Source: Candidatus Woesearchaeota archaeon (lineage in GTDB: Archaea > Nanobdellota > Nanobdellia > Woesearchaeales > JAGVYU01). Taken from it: a stretch of 64,000 bases of DNA. The DNA lies in NCBI GenBank assembly GCA_018303105.1, contig JAGVYU010000061.1:3109-67108 (forward strand), written 5' to 3'. The notes beneath the pieces were generated by a model. That model had not been told where the DNA came from. It saw nothing but the letters and a program-made list of their open reading frames with translations, and ran no database searches. A program made the position numbers and the translations under genes. Positions 1 through 64,000 of the stretch are shown one piece after another. Position 1 is the first letter of the stretch. The number at the start of each line of letters is the position of its first letter.

Positions 1-1009
1 TTATGACATTATGGTCTTCAAGGAAAAACACAAGTTCGTGCTTTTTGAAGGCGCCGGATTTTATGACAATAGGATACATCATGAACACATGCGTGCTTCC
101 GGGCCTGATTTTAGGAAGCTGAAGATATTTTTCGTATTTTTTAAGACGATTTGTAAAAAACGCAGCGTTTTCCTGCCTTTTTTTCACGATTTCCTCCCAG
201 CGCTCAAGCTGCGCGCAGCCCAAAGCTGCTTCCATCTCGGTGATCCGATAGCTGTAGCCGAGCCGCTCAAATGAGAATCGCTTTGATATGATCGCATGCA
301 GCTCCCCATCATCTTTGTCCTTGTCATCATCTATGCTCATGTATGCTTCATTCCTGCCATGATTGCAGAGGCTTCTCAGCACAGCCGCATACTCGGGATT
401 GTTCGTAATGCACATGCCGCCGACACCCGTCGTGATAATATGCGCGACGTATGTGGAGAAACAGCCGATATCGCTTAATGTGCCAACAGGCCTTCCATTG
501 TATGTCGCGAAAATGGTCTCGCACGTGTCCTCAATCACTTTGAGATTATGTTTTTTCGCGATGGCTAGAATAGGATCCATGTCCGCGGGGAGTCCATAAT
601 GATGCACGACCATAATTGCCCTCGTTCTTGGAGTGATCGCTTCCTCGATTTTCTTAGGGTCAATGCAATAGTACTCTTTTTCGACATCGACAAAAACGGG
701 CTTCAGGTTATGCATTATAATGACATTTGATGTAGAGATGAATGTAGACGCGGGGGTGATGACTTCATCGCCGTCGTTCCAATCATGTAGTTCTTTCATG
801 CAGGCGATCGCGACCCTCAGCGCGCTTGTTCCTGAGTTGGAGATAATGCCATATTTCGCGCCGTGCCATTTCGCGATGAATTCTTCCATGCGTTTTGAAT
901 AGGGGCCATAACTCAAGCGCTGCCTCATAAGGACGTCTATTACATACTCTTTCGCCTTCTCGTCGATATTTGGGACCCCAAAACCGATACGGTGGTCAAT
1001 TTTTTGCAT
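1..1009 (-). CDS. DegT/DnrJ/EryC1/StrS family PLP-dependent sugar aminotransferase. The C-terminal part lies outside the window, so the ORF track shows nothing here.
   Basis: The reverse-strand translation reads MQKIDHRIGFGVPNIDEKAKEYVIDVLMRQRLSYGPYSKRMEEF...GYSYRITEMEAALGCAQLERWEEIVKKRQ. The GY(N/S)YRMTEMQAALG block is characteristic of this family. The ATG complement is at 1007-1009, and the reading frame stays open to position 1. Confidence 0.75.
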   Translation of the reverse strand, partial: MQKIDHRIGFGVPNIDEKAKEYVIDVLMRQRLSYGPYSKRMEEFIAKWHGAKYGIISNSGTSALRVAIACMKELHDWNDGDEVITPASTFISTSNVIIMHNLKPVFVDVEKEYYCIDPKKIEEAITPRTRAIMVVHHYGLPADMDPILAIAKKHNLKVIEDTCETIFATYNGRPVGTLSDIGCFSTYVAHIITTGVGGMCITNNPEYAAVLRSLCNHGRNEAYMSIDDDKDKDDGELHAIISKRFSFERLGYSYRITEMEAALGCAQLERWEEIVKKRQENAAFFTNRLKKYEKYLQLPKIRPGSTHVFMMYPIVIKSGAFKKHELVFFLEDHNVI

Positions 1010-1046
1010 GATGTTGTTGAATAGAGAAGCATTTAAATAGGTTTCT

Positions 1047-2012
1047 GTGCTCTATTCCCATATGAAACGCGCGCTGATCACGGGCATCGCAGGACAGGAT
1101 GGAAGCTATCTTGCCGAATTCCTTTTAAAAAAAGGGTATCAAGTATACGCTATTGATCGGAAACGAGATGTTCTTCCCCCATATCTCGAAGCGATTAAAA
1201 ACAAAATCACGCTTGTTCAGGCGGATTTGCTTGATATGCAAACTCTTGTAACGTGCATGCGCGAGGTTAAGCCTGATGAGATCTACAATCTCGCGGCGCA
1301 ATCGCTTGTACAGGATCCTCGCAATCCTCCGTCATATACATTTCAAGTCAATACGATCGCAGTGTATAACCTTCTTGAGGCAGTCCGTGTTTCTGGCATT
1401 ACTACACGGTTTTTTCAGCCGTCAAGCTCGGCGATGTACGGTGATGTGACTACTAGCCCACAGAATGAGAAGACACCGTTCAATCCCAAAACACCGTATG
1501 CGATCTCAAAACTCGCTGCGCATGAGCTCACGGAGTTTTATCGTGATCGTTACACTATGTTTTGCGGCATTGGCATTCTCTATAATCATGAAAGCCCTCG
1601 AAGAAGCCCGGAAGCGATCATGCGCAAGGTTGTCTCTACCGCAGTGAAGATCAAGCACGGCGAGGAAAATAAGCTCAAAATGGGCACACTCGATACGCAC
1701 CGCGATCAGGGCTTTGCGGGCGATTATGCTGAAGCGATGTGGATGATCCTGCAACATGAAAAACCAGACGTGTTTGTCATCGCAACGGGAGAAGTGCACA
1801 GCATACGAGAACTTGTTGACGCTGTTTTCAAAGAACTTGGCATGGGCTATGAGCAATATTATGAGTTTGATGAGCGGTTTGCACGGCTTCCTGAAAAAGG
1901 AGTTCTTGTTGGGGATATTTCAAAGATCAAGATGACGCTGGGCTGGCAGCCAAGGACGAAGTTCAAAGAGCTTATTAAGATGATGATTGAATCGGAAAAC
2001 AGCAAGCGCTAG
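1047..2012 (+). CDS. gmd: GDP-mannose 4,6-dehydratase
   Basis: The N-terminus KRALITGIAGQDGSYLAEFLLKKGYQVY matches the Rossmann fold of short-chain dehydratases. The catalytic Y..K region and overall length fit Gmd. It is divergent from the DegT gene. Confidence 0.85.
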   Translation: MLYSHMKRALITGIAGQDGSYLAEFLLKKGYQVYAIDRKRDVLPPYLEAIKNKITLVQADLLDMQTLVTCMREVKPDEIYNLAAQSLVQDPRNPPSYTFQVNTIAVYNLLEAVRVSGITTRFFQPSSSAMYGDVTTSPQNEKTPFNPKTPYAISKLAAHELTEFYRDRYTMFCGIGILYNHESPRRSPEAIMRKVVSTAVKIKHGEENKLKMGTLDTHRDQGFAGDYAEAMWMILQHEKPDVFVIATGEVHSIRELVDAVFKELGMGYEQYYEFDERFARLPEKGVLVGDISKIKMTLGWQPRTKFKELIKMMIESENSKR

Positions 2013-2094
2013 GTGTTGATCGCGCTTTGAACGGAAGCCTATCCCATATTGCCAGTCGAAAGATTTAAATAGTATATCTCAGTTATACTATTAT

Positions 2095-2646
2095 ATGGCA
2101 AGTCTGAGTAAAGAAGAGAATATACTGAAATTAATTTTAGAAAACAGCCCTTTGAAAGAATGGCACTTTGAAGAGATCGTAAGAGAAGCAAAGGTTACAA
2201 GAGCAGTTGCAAACAAGTGGCTGAAAAAATATGTGTCTGAAGGAATATTGAAGTACATTAGAGAAAAAGGAAAGTTTCCCTATTACACTGCAGGCACGAA
2301 TAATCCCGTATATCACTCTCTAAAACGAGTATACGCATTACAGCAGCTTCATAAAAGCGGGCTTATCCCTAAACTTTTATCTCTCAAAACGGCCAAAGCG
2401 GTCATATTGTTTGGCAGTATTGTGAAGGGGGACTGGTACAGAGATTCTGATATTGATATCTTTATTTTCGGATATGTTTCGGATTTTGATAAAAACATTT
2501 ATGAACGTAAACTTCATAAGCACATTGAATTACATGTCTTTCAAAACAGAAAAGAGATTGAAGAAGTCAAAACCGGATTGATAAAAAATATCATGAATGG
2601 TTATATCATAAAAGGGCAGATACAGGATTTTGCAGAGGTCGCATAA
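2095..2646 (+). CDS. Nucleotidyltransferase-domain protein (MNT-like) with an N-terminal winged-helix region
   Basis: ILFGSIVKGDWYRDSDIDIFIF fits the G[SG]x9-13DxD nucleotidyltransferase motif. Its stop abuts the next ORF's start (2646/2647). Confidence 0.6.
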   Translation: MASLSKEENILKLILENSPLKEWHFEEIVREAKVTRAVANKWLKKYVSEGILKYIREKGKFPYYTAGTNNPVYHSLKRVYALQQLHKSGLIPKLLSLKTAKAVILFGSIVKGDWYRDSDIDIFIFGYVSDFDKNIYERKLHKHIELHVFQNRKEIEEVKTGLIKNIMNGYIIKGQIQDFAEVA

Positions 2647-3120
2647 ATGAAGATTACAATTGACGATCTGAACAAAACATACCAGCTGTGCATGAGCACA
2701 GGCAGCATAAAAGAGAAAAATCCAGATGTTGAGCTCATACGATCACTCAAGACTGTTGCGGAAAAATGCCTCGAGTTCATAAACCGTAAGTCAAAAGACA
2801 TTCCAAGGGACAGCACAGACTGGACATTTGTTTTTCGGGATTACTACGAGTCATTAAGAGGATTCATCGAAGCATATCTTCTATTTGAAGGAATTGAAGC
2901 GGATAATCACCAATGCAAAAACGCATACCTGTGCTTTAAACATCCGGAGCTTGATCTCGACTGGGAATTCCTCGAAACAATACGACTGAGAAGAAACGCG
3001 GTTAATTACAAAGGACAACTACTTAAACATGAGGACTGGAAACTGTTTAAACTGAAATTTGAGTTGCATATCAATGCGTTGAGAAGAGAGATCGAGAAGA
3101 AGTTAGAAAAAGATTTATAA
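2647..3120 (+). CDS. HEPN-domain protein, partner of the preceding MNT
   Basis: It is alpha-helical and contains an R(x4-6)H-like segment (RLRRNAVNYKGQLLKH). Arrangement is adjacent to the MNT gene in an operon. Confidence 0.45.
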   Translation: MKITIDDLNKTYQLCMSTGSIKEKNPDVELIRSLKTVAEKCLEFINRKSKDIPRDSTDWTFVFRDYYESLRGFIEAYLLFEGIEADNHQCKNAYLCFKHPELDLDWEFLETIRLRRNAVNYKGQLLKHEDWKLFKLKFELHINALRREIEKKLEKDL

Positions 3121-3275
3121 ATATCTGATATGCTTTTGGGGACATATGAATGATTTTAATATCCGGGGCATCTTCCGAGCTTCGCCAAAGCGTTCTAATT
3201 ATGCCGTATGGAACGGAAACGTTCTCTGATTAGAAATAAACGCTGCTTAACTGAATAAAAAGCGAGAGTAGATCG

Positions 3276-4205
3276 CTACGTCCTAATTGAAAGCTGATTC
3301 TGCTCCGTTGTTTTCAATGATTCGCCCAATCCATATCCCATATTAAACGAGTATTGCTCGGCCACGGAGCTTAAGAAGTCTAGGAATGATACGGGGGGTT
3401 CGAGCTCCGCCACCGTTATCGTCTCATTCAACTGCTGCCTGAGATACTCCTCTGCGTCTCTCCTACCGCCAAGCGCGTCAATCAATCCAAGCTCTTCTGC
3501 CTCGATACCAAGGTAAATCCTGCCTGTAGCGAGCTCTTTGACCTGCTCCTTTGTCAGGTTTCGGTTCCTCGCAACCTCCTCGATGAAGAATATGTGGATA
3601 CGATCAAGCTCGCCTTGAAGAATTGCGCGCTCTTCTTTGGTTAGCGGTTTGAAGGGAATGCCCATGTCCTTATGTTCTCCTGAGATGAGCTGTTCATACG
3701 TGATATTCCAATCCCTGAGAAGGCCTGAAAACTCAAGATATGAGCCAATGACACCAATAGATCCTGTGACAGACATGCGGTTTGCGAAGATGTAATCTGT
3801 TGAGGAGGCAATCCAATATCCTCCAGATGCTCCGACTTCCCTGATATAACTTACGGTTGGCTTATTGAGCGCCTTCATTGCGGTTCCGATCTCATCACTC
3901 GCTACAGCGCTCCCTCCAGGGGAGTTTATCTCGATCATAATCGCTTTAATAGAGGGGTCTTCTTCCGCTGTCTCCAGAAGATCAATGATCGTGTCGGAGG
4001 CAGCAACATCCTCAGCGAAAAAACCGCTTTGCTCCCCAGAGACTATGGGCCCGTGAATTTTGATGAGCGCGACATTTCCTGATGCGCTCGGTGTCTCCGT
4101 TGCCGTGAGCAGGGCTATACAGCCCGCAAAAAAACTGCTCACGAGGAACAACCCGGCAAGGAATACTATCACAATCCAAAGTTTCGCGCGCGGTTCTGTT
4201 TTCAT
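3276..4205 (-). CDS. sppA: Signal peptide peptidase SppA (S49 family)
   Basis: It has an N-terminal TM anchor and the IEINSPGGSAVASDEI ... YIREVGASGGYWIASSTD blocks typical of the ClpP/crotonase-fold S49 peptidases. Confidence 0.8.
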   Translation of the reverse strand: MKTEPRAKLWIVIVFLAGLFLVSSFFAGCIALLTATETPSASGNVALIKIHGPIVSGEQSGFFAEDVAASDTIIDLLETAEEDPSIKAIMIEINSPGGSAVASDEIGTAMKALNKPTVSYIREVGASGGYWIASSTDYIFANRMSVTGSIGVIGSYLEFSGLLRDWNITYEQLISGEHKDMGIPFKPLTKEERAILQGELDRIHIFFIEEVARNRNLTKEQVKELATGRIYLGIEAEELGLIDALGGRRDAEEYLRQQLNETITVAELEPPVSFLDFLSSVAEQYSFNMGYGLGESLKTTEQNQLSIRT

Positions 4206-4228
4206 GATGGTTTTGGAAGTGCCTCTCT

Positions 4229-4738
4229 TTATAAAGATTGTTCAAAATTGTGCTGCTCAACAACATTCGCCTTCACGATGACATCTGAAAGGCGCTTGTT
4301 TTCTTTTGAAAACACGATCCATAAGGGATCAAGGAGCCAAAGGAGGATGAATGGGATGACGGGCAGCAAGAAAAGGTTTCTGGCAAGCACGCGCCAGAAC
4401 CCTAGGTCTCCATTCTCGGACACGACATGCAAGCCGAGCAGCATTTTCCCAATACTCTGGCCAAACCAATACTCAAGAAATGTGAAATAACAGATGGAAA
4501 GGATGCTGGCGTAGAGGAAGATGAGAAAAATAAGATTAGCGGCATACGGATTCTGCGTGAAGAGCTGGAGGTTATCGGACATCGTGCCGAGAGGCACAAT
4601 GCCCATGATGAGATTCCGCAAGGGAAAAAGGATGAGCGTGTCCAGAACGATAAGATCAACAAGGAACGCCAACCCCCTCCTGAGAAGATTAGCGGGAGCC
4701 TGGAATGATTTCCGCCGGGGAAGGTTTAATCGCATCAC
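4229..4738 (-). CDS. RDD-family membrane protein
   Basis: The RRGLAFLVDLIVLDTLILFP start and three TM segments fit the RDD family. Confidence 0.55.
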   Translation of the reverse strand: MMRLNLPRRKSFQAPANLLRRGLAFLVDLIVLDTLILFPLRNLIMGIVPLGTMSDNLQLFTQNPYAANLIFLIFLYASILSICYFTFLEYWFGQSIGKMLLGLHVVSENGDLGFWRVLARNLFLLPVIPFILLWLLDPLWIVFSKENKRLSDVIVKANVVEQHNFEQSL

Positions 4739-4789
4739 TCGGGTTGAGCGCAGGGGCTATTTAAAGATTGTGACATAAGTTAGTAAGAT

Positions 4790-5045
4790 TTGATTTGTAT
4801 TTCTTGCACGCCACCATGTCGGCGGCTTACGGCCATGCATCGCATGGCCTACTCGCCACCCCGGATGTCTAAGAAATCGAAGATTTCTGAGATCTTAAAA
4901 ATTGCAGAGCAATTTTTCAGAGGGCATCCCCCGGCTCGTCCAGCGCCGACGTGGCGTGCGGCGAGGGTGGGGATGCGCCGTCCGGGCTCCCGAGCAGGAC
5001 AGATTTACGAAGTAAATCTGGACGTCGCACCGCCACTGTCGGCGC
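4790..5045 (+). ncRNA. Candidate GC-rich structured non-coding RNA of unknown class, strand uncertain
   Basis: This is the highest-GC non-coding stretch in the window. It holds several perfect hairpins: GGCCATGC/GCATGGCC at 4831-4849, AGAAATC-GAA-GATTTCT at 4872-4888, AAAAATTGC-AGA-GCAATTTTT at 4896-4916, GCATCCCC...GGGGATGC at 4924-4976, and CAGATTTAC-GAA-GTAAATCTG at 5000-5020. The only ORFs here are Arg-rich shadow frames. Confidence 0.3.
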
Positions 5046-5113
5046 AAATATTGTTAACAACTGAAGATCATTGACCACAATCCTTATAAACTGCGTTCCG
5101 TTCCATAAACTCA

Positions 5114-5452
5114 ATGCAAAGAAAACCGTTCAGGCAACCTGAAGCGCCCGAGGCGCAGATTGCACGCATATTTTTACCGCGTGATAAGCAGGTATTCGGA
5201 CTTCTTGAGCAGAGGCTTGGCGCTTCGCGAATCAGAGTGCGCTGCCTTGATGGCAAGACTCGGATCTGCAGGATTCCAGGAAGGCTCAAGAGGAAGTTAT
5301 GGGTGCGTGAGGGCGATATCGTGATTGTGGAGCCCTGGGAGTTTGGGGGAGACGCGAAAGGCGATGTCGTGTACAAGTATACGCCCACGCAAGTGCAGTT
5401 TTTGAAGAATAAGGGCTATCTGAAACAGCTTGATGAGTTCTCAGAGTTTTAA
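5114..5452 (+). CDS. eif1a: Translation initiation factor aIF-1A
   Basis: GKTRICRIPGRLKRKLWVREGDIVIVEPWEF is the S1-like OB fold of eIF-1A. A TATA-like cttataaa box sits about 25 nt upstream, consistent with a leaderless mRNA. Confidence 0.9.
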   Translation: MQRKPFRQPEAPEAQIARIFLPRDKQVFGLLEQRLGASRIRVRCLDGKTRICRIPGRLKRKLWVREGDIVIVEPWEFGGDAKGDVVYKYTPTQVQFLKNKGYLKQLDEFSEF

Positions 5453-5512
5453 AACGTATCACTACTCGACCATAGAAATCCTTATATACGAGTTTTCAAC
5501 TTCAAAAACTGT

Positions 5513-5947
5513 ATGTGGGGACAAAAATTCATACAGTTTTCGATCATCTTATTCATAACATACGTCTGCACGATCCTGCTTATCTTCAAAACGTCAGGAT
5601 GGCTGTTTAAGATTGAGTTTTTCGTGTTTTTGCTGTTTATCCTCGTTAGCTTTTTGTTCATGCTGGGCTTATTTGTCGAAGAGCGCTGGGGCTATGTTGT
5701 TGGATTTATGCTGTTCCTGCTTGTGCTCGTCAATCTGCTTGTCCTGAAGTTTATGCTCGTGGACAATCTCGCGGTTTTTGCCATAGCGATGATTGCGGCA
5801 CTCATTGGCTTCATCATATGCATAGCAAATATGAAGAAAGAGCCATTGGAAGTTCCCGAGCCTGTACCGGAGCACAAGATTTTACCGTATGGCGTTGGGG
5901 GCAAGAAAGCCCCGGCTAAGAATCAAAGAAAGCGCAAGAAGCGCTAG
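5513..5947 (+). CDS. Small polytopic membrane protein with a basic C-terminal tail
   Basis: It has four hydrophobic segments and ends in KKAPAKNQRKRKKR. Confidence 0.4.
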   Translation: MWGQKFIQFSIILFITYVCTILLIFKTSGWLFKIEFFVFLLFILVSFLFMLGLFVEERWGYVVGFMLFLLVLVNLLVLKFMLVDNLAVFAIAMIAALIGFIICIANMKKEPLEVPEPVPEHKILPYGVGGKKAPAKNQRKRKKR

Positions 5948-7083
5948 AGCATTCTAATATCCACTTCCATTCCATCACGTGTGGGATACTCCTCAACGAT
6001 CGCGGGGAGGAGGCGAAGGCGTTTTACATCCTTACGCTTCTTGAATAACTCTTGTGGATCGCAGAGAAGCCTGAGCTTTTCGTGGTCAATGATGCTTTGG
6101 AGCGGGAGTTTCGCTTGTTTTTCCCTGAGGCGCTTGAGAACATTGTTTTTCTCTACAGGTGTTAAGCTCTGCAAGCGCTTCCGATACGAGAATCCGGGCT
6201 CAAGATCTGGTAAATATGCCACTCCGCGAATGAGTAAACCGTCCTTTGTGATTGTGTCGAAAGGCAATGCTATGCGTTTAGCTCTTCGCCTAATCCTTTG
6301 AGTGAGTTGCACCTTGTCTTTGAGTTTTGACGTGCAGAAGTGAATGGGATACGAGTGAGGATCACGCATGAGCCTTAATGCGAGTGCTTTGCTTCCCTTA
6401 ACCGCGTATGATGTTTTGTCTTTCGCTTCATATTTTAGCTTTCTGAGCATGGACGCGTTCGTGTCAGAAAGCTCAAGCTCATTCATGTTGACGAAGTCAA
6501 CTTTATGGTCAAGAAAATGTAAGAGTTTCTTTGTTTGTTTTTCATAGCTGGGGATTGAGGGAATCTCAACACCAATTGTCCAAGGGAATTTTCTTGCTAT
6601 GTCAATGCGGTTCCATAACGTATCATTCCATAGCACTGGATGAAAACGGATTTCATCCAATCCGGCATTGCATAATGCTTTGAGCCTTTTTGGTTCGACA
6701 TGCTCAAAGCCCGTGTACAGGTGGATGTGGAAGTTTTTTCCAAACTCTTTTTTTAATGCTTTAATTGCCTTTACAGTGCGCTGCCATTGGATTAAAGGAT
6801 CCCCACCTGTGATACCTGCGCCTTCCGCACCGCAAAGCTTCGCTTCTTTGATTATGATGTCTAGATGTTTTTTTTCGAGTTTGTTCGTAAAGCCAGTATC
6901 CCACTCATTCGCGAACACTTTATCCGTCCTTCTGATCTCTGACAACGGGCAGTAAAAGCATTTCCTGAAACAATCGCCTGTGATGAAGAGCACGAGTTTC
7001 TTACCCTGCACGCAGAGTTCGCAGCCTTTAGGGAGTTTGCCTGTCGTATAGGAATAATACACGGTTTTATGGATTGAGGGCAT
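5944..7083 (-). CDS. Radical SAM domain protein
   Basis: It carries the CxxxCxxC cluster motif (GDCFRKCFYCP) followed by GGDPL, then an extended basic C-terminal region. Confidence 0.7.
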   Translation of the reverse strand: MPSIHKTVYYSYTTGKLPKGCELCVQGKKLVLFITGDCFRKCFYCPLSEIRRTDKVFANEWDTGFTNKLEKKHLDIIIKEAKLCGAEGAGITGGDPLIQWQRTVKAIKALKKEFGKNFHIHLYTGFEHVEPKRLKALCNAGLDEIRFHPVLWNDTLWNRIDIARKFPWTIGVEIPSIPSYEKQTKKLLHFLDHKVDFVNMNELELSDTNASMLRKLKYEAKDKTSYAVKGSKALALRLMRDPHSYPIHFCTSKLKDKVQLTQRIRRRAKRIALPFDTITKDGLLIRGVAYLPDLEPGFSYRKRLQSLTPVEKNNVLKRLREKQAKLPLQSIIDHEKLRLLCDPQELFKKRKDVKRLRLLPAIVEEYPTRDGMEVDIRML

Positions 7084-7244
7084 GGCTTGAGTTGTTTTTG
7101 GAGGATTTATAAATTCGCACTATTCAGAACGGAAACTTTTCGGACATCAAATTGTTTATTCAAAATTGTGTCGAAATACCTCGAAAAATATCCGAATTTT
7201 ATTGGGAAAGATATATTAAGGGGAAGATCATAAGATATAAATAG

Positions 7245-7475
7245 GTGTTATACATGAATTATACTATGGCATTCGAAGTGAAAGTGAAAAAGTGGGGGAA
7301 CTCCCTGGGTGTTGTCATCCCCCGGGAAGTCATTGCAGAAAAACGATTGCGTGAGGGAGAGCGCATTGCACTTGAGGTCTTTAAAGTGGGAAACTTGAAG
7401 GACTTATTCGGAAAATATCCTGATCTTCCATCCGGGATGCATGTGAAGAGAATTGTAAGGAAAGGATGGAAATAA
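7245..7475 (+). CDS. AbrB/MazE/SpoVT-family antitoxin (VapB-like)
   Basis: VKKWGNSLGVVIPREV is a swapped-hairpin beta-barrel motif. It overlaps the PIN gene by 10 nt. Confidence 0.6.
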   Translation: MLYMNYTMAFEVKVKKWGNSLGVVIPREVIAEKRLREGERIALEVFKVGNLKDLFGKYPDLPSGMHVKRIVRKGWK

Positions 7476-7834
7476 TGAACACATTCTTTTTTGACACGTA
7501 TGCGCTAATAGAGATGTTGAAGGGAAATCCGAATTATGACGCATATACCAGCGCAATCCTGATCACGGGCAGATTAAACCTGATGGAACTCTACTATTAT
7601 TTTCTTCGTGAACGCAATGAGCCGAGAGGAAGAAAGGCCTTTTTAGACTTGCGCGCATTTTGTGTCGCGTTCTCAGATGATGAGCTCATGGAGGCGTGCC
7701 ACTTGCGACGTACAATAAAGAAGGCCTCTTATGTGGATGCGCTTGGCTATGTCCTTGCGAAGCGATGCCGGGCGCGCTTCCTGACAGGGGATCCTGCGTT
7801 CAAGGGTGTGGAAGATGTGGAGTTTGTGGTGTGA
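7466..7834 (+). CDS. PIN-domain ribonuclease (VapC-like toxin)
   Basis: The FFFDTYALIE start carries the first acidic residue of a PIN domain. Size and operon position with the AbrB-like gene fit VapC. Confidence 0.6.
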   Translation: MEIMNTFFFDTYALIEMLKGNPNYDAYTSAILITGRLNLMELYYYFLRERNEPRGRKAFLDLRAFCVAFSDDELMEACHLRRTIKKASYVDALGYVLAKRCRARFLTGDPAFKGVEDVEFVV

Positions 7835-7846
7835 GGGGTTGCATGT

Positions 7847-8236
7847 ATGAACGTTCATCCAGCTTACAGCTTTTTTGAGAAACATTGGAACGATCCAAAA
7901 CACGATATTCATTGTAGCGCTGTCCTCAAGGCCTGTTTGGGCATGATTCAGGATACGGATTTGAATCCTGAGGTTTTTATCGTTGCTGCCTGGATTCATG
8001 ATATGGGCAAATTAAGGGATAAGGAAAACCACCACGTTGAGAGCATGCATTATCTTGATCTCTTTATGCAAGAGTATCCGCAATTCCGTGGGATTTATGA
8101 TACCGTGAAAGATTGCATCATTCACCATCGCACTCATGGAACGCCTCAAATACTCTATGGTCAGATTTTCCAAGTCGCGGACAAAGTTGCGCTTGAGAAT
8201 AAGGAATGGAAGGCGTTTAAGAAAGCGCAGAAGTGA
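7847..8236 (+). CDS. HD-domain phosphohydrolase
   Basis: H..H...D is spread through the sequence, including AAWIHDMGK (the HD motif). Confidence 0.6.
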   Translation: MNVHPAYSFFEKHWNDPKHDIHCSAVLKACLGMIQDTDLNPEVFIVAAWIHDMGKLRDKENHHVESMHYLDLFMQEYPQFRGIYDTVKDCIIHHRTHGTPQILYGQIFQVADKVALENKEWKAFKKAQK

Positions 8237-8302
8237 TAATTGTAACTTACTAGTAGTAAATAGCGAAACATTTATATATGAGTTTATCTTTAAGCACCCA
8301 TT

Positions 8303-9289
8303 ATGCTAAGACGAGGGCCTCCGGGTGGACCGCGAAGAATACAAGGCGAAAGATTGATGTTCGGGCCAGGCGGAGAATTATGTTCTATTACTGGAAATCC
8401 TAAAACCTCAGATGTACAGGGATGCGCGGCTTCTCTGAGTGATGCTTGTATAGATCCTGCATCAACAATATCTAGAGTGTATGATGATTTGGAGCAACGA
8501 GTATTCGCTTTCTTGAGAAAAGCAAGAAATACGGGAGCAGCCATTATCGCTGGAGCGTATTTAGCCTTCACACCTTGCCATGCACGCGCAGACCAAGCGC
8601 TTGCAGATGAAGTTGTGGATTATCTTCTCACGGCAACCGAACAACCCACAACGGCCGTAATAAACCAATACGATCATAACGATGATGGAACAATAGACGC
8701 GGCAGACGTTGTTCGCGCAATGAGCATGCCGGCGGAATGGCACACGGTCTATGAGAATGAGTTTGATGATGGAATATGGCCGGATCCCGGAATTGTTTAT
8801 TTGAGTGGGAGCGTACATGGGGATTCCGAAGCAAACGGCGTGTTAAATTTGAGTGGGTTGCCGGCGGCGAATGATTTGATTGGTATAGGCCTCCCTTATG
8901 ATGGACAAGTTAGAGTATCTTGCAGTTTTGAAGGTGCAGTTCCAACTGGTTCCGGGGGTTATGGTATCGCACTTGCTAACACTGATCAAAATAAAAGGGT
9001 GATTGTAGGCGTTCAAAATAGGGCAACTGAAGGGATTCAGTTGCGTTTTCAGGAAACGGGGGGTCCCATATATTGGACGCCGATAAGTGATGTTTCTAAT
9101 CTACAACTGCGCCTAATAAGAAATGATCAAGGATTAGTGACAGCAGAATACAATGAAGGTAATACTTGGAATAGTGTCAACGGCGTAAGTAATATTTTGC
9201 AGTTCTTGGATTGTGTTCCGTCTATTAACTGTTCATATCAAGGAACGGACGTCTATAGAATCAAAAGTGTTCAAATAGAACAACGCTAA
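8303..9289 (+). CDS. Secreted protein with a dockerin-like calcium-binding repeat. The start codon is uncertain.
   Basis: NQYDHNDDGTIDAADVVRAM matches the dockerin/EF-hand-like D.N.DG..D loop, and a beta-rich C-terminal domain follows. The first roughly 60 residues of the track ORF are probably not translated. Confidence 0.4.
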   Translation: MLRRGPPGGPRRIQGERLMFGPGGELCSITGNPKTSDVQGCAASLSDACIDPASTISRVYDDLEQRVFAFLRKARNTGAAIIAGAYLAFTPCHARADQALADEVVDYLLTATEQPTTAVINQYDHNDDGTIDAADVVRAMSMPAEWHTVYENEFDDGIWPDPGIVYLSGSVHGDSEANGVLNLSGLPAANDLIGIGLPYDGQVRVSCSFEGAVPTGSGGYGIALANTDQNKRVIVGVQNRATEGIQLRFQETGGPIYWTPISDVSNLQLRLIRNDQGLVTAEYNEGNTWNSVNGVSNILQFLDCVPSINCSYQGTDVYRIKSVQIEQR

Positions 9290-10570
9290 TCAATTACAGG
9301 TGCCCGGTAATCCGGCAAATGTGTCACAATCATTGCTTGCACATTCGCTGTAGTAATAGCAGGATACTCCCCCGCAGAGCCCACAATCAGGATTGTTAGT
9401 TGGGGATATTGGATTGCTAGGATTATAACAGACACCAGAGCAAGTTGCCGTATCCACCGCCCCTTCAATAATCCCCTGAAACTCTTTCTTGCAATTGTGC
9501 AAAATTTCTTTTTTAATTTTGTATCCTATATCCTCTCCTGCATCAAGAAGCTGCCCTGCGTTGCCGTAAAAATTCCAAACCAAAAGCGGATCGTCTTGCT
9601 TAATTATCAGATCATTCTCTCCTGCAAAAGTTCCTTCAACGATTCTATTATCTGGGGCGAGATAAATACTATTTCTAGCAGTCGGAATAATAGCCGCATC
9701 ATTTGAGAAGAAAAACCGGTCACTTCCAATCTCATCACTCAATTGCTCATTCAACGCACTCAACGCACATTTCGGTATTTTTTCCCAATATTTGAGTCTT
9801 GTAAGGGTTCCTTCAGGGTCTATCTTCACGCGCACCGTTGTCTCTCCCGTTGTTTCATCGTATTCAAACGTTCTCTCTATTTTAACTCTGTCCTGTTCAT
9901 CAAAGATCTTATCGCATTCCGGTCCAAGTTCAGAATCTGATATTAATCTAAGGGGAACATCTCGCTTTGCTGCCATTATCTCCCTTACTATTTCACAAAA
10001 ATCCTTTTTCGTCAATTCAACATTCACCTCATCAATGAATGTGCAGTCATAGAGACTATTCTCTGACTCATCCGTTTGTCTAAATATGGCAAACTGCCCT
10101 TTGCCTTCAATCTTAGCTTGTAACCTTCCTTCATGCACGGCATAGCATTCAAAGTATGGCCAGGAGATGTCAATCTCGCCAATGTCAAAACTGCTCACAA
10201 TGGCGCCTTTCCTCATCATGAACACATCATCACCCATGCCAGACTCAATATTATCCTGAATAAGAGGATACTGCGCAAAAGAAGATGAAATCTCTTTCTT
10301 AGCGTCAATAAGATACACTTTATCCACGCCGCACGGCACCGTATACGTTTTAATCTGCTGATCACCGCGCTTTAAACCAACAACACGTGTATCATGCTTC
10401 AAATCCCCGGAAAACACCTGCAATTCTGTTTTACACCCGGCATTCTTGAAATCATAATACATCTTAAACCCAAAAACAATGATCAAGCCAACTATGACTA
10501 AGACAATAATAAACGCGAACTGTTCGCCTTCGATTTGCGCTTTTTTCAATTTGATAATTTTTCTTATCAT
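9290..10570 (-). CDS. Membrane-anchored extracellular protein with a Cys-rich C-terminus
   Basis: An N-terminal TM segment (FAFIIVLVIVGLIIVFGF) is followed by a large ectodomain that ends in a Cys cluster (CGLCGGVSCYYYSECASNDCD). Confidence 0.4.
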   Translation of the reverse strand: MIRKIIKLKKAQIEGEQFAFIIVLVIVGLIIVFGFKMYYDFKNAGCKTELQVFSGDLKHDTRVVGLKRGDQQIKTYTVPCGVDKVYLIDAKKEISSSFAQYPLIQDNIESGMGDDVFMMRKGAIVSSFDIGEIDISWPYFECYAVHEGRLQAKIEGKGQFAIFRQTDESENSLYDCTFIDEVNVELTKKDFCEIVREIMAAKRDVPLRLISDSELGPECDKIFDEQDRVKIERTFEYDETTGETTVRVKIDPEGTLTRLKYWEKIPKCALSALNEQLSDEIGSDRFFFSNDAAIIPTARNSIYLAPDNRIVEGTFAGENDLIIKQDDPLLVWNFYGNAGQLLDAGEDIGYKIKKEILHNCKKEFQGIIEGAVDTATCSGVCYNPSNPISPTNNPDCGLCGGVSCYYYSECASNDCDTFAGLPGTCN

Positions 10571-10606
10571 GTGATATCTTTTGTTATCAGTTGATACTTT
10601 TTATTA

Positions 10607-11683
10607 TCACTTTTTACTTAGGGTTATTTCCCTTAGCAATCTTCCAAACTTCCGATACCCTGAGAATTTATTGAAATGCCCTGCACCTTTGATAACGGTA
10701 ACAGATGCTTCGAGCTTTTTAGCGAGCATCTCAGCTTTTGCCAGGGGAACATACGGATCATTATTCGAGTGAATTATGGTAAAATGAGCACAGTGTTTTC
10801 TGATGTTATCCCAGTTGAACGACTTTGTGACAAAGGATCTGTTTACAGCGTCAAACTTGTTTCTTAACAATCCCGTAAACCCTGAAACAAAATACGCAGA
10901 CTTTACTTTTTTACGCTCAAGCACGTCAAGCAAAAACGCGCAGCCTAAACTATGGCCTATGACAATCGAATCTGGTTTTATCTTCTTCTCGTACTTTCTA
11001 AACTTTCTTCTCCACGTCTGCAGCGACTGTTTTGGGGGCTTCGGAAGTTTAGGGACATAGACACGATACCCTAAACGCTCAAGCTCTCCGCGGAGCCACG
11101 GATACCAGTTCTCCCCGGGACTGCCATAGGATCCGTGAATAATGAAAACACGCTGCGCATTTCTCTTCAGCCTGCTCTTGATACGGCCGGGAATCCTTTT
11201 GATCCTTTGCGGGATCTCCTGAACCGCCTCGCTTTTCCTGAAGTGCCATAATAAACCGAGCGCGCCTATGACGATCGCGCTGTCCGCGATATTAAACGTC
11301 GGCCAATGGTCATTCATGAGGAAAAAATCAAAAAAATCGGTCACATGCTGAAACGCAAACCGATCAATCATGTTGCCAATCGTGCCTCCGAGAATAAGTG
11401 CGGTTGCGAGCAGTGTTGTCCTTTCCTTTATCGCCTCATCAAAGTAATACAAGATAAAACCCAGGACTATTACTGAGATCCACGCGAGCATCAATGTCCA
11501 TTCCTTGAATAAGCCAAATCCTGCTCCCGTATTCTGCACATACCATAATGAGAAAAAGCCGTCAATAATAGGCATTGTCTGCCCAGGAATCAGAGAAGCA
11601 CGGACAACATGCTTCGTCCACTGATCAACGATCAAAATTAATAATGCAATTCCAAAGAATTGGAAGCCGCGATAGTCTCTCAT
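10607..11683 (-). CDS. lspA: Fusion of lipoprotein signal peptidase II (LspA) with a YdeN/RBBP9-type serine hydrolase
   Basis: Residues 1-160 read FQFFGIALLILIVDQWTKHVVRASLIPGQTMPIIDGFFSLWYVQNTGAGFGLF and NIADSAIVIGALGLL, the LspA signature blocks. The C-terminal 190 aa read VFIIHGSYGSPGENWYPWL...VIGHSLGCAF...GAGHFN, a Ser-Asp-His alpha/beta hydrolase. It is a single uninterrupted ORF. Confidence 0.7.
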   Translation of the reverse strand: MRDYRGFQFFGIALLILIVDQWTKHVVRASLIPGQTMPIIDGFFSLWYVQNTGAGFGLFKEWTLMLAWISVIVLGFILYYFDEAIKERTTLLATALILGGTIGNMIDRFAFQHVTDFFDFFLMNDHWPTFNIADSAIVIGALGLLWHFRKSEAVQEIPQRIKRIPGRIKSRLKRNAQRVFIIHGSYGSPGENWYPWLRGELERLGYRVYVPKLPKPPKQSLQTWRRKFRKYEKKIKPDSIVIGHSLGCAFLLDVLERKKVKSAYFVSGFTGLLRNKFDAVNRSFVTKSFNWDNIRKHCAHFTIIHSNNDPYVPLAKAEMLAKKLEASVTVIKGAGHFNKFSGYRKFGRLLREITLSKK

Positions 11684-11811
11684 CAGCCTATAAAGAACTC
11701 AGCGGTTTAAATATGTTTCTTGTCAGTGCCTTCCATAGCATAGCTTCTGCCCTGTTATAGCAGCTCACACTCTCACGTTGCTCAACACAAGAATTTATAA
11801 ATGCGAAGAGG

Positions 11812-12483
11812 ATGTGCTTACGATTTATGAATTTGTACTCTAAACTTTTTTTGTTTGGACAATTTGGATGCACGACCATACCCGCTACCGAGCCTACAGG
11901 ACAAGCGATGATGGACTCTGACAAATGTTCCTCATGGGTTCGTAACTATTTTAGGCCATTTACAAACGAGGATCTTCTCGATCTTGTTGAGGATTATCCG
12001 AATAACCCCCACATCCAACGCTTGAAGGAAGAAGGCCAGCCGAAAACCGGGCCGGGCATTGTTGAACAAGCGTATTGCGAGCTTGCTGCACGCCACAAGG
12101 GCATACGACTGGCTGCCCCCTTCTATCGAGACGATGCTCATAATACAGAAGTTGACGCACTGGATGAGCTCATCGGAGGAGTCTCTGGTTTTAAGCACAG
12201 AGGCCTTACCGCAATGGACAATTTTACAGGCACAACAGTAACAGCAGCTGGAATCGCATGGATCGTTTGCTGTGGGATGCTCAAAGGCCTGGACGGTATG
12301 CTTCCTGAGCTCGGATCATTTGAGCCAGCGTTTCACTGGGTTCAGAATTATGCGCCTGTTTTTTTCACACTCAGCCTCGCTCCCGTCTATGGCATGTTAA
12401 CGCATATGTTCAGAAGACATGTCAGTCCTGACGCCCTAGTCCGCGCGCGGACTTTAGATGACCATTTTGGGCAGGTTTATTGA
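11812..12483 (+). CDS. Hypothetical protein. The true start is probably an internal Met.
   Basis: Long ORF with membrane-like segments and no recognisable motif. Confidence 0.3.
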   Translation: MCLRFMNLYSKLFLFGQFGCTTIPATEPTGQAMMDSDKCSSWVRNYFRPFTNEDLLDLVEDYPNNPHIQRLKEEGQPKTGPGIVEQAYCELAARHKGIRLAAPFYRDDAHNTEVDALDELIGGVSGFKHRGLTAMDNFTGTTVTAAGIAWIVCCGMLKGLDGMLPELGSFEPAFHWVQNYAPVFFTLSLAPVYGMLTHMFRRHVSPDALVRARTLDDHFGQVY

Positions 12484-12499
12484 ATTTCTCAGGGTAAGA

Positions 12500-12913
12500 T
12501 TACCACCGTCTTGAATAACTCGGCTGCTGCTCCCGCATCGCAATTCTTTCAATGTTCATAAGCCTTTGATTAATGCTTTCCAAACTTGCCTGCAGCGCAT
12601 CCATCTTTGAGGATAGAATCTCAATGTTTTTTCCAATGATGACCGTATCTTGATTAGGATATGCTTGTTGTTGATAAGCGGGCTGAGCGAAACTAGGCTG
12701 CAATTGAGGCGTCATGAACGGCCTAGGCTCCTGGAATGGCTCAATGCGGTCAAGACCCAAACCAGACTGCGTGTTCTGGCCATAACGCTGCTGGCCAAAC
12801 GGATCATTCACGCCGGGAATACTTGTGTCTGTTGGATTCAAATCCGTCGGAAGCTCAGGAAGCCCTGAATCCTTCTTCCAGAACATCAGCTTGTCCATGA
12901 AACCCATGACCAC
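12500..12913 (-). CDS. Hypothetical Q/P-rich protein with a C-terminal coiled coil
   Basis: ORF with a low-complexity N-terminus and a heptad-like C-terminus (ILSSKMDALQASLESINQRLMNIERI). Confidence 0.3.
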   Translation of the reverse strand: MVMGFMDKLMFWKKDSGLPELPTDLNPTDTSIPGVNDPFGQQRYGQNTQSGLGLDRIEPFQEPRPFMTPQLQPSFAQPAYQQQAYPNQDTVIIGKNIEILSSKMDALQASLESINQRLMNIERIAMREQQPSYSRRW

Positions 12914-13233
12914 ACCTCTTTTTCAATATAGCTACGGAAACCACTATTTAAAGGTTACGAGCGAAGTTAAGATGAATGAATCGTTTGTTAGAAGGCAACA
13001 ACAAGAATGGCTTCGGACGACCTCATTGCATTCGGCCTCCTCGGGACTCCGGAGGTTATGGAAATCGCAAATTTCCAGAACTTCTGGAAACCCTTCAGGT
13101 TTCCATAAGAGCCAACCCTCCCCTCGGCCTCGCCTACGGCGCCAGAACTGGAGTTGAAGTCCGCCGCCTGCAACCGGCGCCGCGGTGACCACATTTAGAG
13201 GGTTTTGTAGTCATCTCTATAGATAGCAAATCC

Positions 13234-13692
13234 ATGAAATCGATAATGAGAGTGTTAGTATTACAAACATATAAGGAGTATTTAGCATTATTTGTTAGTA
13301 TCATTAACACGTTATCACTACTAACCATAAAGCTTAAATATTACCCCATGGTTATTATAGCTAACATGACCTCAAAGCAGCACATTCTCACATTCAAGCG
13401 CTCTGCTGATGCAGTATACGCTATGGGGGACTTTACAAGCGCCACGATTCTGTACTTTAAAACGCTCTTTGCTCTCCATGATTATCTCTTGCTCGAGAAA
13501 ATTGGATATGCTCCTAAAGATCACACAGAACGATTCAGGCTCCTGCAACAAGAGTTTCCGGAACTCTATGCCGAGTTAGACGCTGAATTCAACACGTACA
13601 GAAGTACATACACAAGAATTGCCTCCAAGGAGACATGCAATCGTATAAAAAAGATGATTGAACATGCCATCACTACTCACCACATTGCATAA
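13234..13692 (+). CDS. HEPN-like helical protein, upstream partner of an MNT
   Basis: It is alpha-helical and overlaps the start of the downstream nucleotidyltransferase ORF, so the arrangement looks like an operon. Confidence 0.35.
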   Translation: MKSIMRVLVLQTYKEYLALFVSIINTLSLLTIKLKYYPMVIIANMTSKQHILTFKRSADAVYAMGDFTSATILYFKTLFALHDYLLLEKIGYAPKDHTERFRLLQQEFPELYAELDAEFNTYRSTYTRIASKETCNRIKKMIEHAITTHHIA

Positions 13693-14254
13693 AGCGGCAA
13701 AGGCCGTTTACAACGAGTATAAAGACAAAATAGAAGATATCATTCTCCTAGGGTCATTCATGAAGGGAAAAGAAGATCCAGAGGACATTGATGTGCTCAT
13801 CATTTTTAAGGAACAGGTGGATAAGCCTGTTGAGTCTGCGTTGAAAAAGGCATTGCATTTGAACAACTTGGACTTGAATTCGATCACACTCCAGGAACTT
13901 GAGGGAGACGGATTCATTGCCAAAGAGGGCGTTTACCTTGAAGGGTTTAGTCTTCTCCGGAATGCCCCTGTGAGCTCGAGGCTTGGGTTCTACAGTGTCG
14001 CATTCCTTTGCTATAATTTGAGTTCTCTTAAAGGATCTGCGCGCGTGAGATTCTACTACGCGCTTCAGGGAAGAGGTGTTGCTCCCGGATTTCTTAAAAC
14101 CCTGCAGGCAGCGCGATATTCTGACAATATCATACTCTGCGCATATGGAGAGATCGAGAAGCTAAAAAGTTTTTTTGAACAGTGGAAGATTCCGTATGTG
14201 ACTACACCCGCCCTGATTCCAAAAAGGTTGAAGCAAGTGCTGTTGGGGAAGTGA
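13658..14254 (+). CDS. Nucleotidyltransferase-domain protein (MNT-like) with a C-terminal extension
   Basis: IILLGSFMKGKEDPEDIDVLIIF fits the GS..DxD nucleotidyltransferase motif. Confidence 0.55.
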   Translation: MNMPSLLTTLHKAAKAVYNEYKDKIEDIILLGSFMKGKEDPEDIDVLIIFKEQVDKPVESALKKALHLNNLDLNSITLQELEGDGFIAKEGVYLEGFSLLRNAPVSSRLGFYSVAFLCYNLSSLKGSARVRFYYALQGRGVAPGFLKTLQAARYSDNIILCAYGEIEKLKSFFEQWKIPYVTTPALIPKRLKQVLLGK

Positions 14255-14293
14255 TTCACAATGAGTCGTGGGACTAGATAGAAATGATGGCTG

Positions 14294-14590
14294 TTGAGGG
14301 GAGGGTCATGCACTATTGAAATGGTGCTGGAGTTGGAAGGGTTGTGGTGGATATCTGTGTGTTTACCCGCAAGCATTATAAAGAATCCGGAAGTGAGTAT
14401 CCTAATGAGCAGTTATATTTGTAATGTATGCAAAAATCCAGTTGAACACGATGAAAATACCCAGATATTAGAGTTTAATGGTTATTTTGTCTGTAGCGGA
14501 TGCTACCTAAAGCTGAATGGAGCAGAGCTATCTGATATTAAAGAGATACTTTTGAGAATTGAAAAGAAGATTGATTCAAAGATGAAATAG
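14294..14590 (+). CDS. Small zinc-ribbon protein
   Basis: It has two CxxC pairs (CNVCKN ... CSGCY). Confidence 0.3.
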   Translation: MRGGSCTIEMVLELEGLWWISVCLPASIIKNPEVSILMSSYICNVCKNPVEHDENTQILEFNGYFVCSGCYLKLNGAELSDIKEILLRIEKKIDSKMK

Positions 14591-14905
14591 TTCTAGTTGC
14601 CATAAGAGACAATATGTGTCGGTAATGATCTATTATCCCTACGCTGGTTAGCGTGAAGTTACTCAACTGAATTCTTTTTGGTTCCATACGTTTTAGCACA
14701 GAATCTTGCTGACTTTTTGTGGTTTTTCTACCATGCTAAATGATAATCTCTTCAGAGATTGCTTAGCAAAGATTTACATGATGGCAAAACCCAATATGTA
14801 CATGGGCCTCGCCCAAAGTGAGGTCTAGGCGTTAACTAAAGACAGGGGATCACAATGTACGTTGGACTATAACAAGATTTATATAATCTCGGTAGTACGG
14901 GCGTC

Positions 14906-15298
14906 ATGTGGGGTTTAGTGGGAAAGATATACCTGATCATTGTGCTTCTTTTTGTGCTGTCGTGCGCCCCTCTAAGCAGAGAATACGTTAACAATTGTGA
15001 ACAATCCGGGGGAGATTATACTTCTGGTTTCTCTGAAACCAAAGGCCAATATTATTTTTGTGAATGTCCAGATGGCAAATACGAATCAGGAGGGATCTGT
15101 CACGATATCGCTGCTCAACAGGTGGAACTCTGCGAAAAAGTATCTAACAAATTTGTAAACTGTGCGGTTGATGGCAGCGAGTGCATATGCACATTTATAG
15201 ATTCTGGAACAGTCTCTTTTTTACCAATTGGAGTATTGGAAACTTCAAATTGTGAATGCTTTGATGGAGGATGTGGATGCGGACCAAACCTAAACTAA
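14906..15298 (+). CDS. Small Cys-rich secreted lipoprotein
   Basis: A signal peptide ends in the lipobox LFVLSC. The protein has 16 Cys and overlaps the start of the giant gene. Confidence 0.4.
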   Translation: MWGLVGKIYLIIVLLFVLSCAPLSREYVNNCEQSGGDYTSGFSETKGQYYFCECPDGKYESGGICHDIAAQQVELCEKVSNKFVNCAVDGSECICTFIDSGTVSFLPIGVLETSNCECFDGGCGCGPNLN

Positions 15299-18200
15299 TG
15301 GCGTTGCTGAATATATCCGTCTTTTTTCTCTTCATCCTTGTCCAAGTAGCTTATGCTGATTTAGAAGGATATGTGTATAAAGTTAAAGACGGACCAGAAG
15401 GATACTACGCAAGTTCTTCATTTTCTTCAGGAACGCTTCATTTTTTCTTCGATAACGCTGAGGAAATTTCAACTCAACTAAATGAAGATGGCTCTTTTGA
15501 GATCGATCCGGGTGACCTGTTTTGTTGGGAGGGGTGTAATATTTACCCTGCAATCACCCTAAAAGAAATTCGCGTATATGAGGGGGAAGAGCCCCTAAGT
15601 TCATTATTAATCCCTTATTCAAATATAAATCAGTCATACAATGCTATCAATCCCGTTTTTATAAATTTATTTTTAGATAACAAAGAGATTAATGACGACG
15701 TGATAACCTGGGATTCATCGTTTATAAGTGCTGAAGACCTAATTGGAATACAATCCTCGGAGGAATCTATTTATTTTGTGTCCTGGAATGGAACAATAGT
15801 TATCCCAGAGGAGGAGGAATATTTTTTTAGTTTTGAGGGGATGGGAAGTGTAAACTTTTGGATTGATGGTCAACAGGGGATATTCAAAGGTAAGGTGGGG
15901 GAGGGAATAAAACTTACTCCGGGAGAACACGAACTAAGAGCAGAATATTTTATACTCAATAGTACTTCATCTCCGAATATACTTTGGCGATACAACGAGG
16001 TTTCTGGGTTTGTCCCTTTGGAAAATCTTCGAATTACTTCAGGAGAATCCAAGAAAGTAATGAAGGACTCGCGTTTCCAGACGTTATCATTATCTGATTA
16101 TGGACTTTCTGAGATTTATCCATCTTGGAGCTGGTGGGGATATGTTACGTACAATACGCAAAAAAGACCATTACTTTTGATACATGGTTGGTCTAATAAT
16201 AATCTCGGTCCAGCGCAGACTAATCTCTGGACACAGTGGGGGACATTGCCGGGGGGCTTGGAGAATTTGGGAGATGAAATACTTGAAGTGGTTTATAACC
16301 CTGCAAATTTGGACAATCGGAAAAATGCGGGAATGCTGAATTTAGTCCTGTCCCAAATAAAGAATTACGGCTATAATTTTGAAAAAATAGATGTTGCCGC
16401 TCATAGCATGGGCGGATTAGCTGTCAGGGGGTATATACAAAACATGGGATTAACATCGAGTGGGAACTCTGTTTCATACGGATCTAACATTAGGAAAGCG
16501 ATATTTATTGGTAGTCCACTCCAGGGAACATATTTAGCAAATCTGATAAATGATGGATATAACTTCCCAGGTTCCTGTGATGCTTTGGATTTTTTCTTCA
16601 ACCTCAATGTAGTATCAGAGGCTACCAAGAACATGGAAATTGGTAGTGATTACTTATGGAACTTGAATACTGCATCTTTCAACAGCAATGTTGATTACTT
16701 AACGATCGGAGGATTTAATCAGTATGTTGCCTGCTTATATAATAGTAATATGGTAGAGGATGGCGTTGTGCCTATGAGCAGCTCCAACTTATTAGGGTAT
16801 AACGTCCCACATATTACACTAGATAGAGTCCACACAACAATCGTGGACAATCCGCAGGTGCTCGGAGTTATCGATGATTTTCTAAATAATCGAGGAACAA
16901 ATGAAATTAAATCCAACTTATATTATTCAGGAGAGTATTATATTGATCCAAGCTCCCATTATTATTTGGCACTAGGAGGTATTACCATTTCATTCACGGA
17001 CAAAAATCGGGTGACCGGAGTTCAAATTTATAACCCGACTACCGGATGGAAGAATTTATACCAAAATTCAAGAACCAAACGGTGGTTTTATCTTAATCCA
17101 GTTCCGCCAAATTTCAATTTTAACTCGTTTACAACTGAACTTCCTGTAGGGACTTACAACATTTACTATAATGAAGGGTCGGGTTTCTTTTATTCGGGTC
17201 AAAATGCATATATAGACTATGACAGTACAACTTATGTAACAATAAATAACTTGGATTCTGACAACGACGGAATAAAAGATGTAAACGATAACTGTCCTTA
17301 TAGTTATAACCCAAATCAAGCCAATTATGATGGAGATTCTGCCGGAGATAACTGTGACCCAGATGATGATAATGATGGGTTCAATGATAATCAGGATGTT
17401 TGCCAGTTTCAATATGGAACGTGTAGGGGCTGTCCGTTAAATCCAAATTGGACATTAAATTCAACTTGGTCTGCATGCACTGTCCAAGATACACAATTCA
17501 AAAATTATTATGACACAAATATGTGCGGGCAGACACCTCCACCTCCAGTATCGCAAGCTTGCAATTTCTGCAATTACTCACCAACTAACACCAGCTGGTC
17601 CTTTTTTGCTAACGTAAGCTTATGCCGCACCAACGACACTCAGCTTATCAATGTGAGCAGAAAAGAATACGATTCAAATTACGCATCCTGCTATCAAATT
17701 ACGGGGATTTCATTCGACCTTTGGAACAATGGGCAGAATAAGACCCATTACACAACAAATCAAACATCCTGTGATTACTGCTATCCAATACCCCTGAACT
17801 CCTCATGGGGCGACTGGTACAATATCACTGTATGTAGAGCGAATAAGACTAAAGTCCAGGAGAGGGAAAAAACCGAGTTTGACTCCGCCTACAGCATGTG
17901 CTATGCTCTTACACAGAATCCATTAGATAAATGGAATAATGGGAACAACAAAACGCACTATCAGCAGACAACGATACCCTGTTGTGATCCTATCCTTACA
18001 AATACATCGCCCAGTCAGTGGACAAACGTCTCCTGCCTAATCAATGATACTATGAATCAAACTCGGTTCAAGATAGAGTATGATTCTAATAGTTGCGGTA
18101 CGGTCCAAAACAGAACAATTATTGAATACCAACAAATAGAAAAATGCGACTTCTGCAAACCAAATCCTATAAACACGAGCTGGAGTCCATGGCAAAACGC

Positions 18201-20067
18201 GACTCAGTGTATGCCCAATGATAAGTATGTCCAGAATTCCTCCAAGACAGAGTACGATGCTAATTATCAAAGTTGTTATGCAGTGACTAATTTATCCACT
18301 GATCGATGGAATAATGGCATTAATAAGACTTATTGGAATTTCACAAACAAGACGTGCGACTTCTGCACTCCCTCGTGGAGTTGCTCAGGATACGGCGCTT
18401 GTCAGATGAATGGAACTCAGAGGTGCAATGCCGCACTCGATGCAAACTCCTGTTTCGCCCAGACCCATCTAAATAATGATAATTACCCGGGCAATTATTC
18501 AGAATTCCCAACGAACATGTGCCCCATCGAGTGCTCAACGAATTCTGATTGCAATGATGGGAATCAAAGCACAGAGGATAGCTGCATTAACGCCTCAACG
18601 ATAATCTCTAACTGTACATATTCCACTATCAACTGCTTCACAGACTCTGAATGTGGCGAGACTGGATTTATTGGCTCTTTGTTCTGCGGGGGTAATGATA
18701 TTCAACAGAATTATCAAACCGCCACTTGTTCCAATCCGGGAACGTCACAAAGCAATTGTTCCGTAACACTCTCTCCAGAATACATCCAAACGTGCGATTT
18801 TGCATGCTTTGAAGGAGTGTGCAAGGAGTGCGATGAAGATGCGGACTGTAATGACAACAATGCTGCAACAGAGGACACTTGTCAAAATGAGGGAACGTCA
18901 AATGCCATTTGCAGAAGTCTACCCATCAGATGCTTCACTGATATAGATTGCGGAATTAACGGTTACGAAGGAGATGAGTTTTGTAGCGGAGATAATATCC
19001 AACAAGAGTACAGATCATTTACATGCTTAGATCCAGCAACATCCGATAGCTCCTGCACATCGAGTACAACACCGTTAACCAATAATATTTGCGATTACGC
19101 CTGCCTCGAAGGCTCATGCATTCGATGCAATGAAAACGCTGATTGTAATGACAACAATAGCCTAACAGCAGACACTTGTATTAACCCTGCAACATTCCAA
19201 AGCAATTGCTCAAACAAACTTAGTCCTCTAGTTATCAACTCTCCTGCGGATGCAGTATTCGGTGTAAAACGTATTCCCGTAAATATCTCCACGAATGAAG
19301 CCATTGATGAAATAACATACCGGGATTTACGAGATGCCCGAGGCAGAGAAAGAACACTATGTAGTAGAGGATGCGAAGGCTACGGCAATGACAAGAAGAA
19401 AACCATCACCTTTAATGACGGGGAGCATGAAGTCAGCTTTAAAGCATACAACCCAACAGGACAGGTTATAGACGAAGAGATCGTAACTTTTAGGGTAGAC
19501 AGCAAAAAACCAAAAATAACCAAAACAAGCCCAACATCAGGATTTGGAACGGGAATTTTTGAGGTGGAGTTTAAAGAAGAAAACCCTGCAGAGCTCATGC
19601 TCCATTATGGCAGCGAAGATCCAAGACTGGTTAACATAGAAGATGAATGCACGTTGGAGAAGGATACATACGCCTGCGCGCCAGAAGTGGATGTATCCCA
19701 GTATGATGGAAGCTCTTTGAGCTATTGGTTTGGCCTTAAAGACATTGCTGGAAGTATGGACTCTTCGCGACCGCGTAGTATTGATGTGGATATAACACCG
19801 CCAGTCATCAATTCATTTGGCTTCCCGCCACCTGATGGAAGAAGCGTCACATTTACATTCAACGTAACTGAACAGAACTTCGATTCCATCAAATATGAAG
19901 ATTGGAGCAACGGAAAGCCAAAAACAGGCACACTCTGCACACGATTAAAGAATGGGATATGTGAAGCTAGGAAAACATTTAGTAAAGGAAGTCATAACGT
20001 CATCTTTACAATAGCAGATTATGCGGGGAATGAAGAGCAAACGAGTGCGGTGTTTACGATAACATAG
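15271..20067 (+). CDS. Giant secreted surface protein: PGAP1-like lipase domain, thrombospondin type-3 calcium-binding repeats, and two families of Cys-rich repeats rich in N-glycosylation sequons
   Basis: A signal peptide is present. AAHSMGGLAVRGY is the GHSMGG nucleophile elbow. DSDNDGIKDVNDNCPYSYNPNQANYDGDSAGDNCDPDDDNDGFND is a TSP3-type DxDxDG repeat. A roughly 60-aa module (CxxC...NxSW...YDSNYxSCY...WNNGxNKTHY) occurs at least 5 times. A second roughly 95-aa module (CxTDxDCG...NCS...CDxAC.EG.C..C.E.ADCND.N..T.D.C) occurs 3 times. There are dozens of NxS/T sites. Confidence 0.8.
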   Translation: MWMRTKPKLMALLNISVFFLFILVQVAYADLEGYVYKVKDGPEGYYASSSFSSGTLHFFFDNAEEISTQLNEDGSFEIDPGDLFCWEGCNIYPAITLKEIRVYEGEEPLSSLLIPYSNINQSYNAINPVFINLFLDNKEINDDVITWDSSFISAEDLIGIQSSEESIYFVSWNGTIVIPEEEEYFFSFEGMGSVNFWIDGQQGIFKGKVGEGIKLTPGEHELRAEYFILNSTSSPNILWRYNEVSGFVPLENLRITSGESKKVMKDSRFQTLSLSDYGLSEIYPSWSWWGYVTYNTQKRPLLLIHGWSNNNLGPAQTNLWTQWGTLPGGLENLGDEILEVVYNPANLDNRKNAGMLNLVLSQIKNYGYNFEKIDVAAHSMGGLAVRGYIQNMGLTSSGNSVSYGSNIRKAIFIGSPLQGTYLANLINDGYNFPGSCDALDFFFNLNVVSEATKNMEIGSDYLWNLNTASFNSNVDYLTIGGFNQYVACLYNSNMVEDGVVPMSSSNLLGYNVPHITLDRVHTTIVDNPQVLGVIDDFLNNRGTNEIKSNLYYSGEYYIDPSSHYYLALGGITISFTDKNRVTGVQIYNPTTGWKNLYQNSRTKRWFYLNPVPPNFNFNSFTTELPVGTYNIYYNEGSGFFYSGQNAYIDYDSTTYVTINNLDSDNDGIKDVNDNCPYSYNPNQANYDGDSAGDNCDPDDDNDGFNDNQDVCQFQYGTCRGCPLNPNWTLNSTWSACTVQDTQFKNYYDTNMCGQTPPPPVSQACNFCNYSPTNTSWSFFANVSLCRTNDTQLINVSRKEYDSNYASCYQITGISFDLWNNGQNKTHYTTNQTSCDYCYPIPLNSSWGDWYNITVCRANKTKVQEREKTEFDSAYSMCYALTQNPLDKWNNGNNKTHYQQTTIPCCDPILTNTSPSQWTNVSCLINDTMNQTRFKIEYDSNSCGTVQNRTIIEYQQIEKCDFCKPNPINTSWSPWQNATQCMPNDKYVQNSSKTEYDANYQSCYAVTNLSTDRWNNGINKTYWNFTNKTCDFCTPSWSCSGYGACQMNGTQRCNAALDANSCFAQTHLNNDNYPGNYSEFPTNMCPIECSTNSDCNDGNQSTEDSCINASTIISNCTYSTINCFTDSECGETGFIGSLFCGGNDIQQNYQTATCSNPGTSQSNCSVTLSPEYIQTCDFACFEGVCKECDEDADCNDNNAATEDTCQNEGTSNAICRSLPIRCFTDIDCGINGYEGDEFCSGDNIQQEYRSFTCLDPATSDSSCTSSTTPLTNNICDYACLEGSCIRCNENADCNDNNSLTADTCINPATFQSNCSNKLSPLVINSPADAVFGVKRIPVNISTNEAIDEITYRDLRDARGRERTLCSRGCEGYGNDKKKTITFNDGEHEVSFKAYNPTGQVIDEEIVTFRVDSKKPKITKTSPTSGFGTGIFEVEFKEENPAELMLHYGSEDPRLVNIEDECTLEKDTYACAPEVDVSQYDGSSLSYWFGLKDIAGSMDSSRPRSIDVDITPPVINSFGFPPPDGRSVTFTFNVTEQNFDSIKYEDWSNGKPKTGTLCTRLKNGICEARKTFSKGSHNVIFTIADYAGNEEQTSAVFTIT

Positions 20068-20207
20068 CTTTTCTGGAAACCCCCGGAACTATTCCGACGC
20101 TCTCCCAAAGGTTTAAATAGATAAACTTTTGAAAGATAACTCATGGCTTTTATGACAATTAAAGCTCCCACCAGCAATCTTTTTAAACGTTCTAATAACC
20201 ACAGAGG

Positions 20208-21026
20208 ATGGTGAGGGGTGTGTTGCTAACAAAAGATGAGGCTATATGCCTCATATTGAAACTGTCAAAAAACGGAGAAGTCTCGTCTCCAACTAAATTA
20301 AACAAGCTGCTGGCAAGATTAAACCTCTTCTTTATTCCCATTGAATTTAAATTTTCATTGAATAAGTTTGGTTCCTTTAGCGCTGACGTATCTGATTTGC
20401 AGGACAACGATTATTTTGGCGTGGTGCCCTATGAGTATATGGGAAAAATCACCAGGAAATTCGTGTTAAAACCGGAAGGAAGCGTACTTTTTGCACAGAC
20501 CATCAAGCCAAAGATTGATAAGATACTTAAACCAGAAGAATTCGAGGAACTGAAAGAAACGATTCAACATCTTAGCTCATTACGCGCAGCTGAAATTTCT
20601 GATAATGAACACAAAAAACTTCTTGTTGATATTGATGACCGGTTTAAGCTCGCACAAAAGATCAACTCAACATTTGTAGAACTGTCTGAGATTTACCAGA
20701 AGATAAACACGATACAAGAGAACACCATTGCAGAAATAGGGTTAAAAGCATTGATAGAATACTGTTATCACCTCATCAAGTATTTGAAGGAAAAAAGGTT
20801 TAAACACCTTCCAGAGGAGGAATATGATTTTGATGCTCACATGTTTGACTATTATTTCTTGGAGAACGTATCCAAAATAATACCTTTTTTAAATGAACAA
20901 ATCTCGAGTCAGGAGAAAGATGCTATAAAAATAAATAAGTTTTATCAATATTTTGTAAATTCCGTAAGAGAGGAGTATCCCTTCTCGATTGATAATAAGC
21001 ATCTGAAAGAATTGATCACTTGCTGA
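20208..21026 (+). CDS. Hypothetical protein in the AT-rich cassette
   Basis: Open reading frame with codon usage distinct from its neighbours (about 35% GC) and a helical C-terminal half. Confidence 0.4.
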   Translation: MVRGVLLTKDEAICLILKLSKNGEVSSPTKLNKLLARLNLFFIPIEFKFSLNKFGSFSADVSDLQDNDYFGVVPYEYMGKITRKFVLKPEGSVLFAQTIKPKIDKILKPEEFEELKETIQHLSSLRAAEISDNEHKKLLVDIDDRFKLAQKINSTFVELSEIYQKINTIQENTIAEIGLKALIEYCYHLIKYLKEKRFKHLPEEEYDFDAHMFDYYFLENVSKIIPFLNEQISSQEKDAIKINKFYQYFVNSVREEYPFSIDNKHLKELITC

Positions 21027-21610
21027 CCATGCCAAATACGTATGCCTTCGATGATTGCTCAATCTTAAAATTGTGTTCAATACATATCCCGGTAGCATTT
21101 CAGGCATTCTTCCATAAAACCAGCGTGACTGCAAAAAACGGTAATAACGTGAAAGCACTCATTGATAAGCTGGCAGCGGCGGGATATCCCAAGTATAGAT
21201 TTGTCCCTTCTGAGAATATGGATGGGAACATAATAAAAGTTGCGAACCAGCTCTTAGAAGGATACAATATTCGTATGCTTTCCCCCGTATTCAAATACGA
21301 AGTTATAGGTCAATTAAAGGAGTTTAATGGCCGGATTAACGAAGAATTCCTGAAGATCAATAAAGGGGAGGATATTGCTGAGATTAAACAAATGTTTAAA
21401 CAAAGTATAAGAGAACTCAGTAAACAGGATTCTATGCCTCAGGATGACGACTTAAAGATTATTCAAGGATACTGCAAGTTTGAATGCGCTGGAGACAAAT
21501 ATCTCATTACTGAAGACGAACATTTTTGGGGTTATGCGGATTTAATTCTTAAACGATATAATATCTATGTAGTTAAAGAATGGGAATGTCATACCCTCAG
21601 TATCTCATAA
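21020..21610 (+). CDS. Hypothetical protein in the AT-rich cassette
   Basis: It overlaps the previous ORF by 7 nt, which suggests an operon. Confidence 0.4.
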   Translation: MLTMPNTYAFDDCSILKLCSIHIPVAFQAFFHKTSVTAKNGNNVKALIDKLAAAGYPKYRFVPSENMDGNIIKVANQLLEGYNIRMLSPVFKYEVIGQLKEFNGRINEEFLKINKGEDIAEIKQMFKQSIRELSKQDSMPQDDDLKIIQGYCKFECAGDKYLITEDEHFWGYADLILKRYNIYVVKEWECHTLSIS

Positions 21611-21650
21611 TCCCATGATTACCGACAAATAAATCTTTAAGTGGAGTAAA

Positions 21651-21890
21651 ATGACACAATGCCATCATTGCGGTGGACAAATGAAAAAGAGCGTAGATTT
21701 GATTATCCATAGTGGAAGAACTATTCCGCAAAGAGCACTGAAATGCGTTTCCTGCGGCAAATCCACCGTGAGCATGGAGGAGTACGAACGGGTCAGGAAG
21801 GTTCTGCATCCTTCTCTTTTTGATAAAATCAGGTCTTTTTTTAAGCCCAGCACGGAAGCCGTTGATCTTTTTAAGGGAAGGGTTCTTTAA
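21651..21890 (+). CDS. Small zinc-ribbon protein
   Basis: CHHCGG...CVSCGK gives two CxxC pairs. Confidence 0.4.
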   Translation: MTQCHHCGGQMKKSVDLIIHSGRTIPQRALKCVSCGKSTVSMEEYERVRKVLHPSLFDKIRSFFKPSTEAVDLFKGRVL

Positions 21891-21893
21891 TTT

Positions 21894-23351
21894 TTATAAT
21901 AGACTCTGCCTTTTTTGCTGCCGGGATTTAGGGGAGAAATATGAATGATCATCAAACATTCTCTCAATCTCTTTCAGGCTGAGGAATATGCCGTGTATCT
22001 CTTTGATTCTTGTTATGGCCTTTTCCGTGAATCCGTTTTTTGATATAAATATAAATTTGTATTCTCCCAAAAATGGGATGAGCTTGGATTTTTTCATCAA
22101 GCTATCGACAACGTCTATATCGACTGGCGCATTGGTCCATTTTACCTCTCCGACAAGTATCTTTCTGGATTTGTGATTATATGCGACAATATCTATTTCT
22201 TCGCCGGTCCTGTTCCACCAAGCGCCAATATTTTCAAAATCGAGAACATACTCATCTACCTCTTTGTTTATGTAGGTGATAAGCAGCTCTTTGCATATTC
22301 CCTCGAATACCCTCCCAACGTATGCATTAAGGTTTTCTTTAATTTCATCTTCTACAAGTTTACTATTGCCGATATTAAGGGCAGTCTGATTTGGAAATAC
22401 AAACCGATACCAAAAACTAAAGAAATTATCTTTTAATCCGTACCTTCCAAGCCGTTCCTTGCCCAGTACAGGGTCTTTTCTTCCCAGCAGATCTAGCAAT
22501 TCATCAAGTCTTTTTATGTATGCAGGCATAGTATTTACATCAATTCCTGTAAAATCATGGATTTCTTTGATCGTTTCCTTACCTGCAGAAGCTGCCTGCA
22601 ATATCGAGTTATATTTAGCATGTATTCGCACATTCTCGTATTCAAGCAAGTTTTTTGGCTCTTCAAATAATTCTGCTCCTTTCTTTAGTAATAGCTCATA
22701 TATTTTTTTGTGGATGTCTCCCCCTACTCTTTTGACTTTTTCAAGATAATAAGGTGTACCGCCAAAGACCGCATAGGTAGTTATTTTTTCTTCTTCATTT
22801 AACTCTTTAAACATTAATCTGAAATCAGAATATTTAAAAGGAGCTATTTTTATCCTTGCTGCTCGCCCATATAACGCTCCTGCTTTGCTATTCGTTATCT
22901 TTTGTATCATGCCAATTGATGAGCCAACAAGGAGGAGCATAAGTTTTTTATTCTTTAACTTTTGATCCCAATAATTCTGTAATTCTGTTATAAACTGGGG
23001 TGAAATTTCCAGAAACCTTTGGAATTCATCAATGACTAAGACAAAAACCGTATCCGACTTTCCCGCTATAAAATCCAAAAAATCGCTAAAATCTGCAAAC
23101 GCTCTCACTTCGCCTAGTTGCTCTTGAACTGTTTTCGATAAAGAGTCTAGTATTCCTTGCTTTTCCACCAGATCTACATAGAAATACAGTTTATTTTCCG
23201 GCAGTGATTTAATAAACTGCCGTATTAACTCTGTTTTACCTACTCTTCGCCTTCCATAGACAACGAACATTTTGCCAGACTGCAAATTAGCAAACTCTTC
23301 TTTTAGCAGTTTGAACTCCTGCTTCCTATCGTAAAACGTGCTGTTTTCCAT
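21894..23351 (-). CDS. Archaeal-ATPase family protein (PF01637-like AAA) with a C-terminal DUF234/PD-(D/E)xK-like domain
   Basis: Walker A is VVYGRRRVGKTELI and Walker B is VLVIDEFQ. The C-terminus reads EIDIVAYNH...ILVGEVKW, a D...E.K nuclease-like motif. Confidence 0.75.
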   Translation of the reverse strand: MENSTFYDRKQEFKLLKEEFANLQSGKMFVVYGRRRVGKTELIRQFIKSLPENKLYFYVDLVEKQGILDSLSKTVQEQLGEVRAFADFSDFLDFIAGKSDTVFVLVIDEFQRFLEISPQFITELQNYWDQKLKNKKLMLLLVGSSIGMIQKITNSKAGALYGRAARIKIAPFKYSDFRLMFKELNEEEKITTYAVFGGTPYYLEKVKRVGGDIHKKIYELLLKKGAELFEEPKNLLEYENVRIHAKYNSILQAASAGKETIKEIHDFTGIDVNTMPAYIKRLDELLDLLGRKDPVLGKERLGRYGLKDNFFSFWYRFVFPNQTALNIGNSKLVEDEIKENLNAYVGRVFEGICKELLITYINKEVDEYVLDFENIGAWWNRTGEEIDIVAYNHKSRKILVGEVKWTNAPVDIDVVDSLMKKSKLIPFLGEYKFIFISKNGFTEKAITRIKEIHGIFLSLKEIERMFDDHSYFSPKSRQQKRQSLL

Positions 23352-23476
23352 TTTATATTAGCATGATAATGTTATAACATTAACAAACTAATGTTATATA
23401 TAAATCTTTCGAATTTGGCCATATTAATTACTATGGCCGCGCTCGAAGTACTTGGGGATGAAGGGATGAAAGTTAA

Positions 23477-23603
23477 TCCGGCTTAAAGAACAACCTCTGC
23501 GTAGCACGAACGACCTTTAGCAAGGGAAACCACAATGTCCTCTTTACGATAGCAGATGATGCAGCAAATAACGAGCAAACGAGTGCGGTGTTAACAATTT
23601 GAT
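23477..23603 (+). pseudogene. Remnant of the last roughly 42 codons of a paralogue of the giant surface-protein gene
   Basis: It translates as SGLKNNLCVARTTFSKGNHNVLFTIADDAANNEQTSAVLTI*. The end of the 15271..20067 gene reads LKNGICEARKTFSKGSHNVIFTIADYAGNEEQTSAVFTIT*. The two are about 80% identical in nucleotides over 80 bp. An in-frame stop lies immediately upstream of the fragment. Confidence 0.55.
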
Positions 23604-23835
23604 ACTCCAGCAATTCCACACAGACTTAGTCAAGATGGACGTCTCAATAGAAGATGCGGAAAAGCTCTTTAAAGAAGCAATACAAACCTTAAAAGAAGAA
23701 ATTCCGTATAAAGCGGAAGACTGCCAGTATTGTGTATACATAGACGAAAATAATGCGTAACTCCACATTCTAACTCGGAATTATTCCGACAAATTCTAAG
23801 AAGCCTATGTAAACCCCATAATTTAAATCTAAGGC

Positions 23836-24189
23836 ATGCAGACAAGGATCAGAGCAGAAAATCCTGAGAAAATCAAAAGCATTCTGAGAACATACAAAGA
23901 GCAGGATATTGAGTATAATGAGGTTAATGACCACTTTAACCACAAACTAAAGAGAGAAGGTGTCAACAAGCAGGATGTGATAAGAAACCTATTAAACCCA
24001 GAAAACCTAATATTCGTCGGGGTCTCAAAATCGAAAAATCCACGGTTTGAGTATGTCCATGATCTTTACTTCAAAATTGGCAAAAACAGAATCATAAAAA
24101 TACCGACGAGCATGAAAGCGAAATCTTTATATCTTATCACAATAATCGGAATGAGGAGGATTGATGATGAAGCGCGAAAATACGAGTAA
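23836..24189 (+). CDS. DUF4258-like small protein (putative toxin of a DUF4258/DUF2283 pair)
   Basis: Size and overlap with the downstream DUF2283-like ORF support the pairing. This is a weak motif-level call. Confidence 0.35.
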   Translation: MQTRIRAENPEKIKSILRTYKEQDIEYNEVNDHFNHKLKREGVNKQDVIRNLLNPENLIFVGVSKSKNPRFEYVHDLYFKIGKNRIIKIPTSMKAKSLYLITIIGMRRIDDEARKYE

Positions 24190-24520
24190 GGAAATGGAAT
24201 TCAGCTATGATGCAATAAATGACTTACTCTATGTCTATAAAAAAGACACAAAAGTTGACTACAACGAGGCTATCGGAGATATTCACATCGAATTCACAAA
24301 ATCCGGAAAAGCTATCGGTGTTGAGATCCTGAACGCCTCGGATATCCTCAAGGAATTTGACATCCCTCAGAAGATGCTTGATCATTTAACCGGAGCTGAA
24401 CTAAAAGTTGTAAAAAACGGAGCCGCATTCTTGGTTTTGCTTACACTCCATTCTGAAAACAATGAGAAATCAGCGATGATCGCGCTGAGTCCAACGGCAC
24501 AAGCGATTCACGCGGTATAA
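24161..24520 (+). CDS. DUF2283-like small protein
   Basis: MEFSYDAINDLLYVYKK...IHIEFTKSGKAIGVEILNAS is the DUF2283 pattern (YD...D.LY..F, then G...G.EI..AS). Confidence 0.45.
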   Translation: MMMKRENTSKEMEFSYDAINDLLYVYKKDTKVDYNEAIGDIHIEFTKSGKAIGVEILNASDILKEFDIPQKMLDHLTGAELKVVKNGAAFLVLLTLHSENNEKSAMIALSPTAQAIHAV

Positions 24521-24618
24521 ACATCCATACCCTTGTCCTAAACTATTTGTTTATTAGAGAAACATTTATATATCAGTTGATATTTTAATAGTATCAATTG
24601 ATACTTTGAGGGATCAAT

Positions 24619-24903
24619 ATGCAAAAACTCACCAAAAAGAAAAATAGTTTTACCGGACGCTACCCTAACCTCAATACTGTCTTAATGGTCGAAGATTATC
24701 TCAATAGTCATAGGGATATTCCCATCACACTTGCTGAGTTAAGAACCGTATTACCGAGACAGGTCATGAACCAAACCTTAAAAATAATTCTTGAGTACCT
24801 TTGGGCAAGCGGAAAAATCATTTATGGGCCACGCGGAGTACAATGGATTTATCAGGAGCCGGATCACATTAAGAAGATGCTGGAGAATAGCCTGGAGATC
24901 TAG
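24619..24903 (+). CDS. Small winged-helix-like protein
   Basis: A 94-aa ORF. ITLAELRTVLPRQVMNQTLKIILEYLWASGKIIY reads as a helix-turn-helix plus wing. Confidence 0.3.
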   Translation: MQKLTKKKNSFTGRYPNLNTVLMVEDYLNSHRDIPITLAELRTVLPRQVMNQTLKIILEYLWASGKIIYGPRGVQWIYQEPDHIKKMLENSLEI

Positions 24904-24949
24904 CATGTACTTTGGAAAAGAAGTCATCCTCGCCATTGTTGCTGCAGAA

Positions 24950-25618
24950 CTAATTCGAGAACGGATTCACGTTCAACGGCATATACTTCATAATCTTGAA
25001 GATTATTGTTTCCGGATAAATTTGGATCATGCCCTTCCTAAACTGCGAAGCGAAGAGCGTTGGATCCCCTGAACCCACAACATAGATGCGAATAAGCTCA
25101 TTGAACACATACGCCCTTAATTCATGCGGTTTTTCAAAAAACAACTCTTGAGATGTTGCGTTTAAAATCGCGTCATCGGAGAGCAATTGAAGTATATGCT
25201 GTTTCTCAAACGACTGCCCGGCCACGATGATTTTGAGATCGTCCATGCCCTCAAACATCGCTTTTTCATAAATAATGAGTTTATACACCTCTCCCTGAGC
25301 TTCCTCTTTGCGGTCTTGACTCCACAGAGCTTCGAAAGCATGGAGTTCGCCAGAAGTAAGCGGCAATGCTTCCGCGGGCGTTACTGTAAATCCAGAAAGC
25401 ACTCTGCCCTGATCCATGAGGATCACGAGCTTATTCTGCGTTGGCATATTCTCGCGGAGGTCCCGAACATCCTGATATGTCATATAACCCAGGGCGAGCA
25501 CAGCAAGAACGAGCAGGATTCCAGCTACAAAAAATGCAGTGATGATCTTCTTCACAAACCACCAAACGACAAGAATGACCGCAACATAGATGATAATCGT
25601 GATGAGCAATGGATTCAT
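24950..25618 (-). CDS. Membrane protein, hypothetical
   Basis: It has two N-terminal TM helices followed by a soluble domain. Confidence 0.4.
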   Translation of the reverse strand: MNPLLITIIIYVAVILVVWWFVKKIITAFFVAGILLVLAVLALGYMTYQDVRDLRENMPTQNKLVILMDQGRVLSGFTVTPAEALPLTSGELHAFEALWSQDRKEEAQGEVYKLIIYEKAMFEGMDDLKIIVAGQSFEKQHILQLLSDDAILNATSQELFFEKPHELRAYVFNELIRIYVVGSGDPTLFASQFRKGMIQIYPETIIFKIMKYMPLNVNPFSN

Positions 25619-26256
25619 ACGCGCTTTCTACCCTTGCGGTTATTTAATCTTTGCGTTTTCCCCCATGCGACAATCAACGCGTGAAACTCGTTATAAACTT
25701 TGAAATCGTGTGGAAGCTCACGCATACAGCGCTGTTGAATCTCATCATATGTTTTTTCCTTGAAGCCATGGAGGGCAAATAATCGCTTTGTATACGCGTC
25801 GACAACGAAAATTGGACGCCTGAACGCATACAAAAGGATTGAATCCGCGGTTTCAGGGCCAATGCCATGCACATGAAGAAGTTTTTCCCTCTGTTTCTCA
25901 AGAGAGAGCATGCGAAAATAAGGATTCCGCTTGAAAAATGATGCGATTTCCTTCAATTTTATCGCTTTCTGATTAAAATAACCCGAAGAGCGAATGCATG
26001 TTGCGAGTGTTGACTTTGGACATTTCAGCAGAGCAGAAAACGAGAGCAGTTTATTTTTTCTTAATTGCTCAAGCGCCTTCTCCACATTCTTCCAAGATGT
26101 GTTTTGCGTGAGGATCGCGCCTATGATAATTTCCTCGCGTTGTTGTTGATTCCTCGGACACGAATAATCACGCGGATGATATTTTCCCGCGATGGGCCAC
26201 CAGCCTTGAGGATGATGGTTCTTGAGAAGCATTTTGAAAAGGGTTTGCATATGCAT
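25615..26256 (-). CDS. HhH-GPD base-excision DNA glycosylase (endonuclease III family)
   Basis: LHVHGIGPETADSILLYAFRRPIFVVDAYTKRLF is the helix-hairpin-helix GPD motif with a catalytic Asp. Confidence 0.75.
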   Translation of the reverse strand: MHMQTLFKMLLKNHHPQGWWPIAGKYHPRDYSCPRNQQQREEIIIGAILTQNTSWKNVEKALEQLRKNKLLSFSALLKCPKSTLATCIRSSGYFNQKAIKLKEIASFFKRNPYFRMLSLEKQREKLLHVHGIGPETADSILLYAFRRPIFVVDAYTKRLFALHGFKEKTYDEIQQRCMRELPHDFKVYNEFHALIVAWGKTQRLNNRKGRKRV

Positions 26257-26305
26257 CAGTCATGAAATGTAAACCGCAATTAAAGCATTATGTGATTACT
26301 TTAGA

Positions 26306-27388
26306 GTGACTACTATACAAATATTTAAAAAGAGGGAACACTTAGCAGCGCCTATGGTGGAAAAAACGTTCTTCAGGACAAGAAGTATCGCTGAGCGAAG
26401 GCATCTCCGCAGAAGGCGCGTCTATGGAGTAAAGAATATTGTTGAAAGAGTACTCCAAGAGATTGATCCAACAACAGACTGCCTTGAAGTCAGGGCGCAA
26501 TTGCTTCCCCCGACATTGCAGCATTTGCCATCTGCCATTGCATCGCGGAAGAACCTCAGGCATGGACATTATCTAAGGCTCCCCGTACCAAAAACATGGG
26601 AACAAGCGATTGCAATGAAGGAATCCCCGCTGGAACTTGTCGCACGCGAGATAGATAGCTTACACTTCGTCCAACCTGAAAACCTCCATTTTCTCGGATA
26701 CCAATGGACAGCTCCCCTCGGACGAGGAGTTGATAACAGGCCAAGGATGGCGCCATTCGCATTTATCGATGAGGCAGCGCGATTGCACGCATACATGCAC
26801 CAGGCGCCCGGAAGGGTGAAGGATTATTCTGCTGCCCAAAGAGTCCAGCGTGAAGGAGCGGTATTCATCGTCACGATTCCATCTAGAACAGAGAAAAAAC
26901 AACAGTACACGATACAACTCGCACATGTGCCAATACATGATGATCCGGCACGAAAAGCGTCCGTCTGGCTGCTTGGAACAACCCAACGAAGCGACGTGTC
27001 AGAACACGAGCTGCACCAGTTTGGATACCGGCTCATGCAGGACCAGAGGGGAAGCGACTTTTACATGTTCTATCCGCAAACCATTGCGGCATACTTTCTT
27101 ATAGCCGCAACGCTTGCGCGGCCACGCAAGGCAAATCTCATTCCAAGGCATACTTCACCATTTGCGATGCCGTCAAAAGAGCACGCTGAGTTTTATCGCA
27201 GGCTCCTTAACAATACGCTCATTTACGATGCCCAAGTAAAAGCGCCGGAACATCTCAGACCCTTGCATCTCGATGAAATCAGCAGGCTCATCGGAATCTA
27301 CATCGCGCGCGTTGGCGCTGAGCGCGCTATCTGGTACCAAGACCGCGACGGCGGCATCAAAGACTATGATTACAGCATACCACGATGA
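26306..27388 (+). CDS. Hypothetical protein, first gene of a GC-rich two-gene operon
   Basis: A 360-aa ORF with a 4-nt overlap (ATGA) onto the next gene. No recognised motif. Confidence 0.45.
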   Translation: MTTIQIFKKREHLAAPMVEKTFFRTRSIAERRHLRRRRVYGVKNIVERVLQEIDPTTDCLEVRAQLLPPTLQHLPSAIASRKNLRHGHYLRLPVPKTWEQAIAMKESPLELVAREIDSLHFVQPENLHFLGYQWTAPLGRGVDNRPRMAPFAFIDEAARLHAYMHQAPGRVKDYSAAQRVQREGAVFIVTIPSRTEKKQQYTIQLAHVPIHDDPARKASVWLLGTTQRSDVSEHELHQFGYRLMQDQRGSDFYMFYPQTIAAYFLIAATLARPRKANLIPRHTSPFAMPSKEHAEFYRRLLNNTLIYDAQVKAPEHLRPLHLDEISRLIGIYIARVGAERAIWYQDRDGGIKDYDYSIPR

Positions 27389-30351
27389 CGCTGCAGCACC
27401 TTGAGGCGATTGTTGAAGAAGTCGGGTATCGGTATGATCGACCGTGGATCTCGTTAAGAGGGCTTGGCGGATTCTATGTTGAAGGATATGAGCATTGGTT
27501 TTCCTCAAAACGGCTGACGCGCCGAGAAGCAAAGCAGCTCTATAAACGACTCAAGCAGAAGTTTGGAAGCCGTGTCATTTTTCCAGAGAGCGCAGAATGG
27601 GACGTGAGGAATAACTTCTACAACACGATTGTCGTACAGCTCCCGCGCTCCCAAAGCAGTCAACTCCCTGACGAATTCAGAGCTCAAGGAAGAGCCACTG
27701 CACATTACAAAAAACAGCTCAAGTACAGGACGATCACTCCGGGAATGGTTGCCGCGCTGGATGAACGCGCCGTTGAAATTCTCAAGAAGAGAGCAGAATT
27801 TGAACGAAAAAAAGAAGCAGTTGATCATCTTCTCAGTACAGCGCTCGCTCCTCACTATAAGGGGCAGGCTACTATGACTAAAGCAAAGGGAGATTGGTAT
27901 GACACCGTAACGCACGCATATGCTGGCGAATCCACCCTTGAGGAAGCTGCGTTGAATACTTCTTTTTTCAGAAAACTTGACACTGATCAACAACAAGAAC
28001 TCATGCGCATAACGCAAAAACTCTTTGAAGAGGTCATCTGTTTCAACAAACAACATGAAGCGTATGGCAAAAGAGTCATCACATTCAGGGATCGGAATCG
28101 ACAGAACGCGACCACGCAGAGAGCATACGAATTCCAGGCACATCTCAGAGAGGATGTGATTCAAAGCAAGCGACCCATGACCTTTGAGGAATGGCTGGGC
28201 CTCACCTTCCTCTTCAAGGATATTGAAATCCCAAGATTCACAGACGAAGATAGAGAAATTTCGCATGTCGGGATGCATTACATTGAGCAGGGCAAGCATG
28301 TCAAGGTCATTCACACGCTGCGCAACCCAGGCCGCAAACATATTAAGGGTTACAGCGTGCCTGTCCACGAAAACGAGGCAGCGCTCATTAACGCAGTCGT
28401 TGAATCCGTTCAAACCCATGACCCTTTCTGGTTCTCTGCATTCAACGCAAAATTTGATCTCATCCAATTGCGTGAAAATCTTTCTGGCGAGTGCTATGGT
28501 GTTTCAAACCGGCAGAGTCCTCCAACAAAAGATGTCGCAATCCAAATGTTTGAGCGCGTTGGAATTACGGGAAGGCAAGTCATCTGTGAATGGCTGCTCG
28601 CGCGCACTGGATACAAGGACCTACCGAACAGAAAATTCGAAATGGTCTCGCAAATGGCGCTCGGGGACGACGGATTGCACAAGAGCATCACCTATCCTGA
28701 ACAGGAAAGCCTCGAGCGTTTCGCAATGGGGCGAGGAAACCTCACAGACTCCGCCCGTGAGAAATTTCAAAAACGGTTTGGTAGGCTGCCGGGGCAATCC
28801 GTGCAGGATCGGCAGGATGCAGCATGCATGATTCTGGAATATCTAGTTGACGACGTTGAGGCGATGCCACGCTTCCTTGAAGAAACACCGTTCTTCAGGC
28901 ATGTACACGCAATCTCGAGCATTTTTGAGCTTGAGCCGACGCGCGCCGCGTACGGTCCCATGACTATGCGCAACGTGCTTGACCATTATTTCTGGAAAAA
29001 ATATCATGTTGATCCCGAGACCGTTTTCCCGATCACGAGCGCGACGATTGACTTCCAAGAGGGTCTAAAGGCTCATGTGGAAAAGCTTTTAGAAGAGCAT
29101 TTTCCCGTAAAACCGCAACAGGGCATTCATCATCATGTGGCAAAGGTACAGCTCGCACTTGGCCAGCTTTTTCTCCCCTTAATCAAACAAGGCATTGCTG
29201 ATGATCCGGATCTTTTGGCACGGGTCACTGAATTCGAGACGTATATCGGGGAGCAGCACGACGTGCGATCTCGCATGTTCCTTGAGGAATATCTTCTGAC
29301 ATGGGCAAATGAAATCTTGGTTGATTTCGCGCATTATGACCGGCCGCGCAGGCAGTTCGAGGAAAAACTGAAGACGTATGAAATCACGACGGGAGCGTTC
29401 GCGCAGCAATGGCATCGGATTACAGATGAACTCTTCGAGCGGGATCTTCAGTCGCTTCGACAAGGAAGAATCACGAAGAAAGCGTACAAAAAGCTCGAAG
29501 CGTATCATGATTTTGCGGATACGTACGGGCTTGATGAAGACGAGGCTAAAGAAATCTTGAACATCCGCGGCAGGATGATGACGGGCAAGGGGCTCGTCAT
29601 GGGAAGACATAACATAGACCCTGATGTTGTTCCCGCATTTCTCAAACAGCTCCAGTTCCAGGTCAATGTATTTATGCAGAGACATGGTATTGAACCCATA
29701 GGCCGAAGTTCCCATTTCTTTTATTTCATCAAATTTCCAGAAGGAGTAGACTCCCCACTCATCGTTGCTGATACTCTTGAGTCAGTTGTTGTCGCAGACA
29801 AAATATATTATCCAAAAGGAAGATGGATTTCAGGACTGCCACAGAGCGATGATCCAGCATATAATGCGTCTTTGTTTGAAATGCGCGTGTTTGGCGACTA
29901 TATTCGCGAACTCTGCCGCGGAGAAGTGCAACAAGCGGAATCACACATACAAAGGGAGCTGCTCGCATTTCCGCACAACACAGATCCGCACGAGCTTGTG
30001 GGAAAAATTAAATCGCGCAACACATTTTGGACATACGTGAAAAATCAGGAGGAAAAATTCATGTTTTTCGAGCCTGAAGAGTTCGCGAGAATTCATGAGA
30101 TTAACATGACTGAGATTTCAACGTATTCTGGTGTCAGCAAAGATGCCACATCGGGGCTTTTGATGTACACTGAGAACAATGAAGAGGGTGTTGCGATTCG
30201 TTCAACATTCATAGCTCCTCTGTTTGCTCTCGACATAGATTATGACCGATGGAGAACACATCTCAATGAGCGCTACAAAGAGATGAGCAGATGGAAACCA
30301 AAGAGGAAATTTGCAGAAGAAGGACAATTAGGTCTTACGTTGGTGCACTAA
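27385..30351 (+). CDS. Large (988 aa) hypothetical protein with DEDD-exonuclease-like motifs
   Basis: LTFLFKDIEIPRF is Exo I-like, with a DxE preceded by hydrophobic residues. About 75 aa downstream, WFSAFNAKFDLIQL is Exo II-like (NxxxFDxxxL). No Walker motifs are present. Codon usage is more GC-rich than the flanks. Confidence 0.5.
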   Translation: MTLQHLEAIVEEVGYRYDRPWISLRGLGGFYVEGYEHWFSSKRLTRREAKQLYKRLKQKFGSRVIFPESAEWDVRNNFYNTIVVQLPRSQSSQLPDEFRAQGRATAHYKKQLKYRTITPGMVAALDERAVEILKKRAEFERKKEAVDHLLSTALAPHYKGQATMTKAKGDWYDTVTHAYAGESTLEEAALNTSFFRKLDTDQQQELMRITQKLFEEVICFNKQHEAYGKRVITFRDRNRQNATTQRAYEFQAHLREDVIQSKRPMTFEEWLGLTFLFKDIEIPRFTDEDREISHVGMHYIEQGKHVKVIHTLRNPGRKHIKGYSVPVHENEAALINAVVESVQTHDPFWFSAFNAKFDLIQLRENLSGECYGVSNRQSPPTKDVAIQMFERVGITGRQVICEWLLARTGYKDLPNRKFEMVSQMALGDDGLHKSITYPEQESLERFAMGRGNLTDSAREKFQKRFGRLPGQSVQDRQDAACMILEYLVDDVEAMPRFLEETPFFRHVHAISSIFELEPTRAAYGPMTMRNVLDHYFWKKYHVDPETVFPITSATIDFQEGLKAHVEKLLEEHFPVKPQQGIHHHVAKVQLALGQLFLPLIKQGIADDPDLLARVTEFETYIGEQHDVRSRMFLEEYLLTWANEILVDFAHYDRPRRQFEEKLKTYEITTGAFAQQWHRITDELFERDLQSLRQGRITKKAYKKLEAYHDFADTYGLDEDEAKEILNIRGRMMTGKGLVMGRHNIDPDVVPAFLKQLQFQVNVFMQRHGIEPIGRSSHFFYFIKFPEGVDSPLIVADTLESVVVADKIYYPKGRWISGLPQSDDPAYNASLFEMRVFGDYIRELCRGEVQQAESHIQRELLAFPHNTDPHELVGKIKSRNTFWTYVKNQEEKFMFFEPEEFARIHEINMTEISTYSGVSKDATSGLLMYTENNEEGVAIRSTFIAPLFALDIDYDRWRTHLNERYKEMSRWKPKRKFAEEGQLGLTLVH

Positions 30352-30361
30352 ATTTTGCAAA

Positions 30362-31225
30362 TTAAAGAAGCGATACTTGGGGATCTGCAGGCAGGTAATC
30401 TTGTAATGACTTGATCTCACGCTCAAGCATTCTCAGCTCAGGCTGTGTCAGCGCAGCATACTCTTTTTGAAGAACATCTGTAACTTCGCACTGATGCCTT
30501 TTGTCGCCAACTTCCTCAGCAAGTCGCAATTGGCTCAGCAAATACTGAAATCGAGGAGCCAATGCAGATCTTGATCCTGGTTTCGCCATGATTCCTATAC
30601 GAGGTCTGCAAGAAGGATCTGTCCCTGGATTAAATACAAAATGCCCGAGTAGGGGAGGAAGCAAAGAAGCAGTCTCTGAAAGAATTGACTCGCTCGGGTA
30701 GCGCTCCGGAGTATGATAGATTCCCTTTTCTCTATTTTCTGCTGTAATTGTGTCAAGATGCGCAACTCCTGAGTGCATTGTCTCTGCGATGATTTCAGGA
30801 AGTGAAATCGACGCTAGCCTGCCGACGGTATGACGCGCTCTCGTGAATGAAGTATCATCGAGCCCTGCAAAGAATGCGATGAGAGGGTGTACATGATCAG
30901 AAAAATGTTCATAGAAGCCGTCGGGCAAATGAGTTTCGTATCCGTTCATTCCTGCCACAATCGCGAAGAGATGCAGCTTGTTGTACATTGATAACAATCG
31001 CGGGGAGTGCACGTGGTGCTCAGCGAAGTGATCATGCACAAACTGCGCAAGATCTTCATCTCTGTACACATGTTCAAATCGACCTACATTGAGAGCTGAG
31101 CCTCGAATCAGCGCACGCACAACGCTGTCTTTGAGCTCCGGCGGAGCACTTTGAATGCGTGTATTAAGCGATCCCATGCGTGCTAGGAATGTCGAGAAGT
31201 ATATAAATATTCTTATTTTAACCAC
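30362..31225 (-). CDS. Hypothetical protein
   Basis: A 287-aa ORF with several His-rich segments (HDHFAEHHVHSP) and no recognised family. Confidence 0.4.
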   Translation of the reverse strand: MVKIRIFIYFSTFLARMGSLNTRIQSAPPELKDSVVRALIRGSALNVGRFEHVYRDEDLAQFVHDHFAEHHVHSPRLLSMYNKLHLFAIVAGMNGYETHLPDGFYEHFSDHVHPLIAFFAGLDDTSFTRARHTVGRLASISLPEIIAETMHSGVAHLDTITAENREKGIYHTPERYPSESILSETASLLPPLLGHFVFNPGTDPSCRPRIGIMAKPGSRSALAPRFQYLLSQLRLAEEVGDKRHQCEVTDVLQKEYAALTQPELRMLEREIKSLQDYLPADPQVSLL

Positions 31226-31242
31226 TATATAGTAACAATACT

Positions 31243-31623
31243 CTATTCAACGAGAACTGCGTTAATCGTTCCATGCTGGCCCGGACGGGAAGTCACTCTG
31301 GCTTTGCCAAGCTCAGTATTAATAATCGCGCCACGAGTCATGATGTTTCTTCGCACGAAAAATGAGTTCGCCGGATTTTCGACGACGCTGATGATTTTCG
31401 CCTTCGTATATTTCTTGGATTTCGCATTAAACACGTTTGCAACGTCTGTCGCGAGGAGCTTCACTTTGCGGTTGCCGCCCATGCCGCGAATGTTGCGAAC
31501 GTTGCGCGATGCCGTGAGGGTATTCGCGGGAAGGCTTCCTTTTTCATATCTGCGCTTTTTCCTAGCGGCGATATAGCGAGATCCCGACGGCTTCAAGCGC
31601 GATCTGTTTTGTGTAACGACCAT
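31243..31623 (-). CDS. rps8e: 30S ribosomal protein S8e
   Basis: MVVTQNRSRLKPSGSRY...ENPANSFFVRRNIMTRGAIINTELGKARVTSRPGQHG matches S8e. The start is taken at the internal Met at 31621-31623, not at the track's start codon. Confidence 0.85.
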   Translation of the reverse strand: MVVTQNRSRLKPSGSRYIAARKKRRYEKGSLPANTLTASRNVRNIRGMGGNRKVKLLATDVANVFNAKSKKYTKAKIISVVENPANSFFVRRNIMTRGAIINTELGKARVTSRPGQHGTINAVLVE

Positions 31624-31807
31624 GCATACAAGGAGTTTTTGTTCTTTTATAAATGTTGTTGTGCAGTACTTTGAAAAAATATCAAGAAAAATAGTTAATC
31701 TAGTATACACTTCATGTAGAATAACCTACTATCTATTAGTATAATAAGTAAGGATTTCATCTTTCTAACAAAACAAATAAGATATAATGATTCCTTGCTG
31801 GCAATAA

Positions 31808-32770
31808 ATGGCTAAATTAGTCACAGCAATAACAAAATTTATATATTATCTATACTTTCTAACCATTATGATTCCCACACGTCCGCAAGGAGCCGAAATC
31901 ACAGATTATGTGGATGATCCCATTCTGTTTGCCTTGCTCAGAGTCAACCTTGAGCACAACTATCTCGGACATCCCGAAGCGGCTGGCTTGAAAAAAGAAG
32001 GGGAAGAAAACAGGGACTTAGTCGGCGCACTACTCATCGCAAACGGCAATCGCTTTCCGGGGCCCCATCACAAATACACAAGGGATAGAATACAATTCGA
32101 ACATATCCCCCTTCACGAAGATATGTCGCAAGCTTTAGAACAGCGCATTATCGAGACAAAGGACGGCGCACGCATTGTCGGAGAACGCAGCATAAGCGCT
32201 CCACTGCACTTCGATGGAGCGATTCTTGACGCTTATGATGAATTAAAACACACTGCCCTGCCTTGGTATAAGCGCGCCGCCCACCGCATCACTCGTGCAT
32301 CTCCTACAAATGGCACGGGATTTGAAGCGCTGCTTGAACGCTACTTGCCCCCCGACTACCAACATCTTGGAGCAGAAACTCTTGATCCGACCGAACTTAG
32401 CGGCAGAACGAAAACCGCGCTCGCGTTCGCGCTTTTAGGAGGAACTTCATACCTGCTGCGTCAGACTATATATGACGGGGCGCACACGGGAGCAGTCGTG
32501 CGCATGGAAGGGCGGAAAGACGGCGCCGGTAATTTAATCTCATACGAGCTCGTACAGGCATTTATCCAAGAGGGAGTAGAACTCCCCAACAAGAAAGCAT
32601 ACATCAATGAAGGACGAAAGGCTGTAATGCGCGTGCGCAAATACAGTTTTGATATCGCGTCACAACAGCTCAGACTCGTGAATGACGGCTTCATTAATCC
32701 CAGTGAATTGCGCAGCCGTGAAACGCCCATTGTCCCTGTGTACCATGCGAGAGCCCAGCGCTCAGTATGA
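31808..32770 (+). CDS. Hypothetical protein
   Basis: A 320-aa ORF with an N-terminal hydrophobic segment. Confidence 0.4.
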   Translation: MAKLVTAITKFIYYLYFLTIMIPTRPQGAEITDYVDDPILFALLRVNLEHNYLGHPEAAGLKKEGEENRDLVGALLIANGNRFPGPHHKYTRDRIQFEHIPLHEDMSQALEQRIIETKDGARIVGERSISAPLHFDGAILDAYDELKHTALPWYKRAAHRITRASPTNGTGFEALLERYLPPDYQHLGAETLDPTELSGRTKTALAFALLGGTSYLLRQTIYDGAHTGAVVRMEGRKDGAGNLISYELVQAFIQEGVELPNKKAYINEGRKAVMRVRKYSFDIASQQLRLVNDGFINPSELRSRETPIVPVYHARAQRSV

Positions 32771-32817
32771 GATTTTCTAAGCAATATTAATAAAGAGAGC
32801 TCATTTCAATTGCCGAT

Positions 32818-33414
32818 ATGAAGGTGTACAAAGCAACGACTCCTTTTTCAAGAGCCACGTCAGCACTTCTCACGGTCATGCACCACTATAAGCCCGGGAT
32901 TCCGCTCACGCGGGAGCTTGAATTCTCAATGTGGCAGCGCTCAGCAAGCCTCCCTGTGCTCACATCATCGATATTTGCGCTTGCGTCCCTGGCACATGAC
33001 GCCGGGATTAAAGTGCACGTCGTTGTAGGAGATCTCGACTATAAATTCCCGGATTACCGGTTTCAGGGCTACACGAAGCAAGAGATTCAGGATGCTGAGT
33101 TTTCCGCAAAAATCCATTATGACGGGCTGCTCAAACGCGGTGTTGAAGTGGAGGAGAAGGAGTTTACCTTGGATGATGTAAAATATTATTTGCGGCAGGG
33201 AAAAATCATCCTGCTGCGGCTCAACGCGGGCGTGCTCCGCGATACGAAAAGCGTTTCCAACTATATCATTGTCACCGCATACAAAGACAAGATCTTTCAC
33301 TGCATCGATCCGATCATCGGGGAAGAAGAAGTCCCGAGGGATAAGCTTGAGCATGCATTCGTCACGCTCGAAACCATAAAGAAACGCGATAATCGAATGA
33401 TTATATTTGGATAA
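32818..33414 (+). CDS. Hypothetical protein, possibly a papain-like/C39-like fold
   Basis: A 198-aa ORF with Cys and His spaced as in small peptidase-like domains. Weak call. Confidence 0.3.
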   Translation: MKVYKATTPFSRATSALLTVMHHYKPGIPLTRELEFSMWQRSASLPVLTSSIFALASLAHDAGIKVHVVVGDLDYKFPDYRFQGYTKQEIQDAEFSAKIHYDGLLKRGVEVEEKEFTLDDVKYYLRQGKIILLRLNAGVLRDTKSVSNYIIVTAYKDKIFHCIDPIIGEEEVPRDKLEHAFVTLETIKKRDNRMIIFG

Positions 33415-33420
33415 CGATAG

Positions 33421-34110
33421 TTGTTCTTGTGTTTTGCATCAGCCAAAATCTTTTATACGATGCTCTCATGGCCAGTATATGGTGATAGCTTGAAATACGC
33501 TCCGCTCATATTTGCCGTTGTTGTCCTCTTGATGCCATTTGTGGTTGCGGAGGAGCGCATCTACAAAGGGCAGCATGAAGTATTGCTCATGCGCAACGAC
33601 CAGCTCTGGATTGGAGATATCGCAGTGAAACTTGTAGACGCGGATCATCGATATGGAACCGCGAAGCTGCGCTTTCGCATCAATGACGGGGGAAGCTCGT
33701 ACGTCACATTGAGCAAAGGCACATCCACATTGTTCCAGGGAAGGCTCAAAATCACCGTCGAGGATGTTTTCAGGAGAAAAGTGTATGAGGGATCACGCAC
33801 AGAATTCGCGCGCGTCAGCATCGAACAACGCGCAGGAGGATCACTCAGCGCCGCATATGATTATGGAAGAAGATTCTCGTTCTTTGTTGAAAACACGGGA
33901 GCAAAGCCTCAGACGTATTACCTGAGTGCCAAGGCAGCGCATCAGCAATATGACGTTGAGCTGTACAAACAGGCGGTAACGCTTGAGCCGTTTGAATCAC
34001 GCAGAGTATATGGAAAGCTCACACATCAAGGCACGGACAGCGAGGATACGATTGTAGTCACGCTCTCGGATGGAAACAACGTTGTGGATACGGTTAGGAT
34101 ACCGGTTTAG
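33421..34110 (+). CDS. Secreted or membrane-anchored hypothetical protein
   Basis: An N-terminal hydrophobic segment (LIFAVVVLLMPFVVA) is followed by a beta-rich sequence. Confidence 0.4.
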   Translation: MFLCFASAKIFYTMLSWPVYGDSLKYAPLIFAVVVLLMPFVVAEERIYKGQHEVLLMRNDQLWIGDIAVKLVDADHRYGTAKLRFRINDGGSSYVTLSKGTSTLFQGRLKITVEDVFRRKVYEGSRTEFARVSIEQRAGGSLSAAYDYGRRFSFFVENTGAKPQTYYLSAKAAHQQYDVELYKQAVTLEPFESRRVYGKLTHQGTDSEDTIVVTLSDGNNVVDTVRIPV

Positions 34111-34972
34111 CTTCTCTTCGTTCTCTTATTTCTTTCCATTGTATCCAATCCCGCTCCGTACTTGGCAATAGAATCCAATTCTCTTGCGCGATTTTCTCGC
34201 GGATACGGGCATGCATATCAGGATCATAACGCTCGCTCAAGCGGTATTGAATACCTGCTTCAACGTCCTTGCCTTCCATCACGTGACCTTTCATTGCAGA
34301 TGTCACAGTCATTCCGGCAATCGCATCAAGCGTTCTGTCTACTAGGTGAGGATACGCCTCATAAAACTCTCTTCTGATTTCAGGACTAGGATTTGGCCAC
34401 CAGAGAATTGCCATGGCGAGCCAAAAGGGGCTTAATGGAGGATGCGTATTCAATGATTCCTGCAGCTCTTTCCAGGAGTTATGTTCCGCAAATAATGTAT
34501 GATATTCAGAGAATCCACACCAATACAGCCGTCGGTTGACAATAATATCTCCCACAAGCCACGGCTCTTTCATGCGTTCCACATGATTCTGACTGTAGAA
34601 ATAATTGAGTCCATCAAGATAATCAAGTACACTGAGTAGAGCACGTTCCCGCACAGGTTTTTGCAGTGAGGGATACATGAGCCCAACAACATTGAGCACA
34701 GGAACCGTCCAGTCATGATTCGGACCCCCTGCAGCCGCCTCTACAAACGCCCGATCTGTATTAATGTCGCGAACCTCCTCAAGGAAGCCATGCAGGGAAG
34801 CGATCGCTTTGTCCGTGTCCTCGAGAAAAAGGTCCTCGAGGCGCTCTGCGGCATCCGCTGCAATGCAATGCCCTCTCACAAAGATATTCCTCAGTTGATC
34901 CATCAGCTCGTCAACGGGCCATGAAGGGATGTCTTCCATGCGCGATGGAATACTACAGCAAGATATAAGCAT
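34094..34972 (-). CDS. Hypothetical protein
   Basis: A 292-aa helical ORF that overlaps the 3' end of the upstream gene on the opposite strand. Confidence 0.4.
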   Translation of the reverse strand: MLISCCSIPSRMEDIPSWPVDELMDQLRNIFVRGHCIAADAAERLEDLFLEDTDKAIASLHGFLEEVRDINTDRAFVEAAAGGPNHDWTVPVLNVVGLMYPSLQKPVRERALLSVLDYLDGLNYFYSQNHVERMKEPWLVGDIIVNRRLYWCGFSEYHTLFAEHNSWKELQESLNTHPPLSPFWLAMAILWWPNPSPEIRREFYEAYPHLVDRTLDAIAGMTVTSAMKGHVMEGKDVEAGIQYRLSERYDPDMHARIREKIAQENWILLPSTERDWIQWKEIRERREAKPVS

Positions 34973-35093
34973 TATTCGACTGCATTAGAATGAACCGGGA
35001 ATCATGTTTGCAAAGCGGAGATTTCATGCTGCGCCAGCGCAACCTTTATATAGACACTGGATTTTCTCTTGTATACGATTTTCGGGGGTTACC

Positions 35094-35321
35094 ATGAACG
35101 AATTATCACGGCCATTGGACGCGCTCAATAAAGCACGAGACAAACGCGTCATTGTAGAGCTTAAGAACGGCAGGCAGTACGTTGGAAAGCTGCACGCATT
35201 CGACATCCACATCAACGTTGTCCTGCATGAAGCGGAGGAGCGCGTTGACGGCGAGGTTAAGCGCAAGCTCGGCGTCACGTTCATCAGGGGCGACACGATC
35301 ATTATGATTTCTGCAGAGTAG
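35094..35321 (+). CDS. Sm-like archaeal protein (LSm)
   Basis: RVIVELKNGRQYVGKLHAFDIHINVVLHEAEE...GDTIIMI carries the Sm1 and Sm2 motifs. The start is taken at the internal Met. A tttatata box lies about 45 nt upstream. Confidence 0.85.
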   Translation: MNELSRPLDALNKARDKRVIVELKNGRQYVGKLHAFDIHINVVLHEAEERVDGEVKRKLGVTFIRGDTIIMISAE

Positions 35322-35328
35322 ATGATCC

Positions 35329-35499
35329 ATGAGCAAAGGAACAGCGTCCATGGGTGTTAAGTCTGGCAAGAAGAATCATATCTATTGCAGACGCTGTGGG
35401 AGAAAGACGTATCACCTTACTCGAAAGCGCTGCTCAAGCTGCGGGTATGGAAAGAGTGCCCGAATCAGAGCATACACGTGGGCTAAGAAGAAGCATTAG
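35329..35499 (+). CDS. rpl37e: 50S ribosomal protein L37e
   Basis: [56 protein letters not shown] is a C4 zinc ribbon typical of L37e. This frame was not listed in the track because of length. Confidence 0.85.
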
Positions 35500-36196
35500 C
35501 GCGTTCTACGCAAAACGATTTTGGCTCGGATTCCTTGATGAGATCACAGGCTGATTCATTCTGCTGGAGCCGGGCGATTCTCGAGATGCATGTCACCCGC
35601 AAGCCGAAATCCTCAATCGTGAGGCATCCTGACGTATTCTGCGTCTTTGTATAAACACGAAATTTACAGCCTTGTGCCTCATATGAATTATCGATGAATG
35701 AGCAGATGGAATCCGTTGTCGTGTTGACTGCAACTTTGTTATAACATTCATTGCGGTCTACGCCTTCATCGACCTCATGGCAGAGCTCTATGTTATTTGT
35801 CGCAATGCCAATATTCTTAAAGCATACATCCGACCAGTATGAGTTCGTGAGGTCATAACAATCATTCCCTGCAAGCTGCTCCTGAGCAACCCCGGCGAAG
35901 CAAAAATTCCTGCGCTTGTCATCCACAACAGATGCACATATCGACTTGTTCATCGTCTGAACGCCTATCTCCGCAGTGCACTGATCCCTGAATTTTTGAT
36001 CCGTCACTTGCGCACAGAGCTCAAGGGAGTGTGCCGAGACCGCGGTGTCAGCATAACAGTTCTGCCTATCCGTGTCTGAAGAGAATTGTTTGCACGGATC
36101 AGGTGTGCACGCTACAAGGAGCGCGAGCATCCCAAAGAGTAATAGTAACCGCATACAGCTGCGGAAAAAAACGAGTTTATAAAAGTTATGGAACAT
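35483..36196 (-). CDS. Cys-rich secreted lipoprotein
   Basis: The signal peptide [16 protein letters not shown] ends in a lipobox, and the protein has about 20 Cys. The true start is probably the internal MRLLL. Confidence 0.5.
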
Positions 36197-36225
36197 TTAT
36201 ATATATTTCCGATTCAAAGACGCGC

Positions 36226-37929
36226 ATGAAGATCTCGCCCATATTCACATTTGGAATAGTTGTCTTTCTTGCCGCGGTGCTTATGTATGTCAACACGATC
36301 CCAAATGAGTTTGCATGGGATGACCGCGACTTTATTTTTGAGAATCCGCAGATTACGTCGCTCTCAAATGTCCCCAGCTTCTACGTTACAGAGTCAAGCC
36401 ATGGGCTTTGGAGGCCACTGCGCGAAACGGTATACGCATTGACGTATGCTATATGGAAATTGAATCCTGTTGGTTATCATATAAATGGCATTGTGTTACA
36501 TGCGTTCATTTCTTTGTTATGTTACGGTATTACGCTAAGACTTTCCAAAAAACCTATGCTTGCATTATTTACTGGGTTATTGTTTGCAGTGCATCCCCTC
36601 CACACAGACAGAGTCACGAACATGACCGCGGGATTTGACCTCTGGGGGATATTGTTTATGCTCCTTGCATTCTATGTGTTCATTAGATATCGCGAGTCTG
36701 CAAAAATTTCGTTGTATGGAGCAAGCCTCATCATGCTCATACTTGCGTTGTTGGCGTCGGAGGAAGCAGTCGTGTTCGTTCTTCTGCTGCTGCTCTTTGA
36801 TTTTGTGTATACGTATGGTTGGAGCCTCAGAAAAACTGTTGCATCATGGAGATCATATGTCCCGTTCATCCTTATCACGCTGCTCTTTGTTTTTGCGCAC
36901 ATCATGATCGTGGGCAGAGTCGGACGCGCATCACATTATTTTTACAATAGCTTTTTAGCCACACAACTCACGAGCATTAAAGCGCTGGCACTCTATGTTG
37001 GATATTTCTTTCTCCCATTCAAGCTGACGATCCACCATGAACTCGCGGCTACCACGTCATTGCTCAGCATTCCACTGCTCATCTCCACCATTGTGCTGCT
37101 CGCGCTCTTCGTTCTCGTATGGGCATCGTATAAGAAAAACAAAATTATCTTTTTCTCGATCGCGTGGTTTTTCATCACGATGCTCCTGTTCATGAACTTC
37201 CTGCCTAAGCCAACGATCTTTGCTGAACGGTATGCGTATCTCGCGTCATTCGGGTTTTGCCTGGCGGTTGCCTATGGATTACATCAACTAACTTCACAGA
37301 AGAAGTCTAAGTTCCTGGGATTTGCGCTCATTCTTTTGATCGTCATTGCGTTCAGTGCCCGTACGTATGCGCGAAACATGGACTGGCGTGACGAGGAAAC
37401 ACTGCTCGTGAAAACGCTCGAAACCTCCCCACTCAGCACGAGCGCGCACTCCGACATTGGGGAATTCTACAAACGCGCAGGAGATTTTGAAAAAGCGGAG
37501 GAGCATTTGCTTAGAGCCGCAGAATTGTCACGGAATAATTTCCGGGCGCGGGATGAGTTAGGAACACTCTACGCCGAGCAGCAGCGCTATGACCTCGCGG
37601 AACAATACCTTATAGAAGCTATTGATGCCTACCAAGAGGACGATCGCGGGTATTACAAAGGGTACAACGACCTCGGAGTGCTCTATCTGCGCTGGGGAAA
37701 GATTGATGAGGCCATATTCACCCTGAAAAAAGCCATTGCAATTCGGCCAGATTTCGCAAAAGCACATCATGACATGGGGCTCGCATACGCGCAGAACGGA
37801 TTACTCGAGGAAGCGGAGCAGGAAATGCGAACCGCGATCGCGATTAATCCTTATGAACCCATGTATCAAAACAATTTGCGTATCCTTCTAGAAAAACGTA
37901 AAAGCTTAAATACGGAAGAATCGCCGTGA
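36226..37929 (+). CDS. TMTC-like GT-C membrane glycosyltransferase with C-terminal TPR repeats
   Basis: It has about 11 TM segments and a first-loop acidic motif NEFAWDDRDFIFEN (DD/DE as in PMT/TMTC GT-C enzymes), then at least 6 TPR units. The start is taken at MKISPIF, not the upstream GTG. Confidence 0.65.
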   Translation: MKISPIFTFGIVVFLAAVLMYVNTIPNEFAWDDRDFIFENPQITSLSNVPSFYVTESSHGLWRPLRETVYALTYAIWKLNPVGYHINGIVLHAFISLLCYGITLRLSKKPMLALFTGLLFAVHPLHTDRVTNMTAGFDLWGILFMLLAFYVFIRYRESAKISLYGASLIMLILALLASEEAVVFVLLLLLFDFVYTYGWSLRKTVASWRSYVPFILITLLFVFAHIMIVGRVGRASHYFYNSFLATQLTSIKALALYVGYFFLPFKLTIHHELAATTSLLSIPLLISTIVLLALFVLVWASYKKNKIIFFSIAWFFITMLLFMNFLPKPTIFAERYAYLASFGFCLAVAYGLHQLTSQKKSKFLGFALILLIVIAFSARTYARNMDWRDEETLLVKTLETSPLSTSAHSDIGEFYKRAGDFEKAEEHLLRAAELSRNNFRARDELGTLYAEQQRYDLAEQYLIEAIDAYQEDDRGYYKGYNDLGVLYLRWGKIDEAIFTLKKAIAIRPDFAKAHHDMGLAYAQNGLLEEAEQEMRTAIAINPYEPMYQNNLRILLEKRKSLNTEESP

Positions 37930-37933
37930 ATGC

Positions 37934-39610
37934 ATGAAAAAGCACATTCTGTCCATCATTCTCATCCTCGTCCTAACGCTCATCGCGTACGGGAATATTT
38001 TTTCGAACGAATTCGTTTGGGATGATCGGATTTATCTTGAGGAGAATCTTGTCATAAGGTCTTTAGCGAACACGCCCACCTTTTTTGTAACTCCTACACA
38101 CGGGAATCTCTACAGACCACTGCGCAGTGTCCTGCAGGCGTTCGTTTTTTCCATATGGGAGTTTGATGTGTTCGGATACCACCTTAATGCGTTGCTTTTA
38201 CACATGATAGCGAGCGTTCTCGTTTACGTTATTGTGCTCAAGCTATTTCAAAAAAGAAAACTGGCGCTCTTCACCGGAATTTTATTCGCCGTGCATCCTA
38301 TCCACACAGACAGAGTCACAAATATGACTGCGGGATTTGATCTGCTTGGAATTGTACTCATGCTTGCCGCGTTTCTCGCATATCTTCTCTATAAGGAATC
38401 CCGAAAGAAGATTCCACTAGTAATCAGCATTGTGTTATTCGTTCTCGGGCTTTTCTCAAGCGAGGAGGCGTTCATGCTGCCATTCCTCATCTTGCTCTAT
38501 GAGTTAGCGTTTGCGAAAACAACGCTCATGGAAAGAGCCCGTGAACTTGCCAAGCATAAGGCGCTCTATGTGTTTCCCGCGCTTCTTGTTCTTTACTTGA
38601 TCATTCGCATCGCCGTCACAGGAAGTCTTGGACGTGCTGCCCAATATCCTGCCGGAACATTCTCAGCAACGATAGTCATCACGATCAAAATCCTCGCTCA
38701 TTACCTCGGCCTGCTCATCCTTCCCATCAATCTGTCGCTTCAGCGCGTAGTTCCCGTGGCAACATCGCTCTTTGATCCTCTTGTGTTTATCTCTCTCCTA
38801 CTACTTCTTGCATTGATTGCTGTCGCATTTTGGTCGCGAACGCGACGGCCCATCATCTTCTTCGCGATCGGATGGTTTTTTCTCACGCTAGTCCCCTTCA
38901 TGAATATCCTCCCAAACTTCTCGCTCATGGAAGAACGGTATACATACGTTGCAAGCATCGGTTTTTGTTTGCTTATCGCATACGCATTCACGCTTGCATA
39001 TCAAAAAAAGGAGTGGAAAATCCCTACGCTTGTCGTTTTCGCATTGGTTTTGATCCTCTACACGGTGGGAACGATGCAGCGTAACGCGGAATGGAGAGAC
39101 GACATCACGCTCTGGGAACGCACGGTAATCACCTCGCCGAACAGCGCACGGGCTTGGGACAACCTTGGGCAGAGTTACGAAGCACTCGGCAGGTTTGATG
39201 ACGCGCTTGAGGCGATTGATACGTCGTTAACAATAGACGAGAATAACGCATTCGCGCATAACAACCTTGGCATTGTATTTGCAGAAAAAGGCCTCTATAA
39301 TTATTCCATCGCTGAGTTTCTCATCGCTATTGAGCTTGAGCCTAATTACGCTCGGGCGTATGACCATCTGGGGCTTGCATATCTGCGATTGAATGATACG
39401 GACAAGGCCATAGCGGCATTCGCAACCGCGATCCAACTTGAACCGGGACTTTACAAAGCATACAATGACCTGGGAACAGCATTAGTGTATACAGGAGAAA
39501 TGGACCGCGCTGAACTCGCGTTTCAGCAAGCGCTCAAAATCAACCCGCGCTATGAAGCAGCGCAGAAGAACCTGGAATCATTGCAGCGTCTGAAGGCGAA
39601 GACGCAATGA
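37934..39610 (+). CDS. TMTC-like GT-C membrane glycosyltransferase with C-terminal TPR repeats (tandem paralogue)
   Basis: Same architecture as the upstream gene. It carries NEFVWDDRIYLEEN, HPIHTDRVTNMTAGFDLLG (compare HPLHTDRVTNMTAGFDLWG in the upstream copy), and TPRs at the C-terminus. Confidence 0.65.
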   Translation: MKKHILSIILILVLTLIAYGNIFSNEFVWDDRIYLEENLVIRSLANTPTFFVTPTHGNLYRPLRSVLQAFVFSIWEFDVFGYHLNALLLHMIASVLVYVIVLKLFQKRKLALFTGILFAVHPIHTDRVTNMTAGFDLLGIVLMLAAFLAYLLYKESRKKIPLVISIVLFVLGLFSSEEAFMLPFLILLYELAFAKTTLMERARELAKHKALYVFPALLVLYLIIRIAVTGSLGRAAQYPAGTFSATIVITIKILAHYLGLLILPINLSLQRVVPVATSLFDPLVFISLLLLLALIAVAFWSRTRRPIIFFAIGWFFLTLVPFMNILPNFSLMEERYTYVASIGFCLLIAYAFTLAYQKKEWKIPTLVVFALVLILYTVGTMQRNAEWRDDITLWERTVITSPNSARAWDNLGQSYEALGRFDDALEAIDTSLTIDENNAFAHNNLGIVFAEKGLYNYSIAEFLIAIELEPNYARAYDHLGLAYLRLNDTDKAIAAFATAIQLEPGLYKAYNDLGTALVYTGEMDRAELAFQQALKINPRYEAAQKNLESLQRLKAKTQ

Positions 39611-39999
39611 GAGAAAGAATTTCTGCCATCATCATCAAAGACAAAAAGATCCTCCTCGTCACAGGATATGATGAATCCTTTTATTGGACGCCGGGAGGGA
39701 AAGTGGAACCAGGAGAATCGCACCAAGAGGCGATGAAGAGGGAACTTAAAGAGGAGATATCCGTCAAACTCGTTGAGATGCGCCCATATTGTGCGTACAA
39801 GGCAACGAACGAGACAACCGGACAACCTCAAAAAGTTCACTGTTATCTTGTTGAGATTAAAGGAACTCCTTCCCAAAAAGCGGAGCTGACAAAAAGCATG
39901 TGGTGTTCATCTCAGGATATTTTGACTGGAAAGACCAAAGTATCCAAAAGGATATCTTCTCAACTCTTGCCAAGACTAATGAAGGATAAAATTCTTTGA
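39607..39999 (+). CDS. NUDIX hydrolase
   Basis: The Nudix box is GGKVEPGESHQEAMKRELKEEISV (Gx5Ex7REUxEExGU). Confidence 0.8.
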   Translation: MRERISAIIIKDKKILLVTGYDESFYWTPGGKVEPGESHQEAMKRELKEEISVKLVEMRPYCAYKATNETTGQPQKVHCYLVEIKGTPSQKAELTKSMWCSSQDILTGKTKVSKRISSQLLPRLMKDKIL

Positions 40000-40050
40000 G
40001 ATGCTTCTAAGAAATGTTTATAAGGGCTGTGCAATTTATGATTTTAGTAA

Positions 40051-40134
40051 GCGGGGATGCCGGAGAGGTCAAACGGGCTACGTTCAGGGCGTAGTAGCTT
40101 AGTGCTTACGGGGGTTCGAATCCTCCTCCCCGCA
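40051..40134 (+). tRNA. tRNA-Leu (anticodon CAG), class II with long variable arm, no encoded CCA
   Basis: The acceptor stem pairs GCGGGGA with TCCCCGC. The D arm is CCG/CGG around an 11-nt loop. The anticodon stem is CTACG/CGTAG with loop TTCAGGG, giving CAG with G37. The variable arm has an AGC/GCT stem. The T arm is GGGGG-TTCGAAT-CCTCC. The discriminator is A. Confidence 0.75.
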
Positions 40135-40258
40135 GCCTTTTTACAAAAAAGTCTGGCCAAAAAGAAGGGAGTTGAACTCACGTTCAAGCTCCCTAAGTTT
40201 AATTCGTGGGCTCGAGCGGTAGCGAGACCCACAGACGCCAGCGGGCTTCCGCTGGTGG

Positions 40259-40275
40259 GAATCCTCCTCCCCGCA
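40259..40275 (+). repeat. Direct repeat of the tRNA-Leu 3' end (GAATCCTCCTCCCCGCA; other copy at 40118-40134)
   Basis: An exact 17-nt repeat. The 3' flank is similar in both copies (A-rich linker plus hairpin), but the 5' side has no acceptor or T-arm partner, so the second copy is not a functional tRNA. Confidence 0.5.
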
Positions 40276-40359
40276 ATCCTTTTAAAAAAAGGCTTGACCG
40301 AAAAAAGAGGGTTGCTCTCACGAGCAAGCCCTCTGAGTGTTTTTTGAGGGCTTGAGGTG

Positions 40360-41121
40360 TTATTTACTTACTTTTTTGGCGATCACAAGAAAGCGTTCAT
40401 CCGTAAACGCTAGGAGCTCACCTTGATCTAGACGAGTTTGGAGGTTGTACAGTACTGACTTATATTTGTCTACTGTAAATCCAGGCACAATCCACGGGAT
40501 CGCCTTGAGAAAATACACGATTGCGCCAACATCATGGAAGACCCGTTTGCCGGACCATTCCTCCGACTTCACAATGGTGAGACCATCTGAAGTCAGATTT
40601 TTCTGAACTTTCGCTGCTCCCCAGTCCGATTTTTTCTTAACTCTGAAGAGTGAAATCAAATCATGGAGGTTTTTACCTCCGACTTGCTGCGTACAAAAGA
40701 CTCCGTTAGGCTTTAGGAGACGCCTTATTTCGACAGCGTTAAAGGTGCCATGTCTGTTCAGAATGACATCAAAATACCCCTCTGGAAATGAAAGAGGGGC
40801 GTCCCCCATACAATGAATAACGTGTATGCCGAGCGGTGAAAGCCTTCTCTTTGCCAATTCATAATTTGGTGCGTATCCCTCTGTCGCATACATTTTCGTT
40901 GGAAGCGGCTTGAGAGAGCTGAGAAATTCGCCTCCCCCCGTTTCCAAATCAATTGCTGACTCAGCATTTGCCAAATACTCGCGCACAATATCGGTGTAAT
41001 CCCAAGGAGGTGATTCAGATGCCATTCGGTTCCGAATGTAAGAAAAATCCCAACCGTGCATAGGTGCAGATTCATCATGCCTCCACCGCTCAAGCAAAAT
41101 TTCAGCACTGTTTTTCTTCAT
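40360..41121 (-). CDS. Class I SAM-dependent methyltransferase
   Basis: It has a glycine-rich motif I region (IDLETGGGEFL) and size and fold-level features of a Methyltransf_11/23-type enzyme. Confidence 0.55.
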   Translation of the reverse strand: MKKNSAEILLERWRHDESAPMHGWDFSYIRNRMASESPPWDYTDIVREYLANAESAIDLETGGGEFLSSLKPLPTKMYATEGYAPNYELAKRRLSPLGIHVIHCMGDAPLSFPEGYFDVILNRHGTFNAVEIRRLLKPNGVFCTQQVGGKNLHDLISLFRVKKKSDWGAAKVQKNLTSDGLTIVKSEEWSGKRVFHDVGAIVYFLKAIPWIVPGFTVDKYKSVLYNLQTRLDQGELLAFTDERFLVIAKKVSK

Positions 41122-41837
41122 TTACCGTATCTCCCCATCACATCATTCCACCGTATCCTCAAAAGATCAAGCATCATCTTCATGGGATCTCTTAAAATTC
41201 GCACTTTAGAGTTCGGATCATTTCTCCATGACACCGGAACCTCTTTGATGGAATAGCCATGTTTTTGTGCAAGGTAGAGTAATTCGACGTCAAACGCCCA
41301 GCCATGCAAACGCTGCTGTTTGACAAGCTTCTTTGCAATAGCTGTTTTGAACAGTTTAAATCCGCATTGAGTATCCTGTATTCCCTTTACTCCCAGCATG
41401 CGAACGAGTAATGGGAAGAGTTTTCCCATTGAGCTTCTCAGGAAAGGTTGCGGCTTCGTGATTTTCGATTCTGGAAGGTTCCTTGAGCCGACCACAATAT
41501 CATATTTAAGATACTGGGAAAACACATCAAGGGTATGTATGGGTGTGGAATGGTCCGCGTCGCAGAACAGTACGTGAGGCATTTTTGCAGCAAGAATTCC
41601 TTTTTTTACTGCGCTGCCTTTACCCTCATTACTGCTTCCACGAATGACTCGTATAGGTGCCTTGCTTTGGGTTGCGGCGTTACGAGCAACAGACGCCGTG
41701 CTATCCGCGCTTCCGTCATCAACTACAATTATCTCGTAAACGATATTTCGCTTCCTGCAGTATGCTATGATATCTGTCAATGTCTTTCGAATTCGTTTCT
41801 CTTCATTATATGCGGGAATAACGATTGAAAGCCTCAC
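41118..41837 (-). CDS. Family 2 glycosyltransferase (dolichyl-phosphate sugar synthase-like)
   Basis: MRLSIVIPAYNEE...IIVVDDGSADST is the GT-A DxD-type N-terminus, and a conserved QCGFK-type block follows. It overlaps the upstream MTase gene by 4 nt. Confidence 0.8.
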   Translation of the reverse strand: MRLSIVIPAYNEEKRIRKTLTDIIAYCRKRNIVYEIIVVDDGSADSTASVARNAATQSKAPIRVIRGSSNEGKGSAVKKGILAAKMPHVLFCDADHSTPIHTLDVFSQYLKYDIVVGSRNLPESKITKPQPFLRSSMGKLFPLLVRMLGVKGIQDTQCGFKLFKTAIAKKLVKQQRLHGWAFDVELLYLAQKHGYSIKEVPVSWRNDPNSKVRILRDPMKMMLDLLRIRWNDVMGRYGK

Positions 41838-42285
41838 ACAGTAACTAAAAGTTAGGTTATATAAATATTATATGAAGCGATTTACTAATTACTAGTAAGA
41901 ATTGCTGGGTATCGAATATAATCCGAAACATTTTATACTCTAAAGGGATCCTTATAAAAGGAAGAGCAAAATAAGCGCGGTTCCCGCAAGAAAAGGGGGG
42001 TCTTGGTCAAACACCATCAAAAAGTAACAACGGTCTATAAACTGCCTTTCTGGCATTAATAGCGATCAAGGTTGCCTTGTACTGCATAAAAAAGCCATTT
42101 TTTGCGAAATGTTTATAAGCCAGTTTTTTCTCTATGCCTAAATAGCCAGTTAGAACTATCAAATATAGGTTCTCCAATGGGTATATTGGAGTGTCTAGAG
42201 TACGCAGAAAGGCTTAAATACGAAAAACCTTTCACTGGCATAAAACTCAATGAGAGGGGTGTAACAATCACCCAACCACAAGGAG

Positions 42286-44910
42286 GTGTGTAGATTGAGA
42301 CTAAGTAAAGCGATTAAGAAGGTCGCTGCAGTCGGCATTGGTGCATCAATGATCGGCGCTACACTATTCGGTGCAGCAGCAGCAAACCTAAGCGAGTATC
42401 CGTCGCCGTTCGTCATGGACGGTAAGTTTAACGGCATTCTCGTTGTAGGAACTGGAGGAACGGATGCGGCCGGACTCGCAGCCGATATTATCGGCGTGAC
42501 CGACATCATCAGCAGCCTGCAGTTCGCAAGCACGACACCTGGAACCGGTGCGAAGAAATCAGTAACGGTACAGGGAGACTCGTGGAAAGTAGGAACCGCA
42601 ACGAAGAAGCTTGAGATAAGCAACGAATGGACGAACAGTTCTGGAAGCCGAGAAAACTTCAAGAGCCAAATTGATTTCATCGATGATGGTGATTTGGACG
42701 CATTGAAGTCGGGAAGTGTTGACAACACGAAAGGAAACGCGCAGTACAACCAATACTTGCGATTCCGCAACTCAACAACCGGCGGCGCGAAAGACACAGG
42801 ATATGTCGTGTACAAGGAAGATAGCGACAACAATGTCGGAGACTTCCTCTTCTTTAAGAGCGGCCAAGAAATAGCGCAATATGAGATGGAGTTTACGTCT
42901 TCATTTGACTCAGACGTTGAAGATTCCGGTGGAGCAGTTACTTCAACGGGAACGTATCTGTCTGATTACGAAGATGAGACGATCACCCTCTTGGGCAAGG
43001 AGTACACAATCGTGAAAGCACGAGTACCTACCGCTGGAGCTTGGCATGGCATGGAGCTCACGTTGATGGGTGGAGCCGTAAAGGACATCCTCCAGGAAGG
43101 CGAGACAAAGACGTATACTATCGCTGGCAAGCCGTACGAGGTTACTGTTGACGCGATCACGGACCAAGGCACAATCATTGCCAAGTTCACCGTGAACGGC
43201 GAGTCGACAAAATCCATTTCGGATGGTGACTCGGACAAACTTGCAGACGGAACAGAGATTGGCGTAACCGATCTTATTCCGAACGAGGCAGGAGACGTCA
43301 CGCAGGATCTCGTTGAGTTCTTCATCGGAGCCCAAAAGGTCGTGTTGAAGGATACAAACATCAGCGTTGTTGGAACAGGAGACACCGCGATCAAGGTGAA
43401 TGATGAAAGCATTGATGGATCTCTTGTAACCATTAAGGGTACACCAACAGCAACTGAGAGCCAGGTCAACAACATCCTCGTGAACATGGATGCTGATGAT
43501 GACTACTATGTCCCTGCAGGCAAGAAACTCAGTGAAGTCATTGCAGCAGAGGGTGATGAGAAAGAAGTTCTCTTCACGAACAACTGGGACATCGAGTACC
43601 TTGGCTTAGAGGAAGCAGAGGCAGAAGAGATCAGCATCAAGACGAGCGGCAAAGACAAGTATAGGCTCAGCTTTATGGACTGGGGCGGAAATCTTGTCCA
43701 AGCACCATTAGCGTACGCATCCGCAGCAAGTGTCCTGAAGATGGGAGACGATGATGACGACTTTATCATCAACGAAAGCCGAAACGTCAGCAAAGATGAC
43801 TACTTCATCATAACGGACGCGACGAAAGATGCTGGAGAGCGACCAACGTACCTGCTGCGCTACAAGGGAGCTGACAAGTCAACGGACGAAAACCCGAAGT
43901 TTAAAATCGAGAACGTCGGTTCAAAAGAGACTCTAGAAAAGACGTACACAGCAGCTGGCGGATCAGCTACGGCTACCTTCAATATTGGAGGAGGCTCATA
44001 TAAGGTTGAGAACCACGAAGCCATTACAAGCAACGACTTCTCAATCAAGGTCGACCTTGATGGAGACGGAACCATTAACGAGTCGAACGCGGTCTCAATA
44101 ACCACACGTGCAGGTGCCCAAATAGCGATAGCGGGCAACCAGACAGGTGGAGCCGCGACAATTGATCTTGCCGATAAGCTAACGGTAACGATCAGCACAC
44201 CTGATTCGGACGACTACGAGGACCTGACACCAGCAAACATCCAATACAACATCTCAGCAACGTCTGATACAGAAGTTGACCTGACAAAGTTGGATGTCTA
44301 TAGCCTTGTGACACCAGACGACGAGGACAACGTGCAGTACGGATACAACTCACTTGGTGCGTTCATTAAATACACAAACCCATCAAGCGACCCCGATGAG
44401 CTCATCATCGACTATCCAGAAGCGCAGAGACTGCCTCAGGTGTACATCACCTCGGGAGCATCCTCGAGTTCAGGTGGCGTAGGAGCGGGCTCTGAAAACG
44501 TCAACATCAATAAGATTGAAGTTGGCGCTGCAAAGCTCGACAAGGACGTCAGCTCAGCGGATCTCGCGGCGAACAACGTGCTATCCATCGGTGGATCTTG
44601 CGTCAACGCTATCAGCGCAGAGATCATGGGTCTTGAAGCAGGAACCTGTGGCGCGGCCTCAGGAATCCCGCAAAACAAGGCTTTGATCAAGCTGTTCGAG
44701 AACGGTGAGAAGGTTTCCATGGTCATCGCAGGTTGGACTGCTGAAGACACACAGAGAGCATCGAGAGTCCTTGCAAATTACGAGGACTATGCACTCAGTG
44801 GCATGGAAGTCGAAGTGACTGGAACGAGCTTGTCTGACATCTCCGTAGGAGCACCTTCCCCAGTGATGGAAGAAGAAGAAGCCCCTGCTGAAGACGAAGC
44901 AGCTGAATAA
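42286..44910 (+). CDS. S-layer protein of the Methanococcales/Thermococcales type (S_layer_N plus S_layer_C)
   Basis: A signal peptide is followed by ILVVGTGGTDAAGLAADIIGVTDIISSL, the S_layer_N hallmark. The C-terminus carries ALIKLFENGEKVSMVIAGWTAEDTQRASRVLANYEDY, the S_layer_C hallmark, and an acidic tail. A GGAGGTG Shine-Dalgarno-like element lies 5 nt upstream. The start may instead be the TTG at 42295. Confidence 0.8.
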   Translation: MCRLRLSKAIKKVAAVGIGASMIGATLFGAAAANLSEYPSPFVMDGKFNGILVVGTGGTDAAGLAADIIGVTDIISSLQFASTTPGTGAKKSVTVQGDSWKVGTATKKLEISNEWTNSSGSRENFKSQIDFIDDGDLDALKSGSVDNTKGNAQYNQYLRFRNSTTGGAKDTGYVVYKEDSDNNVGDFLFFKSGQEIAQYEMEFTSSFDSDVEDSGGAVTSTGTYLSDYEDETITLLGKEYTIVKARVPTAGAWHGMELTLMGGAVKDILQEGETKTYTIAGKPYEVTVDAITDQGTIIAKFTVNGESTKSISDGDSDKLADGTEIGVTDLIPNEAGDVTQDLVEFFIGAQKVVLKDTNISVVGTGDTAIKVNDESIDGSLVTIKGTPTATESQVNNILVNMDADDDYYVPAGKKLSEVIAAEGDEKEVLFTNNWDIEYLGLEEAEAEEISIKTSGKDKYRLSFMDWGGNLVQAPLAYASAASVLKMGDDDDDFIINESRNVSKDDYFIITDATKDAGERPTYLLRYKGADKSTDENPKFKIENVGSKETLEKTYTAAGGSATATFNIGGGSYKVENHEAITSNDFSIKVDLDGDGTINESNAVSITTRAGAQIAIAGNQTGGAATIDLADKLTVTISTPDSDDYEDLTPANIQYNISATSDTEVDLTKLDVYSLVTPDDEDNVQYGYNSLGAFIKYTNPSSDPDELIIDYPEAQRLPQVYITSGASSSSGGVGAGSENVNINKIEVGAAKLDKDVSSADLAANNVLSIGGSCVNAISAEIMGLEAGTCGAASGIPQNKALIKLFENGEKVSMVIAGWTAEDTQRASRVLANYEDYALSGMEVEVTGTSLSDISVGAPSPVMEEEEAPAEDEAAE

Positions 44911-44950
44911 GGCTAACGCCTTTTTTTCTTTTTATTTTTTTTATTTAACT
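44911..44950 (+). terminator. Oligo-T transcription terminator after the S-layer gene
   Basis: The sequence is gcctttttttctttttattttttttattt. Consecutive T runs are the usual archaeal intrinsic termination signal. Confidence 0.5.
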
Positions 44951-45242
44951 TTGATGCGAATTCTGGGAGATTGATTGGGAGTAAAGTATCCAAATAAGGC
45001 CCTTTGCGAACTCCATGCAATCCCTGTCTTTGCGAGCCAGCCATGGCGGCGGCGAGGGAGGGGATGGTTGCCGAGCGAAGCGAGCGCAACTAGGAAAATC
45101 CATGATTTTCCGTGCTCCATACGGGAATCCCGAGCAGGGCATTTTGTGCAGCAAAATGACCGTCGCCCGCCATGATTGGCTGGCTCATCCTAAATACCTG
45201 CCGCCTGACTGTGATTTTATCAACAACATTTAAATAGAAAAC

Positions 45243-45983
45243 GTGCTCAAAACCCCTAAAAAGGAGGTTTCTCATATGAAAACAGGACTATGGATACTGT
45301 GTGTACTTACATTGTTTATTGTGGCATGCGCGCCAACACCGCCTGAAGCGCCGCCCGCTCCAGAACCCGCGGCTCCACAGGAACAGGTTACAGAGCCTGT
45401 AACACCCGCCCCGGAACCTACTAAGGAGATCGACTCCCCAACACGGGAATTCCTTGCCAAACATGATAAAGTGACGAGTTATAGCTACGGATTCGGCGAG
45501 CTCAACCAGCGTGACAAGATTAACGTAAAAGGTGACTTCATACGCATTGATCTCAGCGAGCGCAGAGGCAAGAATGATGAGGAGCGCTATGATGTTGTTT
45601 TCCTCGACGTGAAGGCGAAAACAGCGAAGGGAACGTGCGAAGCGAGCATCTGTGAGCCGAATTATTACAAAACGTATGTCGAGGCCGTCTATGGAGCGCA
45701 TGACCTAGAAAAGCTGCCATTGGATTACTTGGGAGATATCGCATATGCGGAGCTGGGCAAGAACACGCAGCTTCTTGAGAATAGAAAAACACAGGAAGTC
45801 CTTGTCGAGATGAAGGATGGCAGCACAGGAACGATGTGGCTGGACGAGTTTTATGGCTTCCCGTTCCAGATCGAGCTGACAAAAAACGACAAGAAAACAA
45901 CGATAACGTTCTATGATGTAGCCATAAACAGCCTCAACGACGATGACGTGAAGGTGCCTTCAAGCTTTACGCTGCGCCAATGA
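45243..45983 (+). CDS. Secreted lipoprotein, hypothetical
   Basis: The signal peptide ends in the lipobox LFIVAC, and a Pro/Glu-rich linker follows. Confidence 0.5.
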   Translation: MLKTPKKEVSHMKTGLWILCVLTLFIVACAPTPPEAPPAPEPAAPQEQVTEPVTPAPEPTKEIDSPTREFLAKHDKVTSYSYGFGELNQRDKINVKGDFIRIDLSERRGKNDEERYDVVFLDVKAKTAKGTCEASICEPNYYKTYVEAVYGAHDLEKLPLDYLGDIAYAELGKNTQLLENRKTQEVLVEMKDGSTGTMWLDEFYGFPFQIELTKNDKKTTITFYDVAINSLNDDDVKVPSSFTLRQ

Positions 45984-46576
45984 ACGGACTCCAACATTTT
46001 GCCCTGATCACAGGGCTTCTTATTCTTATTGCTTCATTTCTTATTTTTCAGAATGCGTTGACGGACAGGCCGCCCCCAGAGCCGCAGACAACTCCTCTCG
46101 ACTCTGTGATTCCTGAAGTCCCTTTAGCGCCGCCCGTGCCGGAAGAGGTATTTATTCCAGAAGATTCTCAGCAAGAGGTCTTTGTCGAGATAAAAAACCT
46201 TCAATTCCAGCCTAAGGTCATAACCATACTGCCCGGGACAACCGTAACCTGGATTAACAAGGACGAGCTTCCGGGAAGCCCGGGAAGGGCAAGAACACAC
46301 ATGATAAAAGGATTCGCCGGATTCAGAAGCGAACGCCTTGAACTCAACCAAAGTTACAGCTACACGTTCACTGAGGTCGGGGAATACCGCTACATAGATA
46401 CAATCTTCACAAAACAAATGGAAGGAACGGTTGTCGTTTCCGAGAAGGCTCTGGATGCTGTCACGGGAAATGTCATTCTGAATGTGCCATCGTCTCTCGG
46501 CCCGGGAACGTTAGTCATGGTCGTATTCTTCGTGAGCATGGCCGGAGCGCTCATTGTTACTCACAGACATGCTTAA
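45980..46576 (+). CDS. Cupredoxin-like beta-sandwich protein with a C-terminal PGF-CTERM-like sorting tail
   Basis: It has an N-terminal TM segment and a PE-rich linker. The block ITILPGTTVTWINKDE...YSYTFTEVGEYRYID is paralogous to the 50089..50574 protein. The C-terminus GPGTLVMVVFFVSMAGALIVTHRHA reads as Gly-Pro-Gly, a TM helix, then a basic tail. Confidence 0.45.
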   Translation: MNGLQHFALITGLLILIASFLIFQNALTDRPPPEPQTTPLDSVIPEVPLAPPVPEEVFIPEDSQQEVFVEIKNLQFQPKVITILPGTTVTWINKDELPGSPGRARTHMIKGFAGFRSERLELNQSYSYTFTEVGEYRYIDTIFTKQMEGTVVVSEKALDAVTGNVILNVPSSLGPGTLVMVVFFVSMAGALIVTHRHA

Positions 46577-47769
46577 ACGGCAAAACCATAGAAGATGTTG
46601 TGCTTGCTCCGCGTGATCTTCACTTTGACTTTTTGCTTACCCTGAGGACATTTCAGCACGGTAATGCAGCGATCCTTCGCAACCGCAATGACCTCCCCGG
46701 GCAGTCTCCCTGGACATTTCACGTCTGCTTCAACAATATCCCCTTTCTGAAAAGGCTTAGGAAGCTTCGCGCTTGGCACAATGTCAAATTTTGGATGCAG
46801 GTCAAATCCCTTCTCGCGCTCGAGTTCATCGAGGTAGTTATAGAAAGCGTTCCACGGGAGTTCTTTAGCCGGCTTTTTTCCATACTCATACGATAAGAAA
46901 TTCTGAATCCCGATTTTCACTGGAAATTTTCCCTGAACGGACTTCGCAAAGTCTATAATCAACGGGATTTCTGCGTCATTAATGCCCATCATGAGAACCG
47001 GGGCAATGACAATCTCAAAATACTTAGCGGCGTAGCGGACATTGTCTTTAATATGCTCAATGTTAATAGGAGCGCCTTCAACTTTTTTTGCCTTCTCTGG
47101 ATTCATGGCATGCAGGGAAACGCTGCACTGGTCTAATCCTGCCACTGCTAATTCATCGACGAGCTTTTTGCTTAAGAGCACGGCATTCGTGTATATCGCG
47201 ACGGTTTTTACCCCTTTTATTTTTTTAAGGTCACGCACGAGCGGGGCAAGATCATGGTACAATGTCGGATCCCCATGCGGATTAATCACGATATGAATAT
47301 TCTCCGTATTCTTGAACGCGACAACCTTTTCAGTCTCCTGAACAAGATAGTCTTTTTCAACAATGAAATCACGCTCGCGCCTTCCCATATCCACCGAACA
47401 GAAGATGCAATCGATATTGCAACCGGTTATAGGCTTGAGGTCGATGACATTCGTGTTTCTGTCCACAATGCCAAAGTAGAGCGTGCCCAGAAGCGGAATC
47501 CCCGAGTTTTTATGGATGTATGTTGTCTCATTTTTCTTGATCCTGTTTATTAAGTGGGGAAAATGCTTTTGCAGAAGGGTATTGAGCGCATGCTCAGCCA
47601 CATACTGCTTTTCGGTTTTGAACACGAGCTCTTTTTTCCTCACTTCAACGATGCCTGAAGCCTCAATTTCATCCTGAGGCACATCAAAATAGTACAGCGT
47701 GAGGAAGTTAAACCGCACATATTCTGGCTTTGCATCGAACGTAAAGTCCTGAAAGGAGAGTGTAACCAT
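46573..47769 (-). CDS. Radical SAM protein with a C-terminal TRAM-like domain
   Basis: The CxxxCxxC cluster motif is ITGCNIDCIFCS. The C-terminus GDIVEADVKCPGRLPGEVIAV...KVKI looks like a beta-barrel TRAM fold. Confidence 0.65.
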   Translation of the reverse strand: MVTLSFQDFTFDAKPEYVRFNFLTLYYFDVPQDEIEASGIVEVRKKELVFKTEKQYVAEHALNTLLQKHFPHLINRIKKNETTYIHKNSGIPLLGTLYFGIVDRNTNVIDLKPITGCNIDCIFCSVDMGRRERDFIVEKDYLVQETEKVVAFKNTENIHIVINPHGDPTLYHDLAPLVRDLKKIKGVKTVAIYTNAVLLSKKLVDELAVAGLDQCSVSLHAMNPEKAKKVEGAPINIEHIKDNVRYAAKYFEIVIAPVLMMGINDAEIPLIIDFAKSVQGKFPVKIGIQNFLSYEYGKKPAKELPWNAFYNYLDELEREKGFDLHPKFDIVPSAKLPKPFQKGDIVEADVKCPGRLPGEVIAVAKDRCITVLKCPQGKQKVKVKITRSKHNIFYGFAV

Positions 47770-47918
47770 TATTTACGAGAAGCACAGCGGTCTTTTAAAG
47801 GTTATGTTAGAGCATGGTTTCGATTCTAATTAATTAGGAGAGTTTTTTGTGTAATCCCAAGTTTGGCAAATGTAAATCTTAATAAAGGATCCACAGAACG
47901 GTGTTTCATGAATTGGCA

Positions 47919-48669
47919 GAAACGAGGAGGGCAGCACATTCACTGGGGAAGTCCTTCGTTGCATTTGACTTCAGGATTAAGGCGAAGAATTGCAGTTGTT
48001 CAGCCATATGTTTCTTTTCGGGGTAAGCGCGTGCTGGACATCGGATGCGGAACAGGCATCTTTCTCAAAAGCTTCAAAAAGCTTGGCGCTCGTGCATATG
48101 GTGTGGATATCGACAGAAAGAAGATTCGAAAAGTGCCATTTGCAGTTTATGGCAATGCCGAGCAGCTCCCTTTTAAAGACGAAATCTTCGATATCGTATG
48201 GTCGCATGAAGTTCTTGAACACGTCGATGATGATAAGAAAGCGGCAGTGGAATCGTTTAGAGTGCTTAAGCCCGGAGGGTATCTCATTGTGTTTGCGCCG
48301 AATAGAGCGTGGCCGTTCGAAACTCATGGGATTTATGTCGGCAAGAAATATATTTTTGGAAATATCCCTCTGATCCCATGGCTTCCAAAATGGATGACCC
48401 GAAGACTCACGCCCCATGTAAGAAATTACACCAATAAGCAATTACGGTCTCTTTTTCTTGGCGGCAAGGTTATTCTTCATAAGCATGTTTACCCTGGATT
48501 TGATAAACTGTCAAGACATTCGAAAGCCCTTGGTCAAATACTACAATTCTTCTTTCATAATCTGGAGCGGCGTTTTCACCACCTTGGCATATCTCATGTT
48601 TTAATAGTGCAAAAACCAAAGCGTAATCCAATAGCACGCTCGGATTTGGTATTCCTCGGGCACAATTAA
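47919..48669 (+). CDS. Class I SAM-dependent methyltransferase (type 11)
   Basis: Motif I is VLDIGCGTGIF. An acidic residue follows after the beta2 strand (GVDID). Confidence 0.7.
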
Positions 48670-48684
48670 GCTTAAATAATAGCA

Positions 48685-49329
48685 GTGCTGCCTTCGGAAG
48701 GGGGAATAATGGACGATCACATTAAAATTACGTATGAGACGCTGTTTGAGCTGCTTAGAAAAGAGAAAAGCAGCGCGGATATTCATAAAGTTTCTCCCTC
48801 ATTCTACACTGACGTTGCGCATTATATCCAGGAGAAGATGATGATTATTGAGCAGGGCCAGCATAAGCTTGATCTTTTCTCTGCTACGGAGCGCGAGAAC
48901 GTGCAGCAGCAGCTCAAGAACATCCATAGAATCCTGAAGGAGATTTATGAACGGCGTGAGAAGAAGATCATGGAGCTCGCGCTCGCGAAGTCCATCACCC
49001 AAAGCCCGCTCATTGACGTTACCGCGCTGCTTCCTGAAGAACGGGAGCTGTTCGAGGATGCCGTGCATCTCTTTACACAATACCGGAGCAAACTCCTCCA
49101 CAATATCCTGCTTGGCAAATATCCTTTAGCGACGGAGCAAAAAACGGATACCAAAATAGTTCGATTCCTCAATCCTGTGCCAAAGTTTGTGGGCAAAGAA
49201 CTCGAAAGCTATGGCCCATTTCAAGAAGATGATATCGCGAATCTTCCCCTGAAAATCGCGGACATTCTCATCAAGAAAGGCTCTGTTGAGGAGATCAGGG
49301 AAGGCGATGCGGAGAAAAAGTTTATATAA
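48685..49329 (+). CDS. Hypothetical helical protein
   Basis: A 214-aa ORF with a good Kozak-free archaeal context and no motif recognised. Confidence 0.4.
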   Translation: MLPSEGGIMDDHIKITYETLFELLRKEKSSADIHKVSPSFYTDVAHYIQEKMMIIEQGQHKLDLFSATERENVQQQLKNIHRILKEIYERREKKIMELALAKSITQSPLIDVTALLPEERELFEDAVHLFTQYRSKLLHNILLGKYPLATEQKTDTKIVRFLNPVPKFVGKELESYGPFQEDDIANLPLKIADILIKKGSVEEIREGDAEKKFI

Positions 49330-49350
49330 GGATTAGATATTTGCCCTATT

Positions 49351-49737
49351 ATGAGTGTTCCGGGTGCGGTTCAATCCGCGCTTACCGAAGAAGAAGCTTT
49401 ACTGTTGCGCATTCTTCAGCTTGCGAAGTCCGGTCTTGATGCGCCTAAACTCACCGTGTCCGCTGCTTCCCTGCATGACTTGATTGATCGGGTGAGATAT
49501 GTTCTACCCGGGGATGTCCCGGATTATCTCGAGTGTTTTTCTGATCCATCTAGGATCGCGAGTGCACTAGAACACCTCGCTGCGGAGGGAGCCTTGCATA
49601 ACGGCAATGGAGTATATGAAACCGCAGATTTGCTCATGCACCTTGAAGGCTCGCAGTATCTTAATGGTCCATATTCTGCAGGCTTGAAAGCGGTTCTTCC
49701 CGAATGGCTGGATGCAAATACCTCTCCGAGGCCTTGA
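49351..49737 (+). CDS. Hypothetical protein
   Basis: A 128-aa ORF following the previous gene. Confidence 0.35.
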   Translation: MSVPGAVQSALTEEEALLLRILQLAKSGLDAPKLTVSAASLHDLIDRVRYVLPGDVPDYLECFSDPSRIASALEHLAAEGALHNGNGVYETADLLMHLEGSQYLNGPYSAGLKAVLPEWLDANTSPRP

Positions 49738-49775
49738 CAGCAAGCTTTTTAAATACACCGTGATCCCTGATTCTT

Positions 49776-50084
49776 ATGAAGAAACCTAAAGAGGTTAACC
49801 GATATTGTCCTTTTTGCAAGAAACATACTTCGCATAAAGTTTCTCAATCGAAGAAAAGGCAGGCGAGCTCTTTGACATACGGAAGCAAGTATCGAGCACG
49901 TCTTCGAGGGAAAGCCCGCGGCCTTGGCAATCTCGGAAGATATTCTAAGCCCGCAGTCACGAAATTCAAGCGCGCCGGAAAAAAATCAACGAAGAAGACA
50001 GATCTTCGGTATGAATGCAAGGTGTGCAAGAAGCAGCATACGCAGAAAAAAGGATTCAGGGCAAAGCGCGTTGAGTTTGTGTAA
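49776..50084 (+). CDS. rpl44e: 50S ribosomal protein L44e
   Basis: RYCPFCKKHTSHKV...KKTDLRYECKVCKKQH is a C4 zinc ribbon with the characteristic KKTDL block of L44e/L36a. Confidence 0.9.
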   Translation: MKKPKEVNRYCPFCKKHTSHKVSQSKKRQASSLTYGSKYRARLRGKARGLGNLGRYSKPAVTKFKRAGKKSTKKTDLRYECKVCKKQHTQKKGFRAKRVEFV

Positions 50085-50088
50085 AATT

Positions 50089-50574
50089 CTAAATAACCCT
50101 AATAATCAAATTAAAATCTTCCCGTAATTGCTCATCTTCAATGCTGACATCTATGACCTCATACGTTCCTTTGGTTTCAAACGTGTATGACCAATTAGCT
50201 CCGGAACGGACTGCTGCGGAAGAGAATCTGTCCTTCGTGTTTTTACGATTCCAGCCGATGAGCGAATGCCCCTGCTGCGTGAGATCATTGTTTATGAATT
50301 CAAGCGTTTCTCCTCTGGGGATGGTAATATTGTTGGGTAGAAAACCAAGCTCATCGATTAGGATTTGGGGATTCTTCGGCTCCTCAACAACGGGAGGTTC
50401 TTCGATTGGTTCTTCCTCCTCAGCTTCTGGCCCCTCAACAATGGGCTCAGGCGTTTCTTCTACAGGAATTTCTTCAATGGGGACTTCAGGCTCTTGAACA
50501 ACGACTTGCTGGGGAAATGCTGGAGCGCATGCTACGAGAAGCACAATGCACACAAGGATTGCTGCTATTCTCAT
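50089..50574 (-). CDS. Cupredoxin-like secreted lipoprotein (paralogue of the 45980..46576 protein)
   Basis: The signal peptide MRIAAILVCIVLLVAC ends in a lipobox. A PE-rich linker follows, then ITIPRGETLEFINND...WSYTFETKGTYEVID. The start is taken at the internal Met at 50574. Confidence 0.5.
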   Translation of the reverse strand: MRIAAILVCIVLLVACAPAFPQQVVVQEPEVPIEEIPVEETPEPIVEGPEAEEEEPIEEPPVVEEPKNPQILIDELGFLPNNITIPRGETLEFINNDLTQQGHSLIGWNRKNTKDRFSSAAVRSGANWSYTFETKGTYEVIDVSIEDEQLREDFNLIIRVI

Positions 50575-50835
50575 TTCTTCACGCTCTTGCAGGGCTGATC
50601 CGCGTACGCGCAAATGACACAATGCGCGTCTCGTGGGCATGGGATGATCATGCCGCAGCCTCTGCAGCTATAAAATGGCAATACCCCCCTGTCCGGAGCC
50701 TTAATGTCCTGCGTATGCTTACAGTCAGGGCATGTGATGCGCATGCATTGTAAGTGGTGATCCCCTATTTATACATTTGGATGCCGGAATGGATGCACGA
50801 AACCTTTATAAACGAACGGAAACCTCTTTTACCTT

Positions 50836-51093
50836 ATGAAAGCCGTCATCGCGCACTTCAGGCAAAACCGGCATAGGACCGTTGGGAATCACATGATCGT
50901 GAGGGTAGACGGTGTAGAAGATCGAAAAAAAGCTTCTGACCTCCTTGGAAAAACCGTAGTGTGGAAAAGTCCAAAAGGAAAAGAAATCAAGGGAAAAGTC
51001 GCTGCTCCTCATGGGAATAAAGGCGCAGTCCGCGTCATCTTTGAGAAAGGCATGCCGGGACAGAGCATCACGCAGCATGTTGAGATTAGTTGA
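50836..51093 (+). CDS. rpl35ae: 50S ribosomal protein L35Ae
   Basis: HMIVRVDGVEDRKKASDLLGKTVVWKSPKGKEIKGKVAAPHGNKGAVRV is an L35Ae beta-barrel. Confidence 0.85.
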   Translation: MKAVIAHFRQNRHRTVGNHMIVRVDGVEDRKKASDLLGKTVVWKSPKGKEIKGKVAAPHGNKGAVRVIFEKGMPGQSITQHVEIS

Positions 51094-51133
51094 GTTCTCG
51101 ATATATTTTTAGAGTTATGATGTGATTACGATT

Positions 51134-51236
51134 TCGATTGCAACACCCCAACTGGCTTCGGACGGCCTTCGGCCTCCGCGGGAGCCCGGAGGGCGCGTCC
51201 CCACCCGCGGCCTCGCCAGTGGTGTTGCATACATTA
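51134..51236 (+). ncRNA. Candidate structured small RNA of unknown class, about 100 nt
   Basis: An atatattttt TATA-like box at 51101-51110 would place the start near 51134. A 15-bp terminal stem pairs TGCAACACC[CCA]ACTGGC with GCCAGTGGTGTTGCA. It encloses a three-way junction carrying a GGCC-TTC-GGCC hairpin and a CCGCGGG/CCCGCGG stem. GC is far above local background. ACA lies 1-2 nt 3' of the closing stem. Confidence 0.35.
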
Positions 51237-51665
51237 ACTTCTATGATATGCTGTCGCGATATGCTCAACAGAATTCCTTATGCGGTTCTTATGAGTTCTT
51301 CTTAACGTCGTGACATCACCATGGAGATTCGCATGGAACCTTCTGCTCTGGTCAAGCTCGCGCAATAATAAGTCACGCTGCTTAGCGTCTTTGGGAGTTG
51401 CGTGTTTTTTATGATCAATATCCCTTATACGCCCTCTGAGATCGGACTCCAAGGTTCGAATGGATGCGGCGAGCTTCATGTTTTTTATGGCGATAATCGA
51501 AGCGAGCGCGTGCAATAACTCAACCTCCTGCTTCATGCGGTTAACGCGCTGCACAATATCCGTTGTATAATGCCGGTGCTGCTCAGACTGGATGAGGATC
51601 TGTGCTGTTTCCAGAATTTTTTTTGAAAGGTCAATATCGCTTGATAGGATTGACAGGGCTGCCAT
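51234..51665 (-). CDS. Hypothetical coiled-coil protein
   Basis: ORF with heptad periodicity. The start is taken at MAALSIL. Confidence 0.35.
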   Translation of the reverse strand: MAALSILSSDIDLSKKILETAQILIQSEQHRHYTTDIVQRVNRMKQEVELLHALASIIAIKNMKLAASIRTLESDLRGRIRDIDHKKHATPKDAKQRDLLLRELDQSRRFHANLHGDVTTLRRTHKNRIRNSVEHIATAYHRS

Positions 51666-51764
51666 ACCACACCTCGTTTTCAAGGATTGAGCGCATCTTG
51701 TTTAAAAAGATTTCCCACCGGAATGTTTTTATTTGCTCTTATACTTCTCTGATTATGGAAGAAA

Positions 51765-52102
51765 AAGAATCCATGGGGATCGTAGAAATAGAAGGATTTG
51801 GAGGAGAGGGAGGATTTAGGGCAAACACGCTTGAAAAGATTCTTGTTAATGTTTGTACCCCCTTAGGGGTTGTGTGTTATAAAGCATTCCCCTTCGTCCG
51901 TTATTTTGAAATTGGCGATTTTGAGTCACAACCTTTCCGAGAGGAATTCATGTGGCTCTGCAGGGAGAATATTGCAGCATATGAACATCTCATTGGGTTA
52001 AAGAGGCATTACGGCGGCAACATTCCTCAGGAGATAAGAGAAGTAGCTGGTCAAACCGTATGCGGGAAGATATGGCTGAAAGTGGCGTACTTCCGAAGAT
52101 AG
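51765..52102 (+). CDS. Hypothetical protein
   Basis: ORF starting at MEEKESMGIVEIEGFGGEGG. The upstream part of the track ORF is probably untranslated. Confidence 0.35.
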
Positions 52103-52156
52103 GCCATAGAAAAGTTTAAATACTGTTTTGGCTCGAACAGCTCAAAGAGGGATAGA

Positions 52157-53647
52157 TTGAAAGCACTGAAGCGATTCACCATTCTCGGCGTGTTGGCGAC
52201 TGTTGCGAGCTTGCAGGTTGTGCATGCTGATATCATTCCGAGATTTATCACAGATAATATTCGCAATTGGTTTACACTGGGTGTCCAAGATTGGTTCTTG
52301 AAGGTTTTACTCTGGGTGCTCATCTTCTGTATCATGTACGTTGGGGCAATCAAGATCCCTGCATTCGCAGACCACAAGAACATCGTTATCACGTTCGCTT
52401 TTGTAATAGCAACTTTAAGCGCTGTCATGGCACCTGCAGATATGCTCCGCAGCATCGCGAAAAGTTACGGATTCCTCTCAAATGCTATACTCCTCCTAAT
52501 TCCCGTTGCTGGCGGTTTGTACCTTGCGCACACCTTCGATAAGTCTACTGGGTGGGGCAGAGGAATGCGAGCAATGATATTTGCGATCGCCGCATGGATG
52601 ATAGGCAGCGCGGCTATTTATGTGCAACAAACAGGCGTAGGACAATGGTCCTGGCGAGATCTCTTTGACCTTTCCACAACAATATTGTTTGTGCTTGCGA
52701 TTGCTAATTTGGTGATGGCGTTTAAGGGAAGCGGTTCTTCAAGTTCAGTAACTTCCACCCCTGCTGCGCAAGCCGAACAAAAAGCGGAATCGCAAAAAGC
52801 GCAGAAACAGGTTGCCGAGGCTGATGCGGAGGAAAAGGAGTTAGAAGCGGAAGAGAAAAAGGAAAAGCAGGCCGAGAAAAAGCTGCTCAAGGATATTGAG
52901 AAGATACGACAGCGCGATGTCCATGAAGTGGACAAACAGATAGCTGATCTTAACCTGATTATTACCGCGCTGCAGCAGGGCATCATTCCAGATGATACGA
53001 AGAAGAAAGTCAACAAAGCGATAGCGAGCCTGAAAGAAGAGATCAGCAGGGAGGATGAATTTGAGCGACAGTTTATTCAACGCTCCGCTGAATTTCAAAA
53101 TATCGTTAACAAAGATTTCTCCATCTTGAAAAAACTTGGTGACGCAACACAGTTTGATGCGATTGCGGTTAAACTCAAGGAGGTTATGGATGCAAATCAG
53201 GCATCATATGGATGGCATACCCCTGAACCAGGTAGGCTAGCTAAGATTAGGCAAGCACTTGGAGGACCCTTTGGAGGTGCTCCGTTAGCTGCTACTGCAC
53301 CTCTGAAAGCGCTTTTTGATGACCTGAAAAAGGTCCGTGATGATGTTGGCAATGCAATTCGTACAGAAGTGGATCTACTCAAACAACATCAACAAAACTA
53401 CGAAACGTTGATCAATGAAGGTGTTGAACGCTACCAGGCAAGGGATAGAATCGCTGTTCAGGCCTTTGTGAATGCGCGTGAGGAGAAAAAAGAGCAGCAA
53501 AAAATCCTCAAAGATCTAGGCGGGGTCACTAAGATGGCACGAGACTGGACAAACCATGCGGTGCACGATCTTGAGAAGTTTAGATCAAATACGAACCTCA
53601 ATAACCACCGGATCTTAGCCTGGTTGGCGAAAGTCGACAAACCGTAG
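52157..53647 (+). CDS. Membrane-anchored long coiled-coil protein (paralogue 1)
   Basis: An N-terminal roughly 200-aa domain with 5 TM helices is followed by about 290 aa of charged heptad-rich sequence (AEAEEKKEKQAEKKLLKDIEKIRQRD...). Confidence 0.6.
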   Translation: MKALKRFTILGVLATVASLQVVHADIIPRFITDNIRNWFTLGVQDWFLKVLLWVLIFCIMYVGAIKIPAFADHKNIVITFAFVIATLSAVMAPADMLRSIAKSYGFLSNAILLLIPVAGGLYLAHTFDKSTGWGRGMRAMIFAIAAWMIGSAAIYVQQTGVGQWSWRDLFDLSTTILFVLAIANLVMAFKGSGSSSSVTSTPAAQAEQKAESQKAQKQVAEADAEEKELEAEEKKEKQAEKKLLKDIEKIRQRDVHEVDKQIADLNLIITALQQGIIPDDTKKKVNKAIASLKEEISREDEFERQFIQRSAEFQNIVNKDFSILKKLGDATQFDAIAVKLKEVMDANQASYGWHTPEPGRLAKIRQALGGPFGGAPLAATAPLKALFDDLKKVRDDVGNAIRTEVDLLKQHQQNYETLINEGVERYQARDRIAVQAFVNAREEKKEQQKILKDLGGVTKMARDWTNHAVHDLEKFRSNTNLNNHRILAWLAKVDKP

Positions 53648-53684
53648 AGCTAAATTTATATACTCTTTGTTCACGTTTTAATGG

Positions 53685-55343
53685 ATGGCAGTTAGACCCG
53701 GCTTCTGGAAATTAACATCTGTTGTTCTGGCATTCCTTATTTCACTTCCTTTCGCATTCGCCGCCCTCATCCCTGCCATTGTAACAGATAACCTCCGCGT
53801 CTGGTTTGGATCCGGTCTAGGTCTCGATCAAGTTTGGGTTGTGAGGTTTATGCTCTTCATTCTTCTTTACGCCATTATTTACTTCGGCGCGAGCAAAGTG
53901 TTTCAGGGGCATCAAAACATCGCGATCACGGTTTCAATTGTGCTCGGGCTGCTCGGGTCACTTACGGCTCCACCAGACATGCTTATGTCGATTGCCACAA
54001 CATATGGGTTGCTCGGGAATGTTCTTTTCCTCTTAGCGCCTGTTTTTGCAGGGTTGTATGTGGCCCATAAACTCAATACGGGCGGAGCGTATGGTCATGT
54101 CATTCGCGCGTTTATCTTCTTCATGCTCGCATGGTTATTGTCCACAGGGCTCACGATGTACGACATGCAGTGGAGCATGGGCAATTTCGAGTTTTCAGAC
54201 GGAGTACAGCTGGCGATGACTGCGTTTATTATCCTGGGCATATGGTCCTTGATAAAAGGATCCGGAGAAGCCGTTAGAGGAGATATCTCATCATCAGGCT
54301 CCGGATCCGGCTTTTTCGGGAGCAGCAGGGAACGCGGCAGCAGGATTATGGGAAAAATAGGAGATTGGTGGAGAGGAAGAAGGAGAGATCCGCGGGAGAT
54401 TCGACCAAAAAGAAGATGGTGGCAGTTTTGGAGGAGGAAAATGACTCCCGAACAGGAAGCGGATGCTGCTCTCGAAACAACAGATGTTGCCCAAATTGGA
54501 CAGACAACAGCCCAGATTGACAGAGCTATAGCAGAAAATCGCCAGGATGAAGAAGCGGAAGATACTCAGGCAGGCCGGGTGGCAACTACTGAAGATAACA
54601 TAGCGGGGGAAGAAGAACAAGAGCTGGAGGTATTAGCTGCAGATTTGGGGGGTTTATCGGGTGCACCTCAAGAAAAAAAGGAGGCTATCGTAACTGATAT
54701 GAAACGTAGAATTAGCACTCTAAAAAGATGGGATGCTGAGGATAGAGAGCTCATTAAAACTCTTGAAAACATCGAAGGACACATTAAAAAAACAGAAGAA
54801 AAACCAATGTTGATTGTGAGATGGGCTCGGAAAAACTTGCGAGACCAAGTAACGAAGCTGGCGAATATTGAATTAAAGAAGATTGAAAAGCGTAAAGACG
54901 AAATTATGAAAAGCGAGGGTAAAATACCTGAGAAGGACATGAAAGCTATTATGGAAGATAAGAAAAAAGTTGAATCATTGCTGGCTCAAGCAATTAAAAT
55001 GATTGAAGATGACGTTAATAAGGAAGCGGAAAGCTGGCAAAGACAAATCGTTGCTTCCTTAAATACTGTGCAACAATTAATTCCGCAGATAAGACAAGAT
55101 CAGCAGGCTTATGAAAACTATGTGTCGAAAGCTATTCAAGAGGTAAACGGTGGAAATCCGCAAGCTTTGCCCCTATCAGAGGAAGATTTCAGAGCAGCTC
55201 AGAAAATCAAATCAGATCAGAGAAAGAGATTAAAAAGACTTAAAGAGATTGTGAATTCCAAATTAAGATTCGATCAACGTGTAGTGGGGAAATACGATTT
55301 CAAGGATTTACAGAAGTTTGTAAAGAACAAATTCAAGGTTTAA
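53685..55343 (+). CDS. Membrane-anchored long coiled-coil protein (paralogue 2)
   Basis: The N-terminal TM domain aligns with paralogue 1. IPAIVTDNLRVWF aligns with IPRFITDNIRNWF, and PPDMLMSIATTYGLLGNVLFLLAPVFAGLYVAH aligns with PADMLRSIAKSYGFLSNAILLLIPVAGGLYLAH. An RG/RR-rich linker and a coiled coil follow. Confidence 0.6.
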   Translation: MAVRPGFWKLTSVVLAFLISLPFAFAALIPAIVTDNLRVWFGSGLGLDQVWVVRFMLFILLYAIIYFGASKVFQGHQNIAITVSIVLGLLGSLTAPPDMLMSIATTYGLLGNVLFLLAPVFAGLYVAHKLNTGGAYGHVIRAFIFFMLAWLLSTGLTMYDMQWSMGNFEFSDGVQLAMTAFIILGIWSLIKGSGEAVRGDISSSGSGSGFFGSSRERGSRIMGKIGDWWRGRRRDPREIRPKRRWWQFWRRKMTPEQEADAALETTDVAQIGQTTAQIDRAIAENRQDEEAEDTQAGRVATTEDNIAGEEEQELEVLAADLGGLSGAPQEKKEAIVTDMKRRISTLKRWDAEDRELIKTLENIEGHIKKTEEKPMLIVRWARKNLRDQVTKLANIELKKIEKRKDEIMKSEGKIPEKDMKAIMEDKKKVESLLAQAIKMIEDDVNKEAESWQRQIVASLNTVQQLIPQIRQDQQAYENYVSKAIQEVNGGNPQALPLSEEDFRAAQKIKSDQRKRLKRLKEIVNSKLRFDQRVVGKYDFKDLQKFVKNKFKV

Positions 55344-55398
55344 CCACTGGACATCCTCCTGCGCTTCATTTATATTCTCGCGTTTTTCACAAGCTACC

Positions 55399-56196
55399 AT
55401 GATTTTCAACACGTTTCTCTTCCTCAAAGGCATCAGCGCGAGTACGGAGGAGAAGCTCTGGAGCCTTGGCATTCAGGATTGGGAGTGTTTCCTTGCTGCA
55501 CGCACAATTCCCGGGATTTCTCAAAAGCGAAAACAAGCATTTAACGCATGCATCAAAGAGGCGAAACATAACTTATATTCCGGGAACATTGAGTACTTCA
55601 CGGGGCGTTTGCCAGCGGTTGAGCACTGGAGGCTCTATCCCTTCTTTAAAACAGAAGCAGTGTTCTTAGATATAGAAACTTCCGGAGTTGAGGGAGATGC
55701 ATATATCACCGTTATCGGCCTATATGACGGCGAGCGTACGAAGACGATGATTAAAGGTGTCAACTTGGATCCGGGTATATTAAAAAAAGAGTTGCAGCGC
55801 TACAAAATGATTGTAAGTTTTAATGGCAGCGCGTTTGATCTTCCGTACATTGAAAAGCGTTTTCCTGAACTGCTCCCAAAGGCATTACACATGGATTTGA
55901 GGCATCTCTGCGCGCGCATGGGCCTGAAAGGCGGTTTGAAGCAGGTAGAGAGAGAACTCGGCATAAAACGGACGAATCCGATCGTGGAGCGCTTATATGG
56001 GGGAGACGCATTAACCCTCTGGAAAATGTTCAGGGCAACAGGAGATGAGTACTATCTTCACCTGCTTGTGGAATATAATGAAGAAGACTGTGTCAACTTA
56101 CAGATTATCGCGGAAAAAATAATGAAAAAAATTCAAACAAACTTTTATGAGCTTAATGGCAGCATGCTCCCTTTGGCTTGCAGCAGCAGCCGGTGA
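55399..56196 (+). CDS. RNase H-like (DEDD-type) 3'-5' exonuclease of the YprB/PF13482-like family
   Basis: VFLDIETSGVEG is Exo I-like DxE. MIVSFNGSAFDLPYI is Exo II-like. An HLLVEYNEEDCVNL region lies at the C-terminus. Confidence 0.55.
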   Translation: MIFNTFLFLKGISASTEEKLWSLGIQDWECFLAARTIPGISQKRKQAFNACIKEAKHNLYSGNIEYFTGRLPAVEHWRLYPFFKTEAVFLDIETSGVEGDAYITVIGLYDGERTKTMIKGVNLDPGILKKELQRYKMIVSFNGSAFDLPYIEKRFPELLPKALHMDLRHLCARMGLKGGLKQVERELGIKRTNPIVERLYGGDALTLWKMFRATGDEYYLHLLVEYNEEDCVNLQIIAEKIMKKIQTNFYELNGSMLPLACSSSR

Positions 56197-56398
56197 ATGC
56201 AGTTACGAGGACCACTGCTCCTAACACAATTAAGGCTACTTGAGACCATGATGGATTCCACAGAGCGAGTATGATGACAAGCAATCCGAGAATCGCCTGA
56301 CACCAGCAGGCTTTCTTCTTATCCTGACAACATTCATGCATCTTTTCCATTTTCGCTTCAGACTTAGCAGATTTCTTCTTGACCATTGAAATAATCAC
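56153..56398 (-). CDS. Small Cys-rich membrane protein
   Basis: An 81-aa ORF with a basic N-terminus, one to two TM helices, and CCCKPKGACCH at the end. Confidence 0.3.
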   Translation of the reverse strand: MIISMVKKKSAKSEAKMEKMHECCQDKKKACWCQAILGLLVIILALWNPSWSQVALIVLGAVVLVTAFTGCCCKPKGACCH

Positions 56399-56632
56399 CT
56401 CATGAATAAGTTAAGCCTAGGAGTTTATAAAGGTATTGTTAATCTTAGTTAGGTTACCCTCTGACACTCCCAATCCGAAAAAACTCCGGTTTTTCCGTCG
56501 AAAACTATAAATAGCAGGAGGAACTTCTTGAAGGGATGGAACAAGTCGCTCTTCAAAAGTCAAAAGCGGCAAAGTGGCTCTATAAACGCCTTGAGGAATT
56601 CAAAAGGAACGCGCAGGATGAAATGTATGAGC

Positions 56633-56938
56633 TTAAGCATGGCGAATGCGTTCTCGTAAAGCATCGATAAGTTTATTCTGTGCCTTTGAGGAATGTTTCA
56701 TACGAATCTCTAGCAGATAGATAGAATCCCCCTCCACTTGAAAATATATTCTGAGAGGAGGCCGTTTGCACTTTGACTCATAGAGCTGATTATGAGCATC
56801 AAGAAGTTTTCCAGCTCGCGGACCGAGTGCATGTATCCGCAAGAGGTGTTTGCCGATGATCTCTTTGACTGTCGCACTTCTTGAGATTGCTTCCATCTGA
56901 CGCTGGACATGCTTATCGGTATATATCCTGAAAGGCAT
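56633..56938 (-). CDS. RelE/ParE-superfamily toxin-like protein with no recognisable antitoxin partner
   Basis: Size is about 100 aa. LRIYFQVEGDSIYLLEIRMKH resembles the conserved beta-strand core of RelE/ParE/HigB. No upstream antitoxin-sized ORF lies on the same strand. Confidence 0.45.
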   Translation of the reverse strand: MPFRIYTDKHVQRQMEAISRSATVKEIIGKHLLRIHALGPRAGKLLDAHNQLYESKCKRPPLRIYFQVEGDSIYLLEIRMKHSSKAQNKLIDALRERIRHA

Positions 56939-56999
56939 GTATTATTCTGAAAAACCCCTTGCTAAAATTGCTTAACTCTGTAGTACAGAAAAATCTCCA

Positions 57000-57860
57000 A
57001 TGGAATTGAAGAATCACCGGATACTTCGGAAATATAATGATATTTTTGAATTTATTCGAAAGTGCAATAAGAAAATCGCAGGTTTTGCTATGGCTGTTTT
57101 CACAGTATCCGAAACATATATATACAACGCTCTTAGAATTTTCTCAGGTGAGGATATGGCATTGCAACTGAAGAAAATACCGAAAAACCCGATTATTATC
57201 GAAGGATTCCCGGGATTTGGCCTTGTTGGCACGATCACGACGGAATTTCTCATGGATCATCTTAAAGTCGAAAAGATTGGAAAGATCACGTTTGACAACA
57301 TGCCTGCGATAGCGGCCGTGCATGAGGGCAAGCTTGTGGAGCCCATGGGAATCTTCTATAACAGCGATCATAATCTCGTGCTTGTGCACAGCATTCACGC
57401 TGCCCAGGGCAGCGAATGGGTAATGGCTGAGTCTATTGCGGAGCTCGCAAAAAAAGTCAGCGCGAAAGAAATCATCAGCATTGAGGGTGTAGGCACAGCA
57501 AATGCGACAGGTGAGAGAACTTTCTATTTTACGAAGAATCCTGAGTTGGAGAAGAAGCTCAAAGCGATTACGCAGCCTTTGAGGGAAGGGATTATTATGG
57601 GCGTAACAGGAGCTGTTTTGCTCCATGTGGATAAAGTGCCCATAAGCTGCCTTTTCGCCGAAACTACGGCAGAGATGCCTGACAGCAAGGCAGCTGCACG
57701 CATTATAGGGCTTCTTGACAAGTATCTTGGACTTAAGATAGATACTGGGCCATTGTTGAAACAGGCAGAGCAGTTTGAGGCGAAGCTTAAGGGAATACTC
57801 TCACAAAGCAAGCAAGTTGAGGAAATTAGCGAAAAAAAGAAGATGAGCTATGTAGGTTAA
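57000..57860 (+). CDS. PAC2-family protein (proteasome assembly chaperone-like). The true start is probably an internal Met.
   Basis: PIIIEGFPGFGLVGTITTEFL is the PAC2 hallmark G.PG.G.VG. A hydrophobic-Tyr near the C-terminus (SYVG) is weakly reminiscent of HbYX. Confidence 0.5.
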   Translation: MELKNHRILRKYNDIFEFIRKCNKKIAGFAMAVFTVSETYIYNALRIFSGEDMALQLKKIPKNPIIIEGFPGFGLVGTITTEFLMDHLKVEKIGKITFDNMPAIAAVHEGKLVEPMGIFYNSDHNLVLVHSIHAAQGSEWVMAESIAELAKKVSAKEIISIEGVGTANATGERTFYFTKNPELEKKLKAITQPLREGIIMGVTGAVLLHVDKVPISCLFAETTAEMPDSKAAARIIGLLDKYLGLKIDTGPLLKQAEQFEAKLKGILSQSKQVEEISEKKKMSYVG

Positions 57861-58497
57861 TTTTCTATTAAGCTTATTTTTTGTTTTAATAATGGCTATT
57901 AGCAAGTTTCTTATTATTTATTCATGGTGCCTAACTTCGCATATTGGCTCACTTTTCATATTGGGATATGCAAGACTGCTGCGTATGCTGAGAATCGCAG
58001 ATTGTTTGTCTTCAAATATTTTTTTACGCTAGTTATTAGTAAAACATGATTTTGGCATCGGGCATAATATCACTAGTTATTAGTATAAGATACCCAATAA
58101 ACTTTTCCACTAATTGTTATAGGAATTGTTCTTGATATATTCGATATTGTGCTTCTAATTTGATTCTGCTTTAAACTAGTTTTTGCTCTCACTTTTTATG
58201 CGTAAACAGCAAATTCAAACAATTGTTTTCATTATTGTAATTTATTAAATTATTTGTAGAAGAATTAGTAATAGATTATTTAAGTTATGATTAAAATATT
58301 TAGACTATTATATTTTTGAAAATTCCCTTTTTTAAGGCACATTGTATGCACATCCATGTCCAGAGTCACTTGGCTTCAAAATGTGGTTTATCGTCGACAA
58401 AAGGCACTGCCCAAAAAGCTTAAATAGGAGAAAGAATCAGCAGGCATTGGTAAGTACAAGTATTCTTGAGTGATTAACCATGAGGTGAGTTAAGTTG

Positions 58498-58980
58498 ATG
58501 AGTACTAATCCATTCGAGCCGCAAAGTGCACTAGCTAGGGAAATGTCCCGCCTGAGCCCTGTAGGAACTGTTTCAGGTGCAGCACAACCATCCGCCCAAA
58601 ATACGCTGGGATCGTCAAAGGATGCTGCGCAAAATCCGAACATTGGTCTCCTCGTAACGAGGATAAACGTTCTCGAGATGAAAATGCAGGAAATCCTCAT
58701 GAAAGCGCAGCAGCAGGAACAGGCGTTTCAGAGAAAGCTAGGGGAAGTGGAAACAATGCTACAGGCTGTCCAGAATATCCAGGACCAGCCTCAGAGGATT
58801 GAGATAAGCGCGGCAGCGCCTCCACAAGCAGCTCCGGCATCAGCAGTTACTGTTATGCCTCCCCCTCCAAAGACAACGGAAGGCGCCCAAATGCAGGGAA
58901 GGCCGCAGCGTGACCAAATGGATCCAAACCTGTTCAGCATAAACAAATTCTTCCACGCATCAAACATGAAGAAGAAGTAA
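58498..58980 (+). CDS. Hypothetical Q/P-rich protein with a central coiled coil
   Basis: ORF following a 600-bp AT-rich non-coding block. It is low-complexity, and INVLEMKMQEILMKAQQQEQAFQRKLGEVETMLQAVQNIQ is heptad-like. Confidence 0.35.
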   Translation: MSTNPFEPQSALAREMSRLSPVGTVSGAAQPSAQNTLGSSKDAAQNPNIGLLVTRINVLEMKMQEILMKAQQQEQAFQRKLGEVETMLQAVQNIQDQPQRIEISAAAPPQAAPASAVTVMPPPPKTTEGAQMQGRPQRDQMDPNLFSINKFFHASNMKKK

Positions 58981-59014
58981 CATATATTGTGTTTTTTGTT
59001 AAAAATTAAAAATA

Positions 59015-59110
59015 TGGTAAAACGCAACATAACTACCACTTTTGTTGCGTTTTTAGGGGGTTTTTTGGCAGAAACGCAACATATATATACAAGTGTTGCG
59101 TAAATTGTTG
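59015..59110. promoter_or_regulatory. Inverted-repeat cluster (AACGCAACA / TGTTGCGTT) immediately upstream of the recombinase gene
   Basis: IR1 is AACGCAACA (59021-59029) paired with TGTTGCGTT (59043-59051). IR2 is AACGCAAC (59073-59080) paired with GTTGCG (59095-59100). A further half-site TTGTTGC is at about 59106. Confidence 0.45.
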
Positions 59111-59137
59111 CTATGCAAGATATAGTTTCCAGCATAT

Positions 59138-59806
59138 ATGTGGGTTGTTTTCATGGCTAGAACGTATAATGAGTATTATCTCGGATGGCAGGAGATTAAC
59201 AGGATCATAGCCTGTGCCAAGAACCTCAAAGAGCGGGTAATTCTAAAGATTCTGGCGAGAACAGGCATGCGAAGATTCGAGCTTGCAAATCTTCGCGTAA
59301 AAGACGTCGATTTTGACCGCAAGCGCATCTATATCAGCAAGGGAAAAGGAGGAACTGACGAGGATCCAAAATCGAGGATCGTTCCTATCGACGATGACAC
59401 CCTTCAAGATATCAAGTTTTATCTCGAAGGACGCCGGGCCGGAATATTGATCCAGAGCAATAAAAAAGCGCATGACGGCATCTCTTTATCCGCAATAAAC
59501 AGGATTACCGAAGGGGCTGCTGAACGGGCAGGAATCCGGAATCCTAATCCAAAGCTTAAGCATCTCAATCCCCATATCTTCAGGCACAGTTTCTCACGGC
59601 TCAGCCTCATGGAGGGCATTCCCTTCAACATTGTGCAGAAAATTGTTGGACACGCCGATGCGCGAACAACGCTGCAAATGTACGGAGTACCGTCGATAAA
59701 TGACGCTCAGCATATGTACAACGAAAAGCTGACTATGCGCTTTCACCAAAAAGTGAGCCTTGAGGAAGATAACAAGCTTTCAAAATTTACGTCTGACAGA
59801 TCGTAA
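59138..59806 (+). CDS. Minimal tyrosine recombinase/integrase (catalytic domain only)
   Basis: The catalytic residues are R in TGMRRFEL, K in ISKGKGG, HxxR in HIFRHSF, the second R in HADARTT, and the nucleophile Y in LQMYG. No N-terminal SAM-like core-binding domain is present. Confidence 0.8.
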   Translation: MWVVFMARTYNEYYLGWQEINRIIACAKNLKERVILKILARTGMRRFELANLRVKDVDFDRKRIYISKGKGGTDEDPKSRIVPIDDDTLQDIKFYLEGRRAGILIQSNKKAHDGISLSAINRITEGAAERAGIRNPNPKLKHLNPHIFRHSFSRLSLMEGIPFNIVQKIVGHADARTTLQMYGVPSINDAQHMYNEKLTMRFHQKVSLEEDNKLSKFTSDRS

Positions 59807-59882
59807 TCCTGTTTTCTTACTAGTAATTAAGAGAAAGTAGCTAAATGCATATTATAATAAATGCTTAAATATTTTAATAATA

Positions 59883-60434
59883 TTATCCCCAGTTTTGAAT
59901 GTTCTGCTGCTCAATATGTAAGAGATTAGACTTTGCCTGGACGGTCTTAAAATCTCGATCCAGACAGAAATAGACCGTATTACGCGTATATTTTTTCAAA
60001 ATAGGGATTCCTTTTCGCATGAGGTTGCCAATATAATCCTGAGCGGTTTTATCCGTAACGCCCAGCCCACGAGCAAGATCGTGATAAGTGAGAGTTCCCT
60101 TTGCTTCTTCCAATGCGTACAAAACCATGAAGATTTCCTTCTCCTGCTTGGAAAGCGGCTCAATATTGTATCTGGGAGCATTTTCTGGGACAAAAGTATG
60201 ATTCTTTTCAAGAAATATCTGTATTTTATCAATTCTTTCAGCTAATTTATCTAATTTTTGCTCTATTTGAGAAAAAAGCTCAAAATTCGCCTGTATTTCA
60301 TTAGTGTTCTCATTAATGGCATTTAAATGATCATCAAATTGTTCCTGAATACTTTCAAGAGCACGCTTCAGCTGCTGCGCAGCATCATTCACGGCGTCGT
60401 GATCTAAAACCTCTTTCCTTGAAATATTAAACAA
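59883..60434 (-). CDS. Coiled-coil protein with a C-terminal winged helix-turn-helix (putative regulator)
   Basis: N-terminal heptads are followed by TLTYHDLARGLGVTDKTAQDYIGNLMRKGIPILKK, read as helix-turn-helix plus wing. Confidence 0.45.
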   Translation of the reverse strand: MFNISRKEVLDHDAVNDAAQQLKRALESIQEQFDDHLNAINENTNEIQANFELFSQIEQKLDKLAERIDKIQIFLEKNHTFVPENAPRYNIEPLSKQEKEIFMVLYALEEAKGTLTYHDLARGLGVTDKTAQDYIGNLMRKGIPILKKYTRNTVYFCLDRDFKTVQAKSNLLHIEQQNIQNWG

Positions 60435-60524
60435 TGAAATCTTACCACCCCAACACTCTAAGCGCTTCTAAAATTCGCTGGTTTATATAGTTTTTGAAAT
60501 AAAGAGGAATTTCATTAATACTGG

Positions 60525-61310
60525 CTATTGGGCATGTTTAATGAGCTTATAGAAGTAAAGTTTTTCCTTCCCCTGTTTAACAACCTCGATTTCTTCCAAG
60601 GCCTCAAGCTCATCTAGAATGCGATAAAAGGAGCTTTTAGACGCTATTCCCTGTTCCTCAACGATCATTTCCCTTAATTTGAGGGCGGAAATTTGCTCAT
60701 ACTTGCGGATATATGAAACCAAGAGGTTTTTGACATACTCCTTTGACCTCTGTGTAATTTTTTTGATAAGTCTCTCCCGCAGGGGCATTCTTTTAGGTAT
60801 TGTGGTTTTTTCAATTTGATCAACTTTCTGCCGCAACTCTTTGATCTCGCTCAGATACCCAATCTGAGCTGCCATACCAAATTGATTGTGTGTGCCGAAT
60901 TTTTCAAGTTTAGCATTTATACTAATTACTTCAGAATCGATTTCCTTAATTTTCCTAAGCTCTTTTTCGTTCGAATAATAATAATCAACCAGTTGTTTTA
61001 GCTGAGATTGCATGTGAGGAATTTCGCGAACTAATTTGCGCAGATCCTCAATCTCACTTCTGACTTTTCTTACTTCATTTGCATGCTCTCCGATCTGAAT
61101 TTTTGCATGATTGATCAACGCTTCCTGTGATGAAAGTTTTGAAGCGCTTGATTGAACGGATTCTATCAGCATGCCTTGGTTATCATACAGCAGCTGCATC
61201 CAGGAAGCGACGCTCTGAACGTCTTGCTTCACATTCGCAAATGCGAGTTGAAGAGACTGCTGCATAGCGCGCAGTTCCTGAGCCTCTCTTTTTTTTGAAA
61301 ATAATAGCAT
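60525..61310 (-). CDS. Coiled-coil protein with a C-terminal winged helix-turn-helix (paralogous architecture)
   Basis: About 180 aa of coiled coil are followed by SKSSFYRILDELEALEEIEVVKQGKEKLYFYKL. The start codon abuts the iteron array. Confidence 0.45.
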   Translation of the reverse strand: MLLFSKKREAQELRAMQQSLQLAFANVKQDVQSVASWMQLLYDNQGMLIESVQSSASKLSSQEALINHAKIQIGEHANEVRKVRSEIEDLRKLVREIPHMQSQLKQLVDYYYSNEKELRKIKEIDSEVISINAKLEKFGTHNQFGMAAQIGYLSEIKELRQKVDQIEKTTIPKRMPLRERLIKKITQRSKEYVKNLLVSYIRKYEQISALKLREMIVEEQGIASKSSFYRILDELEALEEIEVVKQGKEKLYFYKLIKHAQ

Positions 61311-61640
61311 TTTTTCTCATTCCCAGTGTCATTTTGGGAATATTATGGGACTATTCTAGGACTATTCTGGGAATGTCTTTTACGTCAATAAATCAAGGTT
61401 GTTTATATACTTTTTGGGAATGTTATGGGAAATTCCTGGGAATATCATGGGAATGAGCCAGTGAATACGGTTTTCCCAATGAGATTAGACGACGTAAGAT
61501 CCCTTGTTCTTTGTTCTTAATCCCATTGGGAATGTGCTGGGAATGAGGCTTATCGACGAGGAATTACGTGCAATCACGCTGTAAACAGCGTTGGGAATGA
61601 AACTGGGAATGATAAGTATCGACGAGCTTATCAGTTTTAA
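61305..61640. repeat. Iteron array: at least 13 copies of (C/T)TGGGAAT(G/A) in both orientations with about 10-11 bp phasing, plus two copies of a TATCGACGAG...GTGCAATCACG module
   Basis: Examples are cattcccag (61309), ttgggaatatt / atgggactatt / ctaggactatt / ctgggaatgtc spaced 10-11 nt apart (61334-61366), and ttgggaatgtt / atgggaaattc / ctgggaatatc / atgggaatgag (61403-61446). Further copies are ttcccaatgag (61453), cccattgggaatgtgctgggaatgagg (61513-61538), and ttgggaatgaaactgggaatgataag (61581-61604). TATCGACGAG occurs at about 61542 and 61607, and TGCAATCACG at about 61560 and 61645. Confidence 0.65.
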
Positions 61641-62147
61641 TGGCGCAAGCATGTGCAATCACGAGGAAGGGAAAAATACGAGGGGGAACCTTCTGATTAA
61701 TCAACCAGAGACATATATGCACAAAAATGTGCAAGATATGGATTTGTTTACTATTTCTAAAATAACGGTGGGAAGATGACGCGCGTGTGAAATTTATGCT
61801 TTGAAACTTTAAGAGTATGTGCGTTACGTAGATCATAATGTCATCAGCTAAATTGAACTCTTGAATGCTTTTAATCCATTGAGTATACGAAACTATTTAA
61901 AGGGGGATATGGCTGTTTTTAAGGAGTGTGTGGTGGAAAAGTGAGTGCAACAGCCATAAGAAAGGAGAAGGACAGAAGCGCAATAATTGCTTTTAATACC
62001 GATTCTACTAATGATTATATAATGGGATCAAGAAAGGTTATATCTTTGAGTACAAAAAGTGAGAGTACATGCTGGGTGCTTTGCAATGAAGAGCCATGGA
62101 AACATTAAGCGATATGGCACAGAGAGTTATACTAATATTTAGCAGAA

Positions 62148-62792
62148 GTGAATGTGATGGATCAAAAAACCATGTCAAAAGGGGCTTTGGCAATAGCTCT
62201 AAGTAAACTAGATGTTTTTCCCGAAGCAAAAGTGAGAGTTGAGCAATACCCCACAGACCCTGAAGTTGCCGCTGAAGTGCTCTGGGATGCCCATATTGCC
62301 GGGGACATGGAAAACAAGGCGATATTGGACCTCGGAGCCGGAACGGGCATCCTAGGCCTTGGCTGCCTCCTTTTGGGAGCTCGAAAAGTGACATTCATCG
62401 ACGCTGATCAAGCGGCTCTGGCCATCGCTGAAAAGAACTATGCTAAGCTCAAAAGTGAGATTTCAGGAAAAGCTGCCTTTGTTGCGATGGATATCCACAA
62501 ATTCCAAGAGGCTGCAGACGTCGTCGTCGAGAACCCGCCCTTCGGCACAAAGACAAAGCACGCTGACAGGGAGTTTCTGGAGAAAGCATTCACATTGGCT
62601 CCCGTGATTTACACGTTTCATAAGGCATCAACAAGCGCGTTTATCAATCAGCTCGCTACGCAGAGAGGGTTTAACGTCGAGAAAACACAGCGTTTTGCGT
62701 TTCCGCTCAAAAGGACAATGCCGTTCCACGCCAAGAATATCAAGAGGATCTCCGTGGACTGCTTCCGATTACGGAAACCACAACGCTTTTAA
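62148..62792 (+). CDS. METTL5-like putative rRNA/RNA N6-adenine methyltransferase (COG2263 type)
   Basis: Motif I is ILDLGAGTGILGLG. The NPPF catalytic motif is VVENPPFGTK. Confidence 0.7.
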   Translation: MNVMDQKTMSKGALAIALSKLDVFPEAKVRVEQYPTDPEVAAEVLWDAHIAGDMENKAILDLGAGTGILGLGCLLLGARKVTFIDADQAALAIAEKNYAKLKSEISGKAAFVAMDIHKFQEAADVVVENPPFGTKTKHADREFLEKAFTLAPVIYTFHKASTSAFINQLATQRGFNVEKTQRFAFPLKRTMPFHAKNIKRISVDCFRLRKPQRF

Positions 62793-62815
62793 ACATTTAG
62801 CAGTTTCCTCAAATA

Positions 62816-63094
62816 ATGGAGCTTAAAGTTCTCGAGGAATCTAAAACAAAGCTACACCTTGAAATTCAAGGGTTAGGGCATGGATTCTGCAACATTCTCA
62901 AGCAGGAGCTGTGGAATGATGAGCATATAAAAATCAGCGCGTACTCATTAAAACATCCACTGGTTGGTCATCCTATGCTCATCGTGGAGACGGATACGAA
63001 AAAATCTCCGCGTGACGCTATCGAAGATGCGATTAAACGCCTTCAGAAGACGAATGAAAAAACGTCCAAGGAATTTGACAAAGCGTTTAAGTGA
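62816..63094 (+). CDS. rpoL: DNA-directed RNA polymerase subunit L (Rpb11 homologue)
   Basis: MELKVLEESKTKLHLEIQGLGHGFCNILKQEL...HPLVGHPMLIVETD is the RpoL alpha-motif dimerisation fold. Confidence 0.75.
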   Translation: MELKVLEESKTKLHLEIQGLGHGFCNILKQELWNDEHIKISAYSLKHPLVGHPMLIVETDTKKSPRDAIEDAIKRLQKTNEKTSKEFDKAFK

Positions 63095-63175
63095 TACTAT
63101 AACCCCCTTTTTCTATGCTTATAGCCCGTATTGGTATGCAAACGTATATTAATCACATAGTGCCTAACCGCATAT

Positions 63176-63625
63176 ATGTTCATTCGTGTAAAACGTATAA
63201 AGAAACAAGAATATGCGTACCTCGTAAAAAACATGTGGATAAAAGGCAACGTCAAACAGCGTGTAGTAAAGTACTTAGGCAAACTCATGCGAACGCCAAG
63301 CGAACACACGTGCACATTTCAAGAATTCCATCACATACAAAATCTCTCAGACTACGTTGAGCGCACGTCCCGCTTAAAAATCCTCCAGGATATAAAAAAA
63401 TGGGAAATCGCAGCACATGGAATCACCTCTCATCGTGGACAGGTGTATGCTCTTCATGACGGATATGTGTGCGAATATACGTTCCGCAAGCTCGCACAAT
63501 TCCAGCCCGGAGAAGATGATCGCGCATCCGGACTTCAGCTTGCCCAGCTTTTCGTACATGCGGGCTTTCGTATACCTCAAGACCTCTTTGTTTTGTATTT
63601 CCAGAAGCTGACAAAAGATATTTAA
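63176..63625 (+). CDS. Hypothetical protein
   Basis: A 149-aa ORF with a basic N-terminus. No motif recognised. Confidence 0.3.
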   Translation: MFIRVKRIKKQEYAYLVKNMWIKGNVKQRVVKYLGKLMRTPSEHTCTFQEFHHIQNLSDYVERTSRLKILQDIKKWEIAAHGITSHRGQVYALHDGYVCEYTFRKLAQFQPGEDDRASGLQLAQLFVHAGFRIPQDLFVLYFQKLTKDI

Positions 63626-63648
63626 AACAGCTCACGATTCGCAACGCT

Positions 63649-64000
63649 ATGGAAAACGTGCCTCGTCACATTGGCATCATCATGGACGGCAATCGCAGAT
63701 TCGCGAAACGCCTCATGCTCAAACCCTGGAAAGGGCATGAGTGGGGCCCAAAAAAGCTTGCTGAGATCCTGGAATGGTGCAAGGAGTACGATATTCATGA
63801 ACTTACGTTGTACACGTTCTCCGTCCAGAACTTCAACAGGCCGAAAGAAGAGTTTGACTATCTTATGAACCTCTTTCGGGAAGAATTTGACAAACTCAAA
63901 GATGATAAGAGGATTCATGAAGAACAGATTCGCGTGAATGTGATAGGCAGAACATGGATGTTTCCCAAAGATGTGCAGGATAAGATTAAAGAAATCATGG
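63649..64000 (+). CDS. uppS: Undecaprenyl/dehydrodolichyl diphosphate synthase (cis-prenyltransferase). The 3' part lies outside the window.
   Basis: HIGIIMDGNRRFAKR ... GHEWG ... ELTLYTFSVQNFNRP are the UPPS signature blocks. The frame is open to the window end. Confidence 0.85.
   Translation, partial: MENVPRHIGIIMDGNRRFAKRLMLKPWKGHEWGPKKLAEILEWCKEYDIHELTLYTFSVQNFNRPKEEFDYLMNLFREEFDKLKDDKRIHEEQIRVNVIGRTWMFPKDVQDKIKEIM

What the first reader, a model, noticed from the sequence alone, without database searches (positions are those of the whole stretch)
4790..5045. GC-rich, hairpin-dense non-coding region: candidate structured RNA
About 250 bp of non-coding sequence between the RDD gene and eif1a has GC well above background. 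It contains several perfect 7-9 bp hairpins, two of them with GAA triloops, plus a nested GC-rich multi-stem segment (4924-4985).

The only ORFs here are Arg-rich artefacts of GC composition. Flanking 20-nt segments (CACGCCACCATGTCGGCGG at 4807 and CACCGCCACTGTCGGCG at 5027) are direct repeats of each other. I looked for RNase P CR-I (GGAAAGUCCGGGCUCC) and the SRP helix-8 motif (GGAAGG.AGCA). I found only a partial GUCCGGGCUCC match and no SRP motif, so the class is open.
Basis: seen in the sequence. Interest (0 to 1): 0.55.

Follow-up and report, generated by a model that had tools for sequence, protein, structure and literature searches.

The report
Back-to-back structured repeat, not RNase P
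The GC-rich hairpin cluster between the RDD and eIF1A genes is two back-to-back copies of a previously undescribed ~100-nt repeat in a DPANN (Woesearchaeota-type) archaeon; the repeat keeps a three-armed fold and occurs at least four times in this window, so this is not a classical RNA gene such as RNase P or SRP RNA.

Summary
Window 4806-5045 is GC-rich (0.65-0.68 against 0.44), folds far better than shuffles (z about -6) and lies outside both flanking mRNAs. No Rfam family matches it.

It is not one classical RNA gene. It is a head-to-head dimer of two copies of a ~90-155 nt module: the L-module on the minus strand (4806-4961) and the R-module on the plus strand (4941-5045). They share the central 21-mer at 4941-4961.

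Each module is a three-way junction: a long bulged closing helix, an arm ending in GGGG-AUG-CYCC-AUCCGGGRU, and a variable hairpin that usually has a C(GAA)G loop.
- Covariation across 24 modules is strong: 14 of 19 pairs change on both sides, 0 of 500 shuffles match.
- Three more copies lie at 12995-13147, 45034-45186 and 51140-51229.
- Strains with identical eIF1A carry four mosaic alleles.
- Each module ends 34-46 nt upstream of the BRE/TATA of the co-oriented gene.

Best reading: a new REP/BIME- or attC-like repeat whose single-strand fold is conserved. Whether it acts as DNA or RNA is undecided.

The parts
4806..4961 (-). L-module: the repeat copy read on the minus strand. It is the '5' domain' of a plus-strand reading.
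   Evidence: Covariance model R2 scores 55.8 bits here on the minus strand. The same minus-strand match is found in every homologous locus at 59-84 bits.
4941..5045 (+). R-module: the repeat copy read on the plus strand. It is a three-way junction closed by 4943-4959 pairing with 5027-5045.
   Evidence: 112 bits with model R1 and 102 bits with R2. Folding with the covarying helices forced gives the full closing helix.
4941..4961 (.). Shared centre ('apex'), CAGCGCCGACGTGGCGTGCGG. It is the 5' strand of the closing helix of both modules, one on each DNA strand. It is identical in the homologues recovered with it as bait, and varies slightly in other copies (L114, L115, second L083 pair).
   Evidence: The exact 21-mer, used as the search bait, recovered 10 homologous metagenome loci plus 4 chance hits, so identity among those hits is by construction. 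Its complementarity to both flanking units is shown.
4806..4826 (.). It is the outer strand that pairs with the centre and closes the L-module, leaving a 3-nt bulge (CAU).
   Evidence: Inverted repeats I7 and I10. The L087 homologue has a different unit a and a matching second centre copy, which is covariation.
5027..5045 (.). It is the 3' strand of the R-module closing helix, with a bulged C and a bulged U.
   Evidence: Inverted repeat I15. Pairs 18-26/101-110 of alignment A3 vary only through G-U wobbles. Copy 2, copy 3 and L074 have different but mutually complementary strands.
4831..4849 (.). Hairpin A, the variable second arm of the L-module. Its loop reads GAU on the module's own strand.
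   Evidence: Repeat I12. Homologues have different stems: GGACAAC/GUUGUC, GGAUGGC/GCCAUCC and GGGUUU/AAACCC.
4868..4922 (.). A 55-nt AT-rich insertion of two hairpins (loops GAA and AGA) in the distal part of the L-module's first arm. It is specific to this strain.
   Evidence: Absent from L001, L114, L115 and L118, although their eIF1A is 99-100% identical. Other copies carry unrelated insertions of 48 and 60 nt at the equivalent site.
4960..4998 (+). First arm of the R-module. GGCGAG-GG (4960-4967) pairs with CC-CGAG (4989-4994) through tandem G.A pairs. The distal part is a small hairpin GGGG-AUG-CGCC (4969-4979) plus the conserved tail GUCCGGGCU (4980-4988).
   Evidence: Pairs 29-34/56-62 of A3. 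The G.A/A.G pairs are replaced by U-A/U-A in L094 and by G-C/C-G in copy 3, and the adjacent pairs switch between G-C, C-G and A-U.
4997..5023 (+). Hairpin C, the variable second arm of the R-module. It has a 9-bp AU-rich stem, a C(GAA)G triloop and G.A mismatches at its base.
   Evidence: Repeat I9. The stem is entirely different but still perfectly paired in L001 (CAUUGUGC-GCA-GCACAAUG) and in L092.
4757..4766 (-). TATA box of the RDD gene (CTTTAAATAG on the minus strand, preceded by CACAATC). It lies about 40 nt beyond the 3' end of the L-module.
   Evidence: Sequence and spacing analysis.
5076..5089 (+). BRE-like CACAATCC plus TATA (TTATAA) of eIF1A. It lies 39 nt beyond the 3' end of the R-module and about 25 nt before the ATG at 5114.
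   Evidence: Sequence and spacing analysis.
45034..45186 (+). Copy 2: a single module with its own closing helix (GAGCCAGCCAUGGCGGC pairing with GCC-C-GCCAU-GAUU-GGCUGGCUC) and a 48-nt insertion at 45067-45114.
   Evidence: 47 bits with R1 and 59 bits with R2. Sequence. Its cognate duplex ranks first of 16.
51140..51229 (-). Copy 3: a minimal ~90-nt module that starts 4 nt after the stop codon of the minus-strand gene 51234-51683.
   Evidence: 25 bits with R1 and 54 bits with R2. Sequence.
12995..13147 (-). Copy 4: a degenerate module of the copy-3 subtype, with a 60-nt insertion and a weakened closing helix.
   Evidence: 25.5 bits with R2. Sequence.

Best explanation
Window 4806-5045 is a head-to-head dimer of two copies of a dispersed, GC-rich repeat module that keeps its structure rather than its sequence. 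The family is not in Rfam 15.

Each module folds, as a single strand, into a three-way junction with three parts:
1. A closing helix of about 17-20 bp in two segments, with extra-helical bases on its 3' strand.
2. An arm that carries the conserved GGGG-AUG-CYCC-AUCCGGGRU motif and tolerates large insertions.
3. A short, fast-changing hairpin, usually with a C(GNA)G triloop, framed by G(U/C)AGG and CCGUC.

In the dimer both modules use the same central 21-mer as the 5' strand of their closing helix, one on each DNA strand. That shared use would account for how little this 21-mer varies, and it makes the two outer strands look like direct repeats.

I read the family as an archaeal counterpart of the structured intergenic repeats of bacteria: REP/BIME, ERIC and Correia-type elements, and integron attC sites. 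On this reading, selection acts on the folded single strand. I think that strand is more likely DNA than RNA. The fold would be recognised by a structure-specific enzyme or protein. The copies act as hot spots of recombination and sit at a fixed distance upstream of promoters.

Shown: the family, the fold, the covariation, the dimer architecture, the multiple copies, the mosaic alleles and the promoter spacing.

Inferred: that the folded strand is DNA rather than RNA, that a partner protein exists, and any effect on the neighbouring promoters.
For: Family and fold
- A covariance model built from ten 3' domains finds three further loci in the window, and it finds the 5' domain of every homologous element on the opposite strand.
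- On 24 modules, 89.5% of cells are paired. 14 of 19 pairs change on both sides (63 cells). None of 500 shuffles reaches this, and slid controls pair at only 35-51%.
- Tandem G.A pairs are replaced by Watson-Crick pairs in L094 and in copy 3.
- Closing helices differ between copies but stay complementary. The cognate duplex ranks first for copy 2, copy 3, L087-L and L074.
- G-U outnumbers A-C 18 to 2, so one particular strand folds.

Repeat-like behaviour
- The window holds 4 loci with 5 modules in 64 kb. Locus L083 holds 5 modules in 4.6 kb.
- Both orientations occur, and degenerate copies exist (copy 4, L088).
- Several metagenome contigs break at the element.
- Ten contigs with identical eIF1A carry four alleles. 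These show swapped L-modules, a swapped hairpin C, different left flanks and presence or absence of the 55-nt insertion.
- L001 and L092 share the left flank and the element but not the right flank.
- The element is only 84% identical between genomes whose eIF1A genes are 99.4% identical.

Pointers to DNA rather than RNA
- Hairpin loops are mostly triloops of the C(GAA)G, C(GCA)G or GCGAAGC type. From my own knowledge (Hirao et al. 1992, 1994), these are exceptionally stable in DNA but not in RNA.
- I saw no oligo-T tract after any module and no promoter ahead of R-modules in dimers.

Promoter spacing
- The first TATA-like box lies 36-46 nt beyond the 3' end of all 5 window modules, and 34-46 nt beyond for 10 of 22 modules listed overall (10 of 16 once the six GC-rich L083 modules, none of which has a box at that spacing, are set aside), always co-oriented with the next gene.
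- Only 6% of random intergenic positions show this.

Rfam: no match in sensitive mode on five different members.
Against: - No transposase, RAYT, TnpB, reverse transcriptase or integron integrase is encoded near any copy. The window holds only one small tyrosine recombinase, at 59138-59806.
- I saw no target-site duplications.
- Copies within one genome are far more diverged, especially in the closing helix, than recently moved MITEs or REPs usually are.
- The conserved three-way core with invariant unpaired bases looks more like a functional RNA or a protein-binding site than like a simple palindrome.
- The near-constancy of the 21-mer across organisms of 35-55% GC indicates strong purifying selection, though that 21-mer was also the bait used to find most of them.
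- G-U tolerance and tandem G.A pairs fit RNA just as well as DNA.
- The alignment used for the pair counts was fitted to the model, and the 34-46 nt interval was chosen after looking at the data.
Confidence: 0.45

Rival explanations
1. The modules are RNA elements, either a family of small RNAs or parts of longer transcripts. They would act in cis at the upstream edge of transcription units, for example as read-through barriers, processing sites or 3'-end protectors, in the way REP RNA structures work in bacteria.
For: - Strong covariation, with G-U 18 against A-C 2 and tandem G.A pairs.
- A conserved unpaired motif in the first arm.
- Fixed position and orientation just upstream of the BRE/TATA of the next gene.
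- Copy 3 begins 4 nt after the stop codon of a co-oriented gene, so it is probably part of that mRNA.
- An A/T-rich ATAAG/AGTAAG box lies about 25-35 nt upstream of the left end of several dimers and of L074. It could be a weak promoter.
Against: - No oligo-T terminator follows any module.
- R-modules in dimers have only GC-rich sequence upstream.
- Dimers sit between divergent promoters, where no upstream mRNA arrives.
- Triloops of the GNA type are not favoured in RNA (my own knowledge).
- No expression data are available.
Confidence: 0.28
2. One reading: the whole 4806-5045 segment is one independent plus-strand gene for a ~240-nt trans-acting structured RNA with two domains. The other window copies would be paralogues.
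For: - The dimer is conserved as a unit in many organisms, with a near-constant centre.
- L-modules are almost purely Watson-Crick paired, so they also fold when read on the plus strand.
- An A/T-rich box lies upstream of the left end.
- Constrained folds give a complete 3' domain and a closed 5' domain.
Against: - The 5' domain carries the module's sequence motifs (GUAGG, CCGUC, CAUCCGGGGUG, GNA loop) on the minus strand, not the plus strand.
- In this window's allele the helix called S1 below (5' domain on the plus strand = first-arm helix of the L-module) is broken (CUCGCC against GGCUCG) and a 55-nt insertion is present.
- The alleles are mosaic, and the element is 84% identical next to a gene that is 99.4% identical.
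- There is no terminator.
Confidence: 0.15
3. The modules are integron-type attC sites or another single-stranded recombination site used by a tyrosine recombinase.
For: - A two-segment stem with extra-helical bases on one strand, plus a variable terminal structure.
- Structure is conserved while stem sequence varies.
- Flanks are exchanged exactly at the element between strains.
- Integrons are reported in archaea, including GTDB Nanoarchaeota (PMC9668308).
- A tyrosine recombinase gene lies at 59138-59806.
Against: - The conserved end motifs RYYYAAC and GTTRRRY are absent from the modules of the finding. Only the copy 3/4 subtype has a partial CAAC...GUUG.
- There are no arrays of short co-oriented cassettes. 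The genes between copies include housekeeping genes.
- The recombinase is only 222 aa, too short for an integron integrase.
- In this family the terminal structure, not the stem ends, is the conserved part.
Confidence: 0.06
4. It is a divergent or circularly permuted housekeeping RNA: RNase P RNA, SRP RNA or 5S rRNA.
For: - Partial resemblances: GUCCGGGCUCC to CR-I, GGCUUA to CR-V, GAGCAGG to the 3' strand of SRP helix 8, and AGCGCCGA...GCGAGUAGG to bacterial 5S rRNA (and my own recall).
- Permuted SRP RNA genes do exist in Thermoproteus (PMC4731332).
Against: - None of these motifs is conserved in homologues. GGCUUA becomes GGCUGGA, and GUCCGGGCUCC becomes AUCCGGGAAAC.
- No Rfam hit, even at E up to 10 in small search spaces, for the RNase P (including type T), SRP or 5S models.
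- The family is multi-copy and occurs on both strands.
- I could not draw a bulge-helix-bulge motif in the terminal helix.
Confidence: 0.02

Closest known systems
Bacterial REP elements and their inverted clusters (BIMEs)
   Same: - GC-rich, multi-copy and intergenic.
- Selected to fold as a single strand.
- Occur singly or as inverted pairs.
- Mosaic and polymorphic between strains, and hot spots of rearrangement.
- A conserved G(U/C)AG(G) sits just 5' of a hairpin, reminiscent of the REP GTAG.
   Different: - The module is 90-155 nt and a three-way junction, not a 20-40 nt hairpin.
- Its core sequence is conserved across organisms of very different GC content.
- Closing helices differ between copies.
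- No RAYT-type transposase was seen.
- The host is an archaeon.
- The module sits at a fixed distance upstream of promoters rather than after the 3' ends of genes.
Integron attC sites, including the archaeal ones of Ghaly et al. 2022 (PMC9668308)
   Same: - A single-strand fold that is conserved while sequence varies.
- A two-part stem with extra-helical bases.
- A variable terminal structure that accepts insertions.
- Exchange of flanking DNA at the site.
   Different: - No RYYYAAC/GTTRRRY ends.
- No cassette arrays and no integron integrase.
- The conserved part is the terminal three-way core.
Structured MITE-like repeats such as ERIC, Neisseria Correia elements and Bacillus cereus bcr1
   Same: - About 100-150 nt dispersed intergenic repeats.
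- Terminal inverted complementarity.
- Compensatory changes that keep the fold.
   Different: - Terminal strands are not conserved between copies.
- No target-site duplication was seen.
- No parent IS is known.
- Back-to-back dimers share one strand.
Classical archaeal structured RNAs (RNase P RNA, SRP RNA, 5S rRNA, tRNA)
   Same: GC-rich islands in a lower-GC genome, with covarying helices and paired ends.
   Different: No defining motif is conserved, no covariance-model match exists, and the family is multi-copy on both strands.

Membership tests
RNase P RNA (archaeal types A, M, T) | Conserved CR-I and CR-V sequences forming helix P4, detectable with the Rfam RNase P models | tested here: not met
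   No hit at E up to 10 in 271-651 nt searches on the window and L001, nor in a 7.3 kb search of four other loci. The CR-I-like GUCCGGGCUCC and the CR-V-like GGCUUA are not conserved in homologues, and they occur in the wrong order.
RNase P RNA (archaeal types A, M, T) | One essential copy per genome | tested here: not met
   Four loci with five modules in 64 kb, on both strands.
Archaeal SRP (7S) RNA, including permuted forms | Helix 8 with a GNRA loop and the AGCA symmetric loop, matched by the Rfam Archaea_SRP model | tested here: not met
   No Rfam hit. The ...GAGCAGG... stretch is GAGUAGG in many members, and its A, G and C bases are paired in a register fixed by covariation.
Archaeal SRP (7S) RNA, including permuted forms | For permuted genes: a bulge-helix-bulge motif formed by leader and trailer | tested here: not met
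   The terminal pairings have single bulges of 1-4 nt on one strand only. I could not draw two 3-nt bulges separated by 4 bp.
5S rRNA | Loop C (CCGAAC) and helix III sequences, matched by Rfam RF00001 | tested here: not met
   No Rfam hit. CGAAC occurs only by chance, inside one variable helix of L001.
tRNA (including intron-containing or split forms) | Cloverleaf with a T-loop, detected by ARAGORN or Rfam RF00005 | tested here: not met
   ARAGORN finds only tRNA-Leu at 40051-40134. Neither ARAGORN nor Rfam finds a tRNA within any module that was scanned.
REP/BIME | Multi-copy GC-rich intergenic palindromic units, often in inverted pairs | tested here: met
REP/BIME | Unit is a simple 20-40 nt imperfect hairpin with a 5' GTAG | tested here: not met
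   The unit is a 90-155 nt three-way junction. G(U/C)AGG does precede the variable hairpin, but that is a resemblance only.
REP/BIME | A cognate RAYT (Y1/HUH) transposase gene in the genome | not testable with these tools
   None found among 40 window ORFs scanned with Pfam. The whole genome is not available.
MITE | Terminal inverted repeats conserved between copies, and target-site duplications | tested here: not met
   Terminal strands differ between copies. I saw no duplications at the module borders.
Integron attC | R''/R' core sites RYYYAAC ... GTTRRRY at the two ends | tested here: not met
   The ends are GCGCCGAC...GUCGGCGC and GAGCCAGCC...GGCUGGCUC. Only the copy 3/4 subtype has CAAC...GUUG.
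Integron attC | Arrays of short co-oriented cassettes next to an IntI gene | tested here: not met
   Copies lie 6-32 kb apart with housekeeping genes between them. The only recombinase is 222 aa.
IS200/IS605-type ends or TnpB/IscB guide RNAs | Adjacent tnpA, tnpB or iscB gene, or a match to the Rfam omega-RNA/HEARO models | tested here: not met
   No such genes and no Rfam hits.
Kink-turn / k-junction (L7Ae-binding) RNA | Tandem sheared G.A pairs next to a 3-nt bulge, strictly conserved | tested here: inconclusive
   R-type modules can be drawn as a k-junction (bulge GGC, then G.A/A.G). However, the G.A pairs are Watson-Crick in L094, copy 3, L074 and all L-modules.
Riboswitch or 5' UTR element of eIF1A | Lies within the mRNA leader of the regulated gene | tested here: not met
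   The BRE/TATA at 5076-5089 lies downstream of the element and about 25 nt before the ATG. Genes downstream of other copies are unrelated.

The most novel reading that the evidence does not exclude
The modules define a new kind of archaeal genetic element. This would be a structure-specific mobile or recombining unit (working through single-stranded DNA or through RNA) that places itself, or is kept, at a fixed position about 40 nt upstream of BRE/TATA, oriented towards the gene. It would have an as yet unknown partner enzyme in DPANN archaea. Alternatively, they are a new multi-copy class of ribonucleoprotein RNAs.
Probability: 0.2. Interest if true: 0.85.

Novelty: new variant of a known kind. 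Interest (0 to 1): 0.66.

Why it matters
DPANN archaea have tiny genomes and very few described non-coding elements. This family has four features that make it worth following up:
- It keeps a defined three-way fold through many compensatory changes.
- It forms dimers that share one strand.
- It marks the points where closely related strains differ in gene order.
- It sits at a constant distance from promoters.

It therefore bears on two open questions: how reduced archaeal genomes rearrange, and whether archaea have counterparts of bacterial REP/BIME or attC-type structured DNA.

On the practical side, these GC-rich islands break metagenome assemblies and generate spurious Arg/Pro-rich ORFs. 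A covariance model for them would improve annotation.

Tried and rejected
1. Permuted RNase P RNA, with the CR-V-like GGCUUA upstream of the CR-I-like GUCCGGGCUCC. Rejected because neither motif is conserved in L001 or other homologues.

2. Permuted or circularised SRP RNA with a bulge-helix-bulge motif, as in Thermoproteus. No helix 8 motif and no such motif could be drawn.

3. 5S rRNA with expansion segments. Superficial similarity only, no Rfam hit, and the family is multi-copy. The 5S expansion paper does not mention DPANN.

4. The minimum-free-energy 'rod' fold. Rejected because its middle helix (S1 3' strand pairing with the GGCGAG segment) is not conserved, whereas the competing local helices S1 and P2 (the first-arm helices of the L- and R-modules) covary strongly.

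5. Synteny with eIF1A as a general feature. Only L001 and L074, of the 80 best species-level loci, have a module upstream.

6. Finding more homologues through spurious ORFs that overlap the element. A concatenated six-frame peptide query gave no hit, so one protein search was wasted.

7. Viral origin. All 15 IMG/VR 17-mer hits are chance matches in high-GC coding DNA. No blastn match in phage or plasmid collections.

8. Literature search for the core sequence and for DPANN repeats or non-coding RNAs. Nothing found.

9. Circular RNA with terminal redundancy (unit a equals unit c). Not general, because L087 has unrelated units a and c, each with its own partner.

10. Hammerhead or other small ribozymes, tRNA-like and H/ACA readings. 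The core motifs are absent.

11. An exact-match lookup of the small conserved protein at 49776-50084, meant to fetch strain variants of copies 2 and 3, returned nothing.
Full report
**1. The observation**

- GC is 0.65-0.68 over 4900-5049, against 0.44 for the window.
- There are four perfect hairpins of 7-9 bp, two with GAA loops, and a nested GC-rich palindrome.
- Both strands fold far better than dinucleotide shuffles (z = -6.1 and -5.5).
- The flanking "direct repeats" are real but imperfect.
- A third, inverted copy sits at the centre (4943-4959) and is complementary to both.

Both flanking genes have their own BRE/TATA at leaderless spacing: 4757-4766 on the minus strand for RDD and 5076-5089 for eIF1A. 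The element is therefore not a 5' UTR.

**2. Known RNA families**

Rfam 15 gives nothing for the region in sensitive mode, and nothing for five homologues.

The whole-window search at gathering thresholds also returned nothing. However, that mode missed a tRNA that scores 47.7 bits when searched locally. I therefore rely only on the local searches.

The RNase P-like GUCCGGGCUCC and a CR-V-like GGCUUA are not conserved in relatives.

**3. Relatives**

- The organism is a Woesearchaeota-type DPANN archaeon, judged from the titles of the genomes with the closest eIF1A.
- Of the 80 best eIF1A loci kept, only L001 (eIF1A 99.4% identical at the DNA level) has an obvious homologue upstream. That homologue is only 84% identical and lacks the two AT-rich hairpins.
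- A metagenome scan with the central 21-mer found ten true homologues in unrelated gene contexts, several of them at contig ends, and four chance hits.
- Helices covary by eye: hairpin A, a 6-7 bp helix (S1) with six different sequences, the short helix next to GGCGAG/CGAG, and hairpin C.

**4. The turning point**

A covariance model of the 3' half matched three kinds of target:
- all the 3' halves, at 107-125 bits;
- three further loci in the window;
- the 5' half of every element, but on the opposite strand.

A second model built from 24 matches confirmed this and added a fourth window locus.

The finding is therefore a head-to-head dimer of two modules that share the central 21-mer as the 5' strand of their closing helices. 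That shared use would explain why the centre varies so little (it was also the search bait). It also explains why the two outer strands resemble each other.

Single modules exist with their own, different, mutually complementary closing strands: copy 2, copy 3, L074 and L088/L091.

**5. The module**

The module is a three-way junction.
- The closing helix has two segments, with a 1-4 nt bulge and usually a bulged C on the 3' strand.
- Arm 1 starts with tandem G.A pairs in R-type copies and with Watson-Crick pairs in others. It ends in GGGG-AUG-CYCC followed by the conserved tail (C)AUCCGGGRU.
- Arm 2 is a variable hairpin framed by G(U/C)AGG and CCGUC, mostly with C(GAA)G, C(GCA)G or GCGAAGC loops.

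Pair counts on 24 modules:
- 89.5% of cells are paired.
- 14 of 19 pairs change on both sides (63 cells).
- None of 500 shuffles reaches this.
- Slid controls pair at 35-51%.

The alignment was fitted to the model, which favours the structure. However, the key substitutions are also visible in the plain MAFFT alignment: G.A/A.G to U-A/U-A in L094, G-C to A-U in L090, and C-G/G-C swaps.

G-U outnumbers A-C 18 to 2. R-modules carry the wobbles and the G.A pairs, while L-modules are almost purely Watson-Crick.

Insertions of 48-60 nt of unrelated AT-rich hairpins sit in the distal part of arm 1 in three of the five window modules.

**6. Behaviour as a repeat**

- The window has four loci. Contig L083 has five modules in 4.6 kb.
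- The 78 other eIF1A loci (about 450 kb) have none, so the family is restricted to one lineage.
- Ten contigs encoding the identical eIF1A carry four alleles:
  - the window type, with the insertion;
  - L114, with the same flanks and R-module but an entirely different L-module that has its own compensated helices;
  - L115/L118, with another left flank and no insertion;
  - L001.
- L001 and L092 share the left flank and most of the element but differ from hairpin C onwards, including the right flank. L092's hairpin C resembles that of window copy 2.
- The element is therefore a recombination hot spot and a boundary of synteny.
- No transposase, TnpB, reverse transcriptase or integron integrase is encoded in the window. 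There is one 222-aa tyrosine recombinase.

**7. An unexpected regularity**

In module orientation, the first TATA-like box lies 39, 41, 46, 36 and 43 nt beyond the 3' end of the five window modules. Overall it lies at 34-46 nt for 10 of 22 modules listed (10 of 16 once the six GC-rich L083 modules, none of which has a box there, are set aside). In each case the box has a BRE-like A(C/T)AAC(C) in front and a co-oriented gene start 25-45 nt behind.

Only 6% of random intergenic positions behave this way. That gives P of about 8e-7 for 5 of 5 and 3e-9 for at least 10 of 16. The interval and the 16-module subset were chosen after looking, so these values are optimistic.

The dimer thus points one module at the RDD promoter and the other at the eIF1A promoter.

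**8. Interpretation**

What the thing is seems well supported: a new, multi-copy repeat that conserves structure, present here as a back-to-back dimer with a strain-specific insertion.

How it works is inference. I favour a REP/BIME- or attC-like element whose folded single strand is the selected object. I lean towards DNA for three reasons:
- GNA triloops closed by C-G, and GCGAAGC mini-hairpins, dominate. From my own knowledge these are hyperstable in DNA and not in RNA.
- No oligo-T terminators follow the modules.
- R-modules in dimers have no promoter.

The main rival is an RNA-level role, either as a cis-acting boundary element or as a small-RNA family. The conserved unpaired core, the G-U tolerance and the promoter-proximal, oriented placement fit that equally well.

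Membership in the RNase P, SRP, 5S, tRNA, attC, MITE and IS200/605-related families fails on defining features that I tested.

**9. Limits**

- There are only about 25 modules, and most come from metagenome fragments.
- E-values from the shortened calibration are rough.
- Taxonomic labels come from record titles. L001 is labelled 'Methanosarcinales', which is at odds with its neighbours in the search.
- No expression data were available.

Noticed in passing
window 40051-40134 (+): tRNA-Leu (CAG) is found by ARAGORN and scores 47.7 bits with Rfam RF00005 in a local search. The whole-window Rfam search at gathering thresholds reported zero matches. That mode's filters can therefore miss genuine RNAs in this window.
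   Followed up: partly
window ~7200 onwards; loci L110-L119 downstream of the radical-SAM gene: Strains with identical eIF1A differ in the cassette after the radical-SAM gene. Some carry nucleotidyltransferase+HEPN and others carry MazE+PIN+HD. Homology between the window and L001 ends abruptly near 7200. This is a variable island of toxin-antitoxin-type genes.
   Followed up: partly
L074 2765-2878 (+): A more distant Woesearchaeota genome has a single ~110-nt module (67 bits with R2) directly upstream of its eIF1A gene, with the eIF1A TATA about 60 nt downstream. Placement of the module next to eIF1A therefore recurs outside the close relatives.
   Followed up: partly
L083 147-390, 3015-3107, 4103-4267: A 4.6 kb contig from a 55% GC organism carries two back-to-back dimers and one single module. 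They flank a radical-SAM-like gene and a pair of ORFs that I read, from their sequences alone, as AbiE-like toxin-antitoxin genes. These modules have a much shorter first arm (loop GCCCCU).
   Followed up: partly
window 5076-5089, 4757-4773, 12945-12960, 45219-45236: Promoters in this organism share an extended upstream motif, (C)A(C/T)AAC(C), directly before TTTAAATA or TTATAAA. Many genes appear leaderless, with the start codon about 25 nt after the TATA box.
   Followed up: no
window 4787-4783 (minus strand) and the equivalent flanks of L081, L086, L090, L087, L094: A semi-conserved CTTAC(T) motif (AGTAAG on the other strand) lies about 17-25 nt beyond the module's 3' end, between the module and the BRE/TATA. 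Its role is unknown.
   Followed up: no
window 35322-36030, 57861-58494, 41838-42285, 600-1046: Unusually long stretches (450-700 nt) without a plausible ORF in an otherwise compact window. No Rfam hit in 35000-42400. The other stretches were not examined.
   Followed up: partly
window 59138-59806 (+): A small (222 aa) tyrosine recombinase of the phage-integrase family. It is the only recombinase found among the 40 window ORFs scanned.
   Followed up: no
window 4790-5074 (+), 4917-5114 (-), 45015-45233 (+), 12944-13192 (-): The GC-rich modules create open reading frames of 65-95 codons rich in Arg, Pro and Gly (for example ...PDGASPPSPHATSAL...). Gene callers may report these as hypothetical proteins. 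Two such ORFs are called over the element in L111.
   Followed up: partly

What the first reader, a model, noticed from the sequence alone, without database searches (positions are those of the whole stretch)
10607..11683. LspA (signal peptidase II) fused to a YdeN/RBBP9-type serine hydrolase in an archaeon with several lipobox proteins
A single 358-aa ORF has a complete LspA membrane domain (FQFFGIALLILIVDQW... NIADSAIVIGALGLL) followed by an alpha/beta hydrolase with a GHSLG nucleophile elbow.

At least four secreted proteins in this window end their signal peptides in a lipobox: LFVLSC (14906), LLVAC (35483), LFIVAC (45243) and LLVAC (50089). Bacterial-type lipoprotein processing enzymes are uncommon in archaea. 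This fusion suggests a coupled signal-peptide cleavage and deacylation or esterase step. It could be a variant lipoprotein-maturation route.
Basis: partly seen in the sequence, partly recalled or inferred. Interest (0 to 1): 0.6.

Follow-up and report, generated by a model that had tools for sequence, protein, structure and literature searches.

The report
Archaeal LspA fused to serine hydrolase
A groundwater DPANN archaeon (Woesearchaeota) has a real, selection-maintained gene joining a bacterial-type lipoprotein signal peptidase to a serine hydrolase that sits inside the cell; the fusion is confined to one lineage, but it shows that Woesearchaeota carry the bacterial Lgt/LspA enzymes that recent papers say archaea lack.

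Summary
ORF 10607-11683 (-), 358 aa, is a complete LspA (Peptidase_A8, aa 12-147, both catalytic Asp) joined by a 29-aa basic linker to a complete YdeN/RBBP9-type serine hydrolase (PF06821, Ser245/Asp309/His336).

- **Not an artefact.** The identical gene is on contigs from six samples. A 90%-diverged sister contig keeps the whole ORF, with dN/dS about 0.09 in both halves.
- **Archaeal.** The contig carries S8e, L35Ae, RpoL, aIF-1A and Gins51. NCBI names it Candidatus Woesearchaeota.
- **Lipobox proteins.** All four are real.
- **Interpretation only partly right.**
  - LspA's termini are cytoplasmic and the linker is strongly basic. The hydrolase therefore lies on the opposite face of the membrane from the LspA active site and the lipid anchor, so coupled deacylation is unlikely.
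  - The fusion occurs in one 50%-identity cluster out of 1.84 billion.
  - Relatives have standalone LspA at the same syntenic locus, and standalone hydrolases elsewhere.
- **LspA is common here.** It is widespread in Woesearchaeota/Nanoarchaeota. One Woesearchaeote has a bona fide Lgt 4.3 kb from LspA. Literature up to 2026 states that no such archaeal homologues are reported.
- **Hydrolase function.** The substrate is unknown. My best guess is aminopeptidase-type trimming of the cytoplasmic ends of signal peptides.

The parts
10607..11683 (-). Whole fusion ORF, 358 aa plus stop (NCBI MBS3143077.1).
   Evidence: The identical 1077-nt gene is found in six assemblies. dN/dS against the sister contig L007 is 0.092.
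11240..11683 (-). LspA (signal peptidase II, Peptidase_A8) membrane domain, aa 1-148, with four TM helices.
   Evidence: Pfam E 9e-37; TIGR00077 scores 117 bits against a cutoff of 74. A single alignment stretch covers aa 9-149 against 5dir/9emz/6ryo. Fourteen of the conserved LspA residues checked (D20, K24, N51, G53, G100, N104, D107, R108, V114, D116, F130, N131, A133, D134) are invariant in the 4-sequence alignment A2.
11336..11338 (-). Codon of catalytic Asp116, equivalent to D124 of P. aeruginosa LspA.
   Evidence: Alignment to 9emz/5dir; position; invariant.
11282..11284 (-). Codon of catalytic Asp134, equivalent to D143 of P. aeruginosa LspA.
11153..11239 (-). Basic linker, aa 149-177 (RKSEAVQEIPQRIKRIPGRIKSRLKRNAQ): 10 K/R and 2 D/E, with no hydrophobic segment.
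   Evidence: There are no nonsynonymous changes against L007. AF2 predicts helices here at pLDDT about 70.
10607..11152 (-). YdeN/RBBP9-type alpha/beta serine hydrolase domain (PF06821), aa 178-358, predicted to be cytoplasmic.
   Evidence: Pfam E 5e-22. AF2 pLDDT is 96-98. Foldseek finds 1uxo at TM 0.91 and RBBP9 at 0.87. Net charge is +23, against a mean of -0.4 (sd 7.1, max +18) for 47 standalone homologues.
10949..10951 (-). Codon of nucleophile Ser245 (GHSLG).
   Evidence: Present in 49/49 family members in A3.
10757..10759 (-). Codon of triad Asp309 (NNDPYVP).
   Evidence: 49/49.
10676..10678 (-). Codon of triad His336 (GAGHF).
   Evidence: 49/49.
14906..15298 (+). Predicted lipoprotein substrate (…IIVLLFVLS|C). 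It overlaps the start of a 1598-aa secreted protein.
35483..36154 (-). Predicted lipoprotein substrate ([15 protein letters not shown]|C).
45276..45983 (+). Predicted lipoprotein substrate (MKTGLWILCVLTLFIVA|C).
50089..50574 (-). Predicted lipoprotein substrate (MRIAAILVCIVLLVA|C).
12500..12913 (-). Synteny anchor 'X': the gene that directly precedes standalone LspA in the related Woesearchaeota contigs L021 and L023.
   Evidence: BLASTP gives 34-37% identity, E about 1e-21.
5513..5947 (+). Synteny anchor 'Y' (3-TM protein). It is convergent with, and directly downstream of, standalone LspA in L021 and L023. Here about 4.6 kb of other genes separates it from the fusion.
   Evidence: with gene tables.
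3276..5452 (.). Conserved block SppA (3276-4205 -), RDD (4229-4738 -) and aIF-1A (5114-5452 +), which follows LspA in related Woesearchaeota.

Best explanation
This is a genuine, lineage-specific gene fusion in a Woesearchaeote. It yields a membrane enzyme with two catalytic centres on opposite faces of the membrane.

Shown:
- The N-terminal 148 residues are a complete bacterial-type LspA with the Asp116/Asp134 dyad.
- The C-terminal 181 residues are a complete RBBP9/YdeN-type serine hydrolase with Ser245/Asp309/His336.
- Both halves and the linker are under strong purifying selection.
- Relatives carry standalone LspA at the same locus, so the fusion is derived.

Inferred with high confidence (about 0.85):
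- The LspA half does its canonical job. At the outer face it cuts lipobox signal peptides before the +1 Cys of proteins such as the four found in this window.
- It acts within a bacterial-type Lgt/LspA pathway that Woesearchaeota possess.
- The hydrolase hangs in the cytoplasm on a basic linker and is pressed against the inner membrane surface. Supporting points are the 4-TM N-in/C-in topology, the positive-inside counts and the domain's exceptional +23 charge.
- It therefore cannot deacylate or otherwise touch the lipid-modified cysteine.

Inferred with low confidence (about 0.3; this is my committed guess for the coupling):
- Like RBBP9, the hydrolase is an aminopeptidase-type enzyme for hydrophobic N-terminal residues.
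- Tethered beside LspA, it trims the cytoplasm-exposed, unformylated N-termini of signal peptides that LspA leaves in the membrane, which helps clear them.
- If this is wrong, the fusion simply anchors a normally soluble DPANN housekeeping hydrolase to the membrane.
For: Domain identity and catalytic residues.

Reality of the fusion:
- The exact protein is on 8 contigs, and six assemblies have 0 nt differences.
- Sister contig L007 is colinear at 90% nt identity with an intact 358-aa ORF. dN/dS is 0.08 for LspA and 0.088 for the hydrolase, the linker has 0 nonsynonymous changes, and dS is 0.56.

Archaeal host.

Topology:
- The catalytic dyad lies at the outer surface and there are four TM helices (PMC6952399).
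- K+R is 14 in inside segments against 1 outside.

Membrane apposition:
- The fused domain has net charge +23, against -0.4 +/- 7.1 for 47 standalone homologues.
- That is +12.7 per 100 aa, against +2.6 +/- 5.0 for 35 soluble proteins of the window.
- Other family members are tethered by 1-2 TM helices, with K/R-rich segments on the hydrolase side.

Derived, single-lineage fusion.

Bacterial-type pathway in the clade:
- The LspA profile's top hits that carry an organism name are 6 Woesearchaeota, 2 Nanoarchaeota and 1 Proteobacteria.
- Lgt (TIGR00544, 203 bits against a cutoff of 119) lies 4.3 kb from LspA and aIF-1A in L022. The same linkage appears in the separately deposited metagenome contig L024.

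Aminopeptidase idea:
- RBBP9 removes N-terminal Phe/Tyr/Trp/Leu/Met and needs a free alpha-amine (PMC8866121).
- Its pocket residues Y99/L103/E108/F140/L141 align with F269/L273/D278/Y311/V312.
- D278, Y311 and V312 are kept in 47, 47 and 45 of 49 homologues, and L273 is at least 90% conserved in A3. F269 conservation was not tallied.
Against: - No conserved LspA-hydrolase neighbourhood exists in three other DPANN genomes.
- The hydrolase domain is a promiscuous fusion partner: NUDIX, HD, methyltransferase and other alpha/beta hydrolases. A functional link to LspA therefore need not exist.
- RBBP9 prefers aromatic residues, whereas the signal peptides here start M-R/K/W. Trimming might stop after one residue.
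- Similarity to RBBP9 is only about 24-27% identity, and YdeN's activity is unknown.
- Lgt was not found in the 64-kb window, and the rest of this genome could not be searched.
- The AF2 model of the second half of the LspA domain is poor, so topology rests on homology and charge bias.
- No experiment exists for any archaeal LspA.
Confidence: 0.6

Rival explanations
1. Tether only. The fusion has no mechanistic link to lipoprotein processing. A rearrangement downstream of lspA joined a housekeeping cytosolic hydrolase to the nearest membrane protein, and each half works independently. LspA serves merely as a 4-TM anchor.
For: - The fusion is limited to one cluster among 1.84 billion representatives.
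- About 4.6 kb of unrelated genes (radical SAM, MazE/PIN, HD) lies at the same junction, which indicates a local rearrangement.
- There is no LspA near the standalone hydrolases in L017-L019.
- The domain is a promiscuous fusion partner.
- Other family members use plain TM helices as anchors.
Against: - The fusion has been maintained through dS 0.56 with dN/dS 0.09 and an unchanged linker.
- The domain's charge has shifted well beyond the family range, which suggests adaptation to the membrane-bound state.
- Neither point proves coupling to LspA.
Confidence: 0.4
2. The hydrolase is an esterase/deacylase that acts on the lipid-modified lipoprotein in concert with signal-peptide cleavage, giving a variant maturation route.
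For: - Alpha/beta hydrolases of this superfamily include esterases and lipases (Foldseek neighbours).
- The faint LIDHydrolase Pfam hit is below its cutoff.
- Fusion partners are often functionally linked.
Against: - The topology places the hydrolase in the cytoplasm, while the lipidated Cys and the LspA dyad are at the outer face.
- There is no TM segment or signal sequence between the domains.
- The closest homologues are soluble proteins of about 185 aa without signal peptides.
- The route would exist in only one lineage.
Confidence: 0.05
3. Inner-leaflet lipid enzyme. The tethered hydrolase is a lysophospholipase/thioesterase-type enzyme that remodels or scavenges lipids at the cytoplasmic face. 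This could matter for a lipid-auxotrophic DPANN cell that needs a diacylglyceryl donor for Lgt.
For: - The domain is pressed to the membrane by its charge.
- Membrane-tethered family members recur.
- Woesearchaeota are reported to lack key lipid-synthesis genes (PMC8421398).
Against: - The only biochemically defined family member is a peptidase, not a lipase, and its alpha-amine-binding acidic residue is conserved here.
- The domain is compact, with no lid or acyl-binding domain. The model is about 180 aa and superposes on YdeN/RBBP9.
Confidence: 0.12
4. Artefact: a frameshift or assembly chimera, or a bacterial contig mis-binned as archaeal.
For: - LspA is a typically bacterial gene.
- The closest genome-collection hit (L007) is labelled 'Methanosarcinales', which shows that labels in this clade are unreliable.
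Against: - The gene is identical in six assemblies from different samples.
- The ORF is intact in a sister contig that is 90% identical, with a purifying-selection signature.
- Archaeal ribosomal, transcription and translation genes flank it on the same contig.
- The syntenic LspA locus occurs in three other Woesearchaeota contigs.
Confidence: 0.02

Closest known systems
Bacterial lipoprotein signal peptidase LspA (MEROPS A8; P. aeruginosa 5DIR, S. aureus 6RYO)
   Same: - One alignment stretch covers all four TM helices.
- It has both catalytic aspartates and the 14 conserved active-site residues checked (G99 is also invariant).
- It scores above the TIGR00077 equivalog cutoff.
- Canonical lipobox substrates are encoded nearby.
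   Different: - The host is a DPANN archaeon.
- It carries a 210-residue C-terminal extension (basic linker plus hydrolase), whereas standalone archaeal and bacterial LspAs end about 22-30 residues after the FNxAD motif.
- The lipid on its substrates is unknown.
Standalone LspA of Woesearchaeota/Nanoarchaeota (e.g. MBW2983931.1, MFH1053521.1; P0066, P0144, P0150)
   Same: - 42-57% identity.
- Same syntenic locus, X-LspA-Y-aIF-1A-RDD-SppA.
   Different: - They are 145-178 aa with no hydrolase domain.
- They are annotated in GenBank but, as far as my searches show, not discussed in the literature.
YdeN (B. subtilis, 1UXO) and human RBBP9 (2QS9/7OEX), Pfam PF06821 Ser_hydrolase
   Same: - Same fold: TM 0.91 and 0.87.
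- Same Ser-Asp-His triad.
- RBBP9's hydrophobic cage and alpha-amine-binding acidic residue have conservative equivalents.
   Different: - Only about 24-27% identity.
- Fused to a membrane protease.
- Far more basic (+23).
- Activity untested.
Standalone DPANN/Patescibacteria serine hydrolases of about 185 aa (P0290-P0408)
   Same: - 50-58% identity to aa 175-358.
- All catalytic and pocket residues are shared.
   Different: - They are soluble with near-neutral net charge (mean -0.4) and are not next to LspA.
M. tuberculosis Ppm1 (Lnt domain fused to polyprenol-phosphate-mannose synthase). This analogy comes from my own knowledge and was not tested here.
   Same: A lipoprotein-maturation membrane enzyme carries a cytoplasmic catalytic domain with a different activity in one polypeptide.
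   Different: The enzymes differ on both sides, and in mycobacteria the two genes are adjacent in relatives, which argues for a functional link. No such adjacency is seen here.
AliA/AliB archaeal lipoprotein lipidation system (Haloferax volcanii; PMC12462473)
   Same: It serves the same class of lipobox substrates in archaea. Its downstream signal peptidase has not been identified.
   Different: - It has no sequence relation to LspA.
- Whether this Woesearchaeote has AliA could not be tested.
- A relative has a true Lgt instead of, or in addition to, AliA.

Membership tests
LspA / signal peptidase II (Peptidase_A8, TIGR00077) | Profile score above the curated family threshold over the full domain. 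| tested here: met
   PF01252 scores 126.8 bits (cutoff 25) over profile positions 1-139 of 142. TIGR00077 scores 117.4 bits (cutoff 73.95).
LspA / signal peptidase II (Peptidase_A8, TIGR00077) | Catalytic aspartate dyad plus the conserved active-site residues (D, K, N, G, G, N, D, R, V, D, F, N, A, D). | tested here: met
   D116 and D134 align to D124 and D143 of PaLspA. D20, K24, N51, G53, G99/G100, N104, D107, R108, V114, D116, F130, N131, A133 and D134 are all present and invariant in A2. The residue list comes from PMC6952399.
LspA / signal peptidase II (Peptidase_A8, TIGR00077) | Four TM helices with a beta-cradle on the outer face, and N- and C-termini in the cytoplasm. | tested here: inconclusive
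   The homology alignment spans all four helices, and positive-inside counts are 14 against 1. AF2 gives a confident H1 and two cradle strands (pLDDT 88-93), but residues 88-130 fall below 50 because MAFFT misaligned that half of the MSA.
LspA / signal peptidase II (Peptidase_A8, TIGR00077) | Globomycin-sensitive cleavage of lipid-modified prolipoprotein before the +1 Cys. | not testable with these tools
   This needs biochemistry or complementation.
Ser_hydrolase PF06821 (YdeN/RBBP9 family) | Profile score above the Pfam threshold. | tested here: met
   79 bits (cutoff 22), profile positions 2-164 of 172.
Ser_hydrolase PF06821 (YdeN/RBBP9 family) | Ser-Asp-His triad in a G-H-S-x-G elbow. | tested here: met
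   S245, D309 and H336 align to the YdeN and RBBP9 triads and are present in 49/49 homologues.
Ser_hydrolase PF06821 (YdeN/RBBP9 family) | Compact alpha/beta-hydrolase fold of about 180 aa, superposable on 1UXO/2QS9. | tested here: met
   AF2 pLDDT is 96-98. Foldseek gives TM(target) 0.91 with rmsd 1.8 A to 1uxo, and 0.87 to 2qs9.
Ser_hydrolase PF06821 (YdeN/RBBP9 family) | RBBP9-type aminopeptidase activity (free alpha-amine, hydrophobic P1). | not testable with these tools
   Only pocket conservation could be checked. F269/L273/D278/Y311/V312 correspond to Y99/L103/E108/F140/L141.
Complete bacterial-type lipoprotein pathway (Lgt + LspA, with or without Lnt) | Lipobox-bearing substrates. | tested here: met
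   Four canonical lipoprotein signal peptides occur in 64 kb.
Complete bacterial-type lipoprotein pathway (Lgt + LspA, with or without Lnt) | Lgt encoded in the same genome. | tested here: inconclusive
A related Woesearchaeote has Lgt (TIGR00544, 203 bits against a cutoff of 119) 4.3 kb from LspA, seen on two separately deposited contigs.
Complete bacterial-type lipoprotein pathway (Lgt + LspA, with or without Lnt) | Lnt or another N-acylating enzyme. | not tested
   No search was possible beyond the window.
Archaeal AliA/AliB lipidation system (arCOG02177/02178) | Presence of an AliA/AliB homologue. | not tested
   No AliA sequence or profile was available. The paper's supplements are not held. 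Two unassigned multi-TM proteins at 52157-55343 were not compared.

The most novel reading that the evidence does not exclude
Woesearchaeota (and other Nanoarchaeota-type DPANN) run a vertically maintained, bacterial-type Lgt/LspA lipoprotein pathway in an archaeal cell. They would then be the first archaea with an identifiable lipoprotein signal peptidase. In this lineage the peptidase would also have been extended into a two-sided enzyme, whose cytoplasmic RBBP9-like aminopeptidase domain degrades the signal peptide from its cytoplasmic N-terminus as LspA releases it. That would be a coupled cleavage-and-disposal machine not described in any domain.
Probability: 0.2. Interest if true: 0.7.

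Novelty: new variant of a known kind. Interest (0 to 1): 0.5.

Why it matters
There are two levels.

**The fusion itself.**
- It is a rare natural experiment. It places an orphan-family serine hydrolase at the cytoplasmic mouth of LspA; the family's only characterised member, RBBP9, is an aminopeptidase.
- This suggests a testable role in disposal of signal peptides, and it gives a handle on the function of a protein that is nearly ubiquitous in DPANN and Patescibacteria.

**The context, which matters more.**
- Here, bona fide LspA sits at a conserved locus between archaeal core genes in several Woesearchaeota contigs, and bona fide Lgt lies beside it in one.
- These genes are already annotated in GenBank, so this is a gap between databases and literature, not a new sequence discovery.
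- It still makes several questions directly testable with these genes by heterologous complementation:
  - Can bacterial-type enzymes lipidate and process proteins in an archaeal or host-derived membrane?
  - Which lipid is attached?
  - Did DPANN acquire the pathway from bacteria?

Tried and rejected
1. **Full-length word-index search.** The exhaustive representative search and the domain-wise searches superseded it.
2. **P0084 and P0058.** P0084 (358 aa, two stretches) looked like a reversed-order fusion, but Pfam shows it is a tandem LspA-LspA. P0058 is two hydrolase domains. Neither is an LspA-hydrolase fusion.
3. **AlphaFold2 on the whole protein, twice.** The hydrolase half is excellent. 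The LspA half is poor because MAFFT put residues 99-134 of the query in columns separate from the standalone LspAs. No coordinates or PAE are returned, so inter-domain geometry could not be assessed.
4. **Lgt in this organism.**
   - I found none in the window.
   - A metagenome scan seeded with the L022 Lgt returned 80 loci. Only L024, which is identical to L022, also carried LspA and aIF-1A. L025, L027 and L030 share L022's upstream neighbours.
   - Nothing could be tied to the window's genome.
5. **AliA/AliB comparison.** It was not possible because the supplements are not held.
6. **Literature searches.** Searches for LspA or Lgt in DPANN found nothing beyond the statements that none are known.
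7. **Conserved hydrolase-LspA neighbourhood.** Three DPANN genomes were checked and none has it.
8. **Other checks.** Rfam at gathering threshold returned nothing. A phylogeny to date the bacterial origin of the archaeal LspA was considered and dropped, because the protein is short and few sequences carry taxon labels.
Full report

Yes. The ORF listing shows one ATG-initiated ORF at 10607..11683 on the minus strand, 358 aa.

- Pfam finds Peptidase_A8 over aa 12-147 (E 9e-37) and Ser_hydrolase PF06821 over aa 180-347 (E 5e-22).
- NCBIfam's lspA equivalog TIGR00077 scores 117 bits against a cutoff of 74.
- Against PDB sequences, the N-terminal half matches LspA of P. aeruginosa and S. aureus, and the C-terminal half matches B. 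subtilis YdeN and human RBBP9.
- From the printed alignments, PaLspA D124 and D143 correspond to D116 and D134 here. The GHSLG serine is S245, with D309 and H336 completing the triad.

**2. Is it an artefact?**

No.

- The exact protein is on 8 contigs. In six assemblies from different samples the 1077-nt gene has 0 differences from the window.
- A sister contig, L007, is colinear with window 9353-13490 at 90% nucleotide identity and keeps the whole 358-aa ORF.
- Between the two, dN/dS is 0.092 overall: 0.08 for the LspA half, 0.088 for the hydrolase half, and no nonsynonymous change in the linker, at dS 0.56.
- All catalytic residues are unchanged.

**3. Which organism?**

The window encodes the following archaeal markers:

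| Marker | Coordinates |
|---|---|
| Ribosomal protein S8e | 31243-31623 |
| Ribosomal protein L35Ae | 50836-51093 |
| RNA polymerase subunit L | 62816-63094 |
| aIF-1A | 5114-5452 |
| Gins51 | 48685-49329 |
| PAC2 proteasome chaperone | 57000-57860 |
| XerA-type recombinase | 59138-59806 |

An exact-sequence look-up returns NCBI names 'Candidatus Woesearchaeota archaeon' for nine of the ten proteins queried. The fusion is MBS3143077.1, 'signal peptidase II', on a 74.6-kb contig. The host is a DPANN archaeon, and the gene lies between archaeal core genes on the same contig.

**4. Lipobox proteins**

A scripted scan of all six-frame ORFs of at least 60 aa (254 ORFs, 1285 candidate starts) looked for a basic n-region, a hydrophobic h-region and a lipobox Cys within 40 residues. 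Three have textbook L/I-V-A-C boxes and one has V-L-S-C.

**5. How common is the fusion?**

An exhaustive phmmer search was run against 1.84 billion representatives, which stand for about 15 billion proteins.

- It found exactly one other full-length match: P0001, 92% identical and in the same cluster. After that came only single-domain matches.
- Two multi-stretch candidates were checked and are not this architecture. P0084 is LspA-LspA, and P0058 is two hydrolases.
- A very divergent fusion scoring below about 119 bits cannot be excluded.

**6. Where do the two halves come from?**

*Hydrolase half.*
- It has about 300 relatives at E <= 1e-15. The 120 listed are 48-58% identical, almost all standalone proteins of about 185 aa.
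- Where named, they come from Woesearchaeota, Aenigmarchaeota, Nanoarchaeota, Nanohaloarchaea and Patescibacteria.
- In three DPANN genomes the standalone gene is not near any LspA.
- The domain is also found fused to NUDIX, HD, methyltransferase and other alpha/beta-hydrolase domains.
- It is occasionally found fused to one or two N-terminal TM helices.

*LspA half.*
- A profile of the four closest sequences retrieves a large family of 145-178-aa standalone LspAs.
- Among the top-120 hits that carry an organism name, 6 are Woesearchaeota, 2 Nanoarchaeota and 1 Proteobacteria.
- Three contigs show the same gene order: X - LspA - Y - aIF-1A - RDD - SppA (L021, L023), or LspA - aIF-1A (L022). 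L023 also carries S8e, S7, S12, L7Ae and RNA polymerase A, and L022 carries A-type ATPase genes.
- BLASTP identifies X as window 12500-12913 and Y as window 5513-5947.

In the window, about 4.6 kb lies between the fusion and Y. This block holds a radical-SAM gene, MazE/PIN, an HD protein and two unknown proteins. The standalone state is therefore ancestral, and the fusion arose with a local rearrangement downstream of lspA in this lineage.

**7. Bacterial-type Lgt in Woesearchaeota**

- On L022 (GCA_019322805.1), a 256-aa protein 4.3 kb upstream of LspA scores 203 bits against the TIGR00544 lgt equivalog (cutoff 119). NCBI names it prolipoprotein diacylglyceryl transferase (MBW2983926.1), five accessions before the LspA (MBW2983931.1).
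- A separately deposited metagenome contig, L024 (SMTZ1_10016812), reproduces Lgt, LspA and aIF-1A together.
- Three further Lgt loci share L022's upstream neighbours.
- No Lgt is present in the 64-kb window. The rest of this genome could not be searched.

**8. Topology and what it implies**

- LspA structures show four TM helices with the catalytic aspartates towards the outer membrane surface (PMC6952399). Both termini are cytoplasmic; this is established knowledge from the LspA structural and topology literature.
- Predicted inside segments (N-tail, loop 2, linker) hold 14 K/R. The outside loops hold 1. The 29-residue linker has 10 K/R and no hydrophobic stretch.
- The hydrolase is therefore cytoplasmic.
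- It is also unusually basic. Net charge is +23 (+25 in P0001), against -0.4 +/- 7.1 (maximum +18) for 47 standalone homologues. That is +12.7 per 100 aa, against +2.6 +/- 5.0 for 35 soluble proteins of the window, exceeded only by ribosomal protein S8e.
- I read this as adaptation to lying on an anionic membrane surface. This is an inference.

Consequence: the two active sites are on opposite faces.

**9. What might the hydrolase do?**

- The AF2 model of this half is very confident (pLDDT 96-98). It superposes on YdeN (TM 0.91) and RBBP9 (0.87).
- RBBP9 is the family's only member with a defined activity. It is a serine aminopeptidase that removes N-terminal Phe, Tyr, Trp, Leu/Ile or Met and requires a free alpha-amine (PMC8866121).
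- Its cage residues Y99, L103, F140 and L141 and its amine anchor E108 align with F269, L273, Y311, V312 and D278.
- D278, Y311 and V312 are conserved in 47, 47 and 45 of 49 DPANN-type homologues. L273 is at least 90% conserved in A3. F269 conservation was not tallied.
- After LspA cleavage, a lipoprotein signal peptide remains in the membrane with its unformylated (archaeal) N-terminus in the cytoplasm, directly beside the tethered domain.

My committed but low-confidence proposal (about 0.3) is N-terminal trimming and clearance of signal peptides. The main rival (about 0.4) is that the fusion merely anchors a housekeeping hydrolase, with no link to LspA. A lipid-directed activity at the inner leaflet is a third possibility (about 0.1).

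**10. Comparison with what is known, and novelty**

- Each domain is a clear member of a known family (see the membership table).
- The architecture appears unique to one lineage.
- The broader point may matter more than the fusion. [quoted passage not shown]
- My searches found no paper linking LspA or Lgt to DPANN.
- GenBank already annotates these genes in Woesearchaeota, and here they lie in conserved archaeal synteny. This is a gap between databases and literature, not a new sequence.

I rate the finding a new variant of a known kind, of moderate interest.

**11. Limits**

- No experiment exists for any of these proteins.
- The lipid attached in these cells is unknown.
- Lgt is unverified in this genome.
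- The LspA half of the AF2 models is unreliable because the MSA was misaligned.
- The bacterial origin of the archaeal LspA/Lgt is inferred from family distribution, not from a tree.

Noticed in passing
L022:4954-5724 (Lgt) and L022:10001-10456 (LspA); also L024:158-925 and L024:5205-5642: A Woesearchaeota contig encodes a bona fide Lgt (TIGR00544, 203 bits against a cutoff of 119; MBW2983926.1) 4.3 kb from LspA (MBW2983931.1). aIF-1A and A-type ATPase genes lie alongside. The linkage is reproduced on a separately deposited metagenome contig. Recent literature says no archaeal Lgt/Lsp homologues are known.
   Followed up: yes
window 3276-5947 and 10607-12913; L021, L023: Gene order is conserved in Woesearchaeota: X(137 aa) - LspA - Y(3-TM, convergent) - aIF-1A - RDD - SppA. 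LspA thus lies a few genes from the signal peptide peptidase SppA. In the window, about 4.6 kb (radical SAM, MazE/PIN, HD, two unknowns) is inserted between LspA and Y.
   Followed up: yes
L007 (CAZHJH010000114.1), whole 4168-bp contig: The record is labelled 'uncultured Methanosarcinales archaeon', but the contig is colinear with window 9353-13490 at 90% identity. It is therefore a sister strain of this Woesearchaeote. The cause is probably a mis-binned contig or a mislabelled MAG.
   Followed up: partly
window 9290-10570 (-): This gene starts 36 nt downstream of the fusion on the same strand (426 aa, no family match). Its N-terminus, MIRKIIKLKKAQIEGEQFAFIIVLVIVGLIIVF, resembles an archaeal class III (type IV pilin-like) signal peptide, and its C-terminus is Cys-rich. 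It is possibly co-transcribed with the fusion.
   Followed up: no
window 14906-20067 (+): A small lipobox protein (130 aa) overlaps by 28 nt the start of a 1598-aa secreted protein that has only weak or faint DUF7379/TSP_3/Big_13 hits.
   Followed up: no
window 45243-46576 (+): The lipobox protein (45276-45983) overlaps by 4 nt a 198-aa membrane protein with a weak cupredoxin (Copper-bind) hit. The arrangement recalls lipid-anchored halocyanins.
   Followed up: no
window 52157-53647 and 53685-55343 (+): Two adjacent proteins of about 500 aa each have some 6-7 N-terminal hydrophobic segments and a long C-terminal part. Neither has a Pfam or NCBIfam match. They were not compared with AliA/AliB, and whether they are paralogues was not tested.
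   Followed up: partly
window 36031-39610 (+): Two tandem multi-TM proteins have C-terminal TPR arrays. The second has a PMT_2 (dolichyl-phosphate-mannose protein mannosyltransferase-like) hit.
   Followed up: no
window 11168-11215 (-), aa 157-172 of the fusion: The linker contains an imperfect peptide repeat, IPQRIKR / IPGRIKS, with roughly 60% identity at DNA level. It may be a remnant of a small duplication that lengthened the linker.
   Followed up: no
P0147, P0076, P0069, P0062, P0119, P0064, P0073, P0003 (relatives of the hydrolase half): PF06821 hydrolases are tethered to membranes in other ways. P0076 and P0147 have a single TM helix after a Pro/Thr-rich extracellular region, and P0069 has a 2-TM hairpin. 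Others are fused to NUDIX, methyltransferase or HD domains. In P0062 the charge bias would place the hydrolase outside the cell.
   Followed up: partly
P0084 and P0045 (relatives of the LspA half): Other LspA architectures exist: a tandem LspA-LspA protein of 358 aa, and an LspA fused to prepilin-type N-methylation/T2SS-G domains.
   Followed up: no
window 40051-40134 (+): ARAGORN finds tRNA-Leu(CAG), yet the Rfam gathering-threshold scan of the whole window returned no match at all, not even to the tRNA family.
   Followed up: no
window 7466-8236 (+) and upstream: A MazE-like/PIN toxin-antitoxin pair and an HD-domain protein lie inside the block inserted next to the fusion. An HD + PF06821 fusion (P0003) exists elsewhere.
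   Followed up: no

What the first reader, a model, noticed from the sequence alone, without database searches (positions are those of the whole stretch)
15271..20067. 1598-aa secreted protein combining a PGAP1-like lipase domain, TSP3 calcium-binding repeats and heavily sequon-studded Cys-rich repeat families
Two internal repeat families are visible.
- The first is about 60 aa and occurs at least 5 times. Each copy contains paired cysteines, a conserved W and an NGxNKTHY motif.
- The second is about 95 aa and occurs 3 times. It reads CxTD(S/I)(E/D)CG...C.EG.C..C.E.ADCNDNN..TED.C and resembles disulfide-rich modules.

Nearly every repeat carries several NxS/T sequons. Coupled with the adjacent lipoprotein gene (14906..15298) this looks like a major surface glycoprotein or adhesin. 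Thrombospondin type-3 repeats and a GHSMGG lipase elbow together are an unusual combination for an archaeon.
Basis: seen in the sequence. Interest (0 to 1): 0.6.

Follow-up and report, generated by a model that had tools for sequence, protein, structure and literature searches.

The report
Archaeal lipase on a glycosylated stalk
This gene from a tiny symbiotic (DPANN) archaeon encodes an exported lipase-like enzyme on a long cysteine-rich stalk, built from two repeat modules seen so far only in DPANN archaea, one predicted to fold like animal thrombospondin type-1 repeats and studded with conserved N-glycosylation sites.

Summary
The ORF 15271..20067 (1598 aa) is real and its main features are confirmed, with corrections.

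Domain order:
- signal peptide
- beta-sandwich
- PA14 lectin-like domain
- alpha/beta-hydrolase: elbow is AHSMGG, not GHSMGG; Ser379/Asp497/His521 and HGW305 are invariant in the family; hhalign to Bacillus LipA gives 95%
- second beta-sandwich
- thrombospondin type-3 calcium repeats
- six "A" repeats
- B1-B2-B1-B2-B1 Cys-rich modules
- three Ig-like domains

Key results:
- Sequon enrichment is confined to the A repeats (27 observed vs 9.4±2.6 expected). The sequons sit at conserved positions across 750 A units from 155 proteins.
- A and B have no Pfam or NCBIfam match. Every relative that carries an organism name is Woese-, Pace- or Nanoarchaeota.
- In relatives the same stalk carries other heads (beta-helix, papain, LamG, S8 protease).
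- The upstream lipobox gene is a conserved partner in the 3 PA14-head loci and absent from 5 others.

Best reading: a surface-displayed or secreted esterase/lipase on an N-glycosylated stalk. It is a new variant of a known kind, of moderate interest.

The parts
14906..15298 (+). Small Cys-rich lipobox protein (130 aa, 13 Cys; N-terminus ...LLFVLS-C-AP). It overlaps the big ORF by 28 nt and is a conserved partner gene.
   Evidence: Translation; lipobox regex. It is homologous to the gene immediately upstream of P0002 (38% id, E 7e-29, same 28-nt overlap) and of P0003 (30% id, E 3e-18). It is absent next to 5 family members that lack the PA14 head. No Pfam or PDB relative.
15271..20067 (+). Whole ORF, 1598 aa plus stop. 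The likely true start is Met3 at 15277.
   Evidence: GGAGG at 15266-15270 lies 6 nt before the ATG at 15277. An identical protein occurs on 3 public contigs.
15271..15357 (+). Sec-type signal peptide (aa 1-29; basic n-region, hydrophobic core, AYA|D).
   Evidence: Read directly from the sequence. No predictor was run.
15358..15645 (+). N-terminal beta-sandwich (aa ~30-125) with the Cys85/Cys89 pair.
   Evidence: AF2 model strands, pLDDT 55-79. Conserved only in P0002, P0003 and partly P0007. No Pfam hit.
15769..16065 (+). PA14 domain (aa ~167-265).
   Evidence: Pfam PA14, 28.8 bits against a cut-off of 24, E 1.2e-6 on the segment; E 6.8e-5 on the whole protein.
16123..16941 (+). Alpha/beta-hydrolase, lipase class 2 / DUF7379-like (aa ~285-557). 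Oxyanion H305-G-W; Ser379 (16405-16407) in AHSMGG; Asp497 (16759-16761); His521 (16831-16833).
   Evidence: Pfam DUF915 28.7 (cut-off 22), DUF7379 29.9 (cut-off 33), Lipase_2 17.7 (cut-off 20.3). The four motif residues are invariant in 7-8 homologues. hhalign of the family profile against B. subtilis LipA gives prob 95.2%, E 2.6e-8. Asp and His align with the LipA-type Asp and His. Foldseek top hits are bacterial lipases, e.g. 6wpy with TM 0.67.
16972..17244 (+). Family-conserved beta-sandwich after the hydrolase (aa ~568-658; GEYYIDP and RWFYLN motifs).
   Evidence: AF2 strands, pLDDT up to 86. Conserved in all homologues. No Pfam hit.
17254..17400 (+). Thrombospondin type-3 calcium-binding repeats (aa 662-710; DSDNDGIKDVNDNCP...DPDDDNDGFNDNQDVC).
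   Evidence: Pfam TSP_3 E 2.2e-5, 24.5 bits (cut-off 25), two stretches. Motif read directly. 51% identity to TSP3 repeats of P0008.
17401..18519 (+). Six 'A' repeats: A1 711-763, A2 764-833, A3 834-903, A4 904-958, A5 959-1028, A6 1029-1083. Each has 4 Cys and a (N-T-S)-W-x-x-W...C...Q-x-R...Y-D-x-N-x-C pattern. They carry 27 N-x-S/T sequons and are predicted to be TSR-like.
18520..19230 (+). 'B' Cys-rich modules in the order B1a 1084-1121, B2a 1122-1183, B1b 1184-1220, B2b 1221-1282, B1c 1283-1320. There are 12 Cys per 99-aa period. Sequons are not enriched.
   Evidence: No Pfam hit and no PDB sequence relative.
19231..20064 (+). Three Ig-like domains (aa 1321-1598; Big_13-like, each with a Cys pair). 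This is a conserved C-terminal module and a candidate cell-proximal anchor.
   Evidence: Pfam Big_13, 31.4 bits against a cut-off of 27. Conserved in P0002, P0004, P0005, P0006, P0010, P0013, L002, L004 and L005. It never co-occurs with a C-terminal TM anchor: 0 of 19 proteins with the module vs 53 of 148 without it, Fisher p 5e-4.

Best explanation
The gene encodes an exported, modular 'enzyme on a stalk' of a DPANN archaeon.

**Proposed mechanism, step by step**
1. The protein is exported through Sec, and the signal peptide is cut after AYA29.
2. The N-terminal head sits at the distal end. It consists of a beta-sandwich, a PA14 lectin-like domain, a lipase-class-2-like serine hydrolase (Ser379-Asp497-His521, oxyanion HGW) and a second beta-sandwich.
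3. PA14 docks the head onto a glycan-bearing surface, and the hydrolase cleaves carboxylic ester bonds there (lipid or other ester).
4. A rigid spacer holds the head away from the cell. The spacer is made of calcium-binding TSP3 repeats, six TSR-like A repeats and five disulfide-rich B modules. The A repeats are covered with N-glycans at positionally conserved sequons and each carries two disulfides.
5. The C-terminal triple Ig-like module replaces the C-terminal transmembrane anchor used by related proteins. It probably holds the protein on the cell envelope.
6. The translationally coupled small Cys-rich lipoprotein is a membrane-tethered partner of the PA14-type head. It could be an inhibitor, a chaperone or a docking partner.

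**Shown here**
- The domain order.
- A conserved catalytic triad.
- Repeat homology.
- Sequon enrichment and positional conservation.
- Head-swapping among relatives.
- The polarity of the anchor.
- The conserved gene pair.

**Inferred**
- Export and signal-peptide cleavage.
- Actual glycosylation and disulfide formation.
- Calcium binding.
- Substrate class.
- The anchoring role of the Ig triple.
- The role of the lipoprotein.
For: **Architecture and catalytic residues:**

**Lipase relationship**
- hhalign of the family profile against LipA gives 95.2%, E 2.6e-8.
- PDB sequence hits are Bacillus-type lipases that share D-I/V-V/A-AHSMGG, and Asp and His align.
- Foldseek top hits are BlEst2 and the Proteus and Pseudomonas lipases.
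- Some family members fuse the same hydrolase to a subtilase (P0004, P0005), which points to a degradative role.

**Stalk**
- Repeats A and B recur in DPANN proteins with other heads: beta-helix (P0010, P0042), papain (P0016), LamG (P0019, P0023), BNR (P0014) and beta-propeller (P0024).
- In 72 of 73 relatives with a TM segment, that segment lies C-terminal to all A units.
- The Ig triple and a C-terminal TM anchor are mutually exclusive.

**Glycosylation**
- Sequon z is 6.9 in the A region only.
- Sequons start at family alignment columns 10, 18 and 47 in 68%, 51% and 52% of 750 units. The mean is 3.6 sequons per 52.6 aa.

**Partner gene:**

**Archaeal host:**
Against: - No enzymatic, glycoproteomic or localisation data exist.
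- Pfam scores for DUF7379 and Lipase_2 are below their gathering cut-offs.
- The N-terminal AF2 model is only moderate (mean pLDDT 59). Its coordinates could not be inspected, so triad geometry is unverified.
- No AglB (oligosaccharyltransferase) gene lies in the 64-kb window, so the capacity for N-glycosylation is assumed.
- Archaeal membrane lipids are ethers, so the natural ester substrate is unknown.
- The anchoring role of the Ig triple rests only on mutual exclusivity with TM anchors, in a set that includes truncated metagenomic proteins.
- P0003 has the partner lipoprotein but not the Ig triple, so the lipoprotein is probably not the anchor for that module.
Confidence: 0.6

Rival explanations
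1. A host-attack or lipid-harvesting weapon. The head is a (phospho)lipase that an ether-lipid archaeon can display safely, because only ester-lipid (bacterial) membranes are substrates. PA14 targets the host surface. The co-encoded lipoprotein is its immunity protein, inhibitor or foldase, by analogy with Tle-Tli pairs or lipase-Lif operons.
For: - The head has a lipase-type triad and lipase structural matches, including a membrane phospholipase A (6i8w) and the LipA:LipB foldase complex (9g8u) in the Foldseek list.
- The lipoprotein gene is conserved and translationally coupled, and occurs only with this head type.
- At least one DPANN symbiont is documented to depend on host lipids (PMC11035636, abstract, listed).
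Against: - No substrate data exist.
- The small lipoprotein has no similarity to Lif or to any known immunity family.
- The host of this organism is unknown.
- Known DPANN hosts are archaea, whose ether lipids a lipase cannot cut.
- Only three loci show the gene pair.
Confidence: 0.15
2. A freely secreted polymer-degrading carbohydrate or polyester esterase used for scavenging. The stalk modules act as stabilising or substrate-binding modules rather than as a cell-attached spacer.
For: - PA14 is typical of glycan-binding modules in secreted enzymes (Pfam PA14).
- The protein has no TM anchor or other recognised cell-wall anchor.
- Relatives carry beta-helix (pectate-lyase-like) and protease heads.
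Against: - Relatives with the same stalk are overwhelmingly C-terminally membrane-anchored (72 of 73). This argues that the stalk is a cell-surface spacer.
- The Ig triple substitutes exactly where the anchor would be.
Confidence: 0.2
3. One reading: a major surface glycoprotein or adhesin whose hydrolase domain is incidental or inactive.
For: - The protein has adhesion-type modules (PA14, TSP3, TSR-like, Ig-like) and dense sequons.
Against: - The catalytic Ser, Asp, His and oxyanion motif are invariant across homologues at 25-43% identity. That is not expected for a dead enzyme.
- The family is rare and variable in architecture, unlike S-layer or major envelope proteins.
- Sequons are depleted in the head.
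Confidence: 0.1

Closest known systems
Bacillus-type small lipases (lipase class 2, Pfam PF01674; B. subtilis LipA and relatives, bacterial lipase subfamily I.4)
   Same: - HG oxyanion motif.
- The unusual Ala-His-Ser-Met-Gly-Gly elbow, preceded by D-I/V-V/A.
- The order Ser...Asp...His.
- hhalign prob 95.2%, E 2.6e-8 over 87 columns.
- Asp497 and His521 align with the LipA-type Asp and His.
- Lipases are the best structural matches.
   Different: - The domain is about 270 aa with insertions, against 181 aa for LipA.
- It scores below the Lipase_2 gathering cut-off (17.7 vs 20.3).
- It is followed by a family-specific beta-sandwich and embedded in a 1598-aa multidomain protein.
- Its activity is untested.
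DUF7379 (PF24096) and DUF915 (PF06028) alpha/beta-hydrolases of unknown function, including 399-aa lipoprotein homologues in Zetaproteobacteria
   Same: These give the best Pfam matches. The bacterial homologue (L007 7839..9038) shares HGW, DIVAHSMGG and GSDFLWELN.
   Different: The bacterial proteins are single-domain lipoproteins. The DPANN versions are fused to heads, stalk modules and anchors.
Thrombospondin type-1 repeats (TSR/TSP1; thrombospondin-1, properdin, semaphorin-5A, CCN3)
   Same: - An elongated three-stranded predicted fold.
- W-x-x-W on the first strand and Q/R on the second.
- Tandem arrays in extracellular proteins.
- Heavily glycosylated.
   Different: - Four Cys per unit rather than six, and no CSxTCG.
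- Conserved N-x-S/T sequons in place of the C-mannosylation and O-fucosylation motifs.
- Long copies carry a two-helix insertion.
- No Pfam TSP_1 hit, and profile-profile probability is only 10.7%, on the WxxW..C stretch alone.
- Homology is not demonstrated. [quoted passage not shown]
Thrombospondin type-3 calcium-binding repeats (PF02412)
   Same: The D-x-D-x-D-G-x-x-D-x-x-D-N-C-P motif occurs twice at aa 662-710 (E 2.2e-5).
   Different: The score is just under the gathering cut-off (24.5 vs 25). There are only about two repeats. Calcium binding is untested.
Lipase/foldase (LipA-Lif) operons and Tle-Tli lipase effector/immunity lipoprotein pairs. This is an analogy recalled from general knowledge, not tested here.
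   Same: A secreted lipase-type enzyme is encoded next to a small membrane-tethered partner, and the gene pair is conserved.
   Different: The partner here is a ~110-aa protein with 12 conserved Cys and no detectable similarity to Lif or any Pfam or PDB family. It lies upstream and overlaps the enzyme gene.
Large multidomain surface proteins of other DPANN archaea, e.g. SPEARE proteins of Nanohaloarchaeum (recalled from Hamm et al. 2019, PMC6642349; not compared here)
   Same: Giant exported DPANN proteins that combine hydrolase and adhesion modules and are presumed to mediate host contact.
   Different: No shared module was tested. The A and B modules appear restricted to the Woese/Pace/Nanoarchaeota among named hits.

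Membership tests
Alpha/beta-hydrolase, lipase class 2-like (PF01674 / DUF7379 / DUF915) | Nucleophile elbow (G/A)-x-S-x-G | tested here: met
   A-H-S379-M-G-G; H-S-M-G is invariant in all homologues.
Alpha/beta-hydrolase, lipase class 2-like (PF01674 / DUF7379 / DUF915) | Oxyanion-hole HG motif after the first core strand | tested here: met
   LLIH305-G-W is invariant and aligns with VMVHGIGG of LipA.
Alpha/beta-hydrolase, lipase class 2-like (PF01674 / DUF7379 / DUF915) | Catalytic Asp and His downstream of Ser, conserved | tested here: met
   D497 and H521 are invariant and align with the Asp and His of a Bacillus-type lipase (weak second stretch).
Alpha/beta-hydrolase, lipase class 2-like (PF01674 / DUF7379 / DUF915) | Score at or above the Pfam gathering cut-off | tested here: inconclusive
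   On the segment: DUF915 28.7 >= 22 (met); DUF7379 29.9 < 33; Lipase_2 17.7 < 20.3. hhalign to LipA is 95.2%.
Alpha/beta-hydrolase, lipase class 2-like (PF01674 / DUF7379 / DUF915) | Ester hydrolase activity | not testable with these tools
   Needs a biochemical assay.
PGAP1-like (PF07819) | Match to the PGAP1 profile | tested here: not met
   No PF07819 hit at E<=0.1 on the protein or at E<=5 on the hydrolase segment. Only the homologue P0003 carries a weak precomputed hit.
PA14 (PF07691) | Match at or above the gathering cut-off | tested here: met
   28.8 bits against 24 on aa 169-280.
Thrombospondin type-3 repeat (PF02412) | Asp-rich DxDxDGxxDxxD(N)C motif and a profile match | tested here: inconclusive
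   The motif is present twice. The profile score is 24.5 bits against a cut-off of 25, E 2.2e-5.
Thrombospondin type-1 repeat (TSR, PF00090) | Profile or sequence homology to TSP_1 | tested here: not met
   No Pfam TSP_1 hit. The A profile against PDB sequences finds properdin only at E about 5. hhalign against a small TSR alignment gives prob 10.7% (the TSR sequences were recalled from memory).
Thrombospondin type-1 repeat (TSR, PF00090) | Elongated three-stranded fold | tested here: inconclusive
Thrombospondin type-1 repeat (TSR, PF00090) | WxxW on strand A stacked with Arg on strand B | tested here: inconclusive
   Across 750 family units, W is at column 13 in 68%, W at column 16 in 80%, Q at column 30 in 74% and R at column 32 in 68%. 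In this protein a full WxxW occurs only in A3 and A5.
Thrombospondin type-1 repeat (TSR, PF00090) | Six conserved Cys forming three disulfides | tested here: not met
   There are four conserved Cys per unit (columns 4, 22, 42 and column 1 of the next unit).
Bacterial Ig-like Big_13 (PF19077) | Match at or above the gathering cut-off | tested here: met
   31.4 bits against 27 on aa 1341-1598.
Bacterial-type lipoprotein (upstream gene 14906..15298) | Signal peptide ending in a lipobox [LVI][ASTVI][GAS]C | tested here: inconclusive
   The sequence is V-L-S-C, with Leu at -2 outside the strict pattern. The homologues have F-A-S-C and F-V-A-C. An LspA gene and three canonical lipobox ORFs lie in the window. 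Lipidation itself is not testable here.
N-glycoprotein (archaeal AglB substrate) | N-x-S/T sequons under selection | tested here: met
   z 6.9 in the A region. Sequons are positionally conserved across 750 units.
N-glycoprotein (archaeal AglB substrate) | Glycan actually attached, and an oligosaccharyltransferase present in the genome | not testable with these tools
   No STT3/AglB hit among the window ORFs scanned. The rest of the genome is not available.

The most novel reading that the evidence does not exclude
The A repeat is a true archaeal relative of the thrombospondin type-1 repeat, a module regarded as animal-lineage, but decorated with N-glycans instead of C-mannose and O-fucose. It forms the stalk of a DPANN-specific family of interchangeable surface 'tool carriers'. 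In this member the tool is an ester-lipid lipase. An ether-lipid archaeon would use it to attack or harvest the membranes of a bacterial host, and the co-encoded Cys-rich lipoprotein would act as its dedicated inhibitor or chaperone.
Probability: 0.1. Interest if true: 0.8.

Novelty: new variant of a known kind. Interest (0 to 1): 0.5.

Why it matters
- **Host contact in DPANN archaea.** These archaea are ultra-small and mostly uncultured, and those cultivated are episymbionts. How they recognise, hold and exploit hosts is largely unknown. This locus defines a modular surface system: interchangeable N-terminal heads, a stalk built from two repeat modules with no Pfam or NCBIfam match, and either a TM anchor or a triple-Ig C-terminal module. 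The system can be mined across DPANN genomes to list their host-contact 'tools'.
- **N-glycosylation.** The A repeat has one of the densest positionally conserved N-sequon patterns one could ask for, about one per 15 residues. That makes it a natural test substrate for N-glycosylation in DPANN archaea.
- **Origin of the TSR fold.** The predicted TSR-like fold raises the question of whether this adhesion fold pre-dates eukaryotes or arose convergently.
- **A lipase in an archaeon.** A lipase-type head with a conserved lipoprotein partner in an archaeon bears on how lipid-dependent symbionts obtain lipids.
- **Caveat.** None of this is demonstrated experimentally. The enzyme class itself is ordinary.

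Tried and rejected
1. **One structure job for A plus B together.**
   - MAFFT stacked short fragments onto a single unit.
   - I therefore modelled only an A4+A5 pair, using natural fragments.
2. **afdb50 fold search.** It was unavailable.
3. **PGAP1 label.** No profile hit, so it was rejected.
4. **Sequence-level link of A to TSP1.** Neither hmmsearch against PDB nor hhalign against recalled TSR sequences was significant. I claim only fold-level resemblance.
5. **B profile against PDB sequences.** Only chance hits.
6. **Small lipoprotein.**
   - I suspected a resemblance to DUF333 ('putative hemolysin'), which is present in P0016. Pfam at E<=10 and the PDB gave nothing, so I dropped the idea.
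   - A metagenome scan for more copies found one further locus. It matches the window protein as the P0002-linked gene does (38% identity, residues 8-125), and was not inspected further.
7. **Third homology search on the hydrolase segment.** It returned only one new protein, so the N-terminal MSA stayed shallow and that model is mediocre.
8. **Literature searches.** Queries for DPANN cysteine-rich surface proteins, DUF7379, DPANN lipases and TSR in archaea found no description of these modules.
9. **Rfam scan of the window.** No hits.
10. **A/B modules elsewhere in the window.** None.

Full report
**1. The observation**

The ORF 15271..20067 (+) exists and translates to 1598 aa without interruption. 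An identical protein is on record on three public contigs. One is ENA ERZ28563625, scaffold ANAN16-1_SAMN03842437...scaffold_1082, 63 kb. The protein has 68 Cys, of which 60 lie between aa 675 and 1313. It has 39 N-x-S/T sequons, 33 of them in aa 711-1320.

Cutting the protein into 60-aa fragments and running BLAST against itself gives two sets of off-diagonal matches. One set has offsets of about 55-70 aa between 702 and 1050, with E down to 1e-20. The other has an offset of exactly 99 aa between 1086 and 1330, with E down to 2e-21. Both repeat families are therefore real.

A GGAGG at 15266-15270 sits directly against the ATG at 15271 but 6 nt before the ATG at 15277. Met3 (MRTKPK...) is therefore the more likely start.

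**2. Organism**

The window carries an archaeal Gins51 (48685..49329) and an archaeal-type ATPase_2/DUF234 gene. A scan of one genome per species found relatives of the whole protein only in DPANN archaea: Nanoarchaeota SCGC AAA011-D5, Pacearchaeota and Woesearchaeota MAGs. The hydrolase domain alone also has relatives in Zetaproteobacteria. The lineage is DPANN, most likely the Pace/Woesearchaeota group; that placement is an inference from best hits.

**3. Architecture of the N-terminal head**

- aa 1-29 look like a Sec signal peptide ending in AYA|D.
- aa ~30-125 are predicted as a beta-sandwich.
- aa ~167-265 are a PA14 domain that passes the Pfam cut-off when the segment is scanned alone (28.8 vs 24).
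- aa ~285-557 are an alpha/beta-hydrolase. The Pfam matches are DUF7379, DUF915 (28.7 vs cut-off 22), Palm_thioest, DUF676 and Lipase_2. There is no PGAP1 hit.
- The elbow is AAHSMGG, not GHSMGG. This Ala-His-Ser-Met-Gly-Gly elbow, preceded by D-V/I-V/A, is the signature of Bacillus-type small lipases. Those lipases are the only PDB sequences that the domain touches.
- A profile of the family aligns with B. subtilis LipA (sequence recalled from memory) at 95.2% probability, E 2.6e-8, from the HG oxyanion loop to the elbow.
- In alignments of 7-8 homologues at 25-43% identity, H305-G-W, S379, D497 and H521 are invariant. D497 and H521 align with the Asp and His of a LipA-type lipase.
- The AF2 model of aa 28-700 is only moderate (pLDDT 59; hydrolase core 70-85). 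Its best Foldseek matches in the PDB are bacterial lipases: BlEst2 6wpy with TM 0.67, and the Proteus and Pseudomonas lipases.
The domain looks like an active serine esterase or lipase.
- A conserved beta-sandwich (aa ~568-658) follows the hydrolase in all homologues, bacterial ones included.

**4. TSP3 repeats**

aa 662-710 read DSDNDGIKDVNDNCPYSYNPNQANYDGDSAGDNCDPDDDNDGFNDNQDVC. This is the thrombospondin type-3 calcium-binding motif, present twice. Pfam gives E 2.2e-5 and 24.5 bits, just under the cut-off of 25.

**5. Repeat family A (aa 711-1083)**

There are six copies. Three are long, at 70 aa (A2, A3, A5). Three are short, at 53-55 aa (A1, A4, A6).

First and last units in relatives show where the true unit boundaries lie. 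The unit runs from the second Cys of the 'CDYC' motif to the first Cys of the next 'CDYC'. That gives four Cys per unit, presumably two disulfides.

*Sequons.* The A region has 27 sequons, against 9.4±2.6 in composition-preserving shuffles (z 6.9; 0 of 5000 shuffles reach 27). The B region has 6 against 5.8. The N-terminal 673 aa are depleted, at 3 against 10.

*Distribution.* A profile of the repeat found 305 cluster representatives among 1.84 billion proteins, 215 of them at E<=1e-10. Individual proteins carry up to 22 matched stretches and reach 5427 aa.

*Positional conservation.* I collected 750 units from 155 of these proteins. A sequon starts at alignment column 10 in 68% of units, at column 18 in 51% and at column 47 in 52%. 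Nearly every unit that has the insertion has a sequon in it. The mean is 3.6 sequons per 52.6 aa. This positional conservation over deep divergence is strong indirect evidence that the sites are used.

*Database status.* Neither Pfam (E<=5) nor NCBIfam recognises the module.

**6. Predicted fold of A**

I modelled the A4-A5 pair (aa 898-1034) with an alignment of 20 natural fragments. The model has mean pLDDT 92.6. Each unit has three long strands. The long unit adds two short helices between strands 2 and 3.

- Foldseek, run independently: properdin ranks first (E 0.02, prob 0.96) and semaphorin-5A TSR3-4 is also near the top.
- The conserved W-x-x-W on strand 1 and Q-x-R on strand 2 echo the TSR Trp/Arg ladder.

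The limits of this evidence are clear:
- The scores are low.
- The Cys pattern differs (4 vs 6).
- There is no Pfam TSP_1 hit.
- A profile-profile comparison with a few recalled TSR sequences aligns only the WxxW..C stretch, at 10.7% probability.
- I could not open the model coordinates.

I therefore call the module 'TSR-like by predicted fold'. Homology is open. [quoted passage not shown]

**7. Repeat family B (aa 1084-1320)**

The 99-aa period consists of two modules.
- B1 is about 37 aa: C-x2-3-C-x4-D-C-N-D-x-N-x2-T-x-D-x-C-x-N-P-G-T-x2-S-x-C.
- B2 is 62 aa: C-F-T-D-x-D-C-G-x2-G-F-x-G-x2-F-C-...-T-C-x-N-P-G-T-x2-S-x-C-...-C-x3-C-x2-G.

There are 12 Cys per period. No Pfam or PDB sequence relative was found.

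**8. The stalk idea**

Searching with aa 711-1340 returned 17 proteins. Every one that carries an organism name is from Pace-, Woese- or Nanoarchaeota. More names were recovered, and they come from the same groups.

These proteins carry A and/or B modules behind quite different N-terminal heads: right-handed beta-helix (P0010, P0042), papain-like protease (P0016), LamG (P0019, P0023), BNR/sortilin (P0014) and beta-propeller (P0024). Hydrolase-family members P0004 and P0005 add a subtilase.

In 72 of 73 relatives that have a TM segment beyond the signal peptide, that segment lies C-terminal to all A units. This gives a consistent polarity: head distal, A/B modules in the middle, anchor at the C-terminus.

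The present protein has no C-terminal TM. It ends instead in three Ig-like domains (Big_13, 31.4 vs 27). The same ending is shared with P0002, P0004, P0005, P0006, P0010, P0013 and the genomic homologues. Among 167 proteins, 19 end in this triple and none of those has a C-terminal TM. Of the other 148, 53 do (Fisher p 5e-4). I infer that the triple Ig module is an alternative cell-proximal attachment device. This is inference only.

**9. The neighbouring gene**

The 130-aa product of 14906..15298 has a signal sequence ending in V-L-S-C-A-P and 13 Cys.

- The genes immediately upstream of the two closest homologues encode homologous proteins. P0002 is at L012/L013 and P0003 at L014. Identities are 38% (E 7e-29) and 30% (E 3e-18), with 12 aligned Cys in the mature part.
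- Their lipoboxes are F-A-S-C and F-V-A-C.
- The arrangement is also kept: a 28-nt overlap in both the window and L012/L013, and a 1-nt gap in L014.
- Five family members that lack the beta-sandwich + PA14 head have no such neighbour.

The pair is therefore a conserved cassette tied to the PA14-type head. P0003 lacks the C-terminal Ig triple, so the cassette is not tied to that module.

The small protein has no Pfam or PDB relative. The window also encodes an LspA (signal peptidase II) fused to a serine hydrolase (10607..11683, E 9e-37), and three further ORFs with canonical lipoboxes. A bacterial-type lipoprotein route in this archaeon is therefore plausible.

**10. Mechanism (best reading, confidence about 0.6)**

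This is an exported serine esterase or lipase whose PA14 domain docks it to a glycan-bearing surface. It is held away from the archaeal cell by a calcium-, disulfide- and N-glycan-stabilised stalk. It is retained through the C-terminal Ig triple and works with a membrane-tethered Cys-rich lipoprotein.

If each A unit is about as long as a TSR (about 5 nm, recalled from the thrombospondin TSR crystal structure), the six A units alone could span about 25-30 nm. This is a rough inference.

Rivals:
- A host-membrane-attacking lipase with the lipoprotein as inhibitor or chaperone (0.15). This is attractive because an ether-lipid archaeon would be intrinsically immune. At least one DPANN symbiont is documented to depend on its host for lipids (PMC11035636).
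- A freely secreted carbohydrate or polyester esterase (0.2).
- A plain adhesin or major glycoprotein with a dead enzyme (0.1). The invariant triad argues against this.

**11. Novelty and verdict**

The enzyme class is ordinary, and the gene sits unannotated in public metagenomes. Three things appear not to have been described, within the limits of the libraries and the literature searches run here:
- The two DPANN-restricted stalk modules.
- The dense, positionally conserved N-sequons on a predicted TSR-like fold.
- The lipoprotein-hydrolase cassette.

I rate it a new variant of a known kind, with interest 0.5.

Noticed in passing
window 10607..11683 (-); also 45276..45983 (+), 35483..36196 (-), 50089..50574 (-): A bacterial-type lipoprotein signal peptidase (Peptidase_A8/LspA, E 9e-37) fused to a Ser_hydrolase domain sits in an archaeal contig. 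Three further ORFs carry canonical lipoboxes (FIVAC, LLVAC, LLVAC). This suggests a bacterial-style lipoprotein pathway in this DPANN archaeon. No Lgt was seen among the ORFs scanned.
   Followed up: partly
window ~14000..24000: G+C drops to 0.37-0.40 across the region holding the lipoprotein gene, the big ORF and the next genes, against 0.44-0.50 in most of the window. The region may be a variable or acquired island. Nucleotidyltransferase (DUF6932/NTP_transf_2) and ATPase_2/DUF234 genes flank it.
   Followed up: no
window 36031..37929 (+) and 37934..39610 (+); 41118..41837 (-); 1047..2012 (+): Glycosylation-related genes lie in the window. Of two adjacent TPR-repeat proteins, the second (37934..39610) also has a GT-C PMT_2 (dolichyl-phosphate-mannose protein mannosyltransferase-like) domain. 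There is also a GT2 glycosyltransferase and a GDP-mannose 4,6-dehydratase. No AglB/STT3 was found in the ORFs scanned.
   Followed up: no
window 52157..53647 (+) and 53685..55343 (+): Tandem paralogues with no Pfam hit. They share 39% identity over a 188-aa N-terminal multi-pass hydrophobic region (E 7e-40), followed by long charged, coiled-coil-like tails. They have 0-1 Cys and no sequons.
   Followed up: partly
L012 4426..7212 (-) (contig of homologue P0002): A second, divergently oriented DUF7379-type hydrolase protein (928 aa) lies next to the P0002 cassette. It has a different architecture: a Gly-rich linker, the hydrolase in the C-terminal half, and several C-terminal TM segments. These hydrolases therefore cluster in that genome.
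   Followed up: no
L007 7839..9038 (+) (Zetaproteobacteria MAG): The bacterial relatives of the hydrolase domain are ~400-aa lipoproteins (lipobox LVAC) with the same HGW, DIVAHSMGG and GSDFLWELN motifs plus the following beta-domain. They may be the source, or the sink, of a horizontal transfer with DPANN archaea.
   Followed up: partly
window 9290..10570 (-): A 426-aa protein with an N-terminal TM segment, 16 Cys and no Pfam hit lies immediately downstream of the LspA-hydrolase gene on the same strand.
   Followed up: no
window 15266..15279: The Shine-Dalgarno-like GGAGG is positioned for the ATG at 15277 (Met3) rather than the annotated 15271. With that start, the overlap with the upstream gene would be 22 nt instead of 28 nt.
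   Followed up: yes
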